Shown here: one piece after another, positions 1-64,000 of the stretch | Layout: every line of letters begins with the position of its first letter | Position numbering within the stretch: position 1 is the stretch's first letter | Assembly: GCF_026626665.1 (NCBI RefSeq) | Contig: NZ_JAPNKE010000002.1 | Span: forward strand, 1,421,204-1,485,203 | Reading direction: 5' to 3' | From: Nannocystis pusilla | GTDB taxonomy: Bacteria > Myxococcota_A > Polyangia > Nannocystales > Nannocystaceae | Length of the DNA: 64,000 nucleotides | Program-made: the position numbers and the translations under genes | Notes under the pieces: model-generated | Told to the model about the DNA's origin: nothing | Databases searched by the model: none | What the model saw: only the letters and a program-made list of their open reading frames with translations

Positions 1-807
1 GTGCCGCCGCCCGAGGGCGTGTTCACGTTCGCCGACAACCTCACCGCGGTGGTCGACGCGCTGATCGCCGGCGGCACCATCCCGGTCCTGTCGACCATGC
101 CGACGCGGACGATGCCGGCCGGCATCGACGTCTACGTGCCGCGCTACAACGCCTTCGTCCGCGCGCTCGCGCAGGGCCGCAAGATCCCGCTGATCGACCT
201 CAACCTGGTCCTGGCCGGTCTGCCGGGCTCCGGGCTCGCGGCCGACGGCATCGACCTCAGCGTCGCGCTCGGCGGCGACATGGTCACGCCGACCCCGTGC
301 GCGTTCGGCTTCGCCGGCATCACCAGCGGCTACAACCGCCGTAACCTCGTGACCCTCGAGGCGCTCGCGCGCGTCAAGCCGGTGGTGGTCGACGGCGCCG
401 CGCCGCCCGACGCGTCGGCGCCGACGCTGCTGGGCGCCGGCACGCTCGCCGAGCCGATCGTGATCCCGGGCCTGCCGTTCGCCGACATGCGCAGCACCGC
501 CGACAGCCCCAGCGACGAGATCGACGCCTACGCCGGCGCCTGCATGTCGATGGGCGAGGACGGGCCCGAGTTCGTCTACGAGCTGGAAATCGCCGAGGCG
601 ACCAAGATCCGCGCGCTGGTGTTCGACCAGGGCAACGTCGACGTCGACCTCCACTTGATGACGCTGGCCGACGCGGGCACCTGCGTGAAGCGAGCCGACC
701 GCGAGCTCGAGGGGCCGCTGCAGCCGGGCACGTACTACATCGTGGTCGACACGCTCGGGACCGCGACGCCCGGCGAGTTCGGGCTCGTGGTGCTGCCCGA
801 GGCCTGA
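1..807 (+). CDS. Secreted protein, C-terminal fragment (5' end outside window) ending in a pre-peptidase C-terminal (PPC)-like domain
   Basis: ORF open to the window edge, stop at 805-807. The last ~90 aa show a PPC beta-sandwich pattern (DVDLHL...GTYYIVVD...GLVVLPEA). Family call from recalled motifs only. Confidence 0.45.
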   Translation: MPPPEGVFTFADNLTAVVDALIAGGTIPVLSTMPTRTMPAGIDVYVPRYNAFVRALAQGRKIPLIDLNLVLAGLPGSGLAADGIDLSVALGGDMVTPTPCAFGFAGITSGYNRRNLVTLEALARVKPVVVDGAAPPDASAPTLLGAGTLAEPIVIPGLPFADMRSTADSPSDEIDAYAGACMSMGEDGPEFVYELEIAEATKIRALVFDQGNVDVDLHLMTLADAGTCVKRADRELEGPLQPGTYYIVVDTLGTATPGEFGLVVLPEA

Positions 808-1007
808 GCGCGATCCCGCTCCGGGCGCCTGCGTGGCCGCCCGAGGGCGCTAGTGCAGGACTGGGGTCGGCTGACCCAAAGAGCAGGCGGCAAAATCCAT
901 GCGCAGCGGCACGGCCCGCGCGCTCGGGCGAGGCCGCCCGGGCCGGGGGCCGCGTGCGCCAGGGTGAGAACGGGACGGACAGGTGTTACAGTGCGGCCCC
1001 GAACCCC

Positions 1008-2297
1008 ATGAAGCACGCGCAGGACGAGCTGGTCTGGATCGACGGGACGGGGGCGGCGCATCCGCTGGGCGAGGTCGCCACGCAGCGGATGCGCACCCGC
1101 GAAGGCGCGTTCCGGGTCATGCCGTCCCCGCGGCACCTCGTGTTCATGCGCTACGTCGGCGCCGACGGCCGGCGCGACCGGGAGGACGGCGCGGTGGTCC
1201 GGATCGCCGGCGAGATCACGGGGCCCGGGGCGATGGCCGACGTGATCGCCCTGCTGGCGCAGGTCGGCTGGCGCGGCGAGCTGGTGGTGCAGGACTCGGA
1301 GCACTCGCGCAGCCTGTTCTTCGAGCACGGCTCGATCGTCGGCGTGCAGTCGGACGCGGGCGACGAGCTGCTCGGCAACATCGCCTACCGCTTCGGCGTG
1401 GTCCACGAGGAGGTCCTCGGCGACGTGCTGATCCGGGCCCGCAAGACCGGCGAGCGTTTCGGCGTGGCCGCGGTGGCGATGGGCGCCCTCACCGAAGAGC
1501 AGGTGCTGAGCCTGCTCGGGCGCCAGGTCGAGGAGGTCGTGTTCTCGGTGCTGATGGCCGACGACGGCCTCTACGCGTTCCTCGACGGCTACGAGGACTC
1601 GCGCCTGCCGTTCCGCCAGGTCCACAGCGCGACGTCGTTGCTGATGCACCTGATCGTGCGCCTCGACGGCATCCGCTACTTCCGCCCGTGGATCCCGTCG
1701 TCGCAGTACATCCCGAAGAAGCGGCCGGGCGCGCTGGCCCCGGGCAACGAGGTGATGCCGCTGTGGAACGCGATCGACGGGACCCAGAGCGTCGAGGCGC
1801 TCGGCCGCTCGACCGGGCTCGGCGAGTTCCAGGTCACGGAGATGCTGTTCCAGCTGACGCAGTCGCAGCACGTGATCATCCTGCCGCCGCGGCTGCGCGG
1901 CGGGGCGGCCGAGGCGGTCGAGCTGGCCAACACGGCGCTGCGGGCGATCCACCAGCGCGCCGACATGGCCGGCCGCGGCACCGTGTTCCGCAACGCGATG
2001 GCCGGGTTCGCCCGCGGCTCCTACGACGACCTGTTCCGCGGGGCAGGTCCGTTCGAGCACGGCGGCTTCAACGGGCAGATGATCGACCGCAACGCCAGCC
2101 AGACCTGCCGCGCCCTCGGCGGCGAGCCCGAGGTGCTGGTCCGCGAGATGATGTACGACTACGTGGCGTTCGCCCTGCTGTCGTGCGGCGCCTCGATCGG
2201 CAAGGCCGACGAGCAGGCCCTGAGCCGCGAGGTCGAGCCGCTGCTGGCCAAGCTGCGCCCCGCGAGCCAGTCGGGGATGTTCCGCCTCAACAAGTGA
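1008..2297 (+). CDS. DUF4388 (PATAN-like) domain protein
   Basis: ATG at 1008 (MKHAQDELVWIDG...) inside the longer ORF 954-2297. The segment GEITGPGAMADVIALLAQVGWRGELVV...FEHGSIVGV matches the DUF4388 signature common in myxobacteria. Confidence 0.55.
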   Translation: MKHAQDELVWIDGTGAAHPLGEVATQRMRTREGAFRVMPSPRHLVFMRYVGADGRRDREDGAVVRIAGEITGPGAMADVIALLAQVGWRGELVVQDSEHSRSLFFEHGSIVGVQSDAGDELLGNIAYRFGVVHEEVLGDVLIRARKTGERFGVAAVAMGALTEEQVLSLLGRQVEEVVFSVLMADDGLYAFLDGYEDSRLPFRQVHSATSLLMHLIVRLDGIRYFRPWIPSSQYIPKKRPGALAPGNEVMPLWNAIDGTQSVEALGRSTGLGEFQVTEMLFQLTQSQHVIILPPRLRGGAAEAVELANTALRAIHQRADMAGRGTVFRNAMAGFARGSYDDLFRGAGPFEHGGFNGQMIDRNASQTCRALGGEPEVLVREMMYDYVAFALLSCGASIGKADEQALSREVEPLLAKLRPASQSGMFRLNK

Positions 2298-2448
2298 GCC
2301 GCGGCGTCGACAGCAAATGTGCACACCCCGCCGATCACGGGAGCGGCGGGTCGTAGACGTTGCCCTCGATGATCGGGCCGGGGTCGTCGAGGGTCCACGG
2401 GCCGTCGCCGCGGGCGAAGCGCGCTCACCTCGGCGCGGACCGGCCTAG

Positions 2449-2466
2449 CATGTCCATGCGGACATG
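2449..2466. repeat. Inverted repeat CATGTCC-ATGC-GGACATG, member of the GGACATGTCC-core palindromic repeat family
   Basis: Read directly in the intergenic gap 2298-2498. Confidence 0.6.
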
Positions 2467-2498
2467 TTCAAGCAGACCTGGCCGCTCGAGCATGCCTC

Positions 2499-2938
2499 TC
2501 AGGGCAGGTTGTCGGGGTGCAGGGCGACGACGGCGGCGTCGATGTCGAGCTCGAGGTCGACCGGCTGGCCGTGGTCGAAGGTCTGGAGGTAGCCGTCCCA
2601 GTCGCAGCGGGCGGAGGCCGCCAGGCGCACGCCGCCGGGCGCGGCGGCGATGCGGAAGCCGAGCGCGCACACGTCCTGGCCGCCAGGGTAGAGGGTGACG
2701 GCGCGGCCGAGCAGGGCGCCGGCGACCTCGTCGAGCGAGCGCAGGTCGACCGACACCTCGGCGCCGATCAGCGCCTCGGGCGAGCGCGGCCCCGGATGAC
2801 GGTGCCGGCCAGCCACAGCGTGGCGCCGGCGTGGTCCAGCGCGAGGTTCCAGTCGGCCTCGGGGGCGAGGCAGTGGTACAGCTCGAGCGAGGCGCTGCGG
2901 AAGGTCCAGGTGGTGTCGCCGATCCGGATCCGGCTCAT
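2499..2938 (-). CDS. Small hypothetical protein with interrupted reading frame (apparent 1-nt indel near 2775-2800)
   Basis: GGAGG sits 4 nt upstream of ATG 2938 (MSRIRIGDTTWTF...). The N-terminal ~50 aa are in the frame of ORF 2768-2953 and the C-terminal ~95 aa in the frame of ORF 2499-2966. Length 440 nt is not a multiple of 3. Confidence 0.3.
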
Positions 2939-3010
2939 GCGCCTCCATACCACGGGAGGCGGTCAAGTGCGGAACCTGGCCGAGGGGCCAGGTTCACGGC
3001 GTCGTGCGGC

Positions 3011-4030
3011 TCACTCCGGCTGGGAGCCGTCGCAGGCGCCCGGGTCGGACTGCCACAGGTCGCAGTAGCGATCGGCCAGGAGGCCGCCGCGGCCGCTGTC
3101 GAAGTCGCCGCAGGTCGGGATGTCGTCGAGGGCGTCGAAGCAGAGCGGGTACTCGTAGGGGACGCCGGCGTCGTCGAGCATCTTGAGGCGCCGCTGATCG
3201 CCGACACAGACCGCGCCGTCCGGGCCCCACTCGGCCTCGATACCCCAGTTCTGCAGGGTCAGGGTCGCGGGGCTCTGGATCGCCGGGCTGAGGCCGTCGA
3301 ACACGTCGATCGGCGTGCCGGTGAAGGTGTGCGGGGTGCCGTCGCCGCAGTAGTCGGCGCGGGCCAGCCGCGTGCACGCCTGGTGGTGGTCGGCGAGGGA
3401 GACGCCGCCGACGGTGGCCCAGGGGCGATAACCCCACTCGACGCACTTGGCGAGCACGGCGTCGCGGCAGGCGAAGGTGACGACGCTGGCGTCGTCGTTG
3501 CGGTCGCCGGTGGCGCCGTCCCACCAGTTGGCGATGGCGATCGCCTGGGTCGGCTGACCGAGGTGGTCGTAGCAGAGGCTGGACCAGGTGCCGGCCTCCA
3601 CGTCCTGCACCGCGATGTCATAGAACCACACGTCGCCGTCGGGGTCGGCCGGGTCGAGGAAGATGTCGTCGAAGCGCAGGACGTAGGTGTCGGTGCCGGC
3701 CTCGAGGTTGAGCAGCGAGCCGATGAGGTCGTCGCCGCTCACCTGAACCGGAGTGCCGTCGACGACCATGGTGGCCGAGAAGCTGCTGCCGTTGAGGTTG
3801 ATGCCGTTGAGGTTGATCCCGTTCATGGTCCAACCGTTCATGCGCATCCCGTTGAGGTTGATCCCGTTCATGCGCATGCCGTTGAACTGCGTCCCGTTCA
3901 TCTGAGCGGAGTTCAACTCGAGTCCGTTACCGACGTCGCTTCGCAGCGTAACCGCCGTTTGAACGTCGTTATCGACGACATCACAGGCCACAACCGAACC
4001 GACCAGTGCCAGCCAAATCCCTCGAGTCAT
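3011..4030 (-). CDS. ADYC-domain lipoprotein with N-terminal NG pentapeptide-like repeats
   Basis: ATG at 4030 gives MTRGIWLALVGSVVAC (signal peptide plus lipobox-like VVAC). Repeats NGINL/NGMRM/NGWTM follow. The C-terminal Cys-rich domain contains the RADYCGDG motif. Confidence 0.6.
   Translation of the reverse strand: MTRGIWLALVGSVVACDVVDNDVQTAVTLRSDVGNGLELNSAQMNGTQFNGMRMNGINLNGMRMNGWTMNGINLNGINLNGSSFSATMVVDGTPVQVSGDDLIGSLLNLEAGTDTYVLRFDDIFLDPADPDGDVWFYDIAVQDVEAGTWSSLCYDHLGQPTQAIAIANWWDGATGDRNDDASVVTFACRDAVLAKCVEWGYRPWATVGGVSLADHHQACTRLARADYCGDGTPHTFTGTPIDVFDGLSPAIQSPATLTLQNWGIEAEWGPDGAVCVGDQRRLKMLDDAGVPYEYPLCFDALDDIPTCGDFDSGRGGLLADRYCDLWQSDPGACDGSQPE
3780..3900. repeat. Coding 15-nt tandem repeats (ccgttgaggttgatg-like) encoding the NG pentapeptide-like repeats of the ADYC lipoprotein
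   Basis: Direct nucleotide periodicity visible at 3781-3900. Confidence 0.7.
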
Positions 4031-4236
4031 GGTCCCATCTTCTCCTGACCTCTCGGCATGATCGAGGTCCTTCGGGCGCGCAAGGTGACCGAAATCCGTG
4101 CGCACGGGCGGACCCAGCCGTCTCCGTGTGCGGCCCGTTCGATGGCTCCACGGTTCGTGCGTCCGTCACACACACCCGGGACCGAACGAGCAATGCCACG
4201 CGGCGCCGTCGCGCGCGTGGCCGGAATCTCGAAAGG

Positions 4237-4273
4237 AAATCGCGGCAGTGTGACGCGGGCGATGGCCGTCACA
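4237..4273 (-). terminator. Putative intrinsic terminator hairpin downstream of the lipid operon
   Basis: Perfect 13-bp inverted repeat CGGCAGTGTGACG-N11-CGTCACACTGCCG lies ~90 nt 3' of the acyltransferase stop. On the minus strand it is followed by GATTTCCTTTCGAGATT. Confidence 0.35.
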
Positions 4274-4359
4274 CTGCCGCGATGACCCGGGTCCCACATC
4301 TCCGCCGCCGCGACTTGCAGACGGAGGAATCACCGACCCCGATCGCCGACTCGGGCGAT

Positions 4360-5154
4360 TCAGGCGCCGGAGGCGATCGGCGTGGCATCGGAGGGGATCG
4401 GCGCGGCGCGACCGGGCACGATGCCGCGCTCCGCGAAGTCGGCGATGATCTTGTGGGCGCGCTCCATGACCTCGGCCAGTTCGGCGTCGGACAGGCCCTT
4501 CGTCTCGATCGGGGCGCCGACGTAGATCGTGATCTTGGTCGGCGTGAGCAGGTACGAGCCCTTCTGCATCAGATCGTACATGCCGTGCGTGGCCAGCGGA
4601 ATGACGGGGAGGCCGGCGATGCGGGCCATCCAGAACACGCCGCGCTTGAACTCGGCGACCTTGCCGTCGAGCGTGCGGTGGGCCTCCGGGAAGGCGAGGA
4701 TCGAGATGCCCTTCTTGGCCCGGTCGCGCGCGGCCTCGGCGATGGCGCGGTAGCGGTTCTTGCCGTCGGGCACCGGGATGCCGTCGGCCAGCTTCATGAT
4801 CCAGCCGTACATCGGGATCTTGAACTGCCAGGCGTTCATCAGGCCGCAGAAGGCGTGCGGGATCGAGGCGCAGGCGGCGTGGGCGTCGAGCAGGTTGACG
4901 TGATTCATCATGAACACGCCGCGCCGCTCGGGGTCGAAGTCGGGGTCGTAGATGATCTCGACCTTCGACAGGGTGATCTTGAGGACCGCGCCCATGCCGG
5001 GCCCGCCGATGTAGTTGTGGGTCTTGCGCGACGGGACCACCGTCGACACCGCGGCCCACGTGACGGCGACGGCACCCATCCACGCGAACGAGGCGGTCCA
5101 CACCGCGGCCGAGTAGACGACCTGAGCTGCCTTCTTGAGGATCTTGAACACCAT
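4360..5154 (-). CDS. Lysophospholipid acyltransferase (PlsC/AGPAT family, 1-acyl-sn-glycerol-3-phosphate acyltransferase-like)
   Basis: HxxxxD motif (NHVNLLD) and FPEAHRT (FPEGTR-like) motif. Last gene of a co-directional operon, 4 nt after the DAGK stop. Confidence 0.8.
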   Translation of the reverse strand: MVFKILKKAAQVVYSAAVWTASFAWMGAVAVTWAAVSTVVPSRKTHNYIGGPGMGAVLKITLSKVEIIYDPDFDPERRGVFMMNHVNLLDAHAACASIPHAFCGLMNAWQFKIPMYGWIMKLADGIPVPDGKNRYRAIAEAARDRAKKGISILAFPEAHRTLDGKVAEFKRGVFWMARIAGLPVIPLATHGMYDLMQKGSYLLTPTKITIYVGAPIETKGLSDAELAEVMERAHKIIADFAERGIVPGRAAPIPSDATPIASGA

Positions 5155-5158
5155 TACA

Positions 5159-6067
5159 TCACGTCCGGACGTCGAGGGCGCCGGGGACGACCTCCAGCCG
5201 GCGCGGGTTTATCTTGATCATCTCGCCGTCGACCATGACGTCGATGTCCTCGGCGAGGCGGAGGTCGAGGCCGGGGGCCTGGTAGCAGCGCACGGCCGGG
5301 TGCTGCACGTGCGTGCCGCTGAAGATCTTGGGGAAGGTGCGCAGCAGGCCGACGCGGCCGAGGCGACCGACCCGGATGATGTCGAGCAGGCCGTCGCGCG
5401 TGTTGGCGTCGGGCGCCATCATCATCTTGCCGCCGGTGAAGCGGCTGTTGTTGAACGACAGGAAGGTCAGCGGCTCGCGGTCCTCGGGGTGACCGTCGAT
5501 CTGCATCGGGAAGGTGTAGGGCCGCAGCGCGGCCACCCGCAGCACGGTGCTGAGCGTGTAGCCGAACTCGCCCAGCGCCGAGAAGTTGCGGTTGCGGGTG
5601 GCGCCGACGTCGGCGACAAAGCCGATGCTGAAGATGTTGATGAAGTGCAGCGCGCCGCGGGTGTGCGTGCAACGAACGAGGTCGCACGGCCGGGTCTTGC
5701 CGGCGATGATCGCCTCGATCGCGTACTCGGCCCCCTGATCGGTGAAGTCGCGCAGGAAGGAGTTACCTGTCCCGAGAGGCAGCATGCCGAGCGACGGGCG
5801 CTCGCCCTCCGGCAGGGCGCCGGAGAAGATGCCGTTGATCAGCTCGTAGCTGGTGCCGTCGCCGCCGACGGCGACAAAGTGGCGCCGGCCGGCCGCGACG
5901 GCCTCGCGCGCGAGCTCGGTGGCCTGACCGGCGGCCCGCGTCTCGACGACGTCGACCTTGATGCCCGACTGCCGCAGCCGGTCGACGACCGCGGGCGCCC
6001 GCTTGCCGCACACGCCGCCGCCGGCGGCTGGGTTGACGACTGCGAGGAGGGTGGCCGGATCGTGCAT
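5159..6067 (-). CDS. Lipid kinase with diacylglycerol-kinase catalytic domain (YegS/BmrU/DAGK_cat family)
   Basis: VGGDGT motif with the GTGN.. context typical of DAGK_cat; 302 aa. Confidence 0.75.
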   Translation of the reverse strand: MHDPATLLAVVNPAAGGGVCGKRAPAVVDRLRQSGIKVDVVETRAAGQATELAREAVAAGRRHFVAVGGDGTSYELINGIFSGALPEGERPSLGMLPLGTGNSFLRDFTDQGAEYAIEAIIAGKTRPCDLVRCTHTRGALHFINIFSIGFVADVGATRNRNFSALGEFGYTLSTVLRVAALRPYTFPMQIDGHPEDREPLTFLSFNNSRFTGGKMMMAPDANTRDGLLDIIRVGRLGRVGLLRTFPKIFSGTHVQHPAVRCYQAPGLDLRLAEDIDVMVDGEMIKINPRRLEVVPGALDVRT

Positions 6068-6143
6068 GCGGGCATGCTATCAGGCCCCGGAGGGCCGTGG
6101 AGGGGCGGGTGGCCGCGGGACGGGGCGGCGCGGCCGCGGCGGT

Positions 6144-7859
6144 TCACAGCTCGCGCAGGGCGACGTCGCGGCCGAGCGGCTTGAGCTCGCGGGCGAGCGG
6201 GTCGCGCTTGATCTTCTGCGAGGCGGTGCGCGGGAACTCGCGGTCCCACAGCACGTAGGCGGAGATCCGCTTGTAGTCGGCGAGCCGGAGGTTGCGCTTG
6301 CGGAAGGCGTCGACGAGGTCGGCGCGGCCGGCCTCGTCGAGGCCCGACTTGGGCCGCACGACGACGATGAGCTGCTCGTCGGTCATCTTGCCGGTCGGCC
6401 AGATGAAGTTGGCCGCGAACACGCAGAACTCCTCGCAGTCGTCGATGTCGCCGAAGGCGGCCTCGATGTCCTCGGGGTAGACGTTCTTGCCGCCCTCGGT
6501 GACGATCATGTTCTTGGTGCGGCCCAGCAGCTTGAGGTGCCCGGCGGCGTCGATGCTGCCGAGGTCGCCGGTGCGCAGCCAGCCGTCGACGATCGCCTCG
6601 CGCGTCAGCTCGGGCGCGTCGAGGTAGCCGAGCATGACCGTGGGCCCGCGCACCCACACCTCGCCGACGCCGGCGTCGTTGACGTCGCGCAGCTCGATCT
6701 CGGTGCCCTCGACCGCCTTGCCGACGCTGTCGCCGCGGAACGGCTTGAGGTCGTTGACGGTGAGGACGGTGCCGGCCTCGGTGAGGCCGTAGCCGATGGC
6801 GACCGGGAGGCCGAGGCGGTTGAAGTACTCGGCGCTGGTGCGGTCGACGAAGGCGCCGCCGCAGAACATGAGCCGCAGCTTGCCGCCGAAGTACTCGTGG
6901 ATCGGGGCGAGCAGGGTCTTGCTGAGCCGGTGGTCGGGCGCCTGGCGGGTGGCGTACTCGTTGAGGTCCATCAAACCATCGAGCACGAGCCGCTGCCACT
7001 TCGGCAGCTCGGCGATCTTCTCTTTGATCTTCTTCTCGAGGGTCTTGAGGATCGTCGGCACCAGCGCCATGTGGGTGACGCCGTAGCGCTTCATGGTGCT
7101 GGCCAGGTAGGCCGGCCGCAGGGTGCGCTGGTGGACGACCGCGCCGCCCATCATCAGCGCGAGCAGGAAGCCGCACATGAAGTCGATGGCGTGGTTGGTG
7201 GGGAGGATCGAGAAGTAGCGGTCGCCCTCGCTCAGCGGGTAGAGGTTGCCGAGGGTCTCGGCCTGGGCGAGGTAGTTGCCGTGGGTGAGCTGGCAGCCCT
7301 TGGCGGTCCCGCCGGTGCCCGAGGAGTAGACGATGCAGGCGACGTCCTCGCGGGCGCGGGCGTGGTAGGTGAAACCTGCTCCTTGGGGCAGGTCCTCCCA
7401 GCGCACGGCGCGGCCGATGCCGGCGCCCTCGGGGGCCTCGGTGACGATGACGAGGGTGCGCTCGAAGATCGAGGGATCTTCGCGCTGCAGCTTGTCCCAC
7501 GCCGGCCACTCGGCCAGGACGACGCGCGGGCGGCAGTGGGCCAGCAGGGCGTGCTGCTCGGGCGCGGTCAGCTTGTAGTCGATCGGGACCAGCACGGCGC
7601 CGGCCCACAGCGCCCCGGTGGCGCCGATCAGCCACTTCGACTGGTTCTGCATGACGATCGCGCAGCGATCGCCGGGGCCGAAGCCGTGGGCCTGAATCGC
7701 GCCGGCGAACCGCTCGGCCGCGGCCCGCAGCTCGGCGAAGGTGTGGCGCGAGTTCTCGCGGTGGCGATCGGCCTCGATCAGCGCGGTCCGGCTCTTGTAC
7801 GTGATGGTGGCGTCACGCAGCGCCTCGCCGAGGCAGGACAGCTTTCCCAGGTCGAGCAT
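6144..7859 (-). CDS. Long-chain fatty acid-CoA ligase / AMP-dependent synthetase
   Basis: YSSGTGGTAKG AMP-binding motif and TGDLG...GRTKNMI C-terminal motifs. Its ATG directly abuts the upstream ACP stop codon. Confidence 0.8.
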   Translation of the reverse strand: MLDLGKLSCLGEALRDATITYKSRTALIEADRHRENSRHTFAELRAAAERFAGAIQAHGFGPGDRCAIVMQNQSKWLIGATGALWAGAVLVPIDYKLTAPEQHALLAHCRPRVVLAEWPAWDKLQREDPSIFERTLVIVTEAPEGAGIGRAVRWEDLPQGAGFTYHARAREDVACIVYSSGTGGTAKGCQLTHGNYLAQAETLGNLYPLSEGDRYFSILPTNHAIDFMCGFLLALMMGGAVVHQRTLRPAYLASTMKRYGVTHMALVPTILKTLEKKIKEKIAELPKWQRLVLDGLMDLNEYATRQAPDHRLSKTLLAPIHEYFGGKLRLMFCGGAFVDRTSAEYFNRLGLPVAIGYGLTEAGTVLTVNDLKPFRGDSVGKAVEGTEIELRDVNDAGVGEVWVRGPTVMLGYLDAPELTREAIVDGWLRTGDLGSIDAAGHLKLLGRTKNMIVTEGGKNVYPEDIEAAFGDIDDCEEFCVFAANFIWPTGKMTDEQLIVVVRPKSGLDEAGRADLVDAFRKRNLRLADYKRISAYVLWDREFPRTASQKIKRDPLARELKPLGRDVALREL

Positions 7860-8093
7860 CTAGCGCCTCGCGTCGATCTTCTGCGCCAGCGCGGCGAAGG
7901 TCTTGATCCCCTGGAGCTCGTAGTCGGGCAGCTCGACGTCGAACTCGTCCTCGACGTCCGAGATGAGCTCGACGGCCTGGAAGCTGTCGATGCCGAGGCG
8001 CTCGAACAGGTCGTCCTCGGCGCGGAGCTGGGCCGGGTCGGCGCCGAAGCGCTTGGCGGCGAGACGGATGAGGGTGTCGAGGGAGGTGCTCAT
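7860..8093 (-). CDS. Acyl carrier protein (phosphopantetheine attachment site)
   Basis: 77 aa, LGIDSFQAVELI with the DSF serine context. Its ATG overlaps the ECH stop (ATGA). Confidence 0.8.
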   Translation of the reverse strand: MSTSLDTLIRLAAKRFGADPAQLRAEDDLFERLGIDSFQAVELISDVEDEFDVELPDYELQGIKTFAALAQKIDARR

Positions 8094-8861
8094 GGCAGGT
8101 ACGGTCTCAGGTCGGTGGACTCGACGAAGCGCTTGAGGGCGGCCAGCAGCGCCGGGCCCTCGGCGAGGCGGACGAACAGCTCGCGCTCGGCGAGCAGCTC
8201 GTCCTTCGGGAGCTTCTTGATGAAGGCCTTGGCGGCCTCGCGCGCGGTCTTGTCGAACTTGGCGGTCTGGGCCGCGAGCGCGCGCGGCGGTGATGCCCTC
8301 GCCGCTGGCGAGGACCTGGCTGACGAGGCCGGCCGCCAGCGCCTTCTTGGCGTTGATGCTGCGGCCGCTCAGCAGGAGGTCGCGGATGAGGCCGTTGCCG
8401 ACGTCGCGGCGCAGCCGCGGGATGCCGCCGAAGCCGGGGATGATGCCGAGGCGCAGCTCGGGGAAGCAGAAGCGCGCGGTCTTCTCGGCGATCAGGACGT
8501 CGCAGGTGAGCGCGAGCTCGAAGCCGCCGCCGAAGCAGACGCCGTGGACGACGCCGACGGTGGTCAGCGGCAGCATGTCGAGGTCGTCCATGACGCCGTG
8601 GATGGCGTCGATGAACTGGCGGATCTGCGGCCCGTGCTGATCCTTCGGCGCGTCGGAGAGGCCGCGGTAGAGCTCGCGCAGGTCGGCGCCGGCGCAGAAG
8701 CCCTGGCGCAGGCCGCTGCGCAGGATCAGGGTGTGCGCGTCGCGATCGACCTGGTCGAGGAAGCGGCGCAGATCGGCGAGCATGGCCGTGCCGATCTCGT
8801 TGCACGGCGGCCTGGCGAGGGTCAGCTCGTACACGCCTTCGCTGTAGGTCCAGTCGATCAT
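8090..8861 (-). CDS. Enoyl-CoA hydratase/isomerase (crotonase fold), apparent 1-nt frameshift near 8285-8295
   Basis: MIDWTYSEGVYELTL...GFCAGADLRE...VHGVCFGGGFELALTCD is the crotonase signature. After a GCGCGCG run the C-terminus continues in another frame (...AAQTAKFDKTAREAAKAFIKKLPKDELL...) and ends in a TGA that overlaps the ACP ATG. Length 772 nt. Confidence 0.65.
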
Positions 8862-10492
8862 GACGCGTAGGCCTTGTCGATCTCGGCGCGGTAGCGCTGC
8901 TCGACGGCGCGGCGGCGCAGCTTCTGGTTGGCGGTGAGGAGGCCGTTCTCGATCGTGAACGGCTCGGCCACGCGGATGAAGGCGCGGACCTTCTTGTAGT
9001 GCGGGACGCTGGCGTTGACGACCTCGAGCGCGGCGTCGATGGCGTCCTTGGGCACGTCGCCGGGGACGATGATGCCGAGGAACGGCCGCGCGTGGCCGAC
9101 CAGCATGCACTGCTCGGCCTTGGGGCAGGCGGCGAGGAACTTCTCCTCGATCGGCTCGGGGGCGATGTTGTGGCCCGACTCGGGGACGAGGATGTTCTTG
9201 ACGCGGCCGATGATGCGGACGTTGCCGGTGGCGTCGAGGTCGCCCTGGTCGCCGGTGTGGAACCAGCCGTCCCTTATCGCCTCGGCGGTGGCCTGCTCGC
9301 GGCCCCAGTAGCCGGCGAAGATGCCCGGGCCGCGCACCAGCAGCTCACCCTCGTCGGAGATCTTGATCTCGCAGCCCTGGATGGCGTGACCGACGTAGCC
9401 GGGGCGCACGCCGCCGGGGATGTCCATGGTGACGATCGCGGTGGTCTCGGTCAGGCCGTAGACCTGGTAGACCTGCACGCCGACCAGCTCGAACCACCAC
9501 TGCGTCTCCTCGGCCAGCGCCGCCGAGCCGCAGATCAGGAACTCGAGGCTGGGGCCGATCTGCTGCTTGATCTTGCTGAAGACCAGCTTCTTGGCGGCGG
9601 CCAGAGTGAGCCTGTCCAAGAGGCCAGCCTTGCCCTCGCGCTCGGCGCGGAAGGCCGCCTGGCCGCGGTCGTACAGGGCGAGGGCGAGGCCGCCGCGCTC
9701 GGCGATCTTCTTGCCGACGCCGTTCTTGATCCGCTCGAGCACCGCCGGCACGTTGAGGTAGTAGTGCGGATCGGCGGCGCCCATCTCGGCGACGAGGTTC
9801 TGCAGGTCGGTCGACAGCAGCAGCGGGTTGCCGCGGTACAGCTGCGTCCACAGCATGACGCGCGAGCCGGCGAAGCAGAACGGCAGGAAGTGGAACACCT
9901 TGTCGGCCCGCTTGCCGCCGGTGATGCGGTCGACGCTGCCGCGGGTCTGCGGCAGCATGTAGTCGACGTTGGCGCGGGTGAGGACGACGCCCTTGGGCTC
10001 GCCGCTGGTGCCGGAGGTGTAGATGATGGTGACCGGGTCGGTCGGCGCGACCGGTCGCGGCGGCTCGTGCACGGGCTCGCCGGCGAGGACGTCGAGCATG
10101 TCCTCGATCGGGCAGTGCTCGGGCCAGGCGTCGCGCAGGCCGGCGGCGAGCTCGGAGCCGTCGGCGATCACGAGCACCGGCGTGCAGTCCTTGACCATGA
10201 CCGCCAGCTCTTTGGGATCCTGGCGGCTGTAGAGCGGGACGACGATCGCGCCCTCGAACAGGATGGCGAGGTCGGCGGCGACCCAGCGGGCCGAGTTGGG
10301 CGCGAGCAGGGCGACGCGGTCGCCCGGCTTGACGCCGTGGCTGCGCAGAAAGCCGCGCGCGTGGGCCACGAGGTGCAGCAGTTGCGCGGCCGAGGTCGGC
10401 CGGCGGTCCTTGCCGTGCAGCTCGATGAGGAGCTGATCCTCGCGGGTCTTCTGGACCGCGGCGTGGATGACTTCGAGGAAGTTGTCGCTCAT
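8858..10492 (-). CDS. AMP-dependent synthetase/ligase (acyl-activating enzyme)
   Basis: IIYTSGTSGEPKG AMP-binding motif and GWFHTGDQG...GRVKNIL. ATG at 10492 (MSDNFLEVI). ATGA overlaps with both neighbours. Confidence 0.75.
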   Translation of the reverse strand: MSDNFLEVIHAAVQKTREDQLLIELHGKDRRPTSAAQLLHLVAHARGFLRSHGVKPGDRVALLAPNSARWVAADLAILFEGAIVVPLYSRQDPKELAVMVKDCTPVLVIADGSELAAGLRDAWPEHCPIEDMLDVLAGEPVHEPPRPVAPTDPVTIIYTSGTSGEPKGVVLTRANVDYMLPQTRGSVDRITGGKRADKVFHFLPFCFAGSRVMLWTQLYRGNPLLLSTDLQNLVAEMGAADPHYYLNVPAVLERIKNGVGKKIAERGGLALALYDRGQAAFRAEREGKAGLLDRLTLAAAKKLVFSKIKQQIGPSLEFLICGSAALAEETQWWFELVGVQVYQVYGLTETTAIVTMDIPGGVRPGYVGHAIQGCEIKISDEGELLVRGPGIFAGYWGREQATAEAIRDGWFHTGDQGDLDATGNVRIIGRVKNILVPESGHNIAPEPIEEKFLAACPKAEQCMLVGHARPFLGIIVPGDVPKDAIDAALEVVNASVPHYKKVRAFIRVAEPFTIENGLLTANQKLRRRAVEQRYRAEIDKAYAS

Positions 10493-11970
10493 GCGTGGCG
10501 CTCCAGCAGGCGCTGCACGCCCGGCGGCAGCGGCGGCAGGTGGGCTTCCCAGGTGCGCGGGAGGTCGCGCCGCGGGAACTCGGGGTAGACGCGGACGACC
10601 TCGTCCATGAAGTCGATGCCCATCTGACCCATGAGCTTCAGCTGGGCCGGGACGGCGCGGGCGATGTCGGCGCTGATGCCCTCGGCGTCGCGCCACAGGC
10701 GGCGCAGGGTGTGCAGCAGCTTGTCGCCGAGGCCCTCTTCGTCGACCTCGAAGAACATGTCCGGGTGGCCGCGGTCGTTCATGAGGTTGCGGATCCGCTC
10801 GTCCATGGTGACGCCGGCGGAGGGCACGAGGCCGGGCATCGAGGTGACGATCGCGTGGAAGCGCGAGCTCACCATCATGCTGCAGTTACGCAGCACGCTG
10901 ACGAGGTCGTACATGTCGTGCTCGTCGCTGACGAACAGCGCGCCGCCGCGGTCGAGCCGCGGCTGCAGGTCCTCGCAAGCGTGGCGGTCGAGCTGCTCCA
11001 TGCCGACGAGGATGGTGAAGAACTCGCGCTCCGCCGCGAAGGCGTTGACGCCGTCGGCCAGGGCCTGGATGTACGCGTTGTACTTCTTGTCGGCCGCTTC
11101 GCTGTGGTGGTGGAAGTAGAAGGCGCTGTAGTGCTCGTGCTTGTACTGCCCGCCGAGCTTGTAGGCGGCATACTTGAGCAGGTCGGGCTTGACCGGCCAC
11201 CAGAACGGGTTGATCGGGCAGACGACGAGGACCTTCTGGCGGCCGTCCCAGCCGGCGTCGCGCAGCAGCTGGGCACCCCTGGACAGCGGCGCGGGATCGA
11301 AGGTCCAGGCGGTGTCGGCCCCGCTGGTGGTGCGGATGCCGAGCTCGCCGAGGACCTTGCGCGAGGGCTCGTTGCGGCAGATGACCAGCGACTTCTTGCA
11401 GGCGTCGCGCACGAAGTCGCGGAGCGCCGGGGTCATGTTGCCGGCCTCGGCGCCGTAGCCGACGCTGACCTTGTTCTCGGCGTTGGCGAGGCCGAGCGCG
11501 CCGGCCATGAAGCAGGTCAGCGCGCTCGAGAACTTCGACTTGAACATCGAGCCCTCGCAGGCGATGACGCCGTGGTGCTTCGGGCACTCGGTGGCGATGA
11601 ACTTGGGGAACACCGCCGGCAGCTCGATCTGGTGGACGGCGCGGAAGTAGCCGCGCGTCAACTTGGGATCGACGGTCATGATCGTCAGCTCGAGCTGGTC
11701 GTCGCCGACGACGTGGCGCAGCTGGCGGATCATCTCCTCGACGCGGACGTCGGCGCCGGTGTTGCGCGTGCCGACGTAGCCGGCCAGCAGCAGCTTGAGC
11801 GGCTTGCCCGGCTTCCACGTCTCGGGCGCCATGCCGAGGACGTTGCGGACGGCGACGCCCTCGATGGCGGCGGCGACGGTGGCCTGGAGGGCGCGGTCGG
11901 GGTCGACGACGTCCTTGACCTTGTCCCAGATCTTGCTGGTGGTCTTCTTGACGGGTGCGCTCTTGGACAT
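10489..11970 (-). CDS. Polysaccharide pyruvyl transferase family (PF04230-like) protein
   Basis: LLAGYVGTRNTGADV N-terminal glycine/N.GD motif and SRFHAIVTSMPG motif. Family call from recalled motifs, moderate certainty. Confidence 0.45.
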   Translation of the reverse strand: MSKSAPVKKTTSKIWDKVKDVVDPDRALQATVAAAIEGVAVRNVLGMAPETWKPGKPLKLLLAGYVGTRNTGADVRVEEMIRQLRHVVGDDQLELTIMTVDPKLTRGYFRAVHQIELPAVFPKFIATECPKHHGVIACEGSMFKSKFSSALTCFMAGALGLANAENKVSVGYGAEAGNMTPALRDFVRDACKKSLVICRNEPSRKVLGELGIRTTSGADTAWTFDPAPLSRGAQLLRDAGWDGRQKVLVVCPINPFWWPVKPDLLKYAAYKLGGQYKHEHYSAFYFHHHSEAADKKYNAYIQALADGVNAFAAEREFFTILVGMEQLDRHACEDLQPRLDRGGALFVSDEHDMYDLVSVLRNCSMMVSSRFHAIVTSMPGLVPSAGVTMDERIRNLMNDRGHPDMFFEVDEEGLGDKLLHTLRRLWRDAEGISADIARAVPAQLKLMGQMGIDFMDEVVRVYPEFPRRDLPRTWEAHLPPLPPGVQRLLERHA

Positions 11971-11980
11971 GTTCGAAGGG

Positions 11981-13124
<1,144 letters not shown>

Positions 13125-13128
13125 GGTG

Positions 13129-14814
13129 TCAGACGACCTCGGCGTGGGGCGCGGGCGCGGCCTCGGGCGAGCGCAAGCGGAAGGGGTGGCGCGGGGCGTA
13201 GCTCTCGGGGGTCTTGTTCTCGAACAGCGGGAAGCACCACTTGCGAAGCCCGGGGATGTGGACGTCGATCCAGTAGTGGCGCCAGTCGATGCTGCGCGGG
13301 TCGCAGTCCCACTCGGGCTCGACGACGGGGTGCCGCAGCAGGTTGCGGGTGACGAACGCGAAGTAGTTGTCGTGGATGAACGGCAGGTAGAGCTCGCACA
13401 TGCGCTCGATCTTGTCGATCGCCTCGAGCGCGTCCTCGGTGTGCTCGACGAGGTCGCCGAGCCGGCGGCGGATGAACTCCGGCCAGCCCTTCGGTGGGTC
13501 GCGCAGCCACTCGTCGACCGACTCGGTCATCTTGCGCACGTTCTCGATCCGCATCGGGTGGTCGGGCGTGACGGCGATCGCGTCCCAGCGCGACTTGACG
13601 ACGCGGTCGAGGGTGGTGTCGCCGCGGGTGCGCAGGTGCTTGCGGTGGGCCAGCGCGACCAGCTCGACGGCGCGGTCGATGGTGAGGAGGTTGAGGTCCG
13701 AGCTGCCGCACTGGTAGACCGGCGCGTGCGCGCCCCGCATCAGCGCGGCGCCGGCGACGGTCATGCCGCGGCAGACGTAGTCGACCGGGATGATGTCGAA
13801 CGGGTTGCCCCGCTTGCACGGCAGGTGGCGGAACCAGCTGCCGAGCGCGTAGCTCAGCGGGCCGCAGGTGTTGAAGCCCTGGTTCCACCCGGGGAACGGG
13901 TAGCTCATGGCGCTCTCGACGATCGCGGGGCGGAACATGCTCCACCGGCCGGGATCGAGGCGGCGGGCGATCCACGCCTCGGCCATGTTCTTGGTGTACG
14001 TGTAGATGTTGGTGAAGCCCCAGCGGCCGGCGCGGCGCTGGCCCTCGGCGACCATCGCGTCCTTCAAGAGGTTGCGCTTGATCCGGCGGGCGGTGTTGCG
14101 CACCAGCATCGCGTTGGTCTCGTCGCCGCCCTTGTCGCGGATCTGCTTGACCGCGTCGTCGTGGGCGCGCCTGTCCATCTCCGGCGACTCGTGCTCGGCG
14201 AGGATGGCGTCGATGCTGGCCTGGACCTCGGCGCACTCGACCTCGACGTCGAACGGATCGCCGGCGGGCGAGAGGTCGGGGCGGATGTCCTCGGGGATGA
14301 GGCCGTTCTTCTTGCCGGTGACGTAGCAGGTCGAGATGTGCAGCAGCACCGCCTTGTCGCAGGCGGCGACGAAGTTGGCGGCGTTGCGGGCGCCCTCGAC
14401 GTTGGTCGTCATGGCGTCGCGCAGGTCGGGGTCGAAGTCGACGAGGCCGGCGCAGTTGATCACGAGGTCGATGTCGCGGCGCAGGCGGGCCAGCACCGCC
14501 GGGTCCTCGACGCCCATGTCGGGCAGCGAGACGTCGCCGGAGACGACCTCGATCCGCTCGCTGATGAAGCGGCTCATCTCGGCGCCGTACTTCTCGTGCA
14601 GCGGGCGGAAGCACGGCGAGGTCTGGACCTGGCGCTCGAACCGGTCGGCGGCGGGGCGCAGCGCCTTCTTGCGGGTGAGCACGTAGATCTTGCCGACGTC
14701 CGGGACGTGCTGCAGGACCATCGCCAGCCAGACCTTGCCGAGGAAGCCGGTGACCCCGGTGAGCAGGACGTGGCGGCCGGCGTAGCTGTGCTTGATCGAG
14801 ATCGGCGTGTTCAC
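13129..14814 (-). CDS. Fatty acyl-CoA reductase (FAR / male-sterility-type, alcohol-forming)
   Basis: HVLLTGVTGFLGKV Rossmann motif with a YTYTK active-site context; 561 aa, two-domain FAR-like architecture. Confidence 0.7.
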   Translation of the reverse strand: MNTPISIKHSYAGRHVLLTGVTGFLGKVWLAMVLQHVPDVGKIYVLTRKKALRPAADRFERQVQTSPCFRPLHEKYGAEMSRFISERIEVVSGDVSLPDMGVEDPAVLARLRRDIDLVINCAGLVDFDPDLRDAMTTNVEGARNAANFVAACDKAVLLHISTCYVTGKKNGLIPEDIRPDLSPAGDPFDVEVECAEVQASIDAILAEHESPEMDRRAHDDAVKQIRDKGGDETNAMLVRNTARRIKRNLLKDAMVAEGQRRAGRWGFTNIYTYTKNMAEAWIARRLDPGRWSMFRPAIVESAMSYPFPGWNQGFNTCGPLSYALGSWFRHLPCKRGNPFDIIPVDYVCRGMTVAGAALMRGAHAPVYQCGSSDLNLLTIDRAVELVALAHRKHLRTRGDTTLDRVVKSRWDAIAVTPDHPMRIENVRKMTESVDEWLRDPPKGWPEFIRRRLGDLVEHTEDALEAIDKIERMCELYLPFIHDNYFAFVTRNLLRHPVVEPEWDCDPRSIDWRHYWIDVHIPGLRKWCFPLFENKTPESYAPRHPFRLRSPEAAPAPHAEVV

Positions 14815-14856
14815 GGGTGTCCTCCGGTTCCTGTCCCCAAGGTCAGTCGCGTAGTC

Positions 14857-15534
14857 TCAGTCGCGGTAGTCGATGATCGGCCAGTCGGCGTCCTTGGCGC
14901 TGCGGCGCAGGACGAAGTCGGGGTTGACGGCGCACGGCTTGCCGACGCGGGAGAGCAGCAGCATGTCCGGGCCGTGGGCGCCGTAGGCGGCGCAGCGCGC
15001 GAGCTGGAGGTCGTGCGCGGCGGCGTAGTCGTCGAGCCAGCGGCCGCCGACGTTCGAGCCGATGACCGGGTCGAGCAGCTTGCCGGTGGCCTCGCCGTCC
15101 TCGAACTCGATCTTGTTGTAGACGAGCTCGTCGTAGTGCTTGAGGTGACGCGCGAGCGGCTTCATGATCGGCTCGATGCTGTCCGACAGCAGCACGACCC
15201 GCCGGCCCTCGGCCTGCAGGCGCTTGAGCAGCTCGAGGCCCTGATCGAGGATCGTGTCCTTCAGGACATCCTCGGCGTACTCCTCGCAGAGGACCTCGAC
15301 GCGGTCCTGGCTCATGCCGCGGATGGCGAGGTGGGCGAGGCGGTGGGCCAGCGCGCGGTCGGTCTGACCGAGCAGGCGGTGGACCGGGGCGGCGAGGCCG
15401 ACCAGGCCGAGGCGGACGGCCCGCTCACCGAACTTCTTGGCGTTGCCGGCCAGATAGGCCGCCGCGCTGAGCACGCCGCGGGCGAGCAGGATGCCTTCGA
15501 CGCGGACGAATGCTGCCGTGTTGGTTTGTGTCAT
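14857..15534 (-). CDS. HAD-IB-like hydrolase fold protein with degenerate motif I
   Basis: ATG at 15534 (MTQTNTAAFVRVEGILL). HAD-like motifs II-IV are present (LLSDS..., K..., GD..D). Motif I reads FVRVEGIL instead of FDxDGTL. Confidence 0.5.
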   Translation of the reverse strand: MTQTNTAAFVRVEGILLARGVLSAAAYLAGNAKKFGERAVRLGLVGLAAPVHRLLGQTDRALAHRLAHLAIRGMSQDRVEVLCEEYAEDVLKDTILDQGLELLKRLQAEGRRVVLLSDSIEPIMKPLARHLKHYDELVYNKIEFEDGEATGKLLDPVIGSNVGGRWLDDYAAAHDLQLARCAAYGAHGPDMLLLSRVGKPCAVNPDFVLRRSAKDADWPIIDYRD

Positions 15535-15726
15535 CGACCAGGCTCGCGGCCTAGTTAGCGCACCCGAGGCCGGCGTTACAAGCATTCGCGTGGCGTCTCG
15601 AATGCCTGCGAAGGCCGCTGCGCACGCCGTTTTACGCGTGCAGGGGGCTTCGCAGGACGGGGCGCAGAGGGGGCCTGGCGCCGCTCCGCGGGGCTTTGGT
15701 GCGATGCGTAGCGAGCGGACGAGATG

Positions 15727-15742
15727 TTTACTCGCGCGAGTA
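15727..15742. promoter_or_regulatory. Perfect 16-bp palindrome TTACTCGCGCGAGTAA in a divergent promoter region (candidate operator)
   Basis: Located mid-way in the 316-bp gap between the lipid operon start (15534, minus) and the mqnB start (15851, plus). Read directly. Confidence 0.3.
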
Positions 15743-15850
15743 AGTAGTTGGCGCGGACGATTGGTCGTGCGTTTAAGAAATTGCTCCCGCGTGAGACCGG
15801 TCGGGGCGTCACCGGTGGGACGCGCGGCGAGGTGCGCTATCGTTGCGGAC

Positions 15851-16480
15851 GTGACCGCGCCGCTGCTCGTCTGCGCCGCCGATGTCGAGGGCCGCGGGCT
15901 GCCCTCGGCGCTGCGCCTCGGCGTCGGCAAGGTGGCGTCGGCGGTGAGCATGACGCAGGCGCTGATCGAGCGCCGGCCGGCGTGGGTGCTGCTGTTCGGG
16001 GTCTGCGGCGCCTATCCCGAAGGACATGGCCCGGGAGGCAGGCTCGACGTCGGCGACGTGTGCCTGGTCGGCGAGGACTGGCTGGGCGACGAGGGGGTGG
16101 CGGTCGACGACGGCTTCCTGCCGCTGGCGCAGCTGGGGCTCGGGTCGGTCGGGCCGTTCGAAGCCGACGCGGGGCGCACCGCCGCGGCGGCGCGGGTGCT
16201 CGCGGTGCCGGTGGTGCGCGGGGCGACGGTCAGCACCTGCAGCGGGACGGACGCGCGCTCGCGTGCGCTGGCCAGCGGCACGGGGGCCACGGTGGAGACG
16301 ATGGAGGGGGCAGCGGTGGCGTGGGCCTGTCGGGCGCTCGGGGTGCCGTGGGTGCAGCTGCGCTGCGTGAGCAATCGAACCGGCCGACGCGCCGCGGGCG
16401 GGTGGGACCTGCCGCGCGCGGTGGCCGGGGTGCAGGCGGCGCTGCTGCGACTGCAGGCCGCGGACTGGGGGAACGAATGA
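15851..16480 (+). CDS. mqnB: Futalosine hydrolase (MTA/SAH nucleosidase-like, MqnB)
   Basis: GTG at 15851 (VTAPLLVCAADVEG...). PNP/MTAN fold motifs (SGTGATVETMEGAAVAWAC). Its stop overlaps the mqnD ATG (ATGA). Confidence 0.6.
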   Translation: MTAPLLVCAADVEGRGLPSALRLGVGKVASAVSMTQALIERRPAWVLLFGVCGAYPEGHGPGGRLDVGDVCLVGEDWLGDEGVAVDDGFLPLAQLGLGSVGPFEADAGRTAAAARVLAVPVVRGATVSTCSGTDARSRALASGTGATVETMEGAAVAWACRALGVPWVQLRCVSNRTGRRAAGGWDLPRAVAGVQAALLRLQAADWGNE

Positions 16481-17295
16481 GCGAGCCGCTGCCGATCGGG
16501 TTCTCGCCGTGTCCGAACGACACGTGGATGTTCGACGCGCTGGTGCGCGTGCCGGAGTTCGTGCCGGGGCTGCGGCCGCTGCCGTGGCTGGCCGACATCG
16601 AGGCGCTCAACGAGCGCGCGCTGGCCGGCGAGGCGCCGCTGCCGGTGACGAAGCTGAGCGCGCACGGGCTTTACTGGGTCGAGCGCGATTACCTGGTCTT
16701 GCGGACAGGTGCGGCGCTGGGCCGCGGCTGCGGGCCCTTGGTGGTCGCGCGCGAGGCGACGGAGCTCGCGGCGCTGGCGGGGCGGAAGATCGCCATCCCC
16801 GGCGCGTACACGACGGCGCACCTGCTGCTCCGCTGCTTCGCGCCGGCCTCGGTGACGGTGGTGCCGATGCGCTTCGATCGCATCATGCCGGCGGTGGCCG
16901 CGGGCGAGGTCGACGCGGGGCTGGTGATCCACGAGGCGCGGTTCGTGTTCCGCGACCACGGGCTCGAGCAGGTGGCGGACCTCGGCGAGGTGTGGGAGGC
17001 GGCGACGGGGCTGCCGCTGCCGCTCGGGGTGATCGCGGCCCACCGCTCGCTGCCCGCGGGGCAGGTGCGGGCGGTGGAGGAGGGGATCGCGCGGTCGATC
17101 GCGGCGGCGGAGGTCGACCCGGCGGCGGCGTGGCCGTTCGTGAAGGCGCACTCGCAGGAGCTGAGCGACGAGGTGTGCCGGCAGCACATCGCGCTGTACG
17201 TCAACGAGTTCTCGCGCGAGATGGGCGCGGAGGGGGCGGCGGCGCTGGCCGAGCTGCGGGCGCGCGGGCAGGCGGCGGGGCTGTTGCCGCGCTGA
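16477..17295 (+). CDS. mqnD: 1,4-dihydroxy-6-naphthoate synthase (MqnD)
   Basis: MSEPLPIGFSPCPNDTWMFDAL is the typical MqnD N-terminus; periplasmic-binding-protein-like fold. Confidence 0.65.
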   Translation: MSEPLPIGFSPCPNDTWMFDALVRVPEFVPGLRPLPWLADIEALNERALAGEAPLPVTKLSAHGLYWVERDYLVLRTGAALGRGCGPLVVAREATELAALAGRKIAIPGAYTTAHLLLRCFAPASVTVVPMRFDRIMPAVAAGEVDAGLVIHEARFVFRDHGLEQVADLGEVWEAATGLPLPLGVIAAHRSLPAGQVRAVEEGIARSIAAAEVDPAAAWPFVKAHSQELSDEVCRQHIALYVNEFSREMGAEGAAALAELRARGQAAGLLPR

Positions 17296-17358
17296 GCGGG
17301 CGAGGGCGACGCTCCCCGCGTGCCCCGAGCGGACGCGCGGCCCGGCGGTCGATGGCCG

Positions 17359-17435
17359 CGAGGACATGTCCGTGAGGATATGCTCGGAGGACATGCACTC
17401 GAGAGCCTGTTCATGAGGACATGCTCTCGAGTGCC
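17359..17435. repeat. Cluster of four GAGGACATGYNC units (GGACATGTCC-core family)
   Basis: Intergenic, between mqnD and the convergent ABC ATPase gene. Confidence 0.6.
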
Positions 17436-17459
17436 TGTAGCGATGGCGACGGGCGGACG

Positions 17460-18242
17460 TCAGCCCACGGGCAGGGCCTCGAAGAACAGGCGGCCGTCTC
17501 GCTCGTGGGCGACCACGCCGAAGGCCGCGCCGAGGTGCTGCGGGCTGAAGACGTCGGGGCAGGCGCCGACGCGGGCGCGGCCGGCGGCGAGCAGGACCGC
17601 GTCGTCGGCGTGGCGGCGGGCGAGGTCGAGGTCGTGCTCGGCGACGAGGACCGCCACGCCCTCGCGCGCGAGGGCCCGCAGGTGGCGGTAGAGGCCGAGG
17701 GCGTGGCCGATGTCGAGGCCGGCGGCCGGCTCGTCGAGGATGACGACGGCGGCCTCGGCCGCGAGCATGCGCGCGAGCATGACGCGCTGGCGCTCGCCGC
17801 CGCTGAGCCGGCCGATCGGGCGCTCGGCGAAGGCGGCGAGGCCGAGGCGGGCGAGGGCGGCTTCGGCGGCGTCGGCGTCGGCGGCGCGCGGCGGACCGAA
17901 GCGCGGGAGGTTGGGCAGCCGGCCGAGGAGGACGACCTCCCGCACGTGGAGGTCGGGCTCGACGGGGCAGTGCTGCGGCAAATAGGCCAGCCGGCGGGCG
18001 CGCGCGGCCGGCGAGAGGGCGGCGAGGCGGTCGCCGAGCAGCTCGACGTGGCCGGCCTGCGGACGGTCGAGCCCGGCGAGGGTGCGCAGGAGGGTCGACT
18101 TGCCGGCGCCGTTGGGGCCGGCGACGACGCAGATCCGGCCGCGCCGGAGGTCGAGGTCGAGGGCCTCGTAGAGGACCCGCTCGGCGAGCCGGCAGGTCAG
18201 GCCGCGAGCGGCGAGGGCGGGCGCCTCGGTCATGTCCGGCAT
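17460..18242 (-). CDS. ABC transporter ATP-binding protein (FecE/HmuV/BtuD-like), no adjacent permease
   Basis: Walker A GPNGAGKST, signature LSGGERQR, Walker B ILDEP. Confidence 0.75.
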   Translation of the reverse strand: MPDMTEAPALAARGLTCRLAERVLYEALDLDLRRGRICVVAGPNGAGKSTLLRTLAGLDRPQAGHVELLGDRLAALSPAARARRLAYLPQHCPVEPDLHVREVVLLGRLPNLPRFGPPRAADADAAEAALARLGLAAFAERPIGRLSGGERQRVMLARMLAAEAAVVILDEPAAGLDIGHALGLYRHLRALAREGVAVLVAEHDLDLARRHADDAVLLAAGRARVGACPDVFSPQHLGAAFGVVAHERDGRLFFEALPVG

Positions 18243-18340
18243 TAATAGGAGAGAGGCGGGGGCCCCGCAAGCCCGCGGGCAAGAGGTGGCGCACGCGCAG
18301 GCGCGGGCGCGCGGGCGCCGGATCGACTAGTGTTCGCCGC

Positions 18341-20291
18341 ATGTCGCTCGTCCAGCTCAGGGCCAGCAAGACGGCGCCGCCGCGGGACCTGCGGGCGTTC
18401 CTGCCGATGACCCGCGAGGAGATGGAGGCGCGCGGGTGGGACGAGCTCGACGTGCTCCTCATCAACGGCGACGCGTACGTCGACCACCCGGCGTTCGGCG
18501 GGGCGCTGATCGGCCGGTTCCTCGAGGGCCGCGGGCTGCGGGTCGGGATGATCGCGCAGCCGCGCTGGGATGACCCGAAGGACATCTCGCGGCTGGGTCG
18601 GCCGCGGCTGTTCGTCGGCATCACCGCCGGCAACCTCGACTCGATGCTCAACAAGCTGACGGCGCAGAAGAAGATCCGCGGCGAGGATCAATACTCGCCC
18701 GACGGCGCGCTCGAGCAGCGGCCGAACCGCGCCAGCATCGTCTACTCGAACCTGGCCCGGCAGGCGTTCCCGGGGCTGCCGGTGGTGCTCGGCGGCATCG
18801 AGGCGAGCCTGCGGCGGATCGCCCACTACGACTACTGGAGCGACCAGGTGCGCCGCAGCGTGCTGGTCGACAGCAAGGCGGACCTGCTGATCTTCGGCAT
18901 GGGCGAGCGGCCGGTGTGGGAGGTCGCGCGGCGGCTCAAGGCCGGCGAAGACATCAGCACGATCCGCGACGTCCGCGGCACCGCGGTGATGCTGCCCAAG
19001 GGCCAGTGGGAGCACCTGCCGAAGAGCCGCTACGTGCGCGACGGGCTGCCGCTGCACCTGCCCAGCTACGAGGAGGCGAGCGCCGACAAGGACGCGTTCC
19101 TCGAGATGTCGCGGGCGTTCCAGCACGAGACGAACCCGGGCAACGGGCGGCCGCTGGTCCAGCCGCACGGCGACCGGGCGCTCTACTGCAACCCGCCGGC
19201 GCACCCGCTCGACATGCGCGACATGGACGCGCTGTACGACCTGCCGTTCGTGCGCCGGCCGCACTGGACGTACGCGGGCAGCAAGATCCCGGCGTTCGAG
19301 ACGGTCAAGCACTCGATCGTGACGATGCGCGGCTGCTTCGGCGGCTGCACGTTCTGCTCGATCACCGAGCACGAGGGCCGCATCATCCAGTCGCGCTCGG
19401 CCGAGAGCGTGCTGCGGGAGATCCGGGCGCTGCGCCGCATGGACGACTTCCGCGGCGTGATCTCGGACGTCGGCGGGCCGACGGCCAACATGTACCGCAT
19501 GCGCTGCAAGAGCGAGCAGATCGAGAGCGCGTGCCGCAAGCTGTCGTGCGTCCACCCGGGCGTGTGCGAGAACCTCGACACCGACCACGGGCCGCTCGTC
19601 GACCTGCTGAAGAAGGTGCGCAAGGCCGAGGGCGTGCGGCGCGTGTTCATCGCTTCGGGCGTCCGCTACGACCTGGCAGAACGATCTCCGGCGTTCATCC
19701 GCGAGCTGGCGACGCATCACACCGGCGGACAATTGTCCGTGGCGCCCGAGCACGTGAAGGACGACGTGCTCGCCAAGATGAAGAAGCCCGGGGTCGCCAG
19801 CTACGAGCGCTTCGCCGAGCAGTTCACGTGCGCGAGCGAGGCCGCGGGCAAAGATCAGCATCTGGTGCCCTACTTCATTTCGGGGCACCCGGGCAGCACG
19901 CTGGACGACATGGTCGATCTCGCGCTGTGGCTGAAGGCGCGAGGCGTGCGGCCCAGGCAGGTGCAGGACTTCATCCCCACGCCGATGAGCATGGCGACCT
20001 GCATGTACTACACGGGTCGCGATCCGTTCACGCGCGAGCCGGTCTACACGGCGAAGGAGCTGCGCGAGAAGAAGCTGCAGAAGTCGCTCCTTCTTTACTG
20101 GGATCCGGCGCAGCACCACCTCGCTCGCGAGGCGCTGCGCCGAGCCGGGCGCGCTGCGCTGATCGGTCACGGGCCGTCGTGTCTGGTGCCGCCGGGGGAG
20201 GAGGAGCGACGCGCACACCTGGAGCGTCGCCTGTCCCGGGCGCCAGGCGGGCACGGCGCGGGCTCGGGGCCGCCGGACCGTGAACCGGTAG
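18341..20291 (+). CDS. ygiQ: YgiQ family (UPF0313) radical SAM protein; C-terminus/stop uncertain
   Basis: CFGGCTFCS radical-SAM cysteine triad plus conserved N-terminal YgiQ domain. There is no in-frame stop before the next gene. A TAG at 20289-20291 lies in another frame after an Arg-rich tail, so the end coordinate is approximate. Confidence 0.65.
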
Positions 20292-20434
20292 CGCCGCCGA
20301 GCTCCGGCAGCCGCGCCGATGGTCGCGCTCGCGTCGCCGGTGCAGGTTCGCCCTGCCACCATGCTAGCGCACGAGCTCGGGCGCGGACGGTAGTTCCGCG
20401 TCACAGCCATCTATGGATAAGATGCCCCAGCTTT

Positions 20435-21207
20435 ATGACGATGATGCGGAGCGCGACGCGAGTGTTGGCGGCTGTCACTGTGATGTCGAGCCTGGCGGGC
20501 TGTGAGGCGCTGCTCGAGCCGAAGACGAAGCTCTCGCTGGCCATCTCGCACCACGGTACGCGCGACGAGAAGGGGGTCCTGCCGAACCTCGGCGAGGCCG
20601 ACGCCGCCCGCGTGTTCGTCAACGACAAGGGCTGGCAGATCAACCTGGCCGAGGGCGTGATCGTGATGACCGCGGCGCAGGTCGAGTCGTGCGCCGGCGA
20701 GAGCTTCGACTTCGAGCTGCCGTACGGCCCGTTCCCCGAGTACCAGCGGCGCAGGATCAGGACCTCGTCGACTTCGCTTCGGTCGAGCTGCCCGAAGGGA
20801 CATATTGCAAGCTGCGCGTCGAGTACGGCCGCTACCAGTCGTCGCTGGCCGAGCAGGCGTTCGACACGCCGTACCAGCTCCACGGCCACGCGTCGGTCGA
20901 GGGGCTGACGGTCTACCTCGCTGGCACGGCGGTCGACCCGTCCGGCGCCCACGAGGGCGCCAACTGGAAGTTCCAGACCAATCAGACCACCATCGTCGAG
21001 CTCGACCTCAGCGCGGCCGATGACGGACGCCCGCTCACGATCACCGGCAAGGAGCCGGGCGGCAAGGCGCTGACGGTCGCCAAGACCTACGACGCGTTCT
21101 TCCGCGGCATCGACTTCTCGAACTACGACCCCGAGGCGATCAACGACCGCCTGCTCGAGGTCCTCAGCGCCGAGACGTACGTGCGGGTCGGCGCCCAGAT
21201 CTTCTGA
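20435..21207 (+). CDS. Lipoprotein of unknown function, apparent 1-nt frameshift near 20750-20760
   Basis: MTMMRSATRVLAAVTVMSSLAGC is a signal peptide plus lipobox. The N-terminus is in the same frame as ygiQ; the C-terminus is in the frame of ORF 20689-21207. Confidence 0.45.
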
Positions 21208-22081
21208 ACCCGGCCAGCGCCGTCAACACGATCAGCCCGAGCGAGCCGCCCGCGTCGCCCCCGGCAGCACAGCCGCAGCCGTCGTCGCGGTTCGGCTCGG
21301 TCACCAGGCAGTCGCACGCCTCGCACGCGTCGGTGCGCAGGTCGACACCTGTCTCTTGGTTCAGCCAGCACAGGGCGGCGTAGGGGATGGCGTAGAAGCC
21401 GCCCTTGCCGCACGTGTAGCCGCGCGAGGTGACGCCGGCGAGCACGACCTCGCCAGAGGAGAGGGTGACGAACGCAGGGCCGCCGGAGTCGCCCTGGCAC
21501 GAGTCGTGGCCCTCGCCGCCGGCCTGGAACTCGAGGCCGCTCGGGCTGAAGCGGACGATCTCGACGTCGACCTGGCGCTTGAAGCCGTTGAGGCTCTTCT
21601 CGTCGTCGCCGAAGCCGACCACGGTGATCGGGGCGCCGATGTACATGGCGGCGTCCCACTCGGCCTGGTCGCTGAGCGGCCGCGTCGGCTCGACGCCGAC
21701 GAGCGGCTCCTCGAGCATGACGTAGCCGTAGTCCCAGATGTCGACCTTGCACACCTCGGTGTCGGTGCCGCAAAAGTCGGGGTGCGAGCCGTGCGAGGCG
21801 ACGGAGGCGATGGTCCTGAACTCGGTCCACACGTCGTCGCCGACGACGACGTGCATGAGCGCGGGCGAGGGGTTGTTGTCGAGGCAGTGCGCGGCGGTCA
21901 GCACGACCTTCGGACTGACGAGCGTGCCGGTGCACATCGTGTCGCCGATGAGGATCGCCACGGCGGTCGGCCACGCGCCCGGCTCGACCAACTCGCCGCC
22001 GTAGATCGGCGCGGGCGCGGGCGCGGGCGCGGTCCACGGGAGCGGCGAGGCGAGGAGGGCGACGAGGCCGAGCTGCAACAT
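21164..22081 (-). CDS. Trypsin-like (S1) serine protease with MYXO-CTERM sorting tail
   Basis: TAAHC and GDSGGP catalytic motifs, with a signal peptide (MLQLGLVALLASPL). The C-terminus is GCGCAAGG followed by a hydrophobic helix and RRSGRR. Confidence 0.7.
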   Translation of the reverse strand: MLQLGLVALLASPLPWTAPAPAPAPIYGGELVEPGAWPTAVAILIGDTMCTGTLVSPKVVLTAAHCLDNNPSPALMHVVVGDDVWTEFRTIASVASHGSHPDFCGTDTEVCKVDIWDYGYVMLEEPLVGVEPTRPLSDQAEWDAAMYIGAPITVVGFGDDEKSLNGFKRQVDVEIVRFSPSGLEFQAGGEGHDSCQGDSGGPAFVTLSSGEVVLAGVTSRGYTCGKGGFYAIPYAALCWLNQETGVDLRTDACEACDCLVTEPNRDDGCGCAAGGDAGGSLGLIVLTALAGFRRSGRRPARTSRR

Positions 22082-22238
22082 GCGACTAGAATAACCCCGA
22101 TCGCCGGCGATCCACGGCGATCCGACCCGCGTCCCGCGCACACGGGGCGCGGATCGAAATGCCCGAGGGCGCGCCCGCGGACCCGGGACAGCGCCCCTGG
22201 TTGGTACCGATCGCACGGGGTCCGACCCGGGGAGGCGC

Positions 22239-23513
22239 GTGCCGACGAATACCTTCGCCTATCCTAACCTGGTCTCGGAGCCAGGTCCGCTCCCGCTCCG
22301 CTCGCAGCTCGACCACGACTTCACCGACGCGCTGGCCCACATCGCCCGGATCCGCACGCGCCGGCGCCTGGAGCGAGACCCGGTGTTCCGCACGATCCGT
22401 CCGCAGCTGGAGCGGGTCCTCCGCGGCTTCGAATGGGACCTCGAGCCGACGCTCGGCCACTCGCTGGCGCCGCGACGCCCGGGGATCGTCCGCGCGGTCG
22501 CCTGGAACGTAGAGCGCGGCAAGCGCTTCGAGGGCCTCCACACGCTGCTGACGTCGGACCCCGAGCTGTCGGCGGCCGACCTGCTGCTGCTGACCGAGGT
22601 CGACATCGGCATGGGCCGCTCGGGCAACCGCAACGTGCCGAAGGAGCTCGCCCACGCGCTCGGCATGGGCTACGTGTTCGCCAACTACCACCTCGTGCTG
22701 GCCGAGGGCGACCGCGGCGAGCGCGGCCACGGCGTGCCCAACACCAAGGCGATGCACGGCTGCGCCCTGCTGACCCGCTTCCCGGTGCTCCGCTTCGAGG
22801 CGGTCGAGCTGCAGGAGCGGCGCGACAAGTTCCACGCGACCGAGAAGCGGATCGGCAACAAGCGCGCGCTGCTGTGCGAGCTGCTGCTGCCCGACGGGCC
22901 GCTGACGGTCGCGCTGGTCCACCTCGACCCGTTCGCCGGGCCCCGCGACCGCGCCCGCGACATCCGCGAGATCGTGACCCGCCTGCGCGAGTTCGGCGGC
23001 GAACGCATGCTCCTCGGCGGCGACCTCAACACCAACACGTACGACCTCAGCAGCGGCCGCGGCCTGGCCTACAACTTCTTCTACAAGCTGACGCGCTTCG
23101 GCATCGAGGGCATGGCGGCCCAGTACATGAAGCCGGAGGAGCACTTCGAGCGGGCGGTGTTCGCGGCGATGCGCGACGGCGGGTTCGAGATCGACGGCTT
23201 CAACGACTTCACCCGCGGGACCATCTACTACGACATCTACGACCCCGAGATCTTCCGCAAGGCGCTCGACTACATGCCCAAGGCGATGCGCCGGGTGATG
23301 TGGACGTACCTCGAGCGCCGGCTGGCGCCGTGGGGCGGGCGCGTGCCGCTGCGCGTCGACTGGTTCGCCGGCAAGGGCCTGCGCCCGCGCGAGCCGCAGG
23401 TGATCGAGCGCCCGGTCGCCGAGGGCAAGCTGGTGTCCGACCACAACCCGATCCTCGTCGACCTCGAGCTCGGGACCGAGGCGCCGGACCCGGGCGAAGA
23501 GACCGACGAGTGA
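22239..23513 (+). CDS. Endonuclease/exonuclease/phosphatase (EEP) family protein
   Basis: GTG start. Segments VAWNVERG...LLLLTEVD...LVHLDPF...SDHNPILVDL are typical EEP catalytic motifs. Confidence 0.6.
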   Translation: MPTNTFAYPNLVSEPGPLPLRSQLDHDFTDALAHIARIRTRRRLERDPVFRTIRPQLERVLRGFEWDLEPTLGHSLAPRRPGIVRAVAWNVERGKRFEGLHTLLTSDPELSAADLLLLTEVDIGMGRSGNRNVPKELAHALGMGYVFANYHLVLAEGDRGERGHGVPNTKAMHGCALLTRFPVLRFEAVELQERRDKFHATEKRIGNKRALLCELLLPDGPLTVALVHLDPFAGPRDRARDIREIVTRLREFGGERMLLGGDLNTNTYDLSSGRGLAYNFFYKLTRFGIEGMAAQYMKPEEHFERAVFAAMRDGGFEIDGFNDFTRGTIYYDIYDPEIFRKALDYMPKAMRRVMWTYLERRLAPWGGRVPLRVDWFAGKGLRPREPQVIERPVAEGKLVSDHNPILVDLELGTEAPDPGEETDE

Positions 23514-23518
23514 GTTCG

Positions 23519-23588
23519 CGGGCATGCCCGATCGGGCATGTCTGCCAGGGCATGGCTGATGGGGCATGTGCTTCGAGACATGCCCTGA
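23519..23588. repeat. Cluster of GGGCATGCCC / GGGCATGTCT / GAGACATGCCC units (GGACATGTCC-core family)
   Basis: Intergenic, between the convergent EEP and amidohydrolase genes. Confidence 0.6.
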
Positions 23589-23591
23589 GGT

Positions 23592-24619
23592 TCATGGTGG
23601 GCGGTAGGCGCCGAGCCAGGCGCGGGCGTTGCCGCCGAGCAAGCGGGAGACGGCGGGCTCGGGGAGCGCGAGGCCGAAATAGACGCCGGGGGTGAGCGCG
23701 CCGATCCGGGCGGCGTGGCGCCAGAACTCGAACCGCTCGCGCTCGAGCAGGCCGAGGTTGGCGGCGAGCTGCAGGTCCCAGGCGCGCGCGGCGTCGAGGT
23801 CGCCGGGGGCCCCGCGCGCGGTGACGAGGTCGGAGCCGAACAGGAACCGCTCGGGCTGGATCTCGATGAGGGCGCGCAGCCGGTCCCGATCCTCCTCGAT
23901 GGCGGTGAAGCCGTCGACGCCGGGCAGGCCGGCGCCGTGGCTGGTGTCGACGCGCAGCCGCGGGAACTCGCGCAGCAGGCCGGCGAGGCGATCGAGGTCG
24001 GTGCGACTGCCGCACAGGTGGGCGCAGACCAGCTCGAGGCGCGGGTGGGCCCGCAGCACGCGGGCGAGCTCGTCGCGGTAGCGCACGGTGTTGACGTGGA
24101 CGAGCACGGGCACCGAGCGCTGCTCGAGCCACTCGAACAGGGAGGCGTGGGCCGGATCGTCGAGCGGGCGGGCGTGCAGCTTCTGGTGGCCGAAGTACAG
24201 CTTGACGCCGCGAGCCCCCGCTGAAACCACCGCTCGAGCGCGGGGATGTCGACCTCGGCCGGCTCGACGGCGATGAACGGGAACAGGCGCGCGCGGTGGG
24301 CCGCGGTGGCGGCGAGCAGGGCGTCGTTGGCCTCGCGCCAGCCGTGCATGCGCGCATCGGGGCCGGGAGCGAGGCCGAGCGCGGGATCGAGGTGCGGCGA
24401 GGCGATCACGACGGCGGCGGCGATGGCGTTGCGATCGAGCGCGGCGAGCAGGTCGTCGACCGCGCCGCCGACGAGGTGGACGTGGACGTCGACGCGGTCG
24501 CGCGCGGCAGGTTCGTCGTCGATGCCGGTGGTGCCGGTCGGCGTCGGGACGCCGCAGGCGAGCGCCAGGCCGGCGAGCAGGAGGGCCGCGAGGCGCCCCG
24601 CAGAGGCTTCAGCACTCAC
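23592..24619 (-). CDS. Secreted TIM-barrel amidohydrolase (amidohydrolase_2-like), apparent 1-nt frameshift near 24205-24215
   Basis: N-terminal signal peptide and VDVHVHL metal-binding motif in the frame of ORF 23270-24619. The C-terminal 2/3 (GVKLYFGHQ...) are in the frame of ORF 23592-24230. The switch is at a GGGGG run. Confidence 0.5.
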
Positions 24620-25190
24620 ACTCGTCCTCGCCTTCGTAGTTGCGGATCTCGACGCTCAGGCGATACGGGTACTCGGCGGTCGCGGTGTCGCTGTGGACGC
24701 GGACCAGGAGGGTGCCGGCATAGTCGTCGCCGTATCCACCGAGCGCGAGCACGCCGCCGTCGGCCGTCTGCGCGGTCAACGGCTCGTGCGTGTCGGCGCG
24801 GTAGACCTCGATGGTCATGGCGTGCTCGGGACCGGGCGCGAGCACCGGCTCCCCGCACGCGGCTCCGCACAGGCCGGCGTCATCCACCAGACCGCGCACG
24901 TAGAGGTAGTGGACGGCATAACCGAGGTCAGCGACGTCGAAGCGGTACCAGTCATCCTCGCCAGGGCAGAGGTAAGCGTCGGTGACCTCGTGGTAGGCGG
25001 ACCACTCGCTGACGCCGCTCCAGGCGACGTCGGTCGGATCGTCGGGCTCGTCGTTGGGCTCCCAGGCGTCGTTGAGCGGGCAGGCGGCGGCGCCGGTGGT
25101 CGAGGCGGCGGTGGAGGTGCCGGGGTCGTCGCCGTCCCGCGACGCGAGGTCGCAGGCGGCGAGCGCGGAGAGGATGGCGACATGTCGCAA
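24609..25190 (-). CDS. Lipoprotein with C-terminal PPC (pre-peptidase C-terminal)-like domain
   Basis: TTG at 25190 gives MRHVAILSALAAC (lipobox). Alternative ATGs lie upstream at 25238/25256. The C-terminus EPNDEP...DDWYRF...LYV...TLLVRV is a PPC pattern. Confidence 0.45.
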   Translation of the reverse strand: MRHVAILSALAACDLASRDGDDPGTSTAASTTGAAACPLNDAWEPNDEPDDPTDVAWSGVSEWSAYHEVTDAYLCPGEDDWYRFDVADLGYAVHYLYVRGLVDDAGLCGAACGEPVLAPGPEHAMTIEVYRADTHEPLTAQTADGGVLALGGYGDDYAGTLLVRVHSDTATAEYPYRLSVEIRNYEGEDECEC

Positions 25191-25389
25191 GAGACAGGTC
25201 GAGCGCGCGGCGGCCGAGGTCGGGACTGGCGTCGTCATCGGTGATCCGGAGGTCACGCAAACGTGGGCCCGCGATCGCGGCCGGCAATCGAGTCGGGTCG
25301 CGCAGACCGAGGCGAGGGGACAGTCGCAGATCCGGCGACGAAGGGACCGAGCGAGCCGCGAACACCGGCGCAGGCGCCGCCCCGCGGGG

Positions 25390-25750
25390 CGCGGAGACGG
25401 GATGTCCCAAAGGCCAGGCAGAGAGCCGGCGCGCCGCGCTTCCCGGATGTCCGAAGGGGCAGGCGATCCACGCGGACGACGAGGGGCGGATCTGCGAGAT
25501 CGAGATGTCCGGAGAGACAGGCGGCCGCGGCCGGAGCGCGCGCGAGGATGTCCGGAGAGACAGGGGGCCGCGGACGGAGCGCGCGCGGGATGTTCGGAGA
25601 GACAGGCGGCCGCGGCCGGAGTGCGCGCGAGATGTCCGGAGAGACAGGCGGACGCGGCCGGAGCGCGCGAGATGTCCGGAGAGACAGGCGGCCGCGGCCG
25701 GAGCGCGCGCGGGATGTCCGGAGAGACAGGCCGGTGGGGGTGACTGCGAG
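25390..25750. repeat. Tandem array of ~8 units of ~43 nt (GATGTCCGGAGAGACAGGCGGCCGCGGCCGGAGCGCGCGCGAG)
   Basis: Direct periodicity read at 25502-25735, with degenerate copies from 25395. There are no unique spacers, so this is not a CRISPR array. The unit is related to the GGACATGTCC family. Confidence 0.8.
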
Positions 25751-25856
25751 GAAGGGCGCGAGGAGCGTCGGCCCGCGCCGTCTCGCTCGGAGCCAGGAAC
25801 GGCGCGAGGGGCGTCGGCCGAGCGAGGCCCCTCGCGGGCCGCGGCCGGGCCGTCGC

Positions 25857-27425
<1,569 letters not shown>

Positions 27426-27609
27426 CGTTCGACTCCTGCGCGAGAGGCCTTAGCAGCCGGCGTGCCAGGCGCCGTGGCGGGCCCGCCGCTCAGGCGTCAC
27501 GCGGGTGAACGGCGGACGACGCGTTCGCGACCCGAGCGGGCATGCCTCAAAGTGAGGCAGGTGGATCGTTACGATGCACCTGCAGCGAACGGCGCGGCGC
27601 GGGCCGAGG

Positions 27610-29160
27610 TCAGGCGCGGATTTTGAGGGTCTTGATCTTGCGCAGGAGGGTGGCGCGGCCGATGCCCATGGCCCGGGCGGCGCCGCTGCGGTTGCCGTCG
27701 TGGGCGGCCAGCACGGCCTCGATGTAGAGCTTCTCCATCTCGTTCCACGACAGCCGGGCGAGGTCCGCCCCGCCGCGACCGGCCTTGCGGCCCGCGGCCG
27801 GCAGCTCGCGCGGGTCGGCGGGCAACGGTAGATCGGCGACCTCGATGGCGTCGCCGACGCTGAGGACGACCGCGCCCTCGATGCAGTTCTCGAGCTCGCG
27901 GATGTTGCCGGGCCAGCTGTGCGCGTGCAGCCGCGCGAGCGCGGGCGGGGAGAAGCGCACGACGGGCTTGTTGTGGCGCTGGGCGAAGCCGGCCAGGAAG
28001 TGGTAGGCGAGCTGCTCGAGGTCCTCGGGGCCGCGCTCGCGCAGCGGCGGCATGGCCAGCGAGAGCACGCGCAGGCGGTAGTAGAGGTCCTCGCGGAAGC
28101 GCTGGCGGGCGACCATGTCCTCGAGGTTGCGGTTGGTGGCGGCGAGGATCCGGACGTCGACCTTGAGGGTCTTGCGCCCGCCGACCCGCTCGAACTCGCG
28201 GTCCTGCAGGACGCGCAGCAGCTTGCTCTGGAGCGTGAGCGGGACCTCGCCGAGCTCGTCGAGGAAGACGGTGCCGCCGTCGGCGGCCTCGAACTTGCCG
28301 ACGCTGCGCTGGTCGGCCCCGGTGTACGCGCCGCGCTCGTGGCCGAAGAGCTCGTTTTCGATCAAGGTGGCCGGCAGCGAGGCGCAGTCGACGGCGACGA
28401 ACGGCCGCCCGGCGCGCGGGCTGTTGTAGTGGATCGCCCGCGCGATCAGCCCCTTGCCGGTGCCGGTCTCGCCGGTGATGAGGACGGTCGCGTCGGTGCC
28501 GGCCGCCCGTGTCACGAGATCGTAGACGCGTCTCATCCGCGCGCCGCCGCCGACCACGCCGTTGAAGCGGTAGCGCAGCGGTCCGCCGGTGGGGGCCCGC
28601 AGCTGGCCGTAAAGACTGGTGCTCTCGACCAGCATGGCGACCTGGCTGGCGAGCGCGCGCAGCAAGGCCTCGTCGTCGTCGTCGAAGGCGGCGCCCTTCT
28701 TGTTGAGCAGCTGGAGGACGCCGAGGATCTCGCCGGCGCGATCGAGGACCGGGACGCACAGCATCGAGCGCGTGGCGTAGTTGGTGGCGCGATCGATGGC
28801 GCCGTAAAACCGCGGGTCGCCCTCGGTGTGCGAGAGGTTGATGGCCTCGCCGGTGCGCGCGACGTGGCCGGCGATGCCCTGGCCGACCTTGAGACGGATC
28901 TCGCGCAGCTCCGGCAAGTGCGCGGCCTTGCTGAACAGCTCGCCGCGGGCCCGGTCGACCAGGTAGAAGGTGCCGCGGTCGGCGTCCATGGCCTTCGTGA
29001 CGGTGTCGATGACCTGCGCCAGCAAGGCGTCGAGGTCGACCTCGCGGCGCACCAGCTCGCCGAGCGCGAACAGCACGCTGTCGCGATCGACCCGCGTGCG
29101 CCGCGGCGTCGCCTCCCCGATGCTCGGCTTCGCCGCTCTCTTGCGCGCTGCTGGCTCCAT
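27610..29160 (-). CDS. Sigma-54-dependent transcriptional activator with N-terminal GAF domain (Fis-type HTH)
   Basis: GAF segment, then AAA+ sigma-54 interaction domain (GETGTGKG, GAFTGA-like ESELFGHERGAYTGA), then a C-terminal HTH. Confidence 0.85.
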   Translation of the reverse strand: MEPAARKRAAKPSIGEATPRRTRVDRDSVLFALGELVRREVDLDALLAQVIDTVTKAMDADRGTFYLVDRARGELFSKAAHLPELREIRLKVGQGIAGHVARTGEAINLSHTEGDPRFYGAIDRATNYATRSMLCVPVLDRAGEILGVLQLLNKKGAAFDDDDEALLRALASQVAMLVESTSLYGQLRAPTGGPLRYRFNGVVGGGARMRRVYDLVTRAAGTDATVLITGETGTGKGLIARAIHYNSPRAGRPFVAVDCASLPATLIENELFGHERGAYTGADQRSVGKFEAADGGTVFLDELGEVPLTLQSKLLRVLQDREFERVGGRKTLKVDVRILAATNRNLEDMVARQRFREDLYYRLRVLSLAMPPLRERGPEDLEQLAYHFLAGFAQRHNKPVVRFSPPALARLHAHSWPGNIRELENCIEGAVVLSVGDAIEVADLPLPADPRELPAAGRKAGRGGADLARLSWNEMEKLYIEAVLAAHDGNRSGAARAMGIGRATLLRKIKTLKIRA

Positions 29161-29281
29161 TCGGCCAGTGTATCAGAATGAGACGGTGGCTCAAACCGAG
29201 GCGTGCGTTCCCGCGCTGCGGTGAAGACAGCGCTGGAGCCGCGCGCGGCGGCCACGGAGCAGCTCGGCGCGGATGCAGGCG

Positions 29282-29313
29282 TTGACGCCCGAGCGGGCCG
29301 TTCGCGATAAAAT
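29282..29313 (+). promoter_or_regulatory. Candidate sigma-70-type promoter (TTGACG-N18-GATAAA/TAAAAT) only a few nt upstream of the lipoprotein ATG, implying a leaderless transcript
   Basis: AT-rich CGATAAAATCGCC stands out in 70% GC DNA. The ATG is at 29318. Pattern match only. Confidence 0.25.
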
Positions 29314-29317
29314 CGCC

Positions 29318-30216
29318 ATGAAGAAGTTGGGACGCGCGAAGGTGCTGGGAAGGACTGCGCTCGTCGGCGCGCTGCTGATCGCAGGCTGCGGCGACGACGG
29401 GATGGGGAAAGAGACCGAGACCGCTCCGACCACGGAGCCGACCACCAGCACCGGGACCGCCACCGGGACCGACAGCGAGACGAGCACCGGGACCACTCCG
29501 GGACCGACAGCGAGGCGAGCACCGGTACGCCGACCACGACCGAGGGCGGCGAGAGCATGTGCAACCCGAAGATCCAGGACTGTCCCGAAGGCCAGAAGTG
29601 CGTGGCCTACGACTCGATGGGGACGAACTACTGGGACGCCAACAAGTGCGTCGACGAGCCGATGAACGCCGGCGCCGCCGGGGACCCGTGCAACATCAAC
29701 ATGGGCGAGTCGGTGTTCTCGGGGCTCGACAACTGCTCGAAGGGGACGATCTGCCTGAACTTCGACTTCGCCACCGGGCAGGGCGGGACCTGCACGGCGT
29801 ACTGCGGCGAAGGCAACACGTGCGGGGAGGGCGAGCTCTGCCTCGAGTCGGCGAACGAGGGCGTGCTGCCGGTGTGCCTGCAGTCGTGCGACCCACTGCT
29901 GCAAGACTGCGAGGACATGCAGGGCTGCTACGGCGACCCGTCGTTCGGCGGCTTCATCTGCTTCACGCCGGACCCGGGGGCGAACGTCGGCGACGACAAC
30001 TCGCCGTGCGAGTACACCAACGCGTGCCTGGCCGGCTTCAGCTGCCAGGCCGCCGAGACGGTCGAAGGCTGCATGGGCGCGATGGGCTGCTGCACGCCCT
30101 ACTGCTCGGTGTCCGGCGGCGACGCCGACTGCGCCCCGTCGGAAGACTGCGTGCCGTTCTTCGCCGACCCACCGCCGGGTACCGCGGACGTCGGGGTGTG
30201 CGTGATCCCGGCGTGA
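29318..30216 (+). CDS. Cysteine-rich secreted lipoprotein with TGTDSETSTG linker repeats, apparent 1-nt frameshift near 29505-29515
   Basis: MKKLGRAKVLGRTALVGALLIAGC lipoprotein signal. A duplicated GGGACCGACAGCGAG(A/G)CGAGCACCGG repeat is present, with the second copy out of frame. The remaining 220 aa are Cys-rich, in the frame of ORF 29557-30216. Confidence 0.5.
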
Positions 30217-30506
30217 GCGCGCGGTGAGGGCGGCGACGCGGCGTCCTCGAAGGTGCACCTCGCGGGGCTCCGCGTCGACGGACTGCCTCGCGAGCCTGCG
30301 CGCATTCGCGGGATGACTCGAGCGGCGCGGAGACCTCGTGGGGTCGAGGCCGAGCGCTCGCTTGCGGTGACGAGACGGCTCGAGTTTTTTGCGAGGTGGG
30401 CGAGCCGCTCTCGAGCTCGAGGCGAGAAGGTCGAGCGACCCACGCAAAGAGCCGCGACGAAGATCGTCGCGGCTCTCGGAGCGCGCGTCGTGACGCGGTG
30501 ACGATC

Positions 30507-30890
30507 TCAGTTCGAGGTGCGCGCGGCCGGACGAGCGAAGATCCGGTCGAAGGCGTGCTGGACCTCCTCGGACATGTCGGTGAGGGCGCCGAAGCCGATG
30601 AGGTAGAAGGGACGGTCGCGGACGGTGACGCGCCAGACCTGCATCGGCTGGCCGTCGGTCAGCTCGTCGATCATCCCGGCGCGCAGGGTCGCGGGCTCCT
30701 CGACGAAGAGGGGAGCGACCGCGGCGACGCGGCTGCCGAGGTCCTCGTCACCCGTGCCGGAGAGGCGCAGGCCCTCGCGGGTGGCGAGCGTGAGGTGCTC
30801 CAGGCCGGTCCGCTGGGCAACGGCCCGAAGGTAGAGATCCCCGGCGGTCCAGGGGTTTTCGCTGCGATCTTGGCGTCGTTCGTGCGTCAT
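30507..30890 (-). CDS. Small cytoplasmic protein, possibly roadblock/LC7 (MglB-like) fold
   Basis: ATG at 30890 (MTHERRQ...), 127 aa. Family guess from hydrophobic periodicity (FYLIGFGALT); weak. Confidence 0.3.
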   Translation of the reverse strand: MTHERRQDRSENPWTAGDLYLRAVAQRTGLEHLTLATREGLRLSGTGDEDLGSRVAAVAPLFVEEPATLRAGMIDELTDGQPMQVWRVTVRDRPFYLIGFGALTDMSEEVQHAFDRIFARPAARTSN

Positions 30891-30970
30891 CCGACAAAAA
30901 CTCCGGTGTGGGTGATGTAGGATAACCGCCGACTTCGACGGGGACAAAATTCGGCGGATCGCCGGGGTGC

Positions 30971-31165
30971 TCAGCGAGCGCGGGACTTCAGCTCGGGCGG
31001 AGCCTCGCGGCCGAACACGTTCCGCCAGACTTCTTCGACCGACACGAGCTCCACCTCGCCGCGGTCCAGCTCCGCCAGCCGGTGCTTGAGCTCCTTTTGG
31101 AGAGTCACCCCATCCGCGTCCGTGAGGATCCGCGGAGGCCGTCGTGCAAAAGGAGGGGTCGTCAT
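30971..31165 (-). CDS. Small ORF (64 aa) divergent from the ParE gene; possible antitoxin-like/RHH-like protein
   Basis: Sequence ...LQKELKHRLAELDRGEVELVSVEEVWRNV resembles antitoxin C-termini. Its orientation is divergent, not the canonical upstream co-directional arrangement. Confidence 0.2.
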   Translation of the reverse strand: MTTPPFARRPPRILTDADGVTLQKELKHRLAELDRGEVELVSVEEVWRNVFGREAPPELKSRAR

Positions 31166-31179
31166 GCCGATTCCGTAGC

Positions 31180-31518
31180 ATGACGAGCGAAAGAGAGCAG
31201 GGGAAAAGTTTGGGGTTCCACCCCGAGGCCGAACGGGAGATGCGAGAGGCCCGCGCCTTCGCCGCGCGACTCGGACCCATCCATGTCCGCCGACTCGAGG
31301 CCGAGTTCAAACGGTCGCTGATCGGGATGCTTTATTTCCCCAGCGCCTGGCCGCCGTATCTGTTCGGCACCCGGCGGTGTTTTCTCGCCGGGCTGCCGTA
31401 CTTCTTCGTGTACCGCAAGCGGCGGCGGGTCGAGGTGGTGGCGCTTGCCATCACCGGCAACGGCCGGGGCTGTGGCGGCGGCGGCTGTCAGAAGATTTGC
31501 CAGTCGATCGCCGGGTAG
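31180..31518 (+). CDS. ParE/RelE-family type II toxin
   Basis: FHPEAEREMREA...YFFVYRKRRRVEVVALAITGNGRG matches the ParE/RelE fold signature (YR...V.VL.I.H..R). The 3' end may be a run-on that overlaps the ung 3' end. Confidence 0.5.
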   Translation: MTSEREQGKSLGFHPEAEREMREARAFAARLGPIHVRRLEAEFKRSLIGMLYFPSAWPPYLFGTRRCFLAGLPYFFVYRKRRRVEVVALAITGNGRGCGGGGCQKICQSIAG

Positions 31519-32174
31519 CCGAGGTCCTCGAGGGCCGCGTTGATGGCCGAGAACGGCCGGCTGCCGAGGAACTTCGGGCCCTTGCCGAGGATCGGCGAGG
31601 GGTGGGGGGCGACCAGGATGCGGTGGCGGCGCTCGTCGATGAGGGCGGCCTTCTTCCTGGCGAAGTCACCCCACAGCGCGAACACCACCGGCTCGTTGCG
31701 GCTGCTCAGGGCGCGGATGACGGCGTCGGTGAACTTCTCCCAGCCCTTGTTCTTGTGCGAGCCGGGGGTGTGGGCGCGGACGGTGAGGACGGTGTTGAGC
31801 AGCAGGACCCCCTGCTCGGCCCACGACTGCAGGTTGCCGTGCGGGGGGATGCCGCACCCGAGGTCGGCCGCGAGCTCCTTGAAGATGTTGGCCAGCGAGG
31901 CGGGCGGCTTGACCCCGGGCAGCACCGAGAAGCACAGGCCGTGGGCCTGACCCTCGTCGTGGTACGGATCTTGGCCGAGGATCACGACCTTGACCTGCTC
32001 GAACGGGGTCAGCTCGAAGGCGCGAAACACGTCCTCTTCGGGTGGATAAACCGTATTGTTTTCGCGCTCATAGCCGACGAAGTCGACGAGGTCCTTGAAG
32101 TATGGCTTGGCCATCTCTTCAGCCAGCGCCGCGTGCCAGCTGCCGGGCAGGGTCCAGTTGCCGTAGCCGTACAT
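31488..32174 (-). CDS. ung: Uracil-DNA glycosylase (family 1)
   Basis: GQDPYH water-activating motif and HPSPIL motif. GGAGG lies 6 nt upstream of the ATG at 32174. Confidence 0.85.
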   Translation of the reverse strand: MYGYGNWTLPGSWHAALAEEMAKPYFKDLVDFVGYERENNTVYPPEEDVFRAFELTPFEQVKVVILGQDPYHDEGQAHGLCFSVLPGVKPPASLANIFKELAADLGCGIPPHGNLQSWAEQGVLLLNTVLTVRAHTPGSHKNKGWEKFTDAVIRALSSRNEPVVFALWGDFARKKAALIDERRHRILVAPHPSPILGKGPKFLGSRPFSAINAALEDLGYPAIDWQIF

Positions 32175-32185
32175 GCTGCACCTCC

Positions 32186-33658
<1,473 letters not shown>

Positions 33659-33789
33659 GCCACAAGCCGTCGACCGCGTCGTCCTGCGCCTCTACGCGCG
33701 CGCCATTGCGGCGACTGCCGCCGGGTTTTGCCGAAGACGCGCAACACCGGGGGAAGGTGTGTTAACGTCACAGGGTCCCCCGAGAAGCC

Positions 33790-35870
33790 ATGAGCAAACC
33801 GGAAGACCAAGCACAAGCAGACCCCCTGCTGGGGACGACTTTCGCTCGGCGCTACTTGATCGAGCGCCGGCTCGGCCGCGGTGGGATGGGCGTCGTGTAC
33901 CAGGCGACGCAGATCGACTTGAATCGCCCGGTGGTCCTCAAGGTGCTGGCGCCCGATTGGGTCGGCGACTCGGAGGCCCTGGCCCGCTTCGAACGCGAGG
34001 CCCGCGGGCTGTCCAGCCTGCAGCACCCGAACATCGTGACCATCCACGACTTCGGCAAGGTCGACGGCCGGGCGTTCATCGTCATGGAGTACGTGCAGGG
34101 CGAGACGCTCGACCGCTTCGTCCGCCGCCGCAACCACCTCACGCTGGCCGACTTCGTGCCGATCGCGGCGCAGGTGCTCAAAGGCCTCGGCGAGGCCCAT
34201 TCGCGCGGGATCATCCACCGCGACATCAAGCCCGCCAACATCATGCTGTGCGAGCGGCAGGGGCGGGCCAACTACGTCAAGATCCTCGATTTCGGGCTCG
34301 CCAAGCTGGTCTCCGGCTCGTCCGACATCACCAAGCAGAACGTCCTCGGCACGCCCACCTGCCTGTCTCCCGAGCAGATCCTGGGCGAGAAGATCGACCA
34401 GCGCGTCGATGTTTACGCGGTCGGCATCCTGTTCTACTTCATGCTGACCGGGGTGATGCCGTTCCAGGCCGACAACGACGCGTCGGTCCTGTACAAGCAC
34501 GTCCACGAGAAGCCGCAGCCGATCCAGGAGCTGCTGCCGGCCGACAGCGGGGCGCCGGAGGGGGTGCTGGAGCTCATCAGCCGGTGCCTCGAGAAGAGCC
34601 GCGAGCGGCGCCCACGCGACGCCAACGAGGTCGTCGAGGGGCTCATCGATCAGGTGCCGTTCTCGATGTTCCGCCTGCCGCGAGCGCAGCCGCGGACCGA
34701 GCCGCTCGAGCCGGAGGAGCCGCAGAGCAGCACCGAGCACAGCAAGCCGATCCCGTCGCCGGAGAACATCGTGGTCGGCACCTTCGGCCGGCCGCGGTCG
34801 GCACCGGCGGTTGCCGCCGCGCCGCTTGCGCAGGGCATGCCGGGCGCGCCCGGCGGGTCGCAGACGATGCCGCCGTCGGTGATGCCCATCACGGCTCAGT
34901 TCCCGCAGGCGACGCTCGACCAGCTCAAGGCGCAGGGCATCCCGCTGGAGGGGGGAGCCTGGTGCAGAGCCAGGACGGGCGCACGCTCCTGGTGGTCGGC
35001 CCGCAGGCCCAGGAGGCCGCGGCCCGGCAGCGCACGCTGAACCTGGTCTACGGCGGGGTCGCGGCGCTCACGGTGATCGCGCTGCTGTTCTACGCGCTGA
35101 GCGGGAGCGGTCCGGCCGAGGCGGAGACCGAGCGGCCCGAGGTGGCGACCCGCGAGGAGGGCGGGCGCGAGCAGCTCGAGGGCAACCTCGACAAGATCGC
35201 GCAGCTCATCGACGAGGGCAAGCTGCCGCAGGCGGAGCGCAAGCTCGAGAGCGCCGAGGAGGAGTTCGCCCGCGACCCGAAGCTGTCCGACCGCGCCGAC
35301 GAGCTGCGGTCCCGCCTCGAGGTCATGAAGGCGCTGGCCAGCGCGCGCAAGCACGAGCGCGACGGCGACCGCATCAGCGCGGTCAAGGGCTACCGCGACG
35401 TGCTGGCGCTCGACGCCGGCAACGAGGAGGCCAAGCAGCGCATCAAGGGGCTTTACCCCAACCTCAACCCGGACATGGGGTTTGCGATCATCACGATCCG
35501 CTCGGCCCCGGTGACCGCGGAGGTCACGCTGGACGGCGGACCGCTCGGTTCGACCCCGATCGACGTGCCGCTGCACGCCGGCAAATACAACATCTCGCTG
35601 ACCGCGCCCGGCTACGGGTCGATGCAGACCGCGCTGAGCGTCAGCGCCGCCAAGGACCAGCCCTACGACTATCTGCTGACCCGGACGGGGGCGCCGGCGA
35701 ACCCGCAGCCGCCGGTCGAGCAGCCGAAGACGCCGACGGGCGGGGGCACCAAGCGGCCGCCCGGCGGCGGGACCAAAAACCGCCCGACGGGCAGGTCAAG
35801 CCGAAGCCCAACCCCGCGCCGGAAGACGATTTGTTGCCGGTCGGTCCGAGCAAAAAGCGTTAGTCTCTAG
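33790..35870 (+). CDS. Membrane-anchored Ser/Thr protein kinase with extracytoplasmic TPR-like and PEGA domains; two apparent 1-nt frameshifts (near 34955 and near 35785)
   Basis: The kinase domain (GRGGMGVVY, HRDIKPANI, DFGLAK, GTPTCLSPE) is in the frame of ORF 33790-35040. The TM segment LNLVYGGVAALTVIALLFYAL and the PEGA segment continue in the frame of ORF 33450-35870 after a GGGGGG run. A natural-looking C-terminus (...KPKPNPAPEDDLLPVGPSKKR*) lies in a third frame and ends at 35863. Confidence 0.7.
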
Positions 35871-35921
35871 CTCTCGGTTCGTGCGGGTCGCGCGTGACGA
35901 CCCCGCCCTGAAGGCCCCCCC

Positions 35922-36788
35922 ATGAAGAAGCCGATCGTCACTCTCGTGGCCGCTGCGTTTCTCGCCTCGAGCATGCCCGCCCGCTCGGCGGCGGCCGCGG
36001 TGTACGTTCCGATCGCCGTGCGCGCGGCGCTGGCCCAGCCGCCGCCCACCGACGCGAACGGCGAGACCTTCGAGACCCTGGCCGAGCAGGCGCGCGCCAA
36101 GTACCGCGAGAAGGACTACGCGGGCGCGGTGGCGCTGTTCGAGCGGGCCTACGCGCTGCAGCCCGACCCGGCGATCTTGTTCAACATCGGCCGCATTCAA
36201 GAGCAGGCCAACAACGTCGACGCGGCGATCGCCTACTACCAGAAGTTCATCGCCGACGAGTCGGTCGACATCGGCCTGCGCGACACGGCGCTGCAGCGGC
36301 TCGCCACGCTCGAGAAGATCGTCGAGATCCGCGAGAAGGAAGAGGCCAAGTCGAAGCCGAAGCAGCCCGAGCCGAACAAGCAGCCGGAGGCGGGCCAGCA
36401 GGTCGGGCCGCAGCCGGGGCCGCAGCCGCCGCCCGGCGACGACAAGTCGGGGCAGAACAAGGCCAAGATCATGCGGCCGATCGGCTACACCATGTTCGGC
36501 GTCGGCGCGGCGCTGCTGGTCAGCGGCGGCATCGCGGGCGGGCTGGCCAAGGGCCAGGAGAACAAGTTCGAGGCCGCGGAGACGCTCGACGACCAGCGCG
36601 AGGCCGGTCAGAAGGGCAAGTCGCTGGCGGCCACCGCCGACGGCCTGTTCATCGCCGGCGGCGTGCTCGCGGTGGTCGGCATGGTGCTCTTGCTGGTGCC
36701 GAAGGCCCGCAAGTCGAAGGCCGTGCAGGCGATGCAGCCCAAGGTCTCGCCGAGCCAGCTCGGCCTCGGTTACGTCTACCGCTTCTGA
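35922..36788 (+). CDS. Secreted/membrane TPR-repeat protein
   Basis: Signal peptide, one clear TPR (YREKDYAGAVALFERAYALQPD...), a Pro/Gln-rich linker, two hydrophobic helices, and a C-terminal ...GLGYVYRF. Confidence 0.45.
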   Translation: MKKPIVTLVAAAFLASSMPARSAAAAVYVPIAVRAALAQPPPTDANGETFETLAEQARAKYREKDYAGAVALFERAYALQPDPAILFNIGRIQEQANNVDAAIAYYQKFIADESVDIGLRDTALQRLATLEKIVEIREKEEAKSKPKQPEPNKQPEAGQQVGPQPGPQPPPGDDKSGQNKAKIMRPIGYTMFGVGAALLVSGGIAGGLAKGQENKFEAAETLDDQREAGQKGKSLAATADGLFIAGGVLAVVGMVLLLVPKARKSKAVQAMQPKVSPSQLGLGYVYRF

Positions 36789-36814
36789 GCCGCGAACGCT
36801 GGAGCTTTGCGACC

Positions 36815-38395
36815 ATGTCGTCAGTCTTCTCGCATCTGCTTGTCCGGTTCTCTGTGTGCGGCGCTCTCGGGGTGACTCTCGGGGTGATCTTGGGCGCGTG
36901 CTCGGCGACCCTCGACTTCACCGAGTGCTACGAAGACGCCGACTGCGCGGCGTTCTTCGACGACAACAAGCCGATGTACTGCGCGGCCAACGTCTGCAAG
37001 ATCCGCGAGAAGGGCTGTGACGCCAACTCGCAGTGCGCGGGCCTCGGCGAGTCGTACATCTGCGCGACCTCGAGTGCCCCGCGCGAGTGCGCCTCGACCG
37101 AGTCCGACGAGTGCGGCGCGCCCATCTACCCCGGGGGCGAGATCAGCGACGACGTCGCGTTCATCGGCGTGATGCTGCCGAAGACCGGCGCCGACGCCGA
37201 CCTCGGGCTCGAGATGGAGAAGGGCGTGCTCGCGGCGGTCGAGGAGTTCAACGCCAGCGGCGAGCTGCCGAACGGCGACAAGATCGCGCTGGTGGTGTGC
37301 GACACCAAGAGCGAGGTCGCGTCGGCGACGTCGGCCGCGCGCCACCTCGGCGACACGCTGACGATCCCGGTGCTCATCGGTCCGGCCGACGACGTCGAGT
37401 TCACGGCGGTGGTCGACCAGGTGACGTTCGCCCAGGGCGTCAACGCGTTCACGATGGGGCCGATGATCACGGCCGACATGAGCGAGCTCGACACCTCGAC
37501 CGGCAGCGGCCTGGTGTTCCAGGCGATGGCCGGCGCGAAGTTCCAGGGCCCGGCGCTGGGCGAGCGCATCGGGGCCGACTTCACCGGCGACCCGACGGCC
37601 AACGCGATCCTCCTGCTGTCGGAGGACGCGTACGGGCTCAGCCTTTACAACGCGGTGGCGACCGAGGAGACGGGCGGGCCGAGCCAGATCCCGCAGGTCC
37701 CGGGCAGTCAGTTCATCGCCTCGTACCGCGGGCTCGACGACGCCACCAAGGGCGCCAAGGCCAAGCTCGACACGGCGCTCAAGACCTTCGCGGAGCCGCC
37801 GATGCTGATCCTGCTCGGGCGGTCCGAGGTCGCCGAGATCATCAAGCACTACAAGACCACCGGCGCCCCGCTGCCGCAGAAGATCTACGTGCCCAAGCGG
37901 GCGATGCCGGCGGTCTCGGCGCTCGAGGACCCCGATCTCGCGGGCATCGTCGTCGCCGTCACGCCCGACCTCGAGACGCCGCAGCTCGCCAAGCTGCGCA
38001 CGCGCCTCGGCGAGGCGAACCTCGCGCCCGAGGGCGCGCTCGCCTACGACGCGACGATGGCGTCGCTGTTCGGCATGGCGGCCGTGAAGTCGGGCGACAT
38101 CGTGGTCGGCCTGCGCGTCGCCGACGCGTTCAAGAAGCTGTCCGACAAGGCCGGCACGCCGATCGACTTCGGCGTCGGCCCGAAGATGTTCGTGCCCGCC
38201 GCGCTCACCGCCTTCCAGTCGAGCAAGACCATCGACCTCGTCGGCATCACCGGCCCGCTCGACTTCGACGCCAGCGGCGAGGTGTGCAGCCCGATCGCCG
38301 CCTACACGCTCGACGACAAGGGCGGGTGGACGAAGACCGCCGTGTACACGCCCGCCTGCCCGAGCGCGACCGGCACCTGGGCGCCCGTCCCCTGA
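36815..38395 (+). CDS. Type I periplasmic binding protein (LivK/Peripla_BP_6-like) lipoprotein with N-terminal Cys-rich module; no cognate ABC genes nearby
   Basis: ILGACS lipobox, an 80-aa Cys-rich segment, then a PBP fold (VAFIGVMLPKTG...ALVVCDTKS...). Confidence 0.6.
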   Translation: MSSVFSHLLVRFSVCGALGVTLGVILGACSATLDFTECYEDADCAAFFDDNKPMYCAANVCKIREKGCDANSQCAGLGESYICATSSAPRECASTESDECGAPIYPGGEISDDVAFIGVMLPKTGADADLGLEMEKGVLAAVEEFNASGELPNGDKIALVVCDTKSEVASATSAARHLGDTLTIPVLIGPADDVEFTAVVDQVTFAQGVNAFTMGPMITADMSELDTSTGSGLVFQAMAGAKFQGPALGERIGADFTGDPTANAILLLSEDAYGLSLYNAVATEETGGPSQIPQVPGSQFIASYRGLDDATKGAKAKLDTALKTFAEPPMLILLGRSEVAEIIKHYKTTGAPLPQKIYVPKRAMPAVSALEDPDLAGIVVAVTPDLETPQLAKLRTRLGEANLAPEGALAYDATMASLFGMAAVKSGDIVVGLRVADAFKKLSDKAGTPIDFGVGPKMFVPAALTAFQSSKTIDLVGITGPLDFDASGEVCSPIAAYTLDDKGGWTKTAVYTPACPSATGTWAPVP

Positions 38396-38419
38396 GCCGC
38401 GCCCGTGCGTGAGAGGCGT

Positions 38420-38445
38420 GACCGCCAGGACATGTCCTGGCGGTC
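38420..38445. repeat. Perfect 26-bp palindrome GACCGCCAGGACATGTCCTGGCGGTC
   Basis: Lies 25 nt after the PBP stop, in the gap between convergent genes. GGACATGTCC core. Confidence 0.85.
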
Positions 38446-38654
38446 ATGCTGCTTTCGGGGCGCGCGCCGAGCTCGAACGGCGGCCCTGAAGCGCCGCGGT
38501 CGACGGTCGCTCCGCGCACGCGAGCGCGGTCGTGGATGCGCACCCGCCGGCGAGGCGAGCGCGACCCGAGCGCCCACACGGCAGCGCGGGATGGTGAAGA
38601 GCCGGACACTCGAGCTCGCTCGTGGACGTCCCGCGGCGCGTCTCTCAATCAACA

Positions 38655-38715
38655 GGGCCGTTCGGACATGTCCGAACGGCCCTGCGTGAGCGGGCATGTC
38701 CATCGGGACATGCCG
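38655..38715. repeat. Perfect 28-bp palindrome GGGCCGTTCGGACATGTCCGAACGGCCC followed by the imperfect palindrome CGGGCATGTCCATCGGGACATGCCG
   Basis: Read directly; the element ends ~7 nt before the ACAD stop. Confidence 0.85.
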
Positions 38716-38721
38716 TAAAGG

Positions 38722-40530
38722 TCAGACGAACAGCGCGGGGTCGAGGGCGCTCTCGTCGTTCGACTGGATGCTCTTGCCGAGGGCGATCGCCTGCGGGAGG
38801 ATCGCGGCGACGAAGAACTCGAGGTTGCGCTGCTTGCCGACGAGCAGCGGCTCGTCGCCGCGGGTCTGGCGGAGGCGGGCGGCGACTATCGCCTGCTCGA
38901 CGCACTCGATGGCGAGCAGGACCAGGCCGAACATGCGCGTGAAGGGGACGGCCTGGATCATCGCCGCCTCGACCTTGCGCGCCTTGCCGAGGCCCGCGAG
39001 GTGCATCGCGCTGGCGGCGAGCAGCTGCACCGCCTTGCCGATCGCCTCGGCGGGGCCGCCGAGCCCGGCCTCCGCGGCGGCGGCGAGCCGGCTCTGGGCC
39101 TCCTGCATCCACTCGATGAACAGCGCGCCGCCGCCGACCCGCAGCTTGCGGCCGACCAGGTCCATGGCCTGGATGCCGTTGGTGCCCTCGTAGATCGAGC
39201 AGATCTTGACGTCGCGGACGAGCTGCTCGACGGGGTACTCGCCGATGTAGCCGTAGCCGCCGTAGACCTGGACCGCGCCGACGGCGACCTCGAAGCCGAG
39301 GTCGGTGCAGGTGGCCTTGAGGATCGGCGTGAGCAGGTCGACGCGGCCGCGCAGGCGCTCGCGCTCGGCCGGGTCCTCGGTGGCGTGCTCGCGGTCGACG
39401 ACCAGCGCCGTGCGCAGCAGCAGCGACCGCATGGCCTCGGCGTAGACCTTCTGCGTCATCAGCATGCGGCGGACGTCGGGGTGCTGGACGATCGCCACGC
39501 TGGGCGCGTCCTGGCTGCGGGCCTCGCGGATCGACTGGCCCTGGATCCGCTCCTGCGCGTAGCCGCGGGCGTAGTTGAAGGCCGCGGCCGCCATCGCGTG
39601 GCCCTGCACGGCGACGCCGATCCGCGCCTCGTTCATCATCAGGAACATCAGCTCGATGCCCTGGTTCTCCTGGCCGATGAGGACGCCGCGACACGGGAGG
39701 TCGCCGCCGAGGCCGAGGACGCAGGTCGAGGAGCCGTGGATGCCCATCTTCTCCTCGATGCGCAGCACCTTGGCGCCGTTGCGGGCCCCGAGCGCGCCGC
39801 CGGCGTCGAACTCGTACTTCGGGACCATGAACAGCGACAGGCCCTTGGTGCCCTTGCCGGCGTTCGGGGTGCGGGCGAGCACCAGGTGGACGATGTTGGC
39901 GGTCAGGTCCTGGTCGCCGCCGCTGATGAAGATCTTCTCGCCCTCGAGCAGATAGACGCCGGGCTCATCCGTGGGGGTGGCGCGGCAGCGGTTGTCGCCG
40001 ACCGAGCTGCCGGCGCCGGCCTCGGTGAGGCACATGGTGCCGCCCCACTCGCCGGTGAACATCTTGCGGGCGATCATCTCCCGCGTGGCCTCCGGGCCGT
40101 GGCCGAGGATCACGCGCGCGGCGCCGACGGTCAGGCCGGCGTACATCATGAACGCCATGCAGGCGCCACACAGCATCTCGCTCAGGCTGACGTGGATCGT
40201 GAAGGGCAGGCCGCTGCCGCCGAGCTCGCTGGGCGCCGAGGGCGCGAGCCAGCCGCCCTCGCGCAGGAGCTCCCAGGCCTCGCGATAGCCCTTCGGGGTC
40301 GTGACGTTGCCCTGGCCGTCGAAGCGGCAGCCCGCGAGATCGCCGGGCGCATTGATCGGGGCCAGGACCTCCCGCGCCAGGCGCTCGCCCTCCGCGAGCG
40401 TGGCCTCGTAGACCTCGCGGTCGAGCTCGGCGAAGCGCGGGATCGCGGCGAGCTGCTCGTGCGCGGCGAGCTGGTCGAAGAGGACGAAGTGGAGATCGCG
40501 GAGGTCGACGGAGAAGCTGGTGGTGCTCAC
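38722..40530 (-). CDS. Acyl-CoA dehydrogenase (long, ~600 aa, FadE-like with C-terminal extension)
   Basis: ACAD N-terminal, middle and C-terminal domain motifs ([28 protein letters not shown]). GTG at 40530. Confidence 0.8.
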
Positions 40531-40729
40531 GATTCCTCGCTTTGGGCCGCGGCGCGCAGGCGCCGTCGCACTGTGGTACTTCCTCGAACCGAGGGCGTCC
40601 AGGCCACAGGCACGGGCTCGCGCCGAAGTCCGGGGATCGCGCCCCCAGCGGGCGCCGGCGTCGCTTCTGCCGGTTCGTGAGGATGCAATCGTCGGCCACG
40701 CGCCCCCGCGAGCGACGAGGCGGCCACAC

Positions 40730-41332
40730 TTGGCCGGCGTGGCGCAGGTGCTCCTGTTCAACAAGCCCTACGGGGTGCTGACGCAATTCACCGACCGGGA
40801 GGGCCGGCCGACGCTGGCGAACTTCATCGACGTCCCCGGCGTGTACGCCGCCGGACGCCTCGACTTCGACAGCGAGGGCCTGGTGGTGCTGACCGACGAT
40901 GGGGCCCTGCAGCACCAACTCAGCGATCCGCGCCACAAGCTGGCCAAGACGTATTGGGTGCAAGTCGAGGGGACGGCCCAGGAAGCGGCGCTGGAGCGCC
41001 TGCGGGCCGGTTTGGTCCTCCGTGACGGCCCGACCGCACCCGCCGAGGTGAGGCTCGTCGACCCACCGCCGCTGTGGGAGCGAACGCCGCCGATTCGCAC
41101 GCGCCTGTCGATCCCGACCTGCTGGTTGGAGCTCGTCCTGCGCGAGGGCCGAAACCGCCAGGTGCGGCGCATGACGGCCGCGGTCGGGTTGCCGACGCTG
41201 CGTCTGGTCCGCTGGGCGATCGGACCCTGGACCCTCGAGGGCATCGCGCCCGGACAATGGCGGGCGCTGACGGCCGACGAAGCGCGGCCCCGGGGTCAGC
41301 GCCAGCTTTTCCGCCCGCGGCGGCCGTGCTAG
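40730..41332 (+). CDS. rluE: 23S rRNA pseudouridine synthase E-like (RluE/RsuA family, no S4 domain)
   Basis: [14 protein letters not shown] and catalytic [10 protein letters not shown] motifs. The start is ambiguous (TTG 40730 or GTG 40739). Confidence 0.75.
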
Positions 41333-41347
41333 CGTCCAACGAGCGCG

Positions 41348-43405
41348 ATGGCGACGAACGAAGGGAGCCGCGACTCCGGCCAGGCTGGCGAGGATCGATC
41401 GGTGCCGCGGTTGACCGCGGTCATCGTGGATCCTCCGGACTCGCTCCCGCCGACGCCCGTGGTCTCGCACGAGCTGGGCGCCGACGACGACCTCGCAGAG
41501 GAGTATGAGGCAGCGCTCGAGAACCAGGTCTCGGCGGCCCACTTCTCGATCGAGCTCGGACGCCCGTCCGGCGAGGTCGAGCTCGACGGGCAGCCGACGA
41601 GCGTGGACGGCGAGCCCCAGGCCGAAGACGAGGACACCGTCGAGCGCACCGCCGCCAAGAGCCTCAAGGCCAAGGCGACGGCGGCCAAGCGCGACGCGCT
41701 GTTCGGCCAGGTGCTGGCCGACCGCTACCGGATCCTCGACCTCATCGGCAAGGGCGGGATGGGCAAGGTCTACCTCGCCGAGCACGTGGCGCTCGGCAAG
41801 AAGGTGGCCGTCAAGGTCCTGAACCCGGCCTACACCAACCGCCCCGACCAGGTGAAGCGGTTCCTCCGCGAGGCCCGGGCGGCGTCGACGATCGGCCACG
41901 AGAACGTCATCGACATCACCGACTTCGGCGCGATGCCCAACGGCCAGGTGTTCTTCGCCATGGAGCACCTGCAGGGCGAGGACCTCGGCAAGATCCTCAA
42001 GAAGGGGCCGATGTCGTGGGCGCGGGCCCGCCGGGTGCTGCTGCAGATCTGCCGCGCGCTGCAGGCCGCCCACGCGCACGGGATCATCCACCGGGACATG
42101 AAGCCGGAGAACGTCTTCCTGATCCAGCGCAACGGGATCCGCGACTTCGTCAAGGTGCTCGACTTCGGGATCGCCAAGTTCCTCGAGGAGAACCGCGACG
42201 GCGGCACGAACCCGCTGACGCAGGTGGGCGCGCTGATCGGCACGCCCGAGTACATGGCGCCGGAGCAGATCCACGGCGACCCGGCCGACCAGCGCATGGA
42301 CATCTATGCGGTCGGCTGCATCCTCTATCAGCTGCTCACCGGCAACCTCCCGTTCACCGACAAGACGATGTACGGGGTGCTGTCGCAGCAGGTGAACGCC
42401 AAGCCGGTGCCGCCGCGGCAGCTGGCGCCCGAGGCCGACATCCCGGTCGAGGTCGAGGCGGTCATCCTGAAGGCGATGGAGAAGGACAAGACGCAGCGTT
42501 ACCAGACGATGGGCGAGCTGATCGAAGCCATCGTCGCGACGCCGCGCGGGGCCGCCGGGGACGTCGGGCGGACCACCACGACCAACCTCGAGGCGGCGGC
42601 CCAGGCGGCGCGCCTGGCCGTCGGGGTCAGCATGCCGGCGGGCGTGGCCGTGCCCAACCCGGTCACGCCGGACGACTCGTTGCTGACGCAAGGACTCAGC
42701 AGCGCGTCGGGGCTGCGGCCGACGTCGCTGTCGCTGCCGTGGCGCGGCGGGACGATGGACGCGCAGATGTTGTCGCGCCTGGTGATCGGCCTCGGCGCGG
42801 CGGTGCTGGTGCTGGTGGTCGGCCTGGTGTGCGCGCTCAGCCGCAGCGACGATCCGAAGCCGCAGCCGGTCGACAAGCCCAGCGAGGTCGCGGCGGTCAC
42901 GGCCGGCTCGCCCGAGGCGCCGAAGCCGGTCGAGACGCCGGAGACGAAGATCGAGGCGCCGCCGGAGACGAAGGTCGAGCCGACGCCGGAGCCGAAGAAG
43001 GCCGACGACGAGCCGATCGTGGTCGACGACGAGGCGAAGAAGGACGCGGGCAAGAAGGCCACCGAGCCCAAGAAGACGACCACGGTCAAGAAGAGCGAGC
43101 CGTCCGCGCCGAAGGGCGAAGAGGTGTCGGCCAACTGGCCCGAGGTGCTGGGGCCGATGGAGCGCTCGCAGGCGCTGAAGAGCTACCGCGCCGAGTTCGA
43201 GACCTGCCGGACGATCAGCACGCCGAAGGGCAAGACCTACAAGCTGCGGCTCAAGGTCGACGGCCCGAAGGGGCGCGTGACCGAGGCGACGTCCGACGAC
43301 ACGAGCGCGGAGGCGAAGTGCCTGGCGCGGGCCTTCAAGACCAAGGTCCGGTTCGTCAACACCCGCAAGACGCCGCAAGAGTTCACGATCGTCGTGCCGC
43401 TCTGA
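41348..43405 (+). CDS. Ser/Thr protein kinase with a single TM helix and Lys/Pro/Glu-rich extracytoplasmic region
   Basis: GKGGMGKVY, HRDMKPENV, DFGIAK, GTPEYMAPE. TM segment LVIGLGAAVLVLVVGLVCAL. Confidence 0.8.
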   Translation: MATNEGSRDSGQAGEDRSVPRLTAVIVDPPDSLPPTPVVSHELGADDDLAEEYEAALENQVSAAHFSIELGRPSGEVELDGQPTSVDGEPQAEDEDTVERTAAKSLKAKATAAKRDALFGQVLADRYRILDLIGKGGMGKVYLAEHVALGKKVAVKVLNPAYTNRPDQVKRFLREARAASTIGHENVIDITDFGAMPNGQVFFAMEHLQGEDLGKILKKGPMSWARARRVLLQICRALQAAHAHGIIHRDMKPENVFLIQRNGIRDFVKVLDFGIAKFLEENRDGGTNPLTQVGALIGTPEYMAPEQIHGDPADQRMDIYAVGCILYQLLTGNLPFTDKTMYGVLSQQVNAKPVPPRQLAPEADIPVEVEAVILKAMEKDKTQRYQTMGELIEAIVATPRGAAGDVGRTTTTNLEAAAQAARLAVGVSMPAGVAVPNPVTPDDSLLTQGLSSASGLRPTSLSLPWRGGTMDAQMLSRLVIGLGAAVLVLVVGLVCALSRSDDPKPQPVDKPSEVAAVTAGSPEAPKPVETPETKIEAPPETKVEPTPEPKKADDEPIVVDDEAKKDAGKKATEPKKTTTVKKSEPSAPKGEEVSANWPEVLGPMERSQALKSYRAEFETCRTISTPKGKTYKLRLKVDGPKGRVTEATSDDTSAEAKCLARAFKTKVRFVNTRKTPQEFTIVVPL

Positions 43406-44712
43406 TGCGCGTCGCGTTCAGCACGCTCGGCTGTCGCCTCAACCAGTTCGAGTCCGACGCCCTCGAGCAGATGGCCCGCGCGGCCGGCCACACCGTGGTC
43501 GACGCCGAGGCCGCGCCCGAGGTCGTGATCGTCAACACCTGCACGATCACCCACGAGGCCGACGCCGACGCGCGCCAGCACGTGCGCCGGGCCGCGCGCG
43601 CCGGGGCGAAGGTGGTGGTCACCGGCTGCTGGGCGACGGCCGCCCCCGCCGAGGCGGCGGCGCTGCCCGGGGTGACGCTGGTGGTCGGCAACCGCGAGAA
43701 GGAGCGGCTGTTCGAGGTGCTCGGAGAGACATGTTCGGAAGGACATGTCCCGGAGATCCACGTGGCCCCGGTCGACCTGCTGCGGCGCGTCCGCGCGGCC
43801 CGCTTGCGCCCGGCCGCCGACCCGCGGCGCAGCCGGGCGTACCTGAAGATCCAGGACGGCTGCGACTACCGCTGCAGCTTCTGCATCGTGCCGCAGGTGC
43901 GCGGGCGCAGCGTGAGCGTGGCGCCCGCGGAGGCGCGGGCGCAGCTGGACGAGCTGGTCGCCGCGGGGGTGCCCGAGGTGGTGCTCACCGGGGTCCACCT
44001 CGGGATCTACGGCCGCGACCTGCGGCCGCGCAGCTCGTTGTCGTCGCTCGTCGCGGAGCTGCTGCCGCAGCTCGGGTCGGCGCGGCTGCGCCTCGGCTCG
44101 GTCGATCCGCACGAGGTCGACGATGACCTGGTGACGCTGTTGGCGAGCGACCCGCGGCTGTGTCCGTACCTCCACTTGCCGGTGCAGAGCGGCGACGACG
44201 ACACGCTGCGGCGCATGCGGCGGGCGCACACCGCCGCCGACCTGCAGGCGCTGGTGCCTCGCCTGGCCGCGGCGGTGCCGGGGATCGGCGTGGGCACCGA
44301 CGTGATCGTCGGCTTCCCGGGCGAGTCGGAGGAGGCGTTCGCGGCCACGCACGCGCTGCTGGCCGCGCTGCCGCTGGCGTACCTGCACGTGTTCGCCTAC
44401 TCGCCGCGCGCGGGCACCGACGCCGCCTGTCTCTCGGGTCAGGTCGACGCGGCGGTCAAGCAGCGGCGCGGGATGGCGTTGCGGGCGCTGTCGGCGGCGA
44501 AGCAGGAGGCGTTCGCGGCGGCGCAGATCGGGCGAACCCTGCCGGTGGTGATGCACCGGTCGCGACACCGGCGTACAGGGCTGCTGGTGGGTCGGGCCGG
44601 CAACGGCTTGACGGTGCTGGCGGCCGGCGACGACGCGCTGCTGGGCCGGGCGACCCAGATCGAGGTCGAGCGCGCCGAGGGGCCGCTCGCGCTCGGTCGA
44701 CTGCTCGCGTGA
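43405..44712 (+). CDS. MiaB-like tRNA methylthiotransferase (MtaB-type MTTase: N-terminal MTTase domain plus radical SAM)
   Basis: The ATG overlaps the kinase TGA (TGATG). CDYRCSFCIVP radical SAM motif; N-terminal VNTCTITHEAD. Confidence 0.8.
   Translation: MRVAFSTLGCRLNQFESDALEQMARAAGHTVVDAEAAPEVVIVNTCTITHEADADARQHVRRAARAGAKVVVTGCWATAAPAEAAALPGVTLVVGNREKERLFEVLGETCSEGHVPEIHVAPVDLLRRVRAARLRPAADPRRSRAYLKIQDGCDYRCSFCIVPQVRGRSVSVAPAEARAQLDELVAAGVPEVVLTGVHLGIYGRDLRPRSSLSSLVAELLPQLGSARLRLGSVDPHEVDDDLVTLLASDPRLCPYLHLPVQSGDDDTLRRMRRAHTAADLQALVPRLAAAVPGIGVGTDVIVGFPGESEEAFAATHALLAALPLAYLHVFAYSPRAGTDAACLSGQVDAAVKQRRGMALRALSAAKQEAFAAAQIGRTLPVVMHRSRHRRTGLLVGRAGNGLTVLAAGDDALLGRATQIEVERAEGPLALGRLLA
43724..43760. 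repeat. GGACATGTCC-family element (GAGACATGTTCGGAAGGACATGTCCCGGAG) lying in frame inside the MTTase coding sequence
   Basis: Encodes ...GETCSEGHVPE... in the linker between the MTTase N-domain and the radical SAM core. Confidence 0.6.
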
Positions 44713-44990
44713 GTGCGGCGCGATGCGTGACTTCGCTGCGGAGGAGCCTCGGGCGAGTACCGACGCTCACGCGCCGGTTCGGTTCGAACTTCCGGACAGG
44801 TGATGCGCCACGAGCCGCGTTTGCCCGCCGATCCCTGTTCCGGACAGGCAGGGCGCGGGACAGGTGATGCGCCACGAGCCGCGTTTTGTCCGCCGATCCC
44901 TGTTCCGGGACAGGCAAGGCGCGGCCGTTCACGAGCGTTCGAGTCGGTCTGAACTTCGGGACAGGTGATGCGCCTCGCCGGTCAGCCCCA
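44713..44990. repeat. Tandem array of ~65-nt units (GGACAGGTGATGCGCCACGAGCCGCGTTTGCCCGCCGATCCCTGTTCCGGACAGGCAGGGCGCG), two full and two partial copies
   Basis: Direct repeat read at 44792-44985. The units contain a GAACTTCGGGACAGG module that is also present at 57618. Confidence 0.75.
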
Positions 44991-45767
44991 GAACCAGGCT
45001 TCGGCCTCGCACCAGAGCTCGCGCGGCGGGCGGTAGTCGTAGTGGACCGGCACGTGGATGGCGTCGACGCGGCGGGCCAGCTCGCGCAGCGCGACCGCGT
45101 CGGGGATGGCGGCGAGCTCTGCGACCGTCGGTTCGGTCGGGATGTCGCAGTCTTCGGGGGCGACGATCGCTTTGCCGGTGAAGGGGTTCGTGGCCACGAC
45201 CTCGCCCTCGCGCACGTGCCGGGTCTTCGGGAACAGCATCCGCGGGCCGAAGTTGATCCACATGGCGATCAGGTCGCGGTCGTCGATCTGTTCGGCCGCT
45301 CGCGTCACCTGCAGCGCGACGTTGCCGAGCGGCAGCGGCCGCGGCGGCTCGGCGTCGGCGCCTCGCAGCACCCCGGCGGCGACGAGGTCGTGCCACAGCG
45401 GCGTGCCGGCGTCGCAGTACAGGGCGCCCGCGAGGAGGTAACCGTTCTCGTGACCGACGGAGGGCCGGTCTTCGGGCGGCTCGCGGCCGAGGACCTCCGA
45501 GTCGACGAAGCGCCACTCCTTCGGCGGCGCGCCCTTGAAGGCGCGGTTGTTGGCGGCGAACTGCGGGTGCGCGGTGATCGGCAGGCGGTAGGTGAAGCGC
45601 CGCGCGATCAGGATGTCGAGCACGCGCCCGTGGGTGAAGCCGCAGTCGAAGCCGGCCTGGAAGGCGTGGAGCGCGAAGAACAGGTCGCGATGGTCGTCGC
45701 CGCGGTGGTGCTCGTGAAGGACGCGCACCGAGTCGGCGACGGTGTCTTCGATCTCGTGCTGGGACAT
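44982..45767 (-). CDS. Hypothetical protein (261 aa)
   Basis: Clean ORF with Myxococcales-like codon usage. No motif I can assign. Confidence 0.4.
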   Translation of the reverse strand: MSQHEIEDTVADSVRVLHEHHRGDDHRDLFFALHAFQAGFDCGFTHGRVLDILIARRFTYRLPITAHPQFAANNRAFKGAPPKEWRFVDSEVLGREPPEDRPSVGHENGYLLAGALYCDAGTPLWHDLVAAGVLRGADAEPPRPLPLGNVALQVTRAAEQIDDRDLIAMWINFGPRMLFPKTRHVREGEVVATNPFTGKAIVAPEDCDIPTEPTVAELAAIPDAVALRELARRVDAIHVPVHYDYRPPRELWCEAEAWFWG

Positions 45768-45804
45768 GCGAGATCAGCCGGACGGACGTCGGCGCCGAGC
45801 TGGC

Positions 45805-45826
45805 CGCGAGGACATGTCCTGGCGGC
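45805..45826. repeat. Near-perfect palindrome CCGCGAGGACATGTCCTGGCGG
   Basis: Intergenic, between the hypothetical gene and the MBL hydrolase gene. Confidence 0.6.
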
Positions 45827-45834
45827 CAGTCGGC

Positions 45835-46650
45835 TCAGAGCTTCAGCTTCATGCCGTCGCGGGCGGCGACGGTGCCGGGGTAGGCTTCCTGGGCGGCCGC
45901 CTCGATCTTGCGCAGCATCTCGTCGTCGTGGGCCGGGTCGTGGCTGTAGAGGACGAGCTTGCCGACGCGGGCGGCGCGGGCCAGCTTGACGGCCTCGGCG
46001 AAGGTGCTGTGGCCCCAGCCCTGCTTGCCGGCGCTGTACTCCTCGGAGGTGTACTGGGCGTCGTAGATCAGGACGTCTGCCCCTTCGGCCAGGTCCCGCA
46101 GGGTCTCGTTGATGTGGTCGGGCGCGTGCTCGGTGTCGGTGGCGAACACGACCGACTTGCCGCGCTCGTCGACGCGGAACGCGGTGCTCTCCTGCGGGTG
46201 CGGCAGCGGGATGTGCCGCAGCGTCGCCTCGGCGATCGTCGTGACCTCCTGCGGCAGCAGGTGATGGAAGAGCTTGGTGGAGCCCATCACGTCGAGGCCG
46301 ACCGGGAAGAACGGCGTCGACATCTGCCGGTCGAGGACGGCGCGCGCGTCCTTCGTGCAGTAGATGTGGAGGCGGAAGTCCGGCATGAAGGCCGGCGGGA
46401 AGAACGGGAAGCCCTGGATGTGATCCCAGTGAGCGTGGGTCAGAAACAGGTGGATGACCCGCGAGTGCGCGGCTCGAGTCTGCACGAGGCGGATGCCGAG
46501 CTCACGGATGCCCGAGCCCGAGTCGAGGATGACGGTGTCCGTCGTGCTCTCGAGCGAAATCTGAAGGCAGGGCGTGTTGCCGCCGAACTCTGCGTACCGC
46601 GGCCCGGAAACTGGAATGCTGCCCCGGGTGCCCCAGAAAGTCACTTCCAT
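45835..46650 (-). CDS. MBL-fold metallo-hydrolase
   Basis: HAHWDH metal-binding motif (HxHxDH). Confidence 0.7.
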   Translation of the reverse strand: MEVTFWGTRGSIPVSGPRYAEFGGNTPCLQISLESTTDTVILDSGSGIRELGIRLVQTRAAHSRVIHLFLTHAHWDHIQGFPFFPPAFMPDFRLHIYCTKDARAVLDRQMSTPFFPVGLDVMGSTKLFHHLLPQEVTTIAEATLRHIPLPHPQESTAFRVDERGKSVVFATDTEHAPDHINETLRDLAEGADVLIYDAQYTSEEYSAGKQGWGHSTFAEAVKLARAARVGKLVLYSHDPAHDDEMLRKIEAAAQEAYPGTVAARDGMKLKL

Positions 46651-47037
46651 GGGGCGCTATCCTTCGCTGGCTGCATGTTTCGCCGATGATAGGGCAGAAC
46701 AAATTCGGCTGGCAAGCACGGGCCCATGGCACCTCGGAGGTCGGACGGAGATGATATCGCAGTCCGGCCGCCGAGGGGCACGCGCACCAGGCGGTCGCAA
46801 CCCGGTTCGTGGGGCGCTGGACGGCCGGCGGGGAGTCGGGAATCGCCGGGGTTTTTCGCCGCCAATCGCCCCGAAGCAGCGGCGGAGCGGCATCAGACCC
46901 GTCGCGGAGCCGACCCTGGCGGGGGCGACCCGGGCCCACATGGCGCAGGGCGCGTGAGGCGGCGCCGCCGAATTCGCGCGTGGCTACCGGTTCATGGCGA
47001 GGCGCACGGGTTTATTTGCGGGGCCGATCCCGGCGAG

Positions 47038-48249
47038 TCAGCCGATGATCATGTCCTCGCGGCGGGCGACGCCCCCGGCGGCGAAGCGACCCGGGGACCA
47101 GCGCGCCAGCATCGGGTGGGCCTCGCCGAGGGCGAGCCAGCGCGCGAGCAGCCGACCCACCGCGGGCGCCATCATGAAGCCGTGCCCGGTGAAGCCGCAC
47201 ACCTGGATGAAGTCGGGGTGGCCGGGGCTCGGGCCGACGATCGCGTCGCCGTCGGGCGAGACGTCGTAAGGACCGACCCACTGCCGCAGGACCTTCATCG
47301 CCGCGGTGATCGGCATCAGGCGCGTGAGCGTGGCGCTGAGGTGGGTGAGGAAGCGGAGGCTGGAGTGGAGGGTGAGGCTCTCGTCGCTGCCGTCGGGTGC
47401 GTCGGGCAGGCTGATGCCGGTGACGAGCTCGCCGCGGGTGCTCTGGGAGAAGTAGAGGCCGCTCGAGAGGTCGACGACCAGCGGATCGAGGAAGGGCTTG
47501 AGCGGCTCGCTCGAGAGGATCTCGTGGCGGTGCGGGCGGTTGGGCAGGTCGATGCCGAGCTGGCGGTTGAGCGCGCCCGACCACGCGCCGGTGGCGTTGA
47601 CGACCCGGCGCGCGCGCACGACCTCGCCGGTGTGCAGGTGCAGCGCGAAGCCCTGGGCCAGCGGCTCGACGCGGACGACGCTGGTGTGCGTGCGCAGGAC
47701 GACGCCGCGCTCGACGGCCTTGGCGGCGTAGCCCCACACGAAGGCCCACGGGAACACGACGCCGTCTTCGGGGTTGAAGGTGGCGAGCCGGACCTCGGCG
47801 ACGTCGAGCTGGGGGACGATCGCCTGCGCCTCGGCGGCGGTGAGCAGGCGGGTCGGCGCCCCGACCTCGCCGTGCAGCTGGACGTTGCGCTCGAGCCGAC
47901 GCTCGCCGGCCTCGGTGCGGGCGAGGAACAGGTAGCCGCCCTGGCGGAACCACAAGTTGATGCCGAGCTGCTGCGCGAGGTCCTTGCACAGCTCGATGCT
48001 GTCCATCATCAGGCGGACGTTGCCGGCGTCGCCCCACTGCATGCGCACGCCGCCGCCGTTGCGGCCGGAGGCGCCGCTGACGAGGTAGCTGCGCTCGATG
48101 ACGGCGATCGACAGCGGCGGCTTGCCCTTGCCGCCCGACAGCAGAGCCAGGTGGTAGGCGAGCCCCAGGCCCATGATGCCGCCGCCGATCACCGCGACGT
48201 CGACGTCGGCCGGCAGCGGGGTGTCGGCGCGGCCCATCGCTACGGTCAT
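47038..48249 (-). CDS. FAD-dependent oxidoreductase, sarcosine-oxidase-beta/HcnC/opine-oxidase-subunit-B-like
   Basis: ATG at 48249 (MTVAMGR...). VAVIGGGIMG dinucleotide-binding motif; DAO family architecture. Confidence 0.65.
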   Translation of the reverse strand: MTVAMGRADTPLPADVDVAVIGGGIMGLGLAYHLALLSGGKGKPPLSIAVIERSYLVSGASGRNGGGVRMQWGDAGNVRLMMDSIELCKDLAQQLGINLWFRQGGYLFLARTEAGERRLERNVQLHGEVGAPTRLLTAAEAQAIVPQLDVAEVRLATFNPEDGVVFPWAFVWGYAAKAVERGVVLRTHTSVVRVEPLAQGFALHLHTGEVVRARRVVNATGAWSGALNRQLGIDLPNRPHRHEILSSEPLKPFLDPLVVDLSSGLYFSQSTRGELVTGISLPDAPDGSDESLTLHSSLRFLTHLSATLTRLMPITAAMKVLRQWVGPYDVSPDGDAIVGPSPGHPDFIQVCGFTGHGFMMAPAVGRLLARWLALGEAHPMLARWSPGRFAAGGVARREDMIIG

Positions 48250-48539
48250 GGCGACGGCTCCTCCGGGTGCTCGGTCGCGCCGGCCGCGAGGGCGGCGAAG
48301 GTGACGGGCTCGACCGGCGGGCGGGCGGTGAACGGGCGCAGGGCGGCGGGCGCGATCAGGTTGCGGGCGACGAGCAGCCGCCCCAGCGCCGACAGGCACT
48401 CCTTGCCCTGGCACGGCCCGGTGCCGAGGCCGGTGTAGCGCTTGATCTCCTCGACGTCGATCAGACCGGCGGCGATGGCCCGCTCGATCTCCGTCAGAGT
48501 GACGTCCTCGCAGCGACAGACGAAGGTGCGCGCGGTCAT
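48246..48539 (-). CDS. (2Fe-2S)-binding small subunit (HcnA / opine-oxidase-subunit-C-like)
   Basis: 97 aa. The CRCEDVT...GTGPCQGKEC cysteine pattern is typical of the BFD-like 2Fe-2S subunit. ATGA overlaps the downstream gene. Confidence 0.55.
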   Translation of the reverse strand: MTARTFVCRCEDVTLTEIERAIAAGLIDVEEIKRYTGLGTGPCQGKECLSALGRLLVARNLIAPAALRPFTARPPVEPVTFAALAAGATEHPEEPSP

Positions 48540-48590
48540 GGCAGGCCTCGCGGGGGCAGGAGAGAGGGCGACGGCGACCGCAGGGACAGG

Positions 48591-49928
48591 TCAGGCGCGG
48601 GCATGGCTGTCCTTCGGGTCAGGTGACTCGGCGAGCGCGCGCACCAGGGCGGCGGCGCAGCGGTCGACGGTGCCGCGGATCTCGGCGGGCGTGGTGGCGC
48701 CGGCCAGCTCGCCGACGGCCCACAGCGTCCACGGCGGAGGCGGAGCGGTCTGGGCGCCTTCGGCCTCGAGCGGGTGCGCGGCCGGGCCGGCGGCGATCCG
48801 GCCGTCGGCGTCGACGACGGGGGCGAAGCCGGCCCCGGTGAAGTGGATCGGGGCGCCGGCCTGGGCGGCCAGCTCGAAGGCGGGGGCGGGGTCGGGGGCG
48901 AGGGCGACGAGGTCGCAGCGGAGGATCTTGCCGTCCTCGAGCTGGACGCCCTTGACCCGGCGCGCGCCGATCAGCTTGCGCACGCGCGCCGGCGGGACCC
49001 GCTCGGCGGCGAGGGTGCTAGCGAGCAGCTCGGCGCGGGCGCCCTCGCCGATGACGACGACGCGCGCGCTCGACTTGCGACCTGTCTGTTCGAGCATGTC
49101 CGCGAGGCCACGTGCGGACACGACCCCGGGGAGGTCGTTGTTGGCCAGCGGGATGGTCGGCTCGTGGGCGCCGACGGCCAGGACGACGTGGCGCGGGCGC
49201 AGGCGGTGGAGCACCGGCGGCTGCTCGGAGGCGGCGGCCCACAGCCGCTCCTGCGGGTAGCAGGCGAACACGCCGACGCCGGCGAGGAGCCGCGCCGGGA
49301 GGTCGCTGCCGCCGAGGGCGGTGGCGGCGCGGCGCTCGACGACCAGCGGCGGGTGGCCGGCGGCGGTCAGGGCGGCCGCGAGCGCGCGGCCGGAGCGACC
49401 TGCCCCGATGACCAGGACCTCGGGGGCATGGTCGACGACGGCGGCGACGTCTTCGGGCGGCGCGTCGGGCAGCTCGCCGAAGCCGGCCAGCTCGCGGGCG
49501 ACGCCCTGCATCATCTGGTTGGCGATCCGCGGGTAGACGACGAGGTGGTGGTGATCGATGCCGCGGCGGAACACCTGGTCGACGAGGGCGGTCGGGTCGA
49601 GGCCGCCGTAGGTGTTCTGCGGCTCGACGCACATGTCCTCGCGGACAGGCGTGAGGCAGGCCCGCTGGTTGGGCCGGCCGTCGACGCGCACGAGGCAGGT
49701 GCCGCAGCCGCCGTGCAGGCAGGCGGGGCCGCGCAGCCGGCGGTACTTGGCGCTGCGGCTGGTGGCGAGCTCGCCGGCGGCGATCAACGCGGAGGCGACG
49801 GTGTCGCCGGGGCAGGCGGCGACCGGGGCGCCGTCCCAGCGGAAGGAGATCGTCGGAGGCCCGGGCGGTGCGAGCAGGGGTGCCTTGGGCACGCGCCTGC
49901 GATAGCACGCCGCGCCGCGCGGGGACAT
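48591..49928 (-). CDS. NAD(P)/FAD-dependent oxidoreductase with N-terminal 2Fe-2S domain (HcnB / sarcosine-oxidase-alpha-like)
   Basis: N-terminal C...CLHGGCGTC...C ferredoxin-like cluster; VLVIGAGRSG dinucleotide motif. Confidence 0.6.
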   Translation of the reverse strand: MSPRGAACYRRRVPKAPLLAPPGPPTISFRWDGAPVAACPGDTVASALIAAGELATSRSAKYRRLRGPACLHGGCGTCLVRVDGRPNQRACLTPVREDMCVEPQNTYGGLDPTALVDQVFRRGIDHHHLVVYPRIANQMMQGVARELAGFGELPDAPPEDVAAVVDHAPEVLVIGAGRSGRALAAALTAAGHPPLVVERRAATALGGSDLPARLLAGVGVFACYPQERLWAAASEQPPVLHRLRPRHVVLAVGAHEPTIPLANNDLPGVVSARGLADMLEQTGRKSSARVVVIGEGARAELLASTLAAERVPPARVRKLIGARRVKGVQLEDGKILRCDLVALAPDPAPAFELAAQAGAPIHFTGAGFAPVVDADGRIAAGPAAHPLEAEGAQTAPPPPWTLWAVGELAGATTPAEIRGTVDRCAAALVRALAESPDPKDSHARA

Positions 49929-50234
49929 GGGCGCCCGCGGGCGCGCCGCTTGCCCTCGGTCACGAGCCCTGGCGGGGCGCGAGATTCCCGACGCGGCCGA
50001 ACTTCATCACCGAGTGGTGCGTGGTCGAAGTCGGGGCGGGAGGCGGCCAGCGATCGGGTGCGGCGCGGCTCGAGCGACGCGGGGGCGAAATCACTTCACG
50101 GCGGGCTGAACCGTCGCGGATGGCCTGGCGGCGAGGAGCACGGGGGCGGGCTGAACGGTCGCGGCGACGCGGGCCCGGCGGCTCGCGGACGGCGAGGAAC
50201 CTCGTGCGACCGCGCGAGGCTCTCGTCGCGCTCG

Positions 50235-50966
50235 TCAGGCGCGCGGCGGTCGGGCGCCGAAGATGGCGGTGCCGACGCGGACCATGGTCGCGCCCTCTTC
50301 GATCGCAACCTCGAAGTCGGCGCTCATGCCCATGGAGAGGTGGACCAGGTCGACGCCGGGGCGCGCGATCGCGGCTTCACGGCGCAGCAGCTCGCGCAGG
50401 CGGGCGAAGTACGGGCGAGTCTGCTCCGGCTCGCCTTCGGGGGGAATCGCCATGAGGCCGACGCAGCGCAACTGGGGACGGGCGGCGATCTGGTCGAGCA
50501 GCGCGGGCAGTTCGGTGGTGGCGACGCCGGCCTTCTGGGCCTCGTCGCCGACGTTGACCTCGACGAGCAGCTCGAGCGGGGTAGTGGCGCCTCGACCCGC
50601 GCGCAGGCGCTCGACCTCGCGGGCGAGCTCGTCGACGAGCCCCGGGCGATCGACGGTGTGGACGAGGGCGCCGACGGCGACGACCTTGCGCACCTTGTTG
50701 GTCTGCAGCGGGCCGATGAAGTGCCAGCGCGGCGGGGTGACCTCCGCCGCGACGAGCTCGGCCTTGGCCACCAGCTCCTGGGCGTAGTTCTCGCCGAGGT
50801 CGCCGAGGCCGGCCCGGCAGGCGGCGATCACGGCCTCGGCGGGCTGCTTCTTGCTGACGCCGATGAGGGTGGGCACGGGACCGGGGCCGCGGCGGGCGAC
50901 GGCGGCGGCGATCCGGGCGCGGACGGCGGCGAGGTTGGCGGCGATGTCGTCTGGCGTCAAGGACAT
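50235..50966 (-). CDS. yggS: YggS-family pyridoxal-phosphate homeostasis protein
   Basis: LIGVSKKQP (PLP lysine) and the C-terminal HLSMGMS.DF motif. Confidence 0.8.
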   Translation of the reverse strand: MSLTPDDIAANLAAVRARIAAAVARRGPGPVPTLIGVSKKQPAEAVIAACRAGLGDLGENYAQELVAKAELVAAEVTPPRWHFIGPLQTNKVRKVVAVGALVHTVDRPGLVDELAREVERLRAGRGATTPLELLVEVNVGDEAQKAGVATTELPALLDQIAARPQLRCVGLMAIPPEGEPEQTRPYFARLRELLRREAAIARPGVDLVHLSMGMSADFEVAIEEGATMVRVGTAIFGARPPRA

Positions 50967-51009
50967 GTCTTAAAGGGCCTGCGCGAAGAGACAGGCAGAG
51001 TCGGCGGGG

Positions 51010-52017
51010 TCACTGCGGCAGGCAGGCGCTCGGGGCGGCGGCGCCGGCGAAGGTCGGGCCCATGTCGCGGTAGGTGTGGGCGCGCCAGAAGTCGCGCGGG
51101 TCCTCGGCGAGCTGGAGGGTGCGGTCGTCGCCGCTGCCGCTGACGAGGATCGCGGTCTCGAGTCCGTCGTGGCGCAGCGGGAACGACAGGGCCAGGCGAT
51201 CGCCGCGCTGGCGGTAGGTCAGGGTCTCGGTGGTCCACTCGTCGTAGTCGCCGCGGTGGTGCCAGCCGACGCCGCGGCCGTCGATCGCCTGGGGCTGGAA
51301 TTGGTAGATCGAGAAGCCCATGCCGCCGGTGGCGTAACGGACCTCCTCGCCCCACAGGCGCCCGCCGATCCGCTCGGCGGCGGCGAGGGGCGCGGGGGTA
51401 CCTGGCTCTCGGGGCAGGTCGGTGGCGAGGGGCTCGGGCGCACCTGGCTCTCGGGGCAGGTCGGCGGCGGCGGCGAGGGCACCCGTCACCCGCGACGAGT
51501 CGCCGGCGAGGGACCCGGGGGTGGAGGCTCCTGGCTTTTGGGGCAGGTCGCCGGCGGGGTCGAAGCAGGGCGCGCCGGTGGCGGCCGCCGGGGCCTTGAA
51601 GTAGCGGGCGCCGCCGGGCTCGCGCGGGTCGTCGTCGAGGACCAGCCAGGTGCGACCGCCCTGCTCCTCGAGGCGATAGGGGACGCGGCGCCGCTCGCCG
51701 GTCTTGCGGAAGGTGAGCTCGAGGTGGCCGCCTTCGGCGCGGTAGTCGAAGCTGTGGGTGTTGGTGAGGCCGACCTTGCCGTAGCGGTAGAGGCCGAAGC
51801 CGCCCTCGTGGAAGAAGTAGAAGCGCATGCGGTCGCCCTCGGCGAGGGCGTCCCAGCGGTGCCAGACGCCCAGCAGGTCGGGGTCGACGGCGTCGGCGTC
51901 GCAGGTGTCCTCGGGGACAGGCTCGCCGGCGTCGGGCGCCCAGGCGGCGATGAACGGGGCCGACAGCGCGAGGACCGCGAGGAGGTAGACGCTCGAGAGG
52001 CAGAAGGGGCGCCGCAT
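51010..52017 (-). CDS. Secreted hypothetical protein with internal DLPREPG tandem repeat
   Basis: ATG at 52017 gives MRRPFCLSSVYLLAVLALSAPFIAAWA (signal peptide). The coding tandem repeat at ~51395-51490 encodes DLPREPGAPEPLATDLPREPGTPAPLA. Confidence 0.45.
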   Translation of the reverse strand: MRRPFCLSSVYLLAVLALSAPFIAAWAPDAGEPVPEDTCDADAVDPDLLGVWHRWDALAEGDRMRFYFFHEGGFGLYRYGKVGLTNTHSFDYRAEGGHLELTFRKTGERRRVPYRLEEQGGRTWLVLDDDPREPGGARYFKAPAAATGAPCFDPAGDLPQKPGASTPGSLAGDSSRVTGALAAAADLPREPGAPEPLATDLPREPGTPAPLAAAERIGGRLWGEEVRYATGGMGFSIYQFQPQAIDGRGVGWHHRGDYDEWTTETLTYRQRGDRLALSFPLRHDGLETAILVSGSGDDRTLQLAEDPRDFWRAHTYRDMGPTFAGAAAPSACLPQ

Positions 52018-52328
52018 GGCGAGATGGTAGCACGCACCGCCGCCGGGCCCGCCGGGCCGGGGCCGGGCTCGCCGTCGCGGCCGGGGGGGCGTCGGACCGG
52101 GCGCCGGGCGTCGGGCGCGAGGGCTGCGCGAGCGAGGTGAAGCGCACGAACTCTCGGGCTCGCAAGGGAGGCCGCGGCGACCTCGGGGCCGTCGCGCGGG
52201 CGTTCGCGTCGGTGTCCGAAGGGGGCCTCGAGACGCGCACGTCTGCGACCGGGCAGAGCCTCGTCGCACCCGCGCGAGGGGGCGGCGGCGAGGTTGCACG
52301 CGCGGTCGCTTTCCGGCAAAAGCCGGCC

Positions 52329-52928
52329 ATGACCGAGCCCGCCCCGCAGACCCCGCCTGTCCTCGTCCTCGCGTCGGCGTCGCCGCGGCGGGCCGAACTG
52401 CTGCGCTCGGCGGGGATCGCGTGTACGCGCGCGCCGGTCGACGCCGACGAGACGTGGCTGCCCGGCGAGCCGCCGCCGGTGTACGTCGAGCGGGTGGCGC
52501 GGGCCAAGGCCGACCTGGCCTTGCAGCCAGATGTGGTGGTGCTGGCGGCCGACACCACGGTCTGGCTCGAAGGACAGGTCGAACCGCTGGCGAAGGCGGC
52601 CGACCGCGCGGAGGCGGCGGCGATGCTGACGCGGCTGGCGGGCCGCTCCCACTTCACGACGACGGCGGTGGCGATCGCGGACCTCCGCGGGCCCGAGGTC
52701 CGCTGGCACCCGTTCGCGGTGACGACGACGGTGTGGTTCCGGCCGCTGACGCCGGCGCAGATCGATCGCTACCTCGACACGGAGGAGTGGCGCGACAAGG
52801 CGGGGGCCTACGGGATCCAGGGCGCGGCGGCCGGGCTGGTGCGCAAGATCGAGGGCAGCTACACGAACGTGGTCGGTCTGCCGCTCGCGGAGGTGGTGGA
52901 GCTGCTGGAGTCGCTCGGGGTGGCCTGA
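52329..52928 (+). CDS. maf: Maf-like nucleotide pyrophosphatase
   Basis: VLVLASASPRRAELL N-terminal motif; AYGIQG. Confidence 0.8.
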   Translation: MTEPAPQTPPVLVLASASPRRAELLRSAGIACTRAPVDADETWLPGEPPPVYVERVARAKADLALQPDVVVLAADTTVWLEGQVEPLAKAADRAEAAAMLTRLAGRSHFTTTAVAIADLRGPEVRWHPFAVTTTVWFRPLTPAQIDRYLDTEEWRDKAGAYGIQGAAAGLVRKIEGSYTNVVGLPLAEVVELLESLGVA

Positions 52929-53010
52929 GCGAGGCGCGCGGACGGGACGCGATCGGGGCCGAGGCGCGGCGGTCGGTTCAGGCTCAGGCAGACGCGACGG
53001 GTGTCTTTGA

Positions 53011-53046
53011 GGACAGGGCCCATGGGACATGCCCGATGGGTCAGGC
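53011..53046. repeat. GGACAGGGCCCATGGGACATGCCCGATGGGTCAGG, a GGACATG-family element
   Basis: Intergenic, between the convergent maf and lipoprotein genes. Confidence 0.55.
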
Positions 53047-53047
53047 G

Positions 53048-54279
53048 TCAGCCCTCGGGCGCGCCGAGCTTGTCGCCGACCTCGCACAGGAAGTGCGGGC
53101 TCGACCAACCCTTGCCGTTCAGGTTGATCGCCTCGTAGCCGGTGAGGACGGGCGGCTGCACGTCGAGGTTCCAGTTGAAGTAGAGCGAGCAGCCGGCGCA
53201 GTTGGTGGTGCCTGGCTCTTTAAAGATCTTGTCGGTGACCCAGTAGGGCATCACGACGTCGGGGGCCTGCGGATCGGGCTTGGCGGCCCACTGCGGGCAG
53301 TCCTCGCTGTTGAGCGGCTTGCTCTCGCAGCTGAGGCCCGGGGTGACGGGATAGATGCCCATGATCGAGAGGTAGCCGGCGGCGTCGCTGTCGACGGCGA
53401 CGGTCGGGGGATAGTCGCCGTTGGTGTGGACCGGGGCGAACTCGGCGGCGCTCGCGGCGGTGACCGCGGCTCGCAGGTGCTCTTGGGTGCGCGGGGAGAA
53501 CAGGCGCAGGCCCCACGAGGCGCACTTCTCCTCGGCTTGCGCCGCGGTGAGCGGCTCGCCGATGAACTTGTCCGGATCCGGCGGGTTCGGGACCAGCGTG
53601 CCCGAGGCGTACTTCAAAAAGTGTAGCCGCCGCCGTCGGCCTGCATGTCGCACCAGACGGTCAGCTGCCTGTCCAGACGCCGGATCGAGTAGAGGCCGGT
53701 CTCGGCCGCGTCGCCCCAGCCGGTCCGGATGTCGAGGCACGAGGTCGCCTGCGTGCAGTCGGGGAGGCATCCGTACATCAGCTCGGGGTCGTCGCAGACC
53801 TCGCCGTCGGCCGCCTGCAACGTGCCGTCGCCGCAGTGGGGGGAGAAGTCCTTGCAGTACTTGCCGCAGTGGCCGTAGGTGCCGTTCTTGCCCTTGCCGT
53901 CGTCGCAGACCTCGTCGCCGGTCTCGATCAGGCCGTCGCCGCAGATGTTCCAGCGGCACGAAGCGGTGCACGTGCGATCGTCGCCGTTGGCGTCGCCCTC
54001 GTCGCACTGCTCGGGCACGTCGATCTTGCCGTTGCCGCACGGCGCGGGCGTCGGGTCGCCGGTCGAGCCGCTGTCGCCGTCGCTGCCGCCCGGATCGACG
54101 GTGGTGGTCATGATGCCGGGAAACGTGGTGCCGCTGCTGCTGCTGCCGCCGGCAGACGCCTCGGCCGCGGTCGGATCGATCTGCCCGCCGTTGCGATCGA
54201 GACAGCCCGCCAGCATCAGAGCCACAGCGATGCGCCAGTCGACGCCCACCCGGACGCGAAGAGGGATGCGTGCGTGCAT
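53048..54279 (-). CDS. Lipoprotein with Myxococcus-type cysteine-rich repeats (CxxCGDG...CDDG), apparent 1-nt frameshift in a T-run near 53620-53630
   Basis: MHARIPLRVRVGVDWRIAVALMLAGC lipobox. The repeats read CGNGKIDVPEQCDEGDANGDD..C, CGDGLIETGDEVCDDG and CGDGTLQAADGEVCDDPE. The C-terminal ~200 aa are in the frame of ORF 53048-54340. Confidence 0.5.
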
Positions 54280-54408
54280 GCGACTCGTTCCCGCTGCCGC
54301 TGAGGGAACAACGGGAGCGGGCAATTGCAACGTTGCACACGCAACCACCCGGCGCCGGCCCCGGCCGTGCGACTGACTAAAGTGCAAGCTGGATTACAAA
54401 GCTTGCAG

Positions 54409-55608
54409 TCACTCGCTCGGCGCGGTGACCCGCTGCGGCTGCACGCGAGAGCTCCGCAGCATGTCCTGGAACGGGTTGTCGTCGCGCCAGACGTCGCCCG
54501 CGAGCATGCTGATGAGGCCGCGCCGCAGCTGGGGGTCGGGCGTGCGGGCGAAGAACAGGTGCGACACGAGCCGCGTGTGGTAAAAGCGGCGGATCAGCTG
54601 CTCGAAGCTGTCGTAGGCGACCTGCATGGTGGCGTGGACCGGGGCCATGAGATCGGCCGCGGCCTCGCGGCCCTCGGCGAGCGCCGGGACGAGGAGGTCG
54701 ACGGTGCGCTCGGCGCCCAGCATCGCCAGCGAGACGCCCGACGAGAACACGGGGTCGAGGAATGCGCAGGCGTCGCCGACGCAGGCCCAGCGCGGGCCGG
54801 AGGGGCGGGTGTTCTTGTAGCTCCAGTTGCGGATCGTCCGCGTGGCGCTGCGCGTGGCCCCGGCGGTGAGCCGACGGCACAGCGGCGAGGCAGCCAGGGC
54901 GGCCTCGAAGGCGTCGTCGTCGAGCTTGCCCCGCCACTTCACGAGGCCGACGCTGAGCCGACCGCCGTGCATGGGGATGAGCCAGTGCCAGCCGTCCTCG
55001 ACGATCAGCACCTTGATGTTGCCCTGCTCGCCGAGCTCGGCGCGGACCTCGGGCGAGAGGTCGTCGAAGTGGCAGAAGACGGCGGCGCGCCCGAGCTCGT
55101 GCAGCGGGGCGATCGTGCGGGCGCCGCGGCCGAGCATGGCGTCCTGGCCGGTGCAGTCGAGGAGGAAGCGGGCCTTGTGCTCCTCGCGCTCGGTGACGAC
55201 GCGGACGTGATCGGCGGCGAACTCGATGTCGCGCACGCGCTCGGCGAAGCGGATGTCGGCGCCGTGGCTCCTGGCGACGTCGCACAGCATGGTGTCGAAG
55301 CTGGCGCGGTCGACCTGCCAGGCGTGCGAGGGCGTGCCCTCGAGGCCGTCGGCGAAGCTGAAGAAGGCGAACTCGCCGGTGCGCTCGTCGATGAACTCGG
55401 CGCCCTGCTTGAACTGCCAGCGCGTGCGATCCATGGCGACGCCGAGGCGGGCGAAGATCGGCAGGTCGATCGGCAGCAGCGACTCGCCGATGTGGAAGCG
55501 CGGGAACACGTCCTTGTCGAGCGTGACGGCCCGGACGCCCGCCTGCGCGAGCAAGTTGGCGGCGGTCGATCCGGCCGGGCCGGCCCCGACGATCAGGACG
55601 TCGTGCAT
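54409..55608 (-). CDS. Flavin-dependent halogenase-like FAD oxidoreductase (GxGxxG, WxWxIP, FxDPxFSxG motifs)
   Basis: VLIVGAGPAGSTAA; GWHWLIP; FLDPVFSSG. This motif combination is characteristic of tryptophan-halogenase-type enzymes, but substrate and halide use are unverifiable here. Confidence 0.55.
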   Translation of the reverse strand: MHDVLIVGAGPAGSTAANLLAQAGVRAVTLDKDVFPRFHIGESLLPIDLPIFARLGVAMDRTRWQFKQGAEFIDERTGEFAFFSFADGLEGTPSHAWQVDRASFDTMLCDVARSHGADIRFAERVRDIEFAADHVRVVTEREEHKARFLLDCTGQDAMLGRGARTIAPLHELGRAAVFCHFDDLSPEVRAELGEQGNIKVLIVEDGWHWLIPMHGGRLSVGLVKWRGKLDDDAFEAALAASPLCRRLTAGATRSATRTIRNWSYKNTRPSGPRWACVGDACAFLDPVFSSGVSLAMLGAERTVDLLVPALAEGREAAADLMAPVHATMQVAYDSFEQLIRRFYHTRLVSHLFFARTPDPQLRRGLISMLAGDVWRDDNPFQDMLRSSRVQPQRVTAPSE

Positions 55609-55615
55609 GACCGGG

Positions 55616-56338
55616 TCATACCATGCCGCCGTTGATGCCGATCACCTGACCGGTGATGTACGCGGCGGCGTCGCTGGCGAGGAAGGCGACCAGCGCGGCG
55701 ACCTCGGGGGCGGTGCCGAGCCGCTGCGCGGGGATCCGCGGCATCACGTGGTCGAGCGGGACGTCTTTGATCATGTCGGTGTCGACGAGGCCCGGCGACA
55801 CCGCGTTGACGGTGACGCCCTTGCGGGCGAGCTCGAGCGCCAGCGATTTGGTCGCGCCGATGACGCCGGCCTTGGCCGCGGCGTAGGCGACCTGCCCGCG
55901 GTTGCCGAGCTGGGCCGAGACGGAGCTCATGGTGATGATCCGGCCCCACTTGCGCCGCACCATCGGCATGATCACCGGGCGGGTCACGTTGTAGAAGCCG
56001 CCCAGGCTGGTCCGAAGGACAGCTTCCCAGTCGGCCCGCTCGAGCGCGGGGAACGGGGCGTCGCGGGCGATCCCGGCGTTGTTGACGAGGACCCCGAGCG
56101 GCCGCGGGTCGGCGAGGATGGCGTTCATCGCCGCGTCGGCGGCCGCGTCGTCGCCGACGTCGAAGCGGCTGAGGACGACCTCGCCGCCGGCGGCGCGGAT
56201 CCGGGCGGCGACGGCCTCGGCGGCGGCGTCGTCGCTGCGGTAGTTGAGGATGATGGGGTGGCCGGCGGCCGCGAGGGCCTCGGCGATCGCGGCGCCGATC
56301 CCTCGACTGGCGCCGGTGACGAGCGCGCGTGGCTTCAT
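55616..56338 (-). CDS. fabG: 3-oxoacyl-ACP reductase
   Basis: TGASRGIG, NNAG and YAAAKAG (YxxxK) SDR motifs. Confidence 0.8.
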   Translation of the reverse strand: MKPRALVTGASRGIGAAIAEALAAAGHPIILNYRSDDAAAEAVAARIRAAGGEVVLSRFDVGDDAAADAAMNAILADPRPLGVLVNNAGIARDAPFPALERADWEAVLRTSLGGFYNVTRPVIMPMVRRKWGRIITMSSVSAQLGNRGQVAYAAAKAGVIGATKSLALELARKGVTVNAVSPGLVDTDMIKDVPLDHVMPRIPAQRLGTAPEVAALVAFLASDAAAYITGQVIGINGGMV

Positions 56339-56784
56339 GCGGGGCTCCCTGCGGAGGTGCTGGATGGGGCGGTGGAGACGACGGATAGCACGGCCTCGGC
56401 CAGCGGCTGGCCGCGGCGCGTGACGGCGGCGCGGTACTCGGCCATGGCGCCGGCGAACACGCGGGTGGCGACGATCTGCAGCGGGTCGCCGACGGCGAGG
56501 TGCTCGGCGTGCAGGTCGAAGTTGCGGCAGGCGGCGATGAGGCCGAGCGCCGGCGGCTGATGGTCGGCGCGCGCGCGCAGGCCGGCGAACGCGGCGATCG
56601 CCTGGGCCATGTACTCGAGCAAGACCGAGGCGTGGACCCGGCCGTCGATGACGAACAGGTTGTCGGGGCGGACCTGCGCCGCGCAGGTGATGTCGTCGGC
56701 GCCGGCGGCCACGACCTCGTCGAGCAGCAGCATCGGCGGGCGCTGCGGGACCAGCTCGGCCACCGGCGGGAAGGCGGCGGTCAT
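56335..56784 (-). CDS. Hotdog-fold 3-hydroxyacyl-ACP dehydratase (FabZ/ApeI-like)
   Basis: 150 aa with MLLLDEV...HASVLLEYMAQ context. ATGA overlaps on both sides. Confidence 0.5.
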   Translation of the reverse strand: MTAAFPPVAELVPQRPPMLLLDEVVAAGADDITCAAQVRPDNLFVIDGRVHASVLLEYMAQAIAAFAGLRARADHQPPALGLIAACRNFDLHAEHLAVGDPLQIVATRVFAGAMAEYRAAVTRRGQPLAEAVLSVVSTAPSSTSAGSPA

Positions 56785-57584
56785 GCCCCGGCTCCGAGTG
56801 TGCACTGCCAGCCGACCGCGAGGTGCGGCTCGAGGGCGATCCGCGCCGGGGCGCCGGCGGCCAGCGCCTCGACCAGGGCGAGCGCGGCGGCGCACGGGTT
56901 TTCGGCCAGGGCGGCCGGGACCGGACGTGGCGCCGGGAGCATGTCGCTGGGGCCATGTTCGAGGCGACATGTCCTCGCGGGCATGTCGCCGGGGACAGGC
57001 GCCGACAGGGCGAAGGCGGCGGCGAACGGGTCCCAGCGGCGGCCGGCGGCCAGCGGCTCGGGCAGCGGCTCCTCGGCGATCACGAGCACCACGTCGCCCT
57101 CGCCGGCGGCCACGAGGGCGGCGCACTCGACGAGGCCCATGGCGAGGGTGCTGCGGCCGGCCGACAGCGCGGCGTTGCCGGCCCGGTTGCCGGTGGCGAT
57201 CGAGACGTAGCCGGCGGCCGTGTTGTGGACGCTGTTGTGGAACTTGGTCGGCGACAGCGGCTCGCCGGCGACGAGCAGGGCGGCGAGCAGGTCGAGGGTG
57301 GTGCGGATCTCGCCGTAGACGGAGCCGTAGACGAGGGTGGCCGCGGCCCGGTCGACGCCGCCGTCCTGCAGCGCCTGGGCCGCGACCTCGGCGGCCATGC
57401 GGGTGAGCAGGCTGGTGCGCCGGCGCATCATCGGCGGCAGCAGCTCGGCCTTCGGGGCGGAGGGCTCGGTCGGCGGCGCCTGTCCTTCGGGCCAGGTGTC
57501 GGGCCGGGCCCGCCAGGCGGCGAGGTCGGGGTAGCCTGGGGTCCAGAAGCCGAGGCCGCGGACGGTGAAGGCGAGCGCGCTCAT
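56781..57584 (-). CDS. Beta-ketoacyl synthase N-terminal-domain protein without catalytic Cys (chain-length-factor-like, PF13723-like)
   Basis: MSALAFTVRGLGFWTPGY...TKFHNSVHNTAAGYVSI matches the KS-N family found in aryl-polyene-type clusters. It contains an in-frame GGACATG-repeat insert. Confidence 0.45.
   Translation of the reverse strand: MSALAFTVRGLGFWTPGYPDLAAWRARPDTWPEGQAPPTEPSAPKAELLPPMMRRRTSLLTRMAAEVAAQALQDGGVDRAAATLVYGSVYGEIRTTLDLLAALLVAGEPLSPTKFHNSVHNTAAGYVSIATGNRAGNAALSAGRSTLAMGLVECAALVAAGEGDVVLVIAEEPLPEPLAAGRRWDPFAAAFALSAPVPGDMPARTCRLEHGPSDMLPAPRPVPAALAENPCAAALALVEALAAGAPARIALEPHLAVGWQCTLGAGA
56931..57010. repeat. GGGCATGTCGC...GCGACATGTCCTCGCGGGCATGTCGCC repeat cluster lying in frame inside the KS-N-like CDS
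   Basis: Encodes ...PGDMPARTCRLEHGPSDMLPAP... on the minus strand. Confidence 0.55.
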
Positions 57585-57617
57585 GCCGGGCCTCGGACGA
57601 GGCGTGGGGTCAGAGCT

Positions 57618-57729
57618 GAACTTCGGGACATGGCCCGGAAGACCTGTACGAAAGAGCAGCCGCACGGACAGAGGCGCCGCCGGGGAGGTGTCGTCGGGGA
57701 CATGTCCCGGGAGACCTGTCGGAAGGTGC
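57618..57729. repeat. Two GGACATG-family units (GAACTTCGGGACATGGCCCGGAAGACCTGTACG and GGGGACATGTCCCGGGAGACCTGTCGGAAGG)
   Basis: Intergenic, between the KAS stop (57730) and the KS-N-like start (57584). Confidence 0.65.
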
Positions 57730-58911
57730 TCATGCGGGGCCTCCGACGAGGACGCTGCAGTTGCTGCCGCCGAACGCGAACGAGTTGCTGAGCGCGGCGC
57801 GGGTGGGGACGTCGCGGCGGGCGGTGACCACGTCGACCGCGAGGGTGTCGTCGAGCGGGTCGGCGCCGACGCTGGCGGGCAGGTAGCGGCCAGCGATGGC
57901 GTCGATCACGAAGGCGACCTCGGTGGCGCCGGCGGCCCCGAGCATGTGCCCGGTGTAGCCCTTGGTGGCGACGACCGCGGGCGCGGTGGCGCCGGCGAAC
58001 ACGGCCCGGATCGCCGCGCTCTCCATGCTGTCGTTCTGCTTGGTGCCGGTGCCGTGGGCGTTGACGTGGTCGACGTCGGCGGCGGAGAGGCCCGCGTGCC
58101 GGAGCGCGCGCTCCATCGCCAGGCGCGCGCCGAGGCCCTCGGGGTGCGGGCTCGTCATGTGGTAGGCGTCGGAGCTCTCGCCGACGCCGAGCAGGCGGGC
58201 CGGGCCTTCACCTGTCCGTTCGACCAGGAGCAGCGCGGCGCCCTCGCCGATGTTGATGCCGGCGCGCTCGCTCGAGAACGGGCGACATGGCCGCGAGGAC
58301 AGGACCTCGAGCCCGGCGAAGCCGCGCACGGTGAGGCGGCACAGGCTGTCGACGCCGCCGACCAACACCGCGTCGCACAGGCCGGCGGCGAGCAATCGCT
58401 GGGCCGAGGCGAACACCTTGGCGGACGAGGAGCAGGCGGTCGAGACGACGTAGGCCGGGCCGCCGAGGCCGCCGCCGAGGACGCGAGCGACGTGCAGGAC
58501 GGCGTCGAGGGCGTGCGAGGTCTCGACGTCGTAGTCGGCCGGGAGGGCGCCGCCGTGGGCCTGCGCGTGGGCGTAGGCCGTCTCGCTGGCCTCGATGCCG
58601 CCGGTGCTGGTGCCGAGGACGACGGCGACGCGGTCCGAGCCCCAGCGGGCGCGCGCGCGATCCAGCGGGGCCTGCAGCTCGGCCAGCGCGACGGCGGCGA
58701 TCCGCGTCTGCCGGGTGTCGCGGACCGGGCCGAGGAAGCCGGGCAGCGGCGGCAGCGGGGTCGGGATGGCGCCGACGACCGCGTCGAGCTCGAACTCGGC
58801 GGGGCACGGGCCGAGGCCGGAGCGACCGGCACGCAAGGCCGCGAGCACCGCGGCGGTGCTGTCGCCCATGCCGTTGCACAGGGCCATGGCGGTGATGGGG
58901 TACGGCTGCAT
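57730..58911 (-). CDS. Beta-ketoacyl-ACP synthase (FabF/FabB-like KAS I/II)
   Basis: STACSSS active-site Cys, HVNAHGTGT and GHMLGAAG His/Gly motifs. Confidence 0.8.
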   Translation of the reverse strand: MQPYPITAMALCNGMGDSTAAVLAALRAGRSGLGPCPAEFELDAVVGAIPTPLPPLPGFLGPVRDTRQTRIAAVALAELQAPLDRARARWGSDRVAVVLGTSTGGIEASETAYAHAQAHGGALPADYDVETSHALDAVLHVARVLGGGLGGPAYVVSTACSSSAKVFASAQRLLAAGLCDAVLVGGVDSLCRLTVRGFAGLEVLSSRPCRPFSSERAGINIGEGAALLLVERTGEGPARLLGVGESSDAYHMTSPHPEGLGARLAMERALRHAGLSAADVDHVNAHGTGTKQNDSMESAAIRAVFAGATAPAVVATKGYTGHMLGAAGATEVAFVIDAIAGRYLPASVGADPLDDTLAVDVVTARRDVPTRAALSNSFAFGGSNCSVLVGGPA

Positions 58912-58935
58912 GACGGCGAGGGCGGGCGCGGCCGA

Positions 58936-60193
58936 TCAGAGGCCGGGGGCCGGGAAGGCGCGCAGGAACTCGCGCACGCGGCCGCGGTGGACCTCGCAGC
59001 GGGCGTCGTCAGCGTTCTCGACGGCGAGGGCGACGCCGTCGGCGATCAGGTCGGCGACGACCGGCATGTGATGGACCTCGATGCCGCGCGAGGTGATGGC
59101 GGCCAGGCCGATGCGCAGGCCCGAGGGGTCGAACGGCTTGCGCGGGTCGAACGGGATGGCGTTGGCGTTGAGCTCGATGCCGCAGCGGTTGAGCACGCGC
59201 GCGACGTGGCGGCCGCCCTGGCCGGTGGGCGTCAGATCGAGGAGCAACAAGTGGTTGTCGGTGCCGCCCGACACGAGGACGTGGCCGCGGGCGATCAGGG
59301 CCTCCGCGAGGGCCTGGGCGTTGGCGACGATCTGATGCGCATAGTCGCGGAAGCTCGGCTGCAGCGCCTCGCGGAAGGCGACGGCCTTGGCGGCGGTGGT
59401 GTGGCAGTGCGGGCCGCCCTGCAGGCCGGGGAACACGGCCTTGTCGATCGCGGCCGCGTGCTCGGCCTTGCTGAGGATGAGGCCGCCGCGCGGGCCGCGG
59501 AGCGTCTTGTGCGTGGTGGTGGTGACGACGTCGGCGTGCGGCACGGGGCTCGGGTGCGCGCCGCCGGCGACGAGGCCGGCGATGTGCGCGATGTCGGCCG
59601 CGAGCCAGGCCCCGACCTCGCGCGCGATCGCGGCGAAGCCGGCGAAGTCGAGCTGGCGCGGGTAGGCCGAGTGACCGACCCAGATGAGCTTGGGGCGGTT
59701 GGCGAGCGCGAGGCTGCGGACCTCGTCGAGGTCGATGCGGTGGTCGTCGCGGCGGACGCCGTACTGGACGGCCTTGTAGTAGATGCCGGTGGCGCTGACC
59801 TTCCAGCCGTGGGTGAGGTGACCGCCCGCGGGGAGGGCCAGCCCCATGATGGTGTCGCCGGTCTGGCACAGGGCGAGCAGCGCGGCGAGGTTGGCCGGCG
59901 ATCCGCTGTAGGGCTGGACGTTGGCGTGATCGGCCCCGAACAGCTCGCGCGCGCGGGCGATGGCGAGGGACTCGATCGGGTCGACGAAGTCCATGCCCTC
60001 GTAGTAGCGCTTGCCCGGGTAGCCCTCGGCGTACTTGTTGGTGAGGCTGGTGCCGGTCGCGGCGAGCACGGCCTTCGACACGTATCTCGCTGGCGATGAG
60101 GCGCAGGCTGTCGCGCTGGCGCGCGTCCTCCTGCTCGATCAGCGCGAAGATCTCGGGGTCGGCGGCGGAGAGCTCGGGATCGCGGGCGTGCAC
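58936..60193 (-). CDS. glyA: Serine hydroxymethyltransferase, apparent 2-nt deletion near 60070-60075
   Basis: [17 protein letters not shown]-lysine motif and [16 protein letters not shown]. The N-terminal 40 aa ([25 protein letters not shown]) are in the frame of ORF 59009-60193, with GTG at 60193. Confidence 0.75.
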
Positions 60194-60404
60194 GCCCGAG
60201 GTTTTCCTGCTCGAAGGGTCGCGGAGTCAAGCCCGGCGGGCCGCGTCGGCGAAGGTCCCGACGCGGCCCCGAGTTCGCCGCAGGCCCGGACGGCGAATGC
60301 CGTTTCGCGGCCCGGCGCGGCGGCGCTGCGGCCGCTCCCCTGCAAACAGGGGCGCCGCGCGCCTCCAGGCCCACAACGCCGCCGGCCCTTGATACCATGC
60401 AGGC

Positions 60405-63376
<2,972 letters not shown>

Positions 63377-63412
63377 GCCGACGCGGCCGCGCCCGGGTCC
63401 TCTCGATGATTG

Positions 63413-63453
63413 TTTGGACATGCTCATGCAGACATGTCCGAAGAGTCTCCTTA
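63413..63453. repeat. TTGGACATGCTCATGCAGACATGTCCGAAGAGTC, two GGACATG-family units
   Basis: Intergenic, downstream of the kinase gene. Confidence 0.6.
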
Positions 63454-63616
63454 CATCGTCGCCGGCGGGCGCACCCGCGCGAGCGATCCTGGCCGGCGCG
63501 CCGACGCGCGCGTGCGATGTAACGTGTTCGTATGTACCTGTGACTGATCCATGAGGGGGTCGGGCTACGCTCATTCGGCTGGGGACCGGGCGTGATGGGC
63601 CCGGGGACAGAAGGCA

Positions 63617-64000
63617 ATGCCGACACCGAAGATGAAGCGAGATCTGGTCCTGAAGACGGGGGTCGCGGCGGGGCCCGTGGCCAACCTCGACATCGACCTG
63701 AACGCGTCGTTCACGACCGCGCTGACCGGGACGACGATCGTGTGGGAGGACGAGAGCTCGAGCGATCCCGAGGAGCAGACCAAGTTCAAGATGTCCTTCC
63801 TCAACGTCGGCGGCGCGAACGTCGGCGCCCTCACCATCAAGCTGGTCGGCAACCCGAGCCCCGACGTGCCGGCGACGGTGACCAAGACGGCCCGCCAGAT
63901 CACCGATCCGACGGCCAGCACCGGCACCGTGACCCTGCTCGACCCGGCCGACGACACCTTCGAGCGGGTGTGGCGGCAGGCGGTCAACAACTCGCGGGTC
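63617..64000 (+). CDS. Hypothetical protein, N-terminal part (3' end outside window)
   Basis: ATG at 63617 preceded by AGAAGG. The ORF is open to the window end (MPTPKMKRDLVLKTGVAAGP...). Confidence 0.35.
   Translation, partial: MPTPKMKRDLVLKTGVAAGPVANLDIDLNASFTTALTGTTIVWEDESSSDPEEQTKFKMSFLNVGGANVGALTIKLVGNPSPDVPATVTKTARQITDPTASTGTVTLLDPADDTFERVWRQAVNNSRV

What the first reader, a model, noticed from the sequence alone, without database searches (positions are those of the whole stretch)
44713..44990. Second tandem array (~65-nt units) immediately 3' of the MTTase gene
Two full and two partial copies of GGACAGGTGATGCGCCACGAGCCGCGTTT(T)G(T)CCGCCGATCCCTGTTCCGG(G)ACAGGCARGGCGCG. Each unit is an imperfect hairpin (CCGGACAGG...CCTGTTCCGG). 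The GAACTTCGGGACAKG module is shared with the element at 57618. This links the two tandem arrays and the dispersed palindromes into one element superfamily.
Basis: seen in the sequence. Interest (0 to 1): 0.55.

Follow-up and report, generated by a model that had tools for sequence, protein, structure and literature searches.

The report
Local tandem duplication in Nannocystis spacer
The ~65-base tandem repeat after the methylthiotransferase gene is real, but it is an ordinary duplication found only at this locus and in this lineage, in a fast-changing spacer between two convergent genes of a Nannocystis genome, and not a hairpin element or a copy of a dispersed repeat family.

Summary
The array is real. 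There are two head-to-tail units of 64 and 66 nt (44794-44857 and 44858-44923; 94% alike). A third, partial copy of the first 16 nt sits at 44959-44974. A 15-nt 5' extension is shared by copies 1 and 3.

The array lies in the 269-nt spacer between the convergent 3' ends of the MTTase gene and a 261-aa gene of unknown function, in a Nannocystis genome close to strain RBIL2. The orthologous spacers carry 0 to 3 copies of block A (GAACTTCGGGACAGGTGATGCGCC):
- none in N. exedens or in the relative L014;
- one degenerate copy in N. punicea;
- one in RBIL2;
- two in the close relative L013, which lacks the 64-nt duplication.

Profiles of the unit find no other copy in about 160 kb of Nannocystis DNA. 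A 20-mer of block A occurs in 185,579 reference genomes only at the RBIL2 ortholog. The units fold no better than shuffled sequence (z +0.6 to -1.0). They do not align significantly with the 42-nt array or with the GGACATGTCC palindromes (p 0.35-0.8).

One link holds: an exact 15-mer, CTGAACTTCGGGACA, is shared with the spacer at 57616 (p about 0.001).

Verdict: an ordinary variable-number tandem duplication. The superfamily idea is only partly supported. The more interesting things are side observations: a genus-wide GGACATGTCC family at gene 3' ends, and a MIRU-like insertion.

The parts
43405..44712 (+). MTTase gene (context). It overlaps the stop codon of the upstream Ser/Thr kinase gene.
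   Evidence: Pfam UPF0004 (6.9e-21) and Radical_SAM (2.8e-19). Translation. The same protein is found on a Logan contig.
44713..44778 (.). Non-repeated 5' part of the spacer.
   Evidence: Partly alignable with L013 (GCTGCGGAGGAGCC).
44779..44793 (+). 5' extension of copy 1 (TCGGTTCGAACTTCC).
   Evidence: Family D1 of the repeat finder. Coordinates.
44794..44857 (+). Tandem unit 1, 64 nt. It consists of the block A core GGACAGGTGATGCGCC followed by block B (44810-44857). Block B contains the short inverted repeat CCTGTTCCGGACAGG at 44834-44848.
   Evidence: TRF..
44858..44923 (+). Tandem unit 2, 66 nt, 94% identical to unit 1. This is the copy missing from the close relative L013. Its inverted repeat CCTGTTCCGGGACAGG is at 44899-44914.
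   Evidence: Alignment A1.
44924..44943 (+). Unique linker (GCCGTTCACGAGCGTTCGAG), conserved in L013.
44944..44958 (+). 5' extension of copy 3 (TCGGTCTGAACTTCG). The 15-mer shared with 57616-57630 spans 44949-44963.
44959..44974 (+). Third, partial copy (block A core only), 8 nt from the stop codon of the convergent gene. This is the ancestral copy: it is present in L013 and, in degenerate form, in N. punicea.
44982..45767 (-). Convergent 261-aa gene of unknown function (context). It has no Pfam match. Orthologs occur in Nannocystis, with more distant homologs in Myxococcus, Pyxidicoccus and some actinomycetes.
57616..57630 (+). The only related sequence elsewhere in the window: an exact 15-mer, CTGAACTTCGGGACA, inside the lineage-specific insert between the KS and CLF genes.
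   Evidence: E = 0.011; p = 0.001.

Best explanation
The array is a locus-specific tandem duplication of variable copy number (a minisatellite) in the poorly constrained spacer between the convergent 3' ends of the MTTase gene and a 261-aa gene, in a Nannocystis genome.

Inferred history:
1. The ancestral spacer carried one block A (GAACTTCGGGACAGGTGATGCGCC) next to the stop codon of the 261-aa gene.
2. An older duplication of about 45 nt (block A plus its 5' extension) produced copies A1 and A3. The close relative L013 shares this step.
3. A later head-to-tail duplication of the 64-nt segment [A core + B] happened only in the window's lineage. The two copies have since diverged by 4 changes.

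The likely mechanism is replication slippage or unequal recombination, helped by the short GGACAGG and CCGG direct repeats. This step is inferred, not shown.

The duplication itself probably has no dedicated function. The sequence is most likely just part of the 3' untranslated and termination zone of the two genes.
For: Six orthologous spacers show copy numbers from 0 to 3 and lengths from 71 to 269 nt, while the flanking genes stay collinear. Alignment A1 shows that the window equals the L013 architecture plus exactly one extra 64-nt unit.

The A and B profiles and a blastn search of the whole spacer find nothing but the orthologs in 136-162 kb of Nannocystis DNA. The 20-mer TTCSGGACAGGTGATGCGCC occurs only once in a related genome among the 185,579 reference genomes, at the orthologous RBIL2 spacer. 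The other six hits are single chance matches in unrelated organisms.

There is no excess folding energy, no covariation, no Rfam family, no sigma-70 promoter or terminator consensus, and no match in plasmids or phages.

The conservation of block A is what neutrality predicts. Third-codon-position identity to L013 and RBIL2 is 91-93%, which predicts about 2 changes in 24 nt; 0 to 2 are seen. In N. punicea (79% third-position identity) the block is already degenerate, with a 3-nt deletion.

The units are 64 and 66 nt long, not multiples of 3, so they do not encode a repeated peptide.
Against: The exact 15-mer shared with the inserted element at 57616 (p about 0.001) is not explained by purely local duplication. 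Block A persists in several lineages while the sequence around it cannot be aligned, which could reflect constraint. Only about 160 kb of related DNA, and no complete genome of the window's own strain, could be searched with sensitive profiles. Functional neutrality is inferred from the absence of signals, not shown.
Confidence: 0.6

Rival explanations
1. The array is a degenerate member of the genus-wide GGACATGTCC family found at gene 3' ends. It would do the same job as the canonical hairpin clusters in convergent spacers (ending or insulating transcription, or stabilising the 3' end), using GGACAGG/CCTGT words instead of GGACATGTCC.
For: It lies in the same class of location. GGACATG density is 9.5 per kb in convergent spacers, 0 in divergent spacers and 0.41 in coding sequence. 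N. exedens has three GRCATGTC units with a 14-nt period at the orthologous position, and that spacer folds with z = -2.8. CTTCGGGGCATGTCC in N. exedens resembles CTTCGGGACAGGTGA here. Block B contains a CCTGTTCCGGGACAGG inverted repeat similar to the TGTCC-CCGC-GGACA hairpins of N. radixulma and N. pusilla. ACAGGTC is a recurrent partner of CATGTCC in canonical elements.
Against: There is no GRRCATG core in the focal spacer. The units fold no better than shuffles, whereas canonical elements reach z -4.7 to -7.6. The GGACAGG spacings are 48, 16, 50 and 51 nt, not 14. The unit does not align significantly with any canonical array (p 0.35-0.80). GGACAGG is not enriched outside this locus.
Confidence: 0.15
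2. The array is a remnant, later amplified, of a small MIRU-like mobile element. It would belong to the same family as the element inserted between the KS and CLF genes at 57585-57729, with block A plus its 5' extension being one end of that element.
For: There is an exact 15-mer, with weaker similarity just beyond it. The 57.6-kb element is a true insertion. It is absent in N. radixulma, N. pusilla and a distant MAG, where the two genes overlap by ATGA, and it is flanked by a 24-nt duplication. Like the focal array, it is arranged in tandem and varies in length between close relatives (145 nt against 175 nt). MIRUs are 40-100-bp intergenic units that vary in copy number (PMC3184786, PMC12548453).
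Against: The similarity stops at 15 nt. The 64-nt unit itself does not align with the insert (p = 0.64). No flanking duplication or terminal repeats are visible around the focal blocks. There is no open reading frame coupled to the neighbouring genes. Block A sits at the same orthologous position in several lineages, so it has not moved recently. No further copies were found in the DNA available.
Confidence: 0.15
3. Block A is a cis-regulatory site, and the array multiplies it. It could be a binding site for a DNA- or RNA-binding protein, or an ECF-sigma-type promoter (GAAC, 16 nt, CGYC) driving an antisense or small RNA.
For: GAACTT matches the -35 box of RpoE/AlgU-type promoters (from general knowledge, not tested here). 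One L013 copy reads GAAC-N16-CGTC. The block is retained while its flanks turn over.
Against: The would-be spacer is as conserved as the boxes. The -10 position reads CGCC in most copies. There is no gene or conserved open reading frame downstream. The conservation is compatible with neutrality at this divergence. The middle copy lacks the GAACTT part altogether.
Confidence: 0.1

Closest known systems
Intergenic variable-number tandem repeats (bacterial minisatellites, e.g. the VNTR loci of Mycobacterium tuberculosis)
   Same: Head-to-tail units of 40-100 bp in non-coding DNA. Copy number differs between close relatives (0-3 copies of block A; the 64-nt unit is present once or twice). The units diverge slowly after duplication.
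   Different: This is a single locus, not one of many typed loci. Variation within a population has not been measured, only between a handful of related genomes.
MIRU (mycobacterial interspersed repetitive units; Supply et al. 1997, as summarised in PMC3184786 and PMC12548453)
   Same: Unit size, tandem arrangement, high-GC host, and intergenic position. A neighbouring element in the same window (57585-57729) behaves like a MIRU and shares a 15-mer with block A.
   Different: MIRUs are dispersed (about 40-50 copies). They insert at start codons inside operons and carry an open reading frame coupled to the flanking genes. The focal array lies between convergent genes, its unit lengths are not multiples of 3, and no other copies were found.
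REP/BIME elements of enterobacteria and pseudomonads
   Same: They lie in extragenic space at gene 3' ends, often between convergent genes, and are often clustered.
   Different: REPs are 21-65-nt imperfect palindromes with stable stem-loops, present in tens to hundreds of copies (PMC3184786). The focal units have no excess stability and are confined to one locus.
Nannocystis GGACATGTCC elements at gene 3' ends
   Same: The same class of spacer, shared GGACA/TGTCC/CCGG words, and a canonical cluster at the orthologous site in N. exedens.
   Different: Canonical members have a GRRCATGYYC core, fold far better than shuffles, and show a 14-nt period or long palindromic arms. The focal array has none of these features.

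Membership tests
Tandem repeat / VNTR | At least two head-to-tail copies with high identity | tested here: met
   TRF gives period 64, 2.0 copies, 94% matches, score 234. The pairwise alignment matches at 62 of 66 positions.
Tandem repeat / VNTR | Copy number differs between related genomes at the same locus | tested here: met
   The six orthologous spacers carry 0, 0, one degenerate, 1, 2 and 3 copies of block A. The 64-nt duplication is found only in the window.
Dispersed repeat family (REP- or MITE-like) | Multiple copies at unrelated loci | tested here: not met
   nhmmer with the A and B profiles, and blastn, over 136-162 kb of Nannocystis DNA found only orthologs plus one 15-nt match. The 20-mer scan of 185,579 genomes found only the RBIL2 ortholog. 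The complete genome of this strain could not be searched.
Dispersed repeat family (REP- or MITE-like) | Stable stem-loop or terminal inverted repeats | tested here: not met
   Fold z-scores are +0.14, -0.98, +0.64 and -0.26 for the units, and +0.16 and -0.39 for the whole spacer. The inverted repeats found are short and 79-100% complementary, as expected in 72% GC DNA.
Nannocystis GGACATGTCC 3'-end elements | GRRCATGYYC palindromic core | tested here: not met
   Neither 3' end of the focal spacer has a GRRCATG or CATGYYC match, whereas 34 of 82 other 3' ends do.
Nannocystis GGACATGTCC 3'-end elements | Location downstream of a gene's 3' end (convergent or co-directional spacer, never divergent) | tested here: met
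   The spacer lies between convergent stop codons at 44712 and 44982. For the family distribution.
Nannocystis GGACATGTCC 3'-end elements | Folds much better than shuffled sequence (hairpin with a 4-nt loop) | tested here: not met
   Canonical elements give z -6.6, -7.6, -4.8, -4.8 and -4.7. The focal units give z between +0.6 and -1.0.
Nannocystis GGACATGTCC 3'-end elements | 14-nt spacing of cores in arrays | tested here: not met
   Spacing between intergenic CATG sites peaks at 14 nt (13 of 33). The focal GGACAGG spacings are 48, 16, 50 and 51 nt.
MIRU-like element | Inserted within an operon, with an internal open reading frame overlapping the stop and start codons of the flanking genes | tested here: not met
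   The focal spacer lies between convergent genes and the unit lengths (64 and 66 nt) are not multiples of 3. By contrast the 57585-57729 element meets this feature.
Any Rfam RNA family | Match at or above the gathering score | tested here: not met
   No match in the window at gathering threshold. The permissive search found only a chance match to a microRNA model, at 23 bits against a 51-bit cut-off.
ECF-sigma promoter | GGAAC -35 box, 16-17-nt non-conserved spacer, CGT-type -10 box, and a transcript starting downstream | tested here: inconclusive
   The boxes were read by eye from the six copies. GAAC is present in 5 of them, the -10 position is CGCC in most and CGTC in one, and the spacer is fully conserved. 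No tool for ECF promoters and no transcript data were available.

The most novel reading that the evidence does not exclude
The array could be an amplified fragment of a previously undescribed family of short intergenic elements specific to the genus Nannocystis. This family would also include the GGACATGTCC hairpins and period-14 arrays at gene 3' ends, and a MIRU-like unit that inserted between two translationally coupled polyketide-type genes while preserving the coupling. On this reading, the 15-mer CTGAACTTCGGGACA is a shared functional or terminal block of a mobile unit.
Probability: 0.2. Interest if true: 0.45.

Novelty: new member of a known kind. Interest (0 to 1): 0.2.

Why it matters
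The array itself matters little. It is one more variable intergenic tandem repeat, possibly usable as a strain marker for Nannocystis.

The value of the check is mostly negative. It removes a proposed hairpin element and a proposed superfamily link that do not survive alignment, folding controls or comparison with orthologs.

The surroundings are of more interest. Nannocystis genomes carry a strongly enriched palindromic word at gene 3' ends that appears to be undescribed. One element in the window shows MIRU-like behaviour outside the mycobacteria. Both could be studied with transcript-end mapping in a genus valued for its natural products.

Tried and rejected
- **RNA structure.** I folded the whole spacer, each unit and the orthologs on both strands, and none beat shuffles. 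The consensus fold of four copies showed no covariation. Rejected.
- **Known RNA families.** None were found.
- **Sigma-70 promoter or intrinsic terminator consensus.** None were found.
- **Coding repeat.** Rejected, because the units are 64 and 66 nt and so read in different frames.
- **Dispersed family.** The A and B profiles, blastn, and a 20-mer scan of the reference genomes found only orthologs.
- **Plasmid or phage origin.** No match was found.
- **Purifying selection on block A.** Rejected as unproven, because the identity seen is what 91-93% identity at neutral sites predicts.
- **Metagenome scan with GCCAGGACATGTCCTGGC**, meant to gather more Nannocystis-type hairpins. It returned 24 contigs of 38-73% GC, many of them ordinary terminators with flanking A and T runs.
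- **Strand test for the canonical hairpins** (sense against antisense stability). The result was 13 against 21, so there is no bias and it remains unresolved whether they act in RNA or DNA.
- **Literature.** GGACATGTCC returns only papers on p53 response elements. Nothing was found on intergenic repeats in Nannocystis or other myxobacteria.

Full report
**What is there.** The window is 71.7% G+C. The finding lies in a 269-nt spacer (44713-44981). On one side is a methylthiotransferase gene (43405-44712, plus strand), which matches UPF0004 and Radical_SAM (translation). On the other side is a convergent 261-aa gene with no Pfam match (44982-45767, minus strand).

Tandem Repeats Finder reports an array at 44794-44924 with period 64, 2.0 copies and 94% matches. 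Reading the sequence gives this anatomy:
- Unit 1 is 44794-44857 (64 nt). Unit 2 is 44858-44923 (66 nt). They differ by two single-base indels and two substitutions.
- Each unit is a 16-nt core (block A, GGACAGGTGATGCGCC) followed by a 48-50-nt block B.
- After a 20-nt unique linker, a third copy of the A core lies at 44959-44974, 8 nt from the stop codon of the convergent gene.
- Copies 1 and 3, but not copy 2, are preceded by a related 15-nt extension (TCGGTTCGAACTTCC and TCGGTCTGAACTTCG).

The 16-mer occurs three times exactly. Counting matches with up to 3 mismatches, there are 7 against 1.6 expected from shuffles.

**Where the window comes from, and the orthologous spacers.** A scan of 185,579 reference genomes for the 20-mer TTCSGGACAGGTGATGCGCC gave seven single hits. 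Six are in unrelated organisms. The seventh is in Nannocystis sp. RBIL2 and lies in the orthologous spacer, between the same two genes. The genome of the window's own strain is not in that collection.

Homologs of the 261-aa protein led to the same locus in four more genomes: N. exedens, N. punicea, a 93%-identical relative (L013) and a 72%-identical relative (L014). Gene order is conserved in all of them, but the spacer varies from 71 to 269 nt.
- N. exedens and L014 have no block A.
- N. punicea has a degenerate copy with a 3-nt deletion, next to the stop codon.
- RBIL2 has one copy.
- L013 has two copies (A1 and A3) with one block B between them.
- The window has three copies.

The multiple alignment shows that the window equals the L013 architecture plus exactly one extra 64-nt unit. 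So two duplication events can be ordered. An older one produced A1 and A3 and is shared with L013. A younger head-to-tail duplication of [A core + B] is private to the window's lineage.

**Is the unit a dispersed element?** No. An nhmmer profile of five A copies, run over 136 kb of Nannocystis DNA, recovers only those copies, the internal copy, and one partial match at 57616-57630 (E = 0.011). A profile of block B, and a sensitive blastn of the whole spacer over 162 kb, recover only the orthologous spacers. Nothing was found in the plasmid or phage collections.

In 72% G+C sequence that means little, and the controls bear this out.
- The units give z-scores of +0.14, -0.98, +0.64 and -0.26 against dinucleotide-preserving shuffles.
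- The whole spacer gives +0.16 and -0.39.
- A consensus fold of four copies has a covariation term of +0.19 kcal/mol, which is unfavourable, with only 1 of 16 pairs changed on both sides. The RBIL2 copy accounts for most of the broken pairs.
- There is no Rfam family and no consensus promoter or terminator.

**Is block A under selection?** The data do not require it. Third-codon-position identity of the adjacent gene is 91% to L013, 93% to RBIL2 and 79% to N. punicea. A neutral 24-mer would then carry about two changes in the close relatives, and 0 to 2 are seen. In N. punicea the block is already degenerate.

**The proposed superfamily.** I tested this with local alignments against 1000 dinucleotide-preserving shuffles.

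| Comparison | p |
|---|---|
| 64/66-nt unit vs the 42-nt array at 25.5 kb | 0.35-0.38 |
| 64/66-nt unit vs the period-14 arrays at 23.5 kb and 17.4 kb | 0.80 and 0.37 |
| 64/66-nt unit vs the 57.6-kb spacer | 0.64 |
| Copy 3 with its 5' extension vs the 57.6-kb spacer | 0.001 |

The only significant link is the last one, and it consists solely of the exact 15-mer CTGAACTTCGGGACA. So the shared-module observation is right, but it concerns the flank of the repeat and not the repeat unit.

**What the other elements are.** This part is a side result, followed partly.
- **Enrichment.** GGACATG is the most over-represented 7-mer in the window (45 observed against 5.8 expected). GGACATGTCC with up to one mismatch occurs 21 times against 1.9 expected. 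The enrichment is 8- to 13-fold in loci from five other Nannocystis species. It is absent in Pyxidicoccus and in a distant MAG.
- **Location.** Across three loci with gene calls, the density is 9.5 per kb in convergent spacers, 1.8 in co-directional spacers, 0 in divergent spacers and 0.41 in coding sequence. Of 82 gene 3' ends, 34 have a core within 200 nt, usually 4-40 nt after the stop codon.
- **Two architectures.** One is a long palindrome with a CATG tetraloop. The other is an array with a 14-nt period (13 of 33 intergenic CATG spacings), in which neighbouring 10-mers pair across a 4-nt loop. Both fold far better than shuffles (z -4.7 to -7.6).
- **Conservation.** Orthologous hairpins keep their pairing through compensatory changes.
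- **Unresolved.** A sense-against-antisense stability test showed no bias (13 against 21). Whether these elements act as RNA hairpins or as DNA palindromes is therefore open.

The focal spacer has none of the canonical cores. GGACAGG is enriched only because of this array. N. exedens does carry a canonical period-14 cluster at the orthologous site. The most that can be said is that the array occupies the niche where such elements live and is built partly from similar short words.

**The 57.6-kb element.** The partner of the 15-mer lies in a 145-nt spacer between a ketosynthase (KS) gene and a chain-length-factor (CLF) gene. In N. radixulma, N. pusilla and a distant MAG these two genes overlap by ATGA. 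In the window and in a 97%-identical relative (L017), an insert sits there, flanked by a 24-nt duplication of the gene junction. The insert carries an open reading frame of 50 aa (60 aa in the relative). Its start overlaps the KS stop codon and its stop overlaps the CLF start codon. This is how mycobacterial MIRUs are described (PMC12548453, PMC3184786). It leaves a minority possibility that block A is a fragment of such a mobile unit. Against that, the similarity ends after 15 nt.

**Verdict.** The array is a real but ordinary variable tandem duplication, specific to this locus and lineage, in a fast-evolving convergent spacer (confidence about 0.6). The hairpin reading is not supported. The superfamily reading is supported only through one 15-nt block and a shared genomic niche. 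Interest in the finding itself is low. The genus-wide 3'-end palindrome family and the MIRU-like insert are the leads worth following.

Noticed in passing
window-wide, e.g. 38418-38443, 38655-38682, 45802-45827, 23514-23591, 17350-17445, 52990-53047, 2440-2498, 63416-63445: The palindromic word GGACATGTCC is strongly enriched: GGACATG 45 observed against 5.8 expected, and the 10-mer with up to one mismatch 21 against 1.9. It is concentrated just downstream of stop codons (9.5 per kb in convergent spacers, none in divergent ones). It occurs either as a long palindrome with a CATG loop or as a 14-nt-period array whose neighbouring units pair with each other. Fold z-scores are -4.7 to -7.6. Orthologous hairpins in N. 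exedens keep pairing through compensatory changes. The enrichment is seen in six Nannocystis genomes but not in Pyxidicoccus or a distant MAG. No description was found in the literature searched.
   Followed up: partly
window 57585-57729 (with 57581-57733 for the open reading frame); L017 1423-1605: A lineage-specific insert lies between the KS and CLF genes, which overlap by ATGA in N. radixulma, N. pusilla and a distant MAG. It is flanked by a 24-nt duplication of the gene junction. It is made of two related units of about 72 nt containing GGGACATGTCCC and ACAGGTC. It carries a 50-aa open reading frame (60 aa in a 97% relative) with ATGA overlaps at both ends. This matches how MIRUs are described in mycobacteria.
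   Followed up: partly
window 25496-25735: A 42-nt tandem array of 5.5 copies (91% matches), with unit GATGTCCGGAGAGACAGGCGGCCGCGGCCGGAGCGCGCGCGG. It lies about 120 nt downstream of the 3' end of the gene at 25857-27425 (minus strand). Fold z is -2.8 on the minus strand. It is not significantly similar to the focal unit (p = 0.35).
   Followed up: partly
window 43727-43760 (inside the MTTase coding sequence); also L004 7736-7760 and L009 11812-11860: Two copies of the GACATGT word, 14 nt apart (AGAGACATGTTCGGAAGGACATGTCCCGGAGATCC), lie inside the coding sequence. They fall in the linker between the UPF0004 and Radical_SAM domains (peptide GETCSEGHVPEI) and are conserved in the orthologs.
   Followed up: no
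L012 9805-9920 (N. punicea), orthologous to window 45768-45834: The hairpin downstream of the metallo-beta-lactamase-fold gene (CTGGCCGCCAGGACATGTCCTCGCGGCCAG) is tandemly duplicated with a period of about 66 nt in N. punicea only. This is another lineage-specific tandem duplication of a 3' spacer element, similar in scale to the focal one.
   Followed up: no
L015 18947-19114 and L016 18946-19128, orthologous to window 48540-48590: Three copies of a small hairpin, ACATGTCC-CCGC-GGACAG, lie between the Fer2_4 and BFD-like genes in N. radixulma and N. pusilla. They use the same words in the opposite (tail-to-tail) arrangement. The window has only a remnant here.
   Followed up: no
window 50952-51009; L009 4280-4354; L012 4700-4767: Upstream of the Ala_racemase_N-family gene there is a conserved element, CCTG(N)CTCTTC..CAGGTCC..AGAGCATGTCC. 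Here the ATG of the CATGTCC word is the gene's start codon, so not every copy of the word lies at a 3' end.
   Followed up: no
window 55616-60081: A co-directional cluster of KS, chain-length-factor, ApeP-like dehydratase and ketoreductase genes, followed by a flavin-dependent halogenase-like gene in the relatives. This is an aryl-polyene or type II fatty-acid-synthase-like biosynthetic cluster.
   Followed up: no
window 3789-3901, 26422-26583, 51378-51480: Further tandem repeats reported by TRF (periods of 15/30/45, 66 and 42 nt). All fall inside predicted coding regions, so they probably encode repeated peptides.
   Followed up: no

What the first reader, a model, noticed from the sequence alone, without database searches (positions are those of the whole stretch)
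54409..58911. FAS-II-like mini-cluster (KAS, KS-N/CLF-like, hotdog dehydratase, FabG) coupled to a WxWxIP flavin-dependent halogenase-like gene
Five co-directional genes have 4-nt ATGA overlaps between the KS-N, DH and FabG genes. The combination of a chain-length-factor-like KS-N protein with a dedicated KAS, DH and KR resembles aryl-polyene or flexirubin-type type-II assembly lines. The adjacent halogenase-like enzyme shows GWHWLIP and FxDPxFSSG motifs. Together this suggests production of a halogenated fatty-acyl, polyene or resorcinol-type lipid. No ACP or adenylation gene is present within the cluster, so the cluster may be incomplete or may borrow the primary ACP.
Basis: partly seen in the sequence, partly recalled or inferred. 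Interest (0 to 1): 0.65.

Follow-up and report, generated by a model that had tools for sequence, protein, structure and literature searches.

The report
Trimmed aryl-polyene synthase module with halogenase
Five tightly packed genes in a Nannocystis (myxobacterium) genome are the chain-elongating core and the halogenase of a well-known bacterial pigment (aryl polyene) pathway, stripped of the carrier proteins, starter and export genes that normally accompany them; it is a reduced variant of a known system, not a new kind.

Summary
On the minus strand, 54409-58911 holds five intact genes. They are an ApeO-type ketosynthase, an ApeC-type KS-N chain-length factor, an ApeP-like hotdog dehydratase subunit, an ApeQ-type ketoreductase and a flavin-dependent halogenase (FDH)-family enzyme. 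The halogenase-family enzyme has GxGxxG, Lys67, GWHWLIP and FLDPVFSSG. The ATGA overlaps at KS-N/DH and DH/KR are real.

The window is about 90% identical to Nannocystis bainbridge. Orthologues of all five genes lie inside complete aryl-polyene (APE)/flexirubin-like clusters in Enhygromyxa, Myxococcaceae, Polyangia and Planctomycetota. Those clusters carry two ACPs, an acyltransferase, an AMP-ligase-ApeI fusion, an ammonia lyase, ApeR, LolA, MMPL and DUF3261.

In a monophyletic Nannocystis-like clade (bootstrap 200/200) only the five genes remain. There they are always followed by one or two copies of a clade-restricted, fibrinogen-like, Cys-rich lipoprotein gene.

Catalytic residues are kept, and dN/dS is below 1 against the nearest relative (0.07-0.50). 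However, the module has no ACP, no starter-activating enzyme and no His-donating ApeI half of the dehydratase, so it cannot be self-sufficient.

The most likely reading is an APE-derived elongation and halogenation module that works with partners encoded elsewhere. The product is unknown. I rate it a new variant of a known kind, of moderate interest.

The parts
57730..58911 (-). ApeO-type elongating ketosynthase (KAS), 393 aa. The Cys160/His286/His322 triad is intact.
   Evidence: NCBIfam PRK09185 scores 442 bits (cutoff 407), while it falls below the FabF and FabB cutoffs. The best PDB hits are 6QSP_A (ApeO, 2.8e-75) and 7F28_B (A. baumannii ApeO). The active-site motifs are conserved in all orthologues. 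dN/dS is 0.17 against N. bainbridge.
57585..57729 (-). Spacer between KAS and KS-N created by a 149-bp insertion. The flanking 24-nt direct repeats lie at 57579-57602 and 57728-57751. Two internal 33-nt repeats (57625-57657 and 57697-57729) contain the palindrome GGGACATGTCCC.
   Evidence: The insertion is absent in N. bainbridge, where KAS and KS-N overlap. Related insertions with one or two copies of the element occur in N. exedens and N. punicea.
56781..57584 (-). ApeC-type KS-N / chain-length-factor partner of the ketosynthase, 267 aa. It has no active-site Cys.
   Evidence: PF13723 Ketoacyl-synt_2 at 3e-41. The best PDB hits are 7F28_A and 6QSP_B, both ApeC. dN/dS is 0.45.
56335..56784 (-). 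ApeP-like hotdog dehydratase subunit, 149 aa. Glu57 is conserved. The canonical FabZ His position is Arg49. His51 is present only in the closest Nannocystis relatives.
   Evidence: PF22817 ApeP-like at 2.8e-10. The best PDB hit is 6QSR_B, ApeP. Alignment of 22 orthologues. The ATGA overlaps on both sides are confirmed.
55616..56338 (-). ApeQ-type 3-ketoacyl-ACP reductase, 240 aa. It has Ser139/Tyr152/Lys156. It also has the ApeQ-type 'PGL' Leu and the basic patch residues.
   Evidence: NF004200 scores 326 bits; FlxB and FabG2 fall below their cutoffs. The best PDB hits are 7CZC, 7CAW and 6NRP (the A. baumannii ApeQ group) at about 240 bits, against 186 bits for E. coli FabG 1I01. Motifs are conserved. 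dN/dS is 0.07.
54409..55608 (-). Flavin-dependent halogenase-family enzyme, 399 aa, of the short 'carrier-protein substrate' type. It has G8xG10xxG13, Lys67, G206WHWLIP212 and F283LDPVFSSG291.
   Evidence: PF04820 at 6.6e-29. All PDB sequence hits are halogenases, plus 3NIX. Lys67 aligns with RadH Lys74. The AlphaFold model has pLDDT 83, and its top 40 fold matches are 3NIX, ChlB4, PltA, FasV, Mpy16, Bmp2, CmlS, CndH, PltM, RadH and CtcP. dN/dS is 0.28.
53048..54279 (-). Conserved downstream neighbour: a lipoprotein with a lipobox (LAGC), DUF4215 Cys-rich repeats and a fibrinogen-like 'YCDxxxxGGGW' C-terminal domain. In this window it is split by a 1-nt frameshift near 53617. Whether it belongs functionally to the module is not established.
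   Evidence: It is one 408-aa ORF in N. bainbridge. It hits PF13948 and, weakly, PF00147. One or two copies lie directly downstream of the FAD gene in all ten reduced loci outside the window (L001-L008, L089, L091), and the window carries a frameshifted copy. It is found in none of the full-cluster loci. The family has about 41 full-length clusters, all from Nannocystis-like organisms.

Best explanation
This is the elongation core of an aryl-polyene (APE/flexirubin-type) type II polyketide synthase, together with the flavin-dependent halogenase that travels with such clusters in Myxococcota. An ancestor of the Nannocystis-like clade had a complete APE cluster, and these five genes are what is left of it.

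Inferred mechanism, from the characterised Xenorhabdus and Acinetobacter systems:
- The ApeO-type ketosynthase pairs with the Cys-less ApeC-type KS-N protein and condenses malonyl-ACP onto an ACP-bound chain.
- The ApeQ-type reductase reduces the 3-keto group.
- The ApeP-like hotdog protein supplies the catalytic Glu of a dehydratase that forms the trans double bond.
- There is no enoyl reductase, so repeated cycles give a conjugated polyene.
- The halogenase, using reduced flavin and halide, chlorinates or brominates the carrier-bound substrate.

The locus is not self-sufficient. It has no carrier protein, no starter-activating ligase and no His-donating ApeI half of the dehydratase. It also lacks ApeR and any lipid-anchoring or export genes. 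It therefore has to work with partners encoded elsewhere in the genome.

Shown here: gene identities, orthology to full clusters, clade-wide conservation, intact catalytic residues and dN/dS below 1 against the nearest relative. Inferred: the chemistry, the halogenation, the nature of the partners and the product.
For: Family and structure matches of all five proteins are to APE components or to FDHs.

A genome scan with the FAD enzyme found that almost every orthologue of at least about 41% identity whose locus extended far enough lies beside ApeO/ApeC/ApeP/ApeQ-type genes. In Enhygromyxa, Nannocystaceae ST9, Myxococcaceae, Polyangia and Planctomycetota these are embedded among other genes of the standard APE set. 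The full set (two ACPs, LPLAT, an AMP-ligase-ApeI fusion, GT2, a lipid A-type acyltransferase, an aromatic ammonia lyase, ApeR, LolA, MMPL, DUF3261) is seen in loci such as L086, L088 and L022.

The reduced five-gene form is monophyletic (200/200 NJ bootstrap on KAS+KR+FAD) and nested among full-cluster lineages. It is present with the same synteny in N. bainbridge, N. exedens and N. punicea.

The catalytic Cys-His-His, Ser-Tyr-Lys and FDH Lys/WxWxIP/FxxPxxSxG residues are all conserved.

dN/dS against N. bainbridge is 0.07-0.50, compared with 0.13 for the neighbouring glyA.

Dehydratase logic: in the 22 aligned myxobacterial and planctomycete ApeP-like proteins the Glu is invariant. The canonical FabZ-type His position is not conserved and carries His in only one of them. 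The one ApeI-like domain examined, from the full cluster in L086, has the GHF His but Gln in place of Glu. [quoted passage not shown]

ApeO-ApeC alone can make the full-length polyene in vitro (PMC8358021), so the loss of ApeR is tolerable.

The reductase keeps the ApeQ-specific Leu ('PGL') and the basic patch that the A. baumannii work ties to a dedicated ACP and an aryl substrate (PMC8041823).

The presence or absence of a halogenase gene tracks brominated versus non-brominated xanthomonadin-type pigments (PMC3691225).
Against: No ACP, ApeI-like, FabZ-like, adenylating (APE-type), ammonia-lyase or export gene occurs in the 64-kb window or within 10 kb of the module in any of the ten reduced loci. 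I could not show that such partners exist elsewhere in a Nannocystis genome.

A search with ApeR gave no Nannocystis-labelled hit among the best 120, nor in 10 inspected clusters. That search was not exhaustive.

No APE-associated halogenase has, to my knowledge, been assayed. The nearest solved relative (3NIX) has no known function.

KS-N and DH evolve faster than the other genes (dN/dS 0.45-0.50). In the more distant comparison with L002 the DH pair gave 1.43, though synonymous sites are unreliable there.

In this genome the KAS/KS-N translational coupling is broken by an insertion.
Confidence: 0.6

Rival explanations
1. Autonomous, repurposed pathway. After the rest of the APE cluster was lost, the five enzymes came to use the housekeeping AcpP, malonyl-ACP and a housekeeping FabZ/FabA or a re-engineered ApeP homodimer. 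On this view they make a new, possibly halogenated, unsaturated lipid, perhaps functionally tied to the co-inherited fibrinogen-like lipoprotein.
For: The reduced form has persisted through deep divergence: FAD-enzyme identity within the clade falls to 57%. Reading frames are intact, catalytic residues are kept, and dN/dS against the nearest relative is below 1. A clade-restricted lipoprotein gene is invariably adjacent and is absent from the full clusters. No APE partner gene was found near any of the ten reduced loci. E. coli genetics suggests that AcpP can partly replace ApeF (PMC8253772). The window protein and N. bainbridge have a His two residues from the canonical position.
Against: The ApeQ-type reductase keeps the features linked to a dedicated ACP and an aryl substrate (PMC8041823). 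A. baumannii FabG and ApeQ are not interchangeable, and ApeO-ApeC binds its own ACP1 very tightly (PMC8041823, PMC8358021). Most members of the reduced clade have no His near the canonical dehydratase position. A halogenase of the carrier-bound-aromatic type has no obvious substrate on a plain acyl chain.
Confidence: 0.2
2. Non-functional evolutionary relic: a leftover fragment of a degraded APE cluster that is no longer used.
For: Functions that are essential in characterised APE systems are missing: ACPs, the ApeH/ApeI starter loading and the His half of the dehydratase. An insertion separates KAS from KS-N. KS-N and DH have the highest dN/dS. The flanking genes (glyA, a kinase, the lipoprotein) carry frameshifts in this assembly.
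Against: All five ORFs are intact in the window and in at least ten other genomes or MAGs of the clade (the L007 KAS copy aligns incompletely). dN/dS against N. bainbridge is 0.07-0.28 for KAS, KR and the FAD enzyme, comparable to glyA at 0.13. Every catalytic residue checked is conserved, and the ATGA coupling is retained. A relic would not survive to 57% protein identity without disruption.
Confidence: 0.08
3. The FAD enzyme is not a halogenase but a related flavin monooxygenase or reductase. It would hydroxylate an aryl ring, or act as the missing enoyl reductase, so the product would not be halogenated.
For: The closest solved structure (3NIX) is uncharacterised. There are weaker sub-threshold matches to QhpG, LodB/GoxB and the geranylgeranyl-reductase family. 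The module has no enoyl reductase. No flavin reductase gene is nearby.
Against: Lys67, WxWxIP and FxxPxxSxG are invariant across orthologues. Lys67 aligns with the catalytic Lys of RadH (residue role from my own knowledge). All characterised sequence and fold neighbours down to rank 40 are halogenases. Monooxygenases and Ta0516-type reductases appear only from rank 41, with lower TM-scores. The GG-reductase and QhpG models are far below their cutoffs.
Confidence: 0.12
4. These are ordinary housekeeping fatty-acid synthesis (FAS-II) genes.
For: The reductase passes an NCBIfam model named FabG. The module sits directly downstream of glyA, a housekeeping gene.
Against: The KAS is far below the FabF and FabB equivalog cutoffs and passes only the ApeO-type PRK09185 model. 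KS-N and ApeP-like proteins have no role in FAS-II. There is no FabD, FabH, AcpP, FabZ or FabI in the locus. All four genes have their best structural matches in APE proteins. The orthologues lie in APE clusters.
Confidence: 0.01

Closest known systems
Aryl polyene (APE) biosynthetic gene clusters of Gram-negative bacteria (E. coli CFT073, Xenorhabdus doucetiae, Acinetobacter baumannii; ApeA-ApeR)
   Same: It has the ApeO-type KS, the ApeC-type KS-N chain-length factor, the ApeP-like dehydratase subunit and the ApeQ-type ketoreductase. Each finds its best solved-structure match in the corresponding APE protein. As in APE clusters, there is no enoyl reductase.
   Different: It lacks the tandem ACPs (ApeE/F), ApeH/ApeI (starter loading and the His half of the dehydratase) and ApeR. 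It also lacks ApeD/J acyltransferases, ApeK, ApeL/M/N export genes and ApeB. It carries a halogenase-family gene, which the enterobacterial clusters, as I recall them, lack.
Full APE/flexirubin-like clusters of Myxococcota and Planctomycetota (for example Enhygromyxa salina, reported in PMC6226438; loci L014, L086, L088, L022)
   Same: All five genes are orthologous, at 53-68% identity for KAS, KR and the FAD enzyme. The local order KAS-KSN-DH-KR-(ApeR)-FAD is the same.
   Different: Those clusters add ApeR between KR and the FAD gene. They also have two ACPs, LPLAT, an AMP-ligase-ApeI fusion, GT2, a lipid A-type acyltransferase, an aromatic ammonia lyase, LolA, MMPL and DUF3261. The Nannocystis form has none of these and instead has the fibrinogen-like lipoprotein gene downstream.
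Xanthomonadin (brominated aryl polyene) clusters of Xanthomonas and the arcuflavin clusters of Azoarcus
   Same: These are type II KS/KS-N polyene synthases with an associated halogenase gene. The presence of the halogenase tracks bromination (PMC3691225, PMC3949708). The Azoarcus pathway is split over two unlinked loci, which is a precedent for partners encoded elsewhere (PMC3949708).
   Different: Their starter comes from a XanB2 chorismatase. The myxobacterial full clusters instead encode an ammonia lyase, and the window encodes neither. Orthology of the window's FAD enzyme to the xanthomonadin halogenase was not tested here.
Flavin-dependent halogenases acting on carrier-bound aromatic substrates (PltA, Mpy16, Bmp2, ChlB4) and the Cytophaga hutchinsonii flavoprotein 3NIX
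   Same: It shares the same fold (TM-score 0.79-0.86), the same short length of about 400 aa, and the GxGxxG, Lys, WxWxIP and FxxPxxSxG motifs. 3NIX also shares the C-terminal 'LAGxVW...NPF' region over its full length.
   Different: Sequence identity is only 24-31%. The substrate here is unknown, and no activity has been shown for this subfamily or for 3NIX.

Membership tests
Aryl polyene (APE) biosynthetic gene cluster | ApeO-type elongating ketosynthase with a Cys-His-His triad | tested here: met
   PRK09185 scores 442 bits (cutoff 407). The best PDB hits are ApeO (6QSP_A, 7F28_B). C160/H286/H322 are present.
Aryl polyene (APE) biosynthetic gene cluster | ApeC-type KS-N chain-length factor (PF13723) adjacent to the KS | tested here: met
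   PF13723 at 3e-41. The best PDB hits are ApeC (7F28_A, 6QSP_B).
Aryl polyene (APE) biosynthetic gene cluster | ApeQ-type ketoreductase | tested here: met
   The best PDB hits are the ApeQ group (7CZC, 7CAW, 6NRP). S139/Y152/K156 and the 'PGL' Leu are present.
Aryl polyene (APE) biosynthetic gene cluster | Heterodimeric dehydratase ApeI + ApeP | tested here: not met
   Only the ApeP-like half is present (PF22817). There is no ApeI-like or FabZ-like ORF in the six-frame translation of the window, nor within 10 kb in ten related loci.
Aryl polyene (APE) biosynthetic gene cluster | Two dedicated tandem ACPs (ApeE/ApeF) | tested here: not met
   phmmer and tblastn with AcpP and with APE ACPs find nothing in the locus. 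The only PP-binding domain in the window is the C-terminus of an enoyl-CoA hydratase fusion at 7860-8861.
Aryl polyene (APE) biosynthetic gene cluster | Starter-activating AasS/AMP-ligase (ApeH) and a starter supply | tested here: not met
   tblastn against the window finds no match to the AMP-ligase-ApeI fusion or to the ammonia lyase of the full clusters. The two AMP-ligases at 6144-10492 belong to a different cluster.
Aryl polyene (APE) biosynthetic gene cluster | Second ketosynthase ApeR | tested here: not met
   It is absent between KR and the FAD gene, which are only 7 nt apart, and absent elsewhere in the window. It is present at that position in the sister lineages.
Aryl polyene (APE) biosynthetic gene cluster | Lipid-anchoring and export genes (LPLAT, glycosyl/acyl transferases, LolA-like, MMPL, DUF3261) | tested here: not met
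   tblastn finds no matches in the window or in the reduced-type loci. Pfam annotation of the remaining window genes agrees.
Aryl polyene (APE) biosynthetic gene cluster | Orthology of the genes to those of complete APE clusters | tested here: met
   Almost every FAD orthologue of at least about 41% identity with enough flanking sequence is linked to ApeO/C/P/Q-type genes. The reduced clade is nested among full-cluster lineages.
Aryl polyene (APE) biosynthetic gene cluster | Production of an aryl polyene pigment | not testable with these tools
   This needs chemistry and genetics.
Flavin-dependent halogenases (FDH) | N-terminal FAD-binding GxGxxG | tested here: met
   G8-A-G10-P-A-G13. G8, G10 and G13 are invariant in 13 orthologues.
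Flavin-dependent halogenases (FDH) | WxWxIP motif | tested here: met
   G206-W-H-W-L-I-P212. W207/W209/I211/P212 are invariant in the 13-sequence alignment. One distant orthologue (L022) of 22 has His instead of Pro.
Flavin-dependent halogenases (FDH) | Catalytic lysine after the GESxxP segment | tested here: met
   Lys67 is invariant in the 13-sequence alignment. It aligns with RadH Lys74 and with the second Lys of the PltA 'PKKFG' segment. The catalytic role of those residues is from my own knowledge of the literature.
Flavin-dependent halogenases (FDH) | FxxPxxSxG motif | tested here: met
   F283-L-D-P-V-F-S-S-G291.
Flavin-dependent halogenases (FDH) | FDH fold rather than a monooxygenase or reductase fold | tested here: met
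   The AlphaFold2 model has pLDDT 83.4. Foldseek ranks 1-40 are halogenases plus 3NIX. Monooxygenases and a geranylgeranyl-reductase-like protein come from rank 41.
Flavin-dependent halogenases (FDH) | Halogenating activity with a partner flavin reductase | not testable with these tools
   No flavin reductase gene was recognised in the window. Activity needs biochemistry.
Housekeeping FAS-II (FabF/FabB, FabG, FabZ, AcpP) | KAS reaches the FabF or FabB equivalog threshold | tested here: not met
   TIGR03150 fabF scores 222 bits against a cutoff of 494. PRK07967 FabB scores 127 against 630.
Housekeeping FAS-II (FabF/FabB, FabG, FabZ, AcpP) | Presence of AcpP, FabD, FabH, FabZ and FabI in the operon | tested here: not met
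   None was detected.
Flexirubin biosynthesis (Bacteroidota type) | FlxB reductase at equivalog level, an ammonia lyase, and DarA/DarB dialkylresorcinol genes | tested here: not met
   FlxB scores 273 bits against a cutoff of 340. There is no ammonia lyase in the window. No DarA/DarB-like gene was seen in the Pfam annotation of the window.

The most novel reading that the evidence does not exclude
The Nannocystis-type module is a self-standing pathway that arose by trimming an APE cluster. On this reading the ApeO/ApeC/ApeP/ApeQ enzymes and the halogenase now work with the housekeeping carrier protein, and with a re-invented or borrowed dehydratase His. They would make a previously unknown halogenated unsaturated lipid. 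Its function would be tied to the clade-specific fibrinogen-like, Cys-rich lipoprotein that was acquired at the same locus.
Probability: 0.15. Interest if true: 0.6.

Novelty: new variant of a known kind. Interest (0 to 1): 0.35.

Why it matters

The comparison here shows that in Nannocystis and its relatives only the elongation core and the halogenase were kept. They were retained with intact reading frames and conserved catalytic residues, and they were joined to a clade-specific lipoprotein gene.

This gives a natural minimal set in which to ask three questions:
- Which APE components are truly indispensable?
- Can ApeO/ApeC/ApeQ use a non-cognate carrier protein?
- What does the never-assayed APE-associated halogenase subfamily, including the orphan structure 3NIX, actually do?

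It also warns against predicting an aryl-polyene pigment from this locus alone. If the partners lie elsewhere in the genome, it is an ordinary split cluster and of limited interest.

Tried and rejected
1. An exact look-up of the window's FAD protein in the contig index found nothing. Close relatives were used instead.

2. I looked for the missing partners in three ways.
- Six-frame searches of the window with AcpP, an ApeI-like domain and FabZ were negative.
- tblastn with 13 accessory proteins from the full clusters was negative in the window and in the reduced-type loci.
- A database search with ApeR from the sister lineage gave no Nannocystis-labelled protein in the best 120. Inspecting 10 of the roughly 68 candidate clusters gave none either.

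3. I first tried to use the 'longest contig' column as a proxy for organism. I abandoned this when the N. exedens and N. punicea FAD proteins turned out to be hidden inside a cluster whose representative comes from a 3.8-kb contig. The absence of ApeR from Nannocystis genomes therefore remains unproven.

4. dN/dS at larger distances (against L002 and L004) is unreliable, because GC3 is about 96% and synonymous sites behave as if constrained or saturated. The DH value of 1.43 against L002 is not interpretable. Only the comparison with N. bainbridge, with glyA as control, is used.

5. The conserved Gln reported as essential in the Lysobacter KS-N protein (PMC3691225) could not be located with confidence in the alignment. 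No claim is made about it.

6. The promoter and terminator scans gave nothing useful in this 72% GC DNA.

7. The first bootstrap script timed out and was re-run with a faster distance routine.

8. The idea that the distant lipid cluster at 4.4-15.5 kb supplies the ACP and ligases was considered. There is no evidence linking the two clusters, so it was not pursued.

Full report
**Observation**

The window is about 72% GC with GC3 near 96%, so raw ORF lists are crowded with spurious frames. A frame plot and a codon-usage gene caller, checked against frame translations, give five minus-strand genes that fill the reported interval exactly:
- KAS, 57730-58911
- KS-N, 56781-57584
- hotdog DH, 56335-56784
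- FabG-like KR, 55616-56338
- FAD enzyme, 54409-55608

The ATGA overlaps at KS-N/DH and DH/KR are present, and KR and the FAD gene are 7 nt apart. KAS and KS-N do not overlap in this genome.

**What the genes are**

Pfam and NCBIfam assign the genes as follows:
- The KAS belongs to PRK09185 (442 bits, cutoff 407). It is far below the FabF and FabB equivalog thresholds.
- The second gene is PF13723 (Ketoacyl-synt_2, 3e-41).
- The third is PF22817 ('ApeP dehydratase').
- The fourth is a FabG-named model. The flexirubin FlxB and FabG2 models score below their cutoffs.
- The fifth is PF04820 (Trp_halogenase, 7e-29). Its best NCBIfam match is the halogenase CmlS. It fails the geranylgeranyl-reductase subfamily cutoff (103 against 159 bits).

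Against solved structures, the best hits are the aryl-polyene proteins themselves:
- ApeO (6QSP_A, 7F28_B) for the KAS
- ApeC (7F28_A, 6QSP_B) for the KS-N
- ApeP (6QSR_B) for the DH
- the ApeQ group (7CZC, 7CAW, 6NRP), ahead of E. coli FabG, for the KR

7F28 is the A. baumannii ApeO-ApeC complex (PMC8358021). 6NRP is identical to A. baumannii ApeQ (PMC8041823).

**The FAD enzyme**

All PDB sequence hits are flavin-dependent halogenases, plus the uncharacterised Cytophaga hutchinsonii flavoprotein 3NIX. 3NIX aligns over the whole length, including the C-terminal LAGxVW...NPF region.

In an alignment of 13 orthologues spanning 53-90% identity to the window protein, the following are invariant:
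- G8/G10/G13 of the GxGxxG motif
- Lys67
- W207, W209, I211 and P212
- F283, D285, P286, F288, S289 and G291

They also hold across 22 orthologues of all cluster types, with one Pro-to-His exception in the WxWxIP motif. Lys67 aligns with RadH Lys74 and with the PltA 'PKKFG' lysine. That these residues are the catalytic lysines is from my own knowledge.

An AlphaFold2 model (pLDDT 83.4) was searched against the PDB. It returns 3NIX, ChlB4, PltA, FasV, Mpy16, Bmp2, CmlS, CndH, PltM, RadH and CtcP as ranks 1-40. Monooxygenases and a geranylgeranyl-reductase-like protein appear only from rank 41.

The nearest characterised relatives (PltA, Mpy16, Bmp2, ChlB4) act on carrier-protein-bound aromatic substrates. 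That is background knowledge and was not tested here. Activity remains untested.

**Source organism and relatives**

The FAD protein is 90% identical to a Nannocystis bainbridge protein. The window is colinear with that genome at about 90% nucleotide identity over at least 20 kb.

I scanned one genome per species with the FAD alignment and mapped the window proteins by tblastn. I then mapped 13 accessory proteins taken from annotated full clusters.

Almost every orthologue of at least about 41% identity whose locus extends far enough lies beside ApeO/ApeC/ApeP/ApeQ-type genes. Hits below about 40% identity mostly do not.

In Enhygromyxa, Nannocystaceae strain ST9, a Myxococcaceae MAG, Polyangia and Planctomycetota, the block is embedded among other APE genes. 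There it takes the form KAS-KSN-DH-KR-ApeR-FAD or KR-FAD-KAS-KSN-DH. The complete set is seen in loci such as L086, L088 and L022:
- two ACPs and an LPLAT
- an AMP-ligase-ApeI fusion
- GT2 and a lipid A-type acyltransferase
- an aromatic ammonia lyase
- LolA, MMPL and DUF3261

APE clusters in Enhygromyxa and Plesiocystis have been reported before (PMC6226438).

**The reduced form**

In the window and in ten further loci only the five genes are present. No other APE gene lies within 10 kb. The ten loci are:
- N. bainbridge
- N. exedens
- N. punicea
- a Nannocystis MAG
- a Nannocystaceae MAG
- five 'Myxococcales' or unnamed MAG or metagenome contigs (two near-identical pairs and one singleton)

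There is also none in the rest of the 64-kb window.

On a concatenated KAS+KR+FAD alignment the reduced loci form one clade with 200/200 NJ bootstrap support. That clade is nested among lineages with ApeR and accessory APE genes. The simplest history is a single reduction of an ancestral complete cluster, including excision of ApeR from between KR and the FAD gene.

**Is the reduced module alive?**

All five ORFs are intact in the reduced loci examined, although the L007 KAS copy aligns incompletely. The residues that are kept are:
- KAS Cys160/His286/His322
- KR Ser139/Tyr152/Lys156
- all the FDH motifs

Against N. bainbridge, Nei-Gojobori dN/dS values are:

| Gene | dN/dS |
|---|---|
| KAS | 0.17 |
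| KS-N | 0.45 |
| DH | 0.50 |
| KR | 0.07 |
| FAD enzyme | 0.28 |
| glyA (neighbouring control) | 0.13 |

With such extreme codon bias dS is probably underestimated. More distant comparisons are not reliable: the DH gave 1.43 against L002. The close comparison argues for function rather than decay.

**Why it cannot work alone**

Published work describes the APE dehydratase as an ApeI/ApeP heterodimer with a single active site (PMC8041823).

In the alignment of 22 myxobacterial and planctomycete ApeP-like proteins, the Glu of the '(L/I)E(Y/H)MAQ' segment is invariant (Glu57 here). The position of the FabZ/Xenorhabdus-ApeP His is usually Arg or Lys, and is Arg49 here. The one ApeI-like domain examined, from the full cluster in L086, carries the FabZ-type 'GHF..P..PG' His but has Gln where the Glu would be.

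So His comes from ApeI and Glu from ApeP, and the window encodes only the Glu half. The window protein and N. bainbridge have a His two residues downstream (His51). Other members of the reduced clade do not have it, so I do not rely on it.

The locus also lacks any carrier protein and any starter-activating enzyme.

Loss of ApeR is less serious, because ApeO-ApeC alone gives the full-length polyene in vitro (PMC8358021).

Aligned to 7CZC, the reductase keeps several features that the A. baumannii study ties to a dedicated ACP and an aryl substrate:
- the ApeQ-type Leu ('PGL', where FabG has Phe)
- Arg at the positions equivalent to 130 and 148
- Arg/Lys at 173/174

In that system FabG could not replace ApeQ (PMC8041823). 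This tilts the balance towards dedicated partners encoded elsewhere. The split arcuflavin clusters of Azoarcus are a precedent (PMC3949708). But it is an inference.

My attempts to find ApeR in Nannocystis through the protein database were inconclusive.

**Halogenation**

In xanthomonadin-type clusters, the presence of a halogenase gene goes with brominated pigments and its absence with non-brominated ones (PMC3691225). Azoarcus also annotates a halogenase in its cluster (PMC3949708). This is correlative support that APE-associated FDH-family genes halogenate the pigment.

In the myxobacterial full clusters an ammonia lyase suggests a coumarate- or cinnamate-type aryl starter that such an enzyme could halogenate while it is carrier-bound. 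In the reduced form no starter pathway is linked. The substrate of the retained halogenase is therefore the main open point.

**The conserved neighbour**

Directly downstream of the FAD gene, every reduced locus has one or two copies of a gene for a lipoprotein. The protein has a lipobox (LAGC), DUF4215 Cys-rich repeats and a C-terminal domain with a fibrinogen-like 'WCDMxADGGGY(T/S)F' start. NCBI names it 'fibrinogen-like YCDxxxxGGGW domain-containing protein'.

None of the full-cluster loci has it. Full-length relatives number only about 41 clusters, all Nannocystis-like. Several come from contigs of the same length as FAD-gene contigs.

The association is therefore specific to the reduced form, but its meaning is unknown. 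In the window this gene is split by a 1-nt frameshift.

**Verdict**

The locus is a trimmed, clade-conserved variant of a very well-known cluster family. It is not a new kind of system and it is not housekeeping FAS-II. Its interest lies in three things:
- the natural minimal gene set
- the unexplained retention of the halogenase
- the lipoprotein linkage

Its product cannot be predicted from this locus alone.

Noticed in passing
window 53048-54279 (-), frameshift near 53617: The conserved fibrinogen-like, DUF4215 Cys-rich lipoprotein gene downstream of the module is split into two ORFs by a 1-nt deletion relative to N. bainbridge, where it is a single 408-aa gene. The family is restricted to Nannocystis-like bacteria and is always adjacent to the reduced five-gene module.
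   Followed up: yes
window ~60085 (glyA, 58936-~60200, -) and ~61420 (kinase-TPR gene, 60405-63376, +): glyA (serine hydroxymethyltransferase) carries a 2-nt deletion inside the conserved 'SENY' codons. The Ser/Thr kinase-TPR gene is split into two ORFs. Both are single intact genes in N. bainbridge, N. exedens and N. punicea. Three frameshifts within 8.4 kb, one of them in a gene that is normally essential, suggest indel errors in this assembly rather than real pseudogenes. The five module genes are unaffected.
   Followed up: partly
window 57579-57751: A 149-bp insertion lies between KAS and KS-N, flanked by a 24-nt direct repeat that duplicates the KAS stop/KS-N start junction. It contains two 33-nt repeats with the palindrome GGGACATGTCCC. 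N. exedens has one copy of the element and N. punicea two; N. bainbridge has none, and there the genes overlap by ATGA. There are no other copies in the window. It may be a small mobile or regulatory element.
   Followed up: partly
window 4360-15474 (-): This is a separate lipid-type gene cluster. It encodes a PlsC-like acyltransferase, a YegS/DAG-kinase-like lipid kinase, two AMP-ligases and an enoyl-CoA hydratase fused to an ACP domain. It also encodes a pyruvyl-transferase-like protein, two fatty-acyl reductase (NAD_binding_4/'male sterility') genes, one of which appears N-terminally truncated, and a HAD hydrolase. The domain content recalls myxobacterial ether-lipid or fatty-alcohol pathways. 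It holds the only carrier-protein domain in the window, and no link to the APE-type module was found.
   Followed up: no
window 47038-49787 (-): A three-gene set (Fer2_4 protein, SO_alpha_A3/BFD-like [2Fe-2S] protein, DAO-family FAD oxidoreductase) resembles opine, sarcosine or HCN-synthase-type oxidases. It is conserved in the same position in N. bainbridge, N. exedens and N. punicea.
   Followed up: no
locus L087 (JGI metagenome 3300035199), 5686-11191: An intermediate architecture: six genes (KAS, KS-N, DH, KR, ApeR, FAD) with no other APE gene within 10 kb, apart from a PlsC-type acyltransferase 3.5 kb downstream. This shows that partial or split forms also occur in the sister lineage.
   Followed up: no
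locus L088, 6812-8020: In one full-cluster relative the KS-N and ApeP-like dehydratase are called as a single 402-aa fusion protein (PF13723 + PF22817).
   Followed up: no
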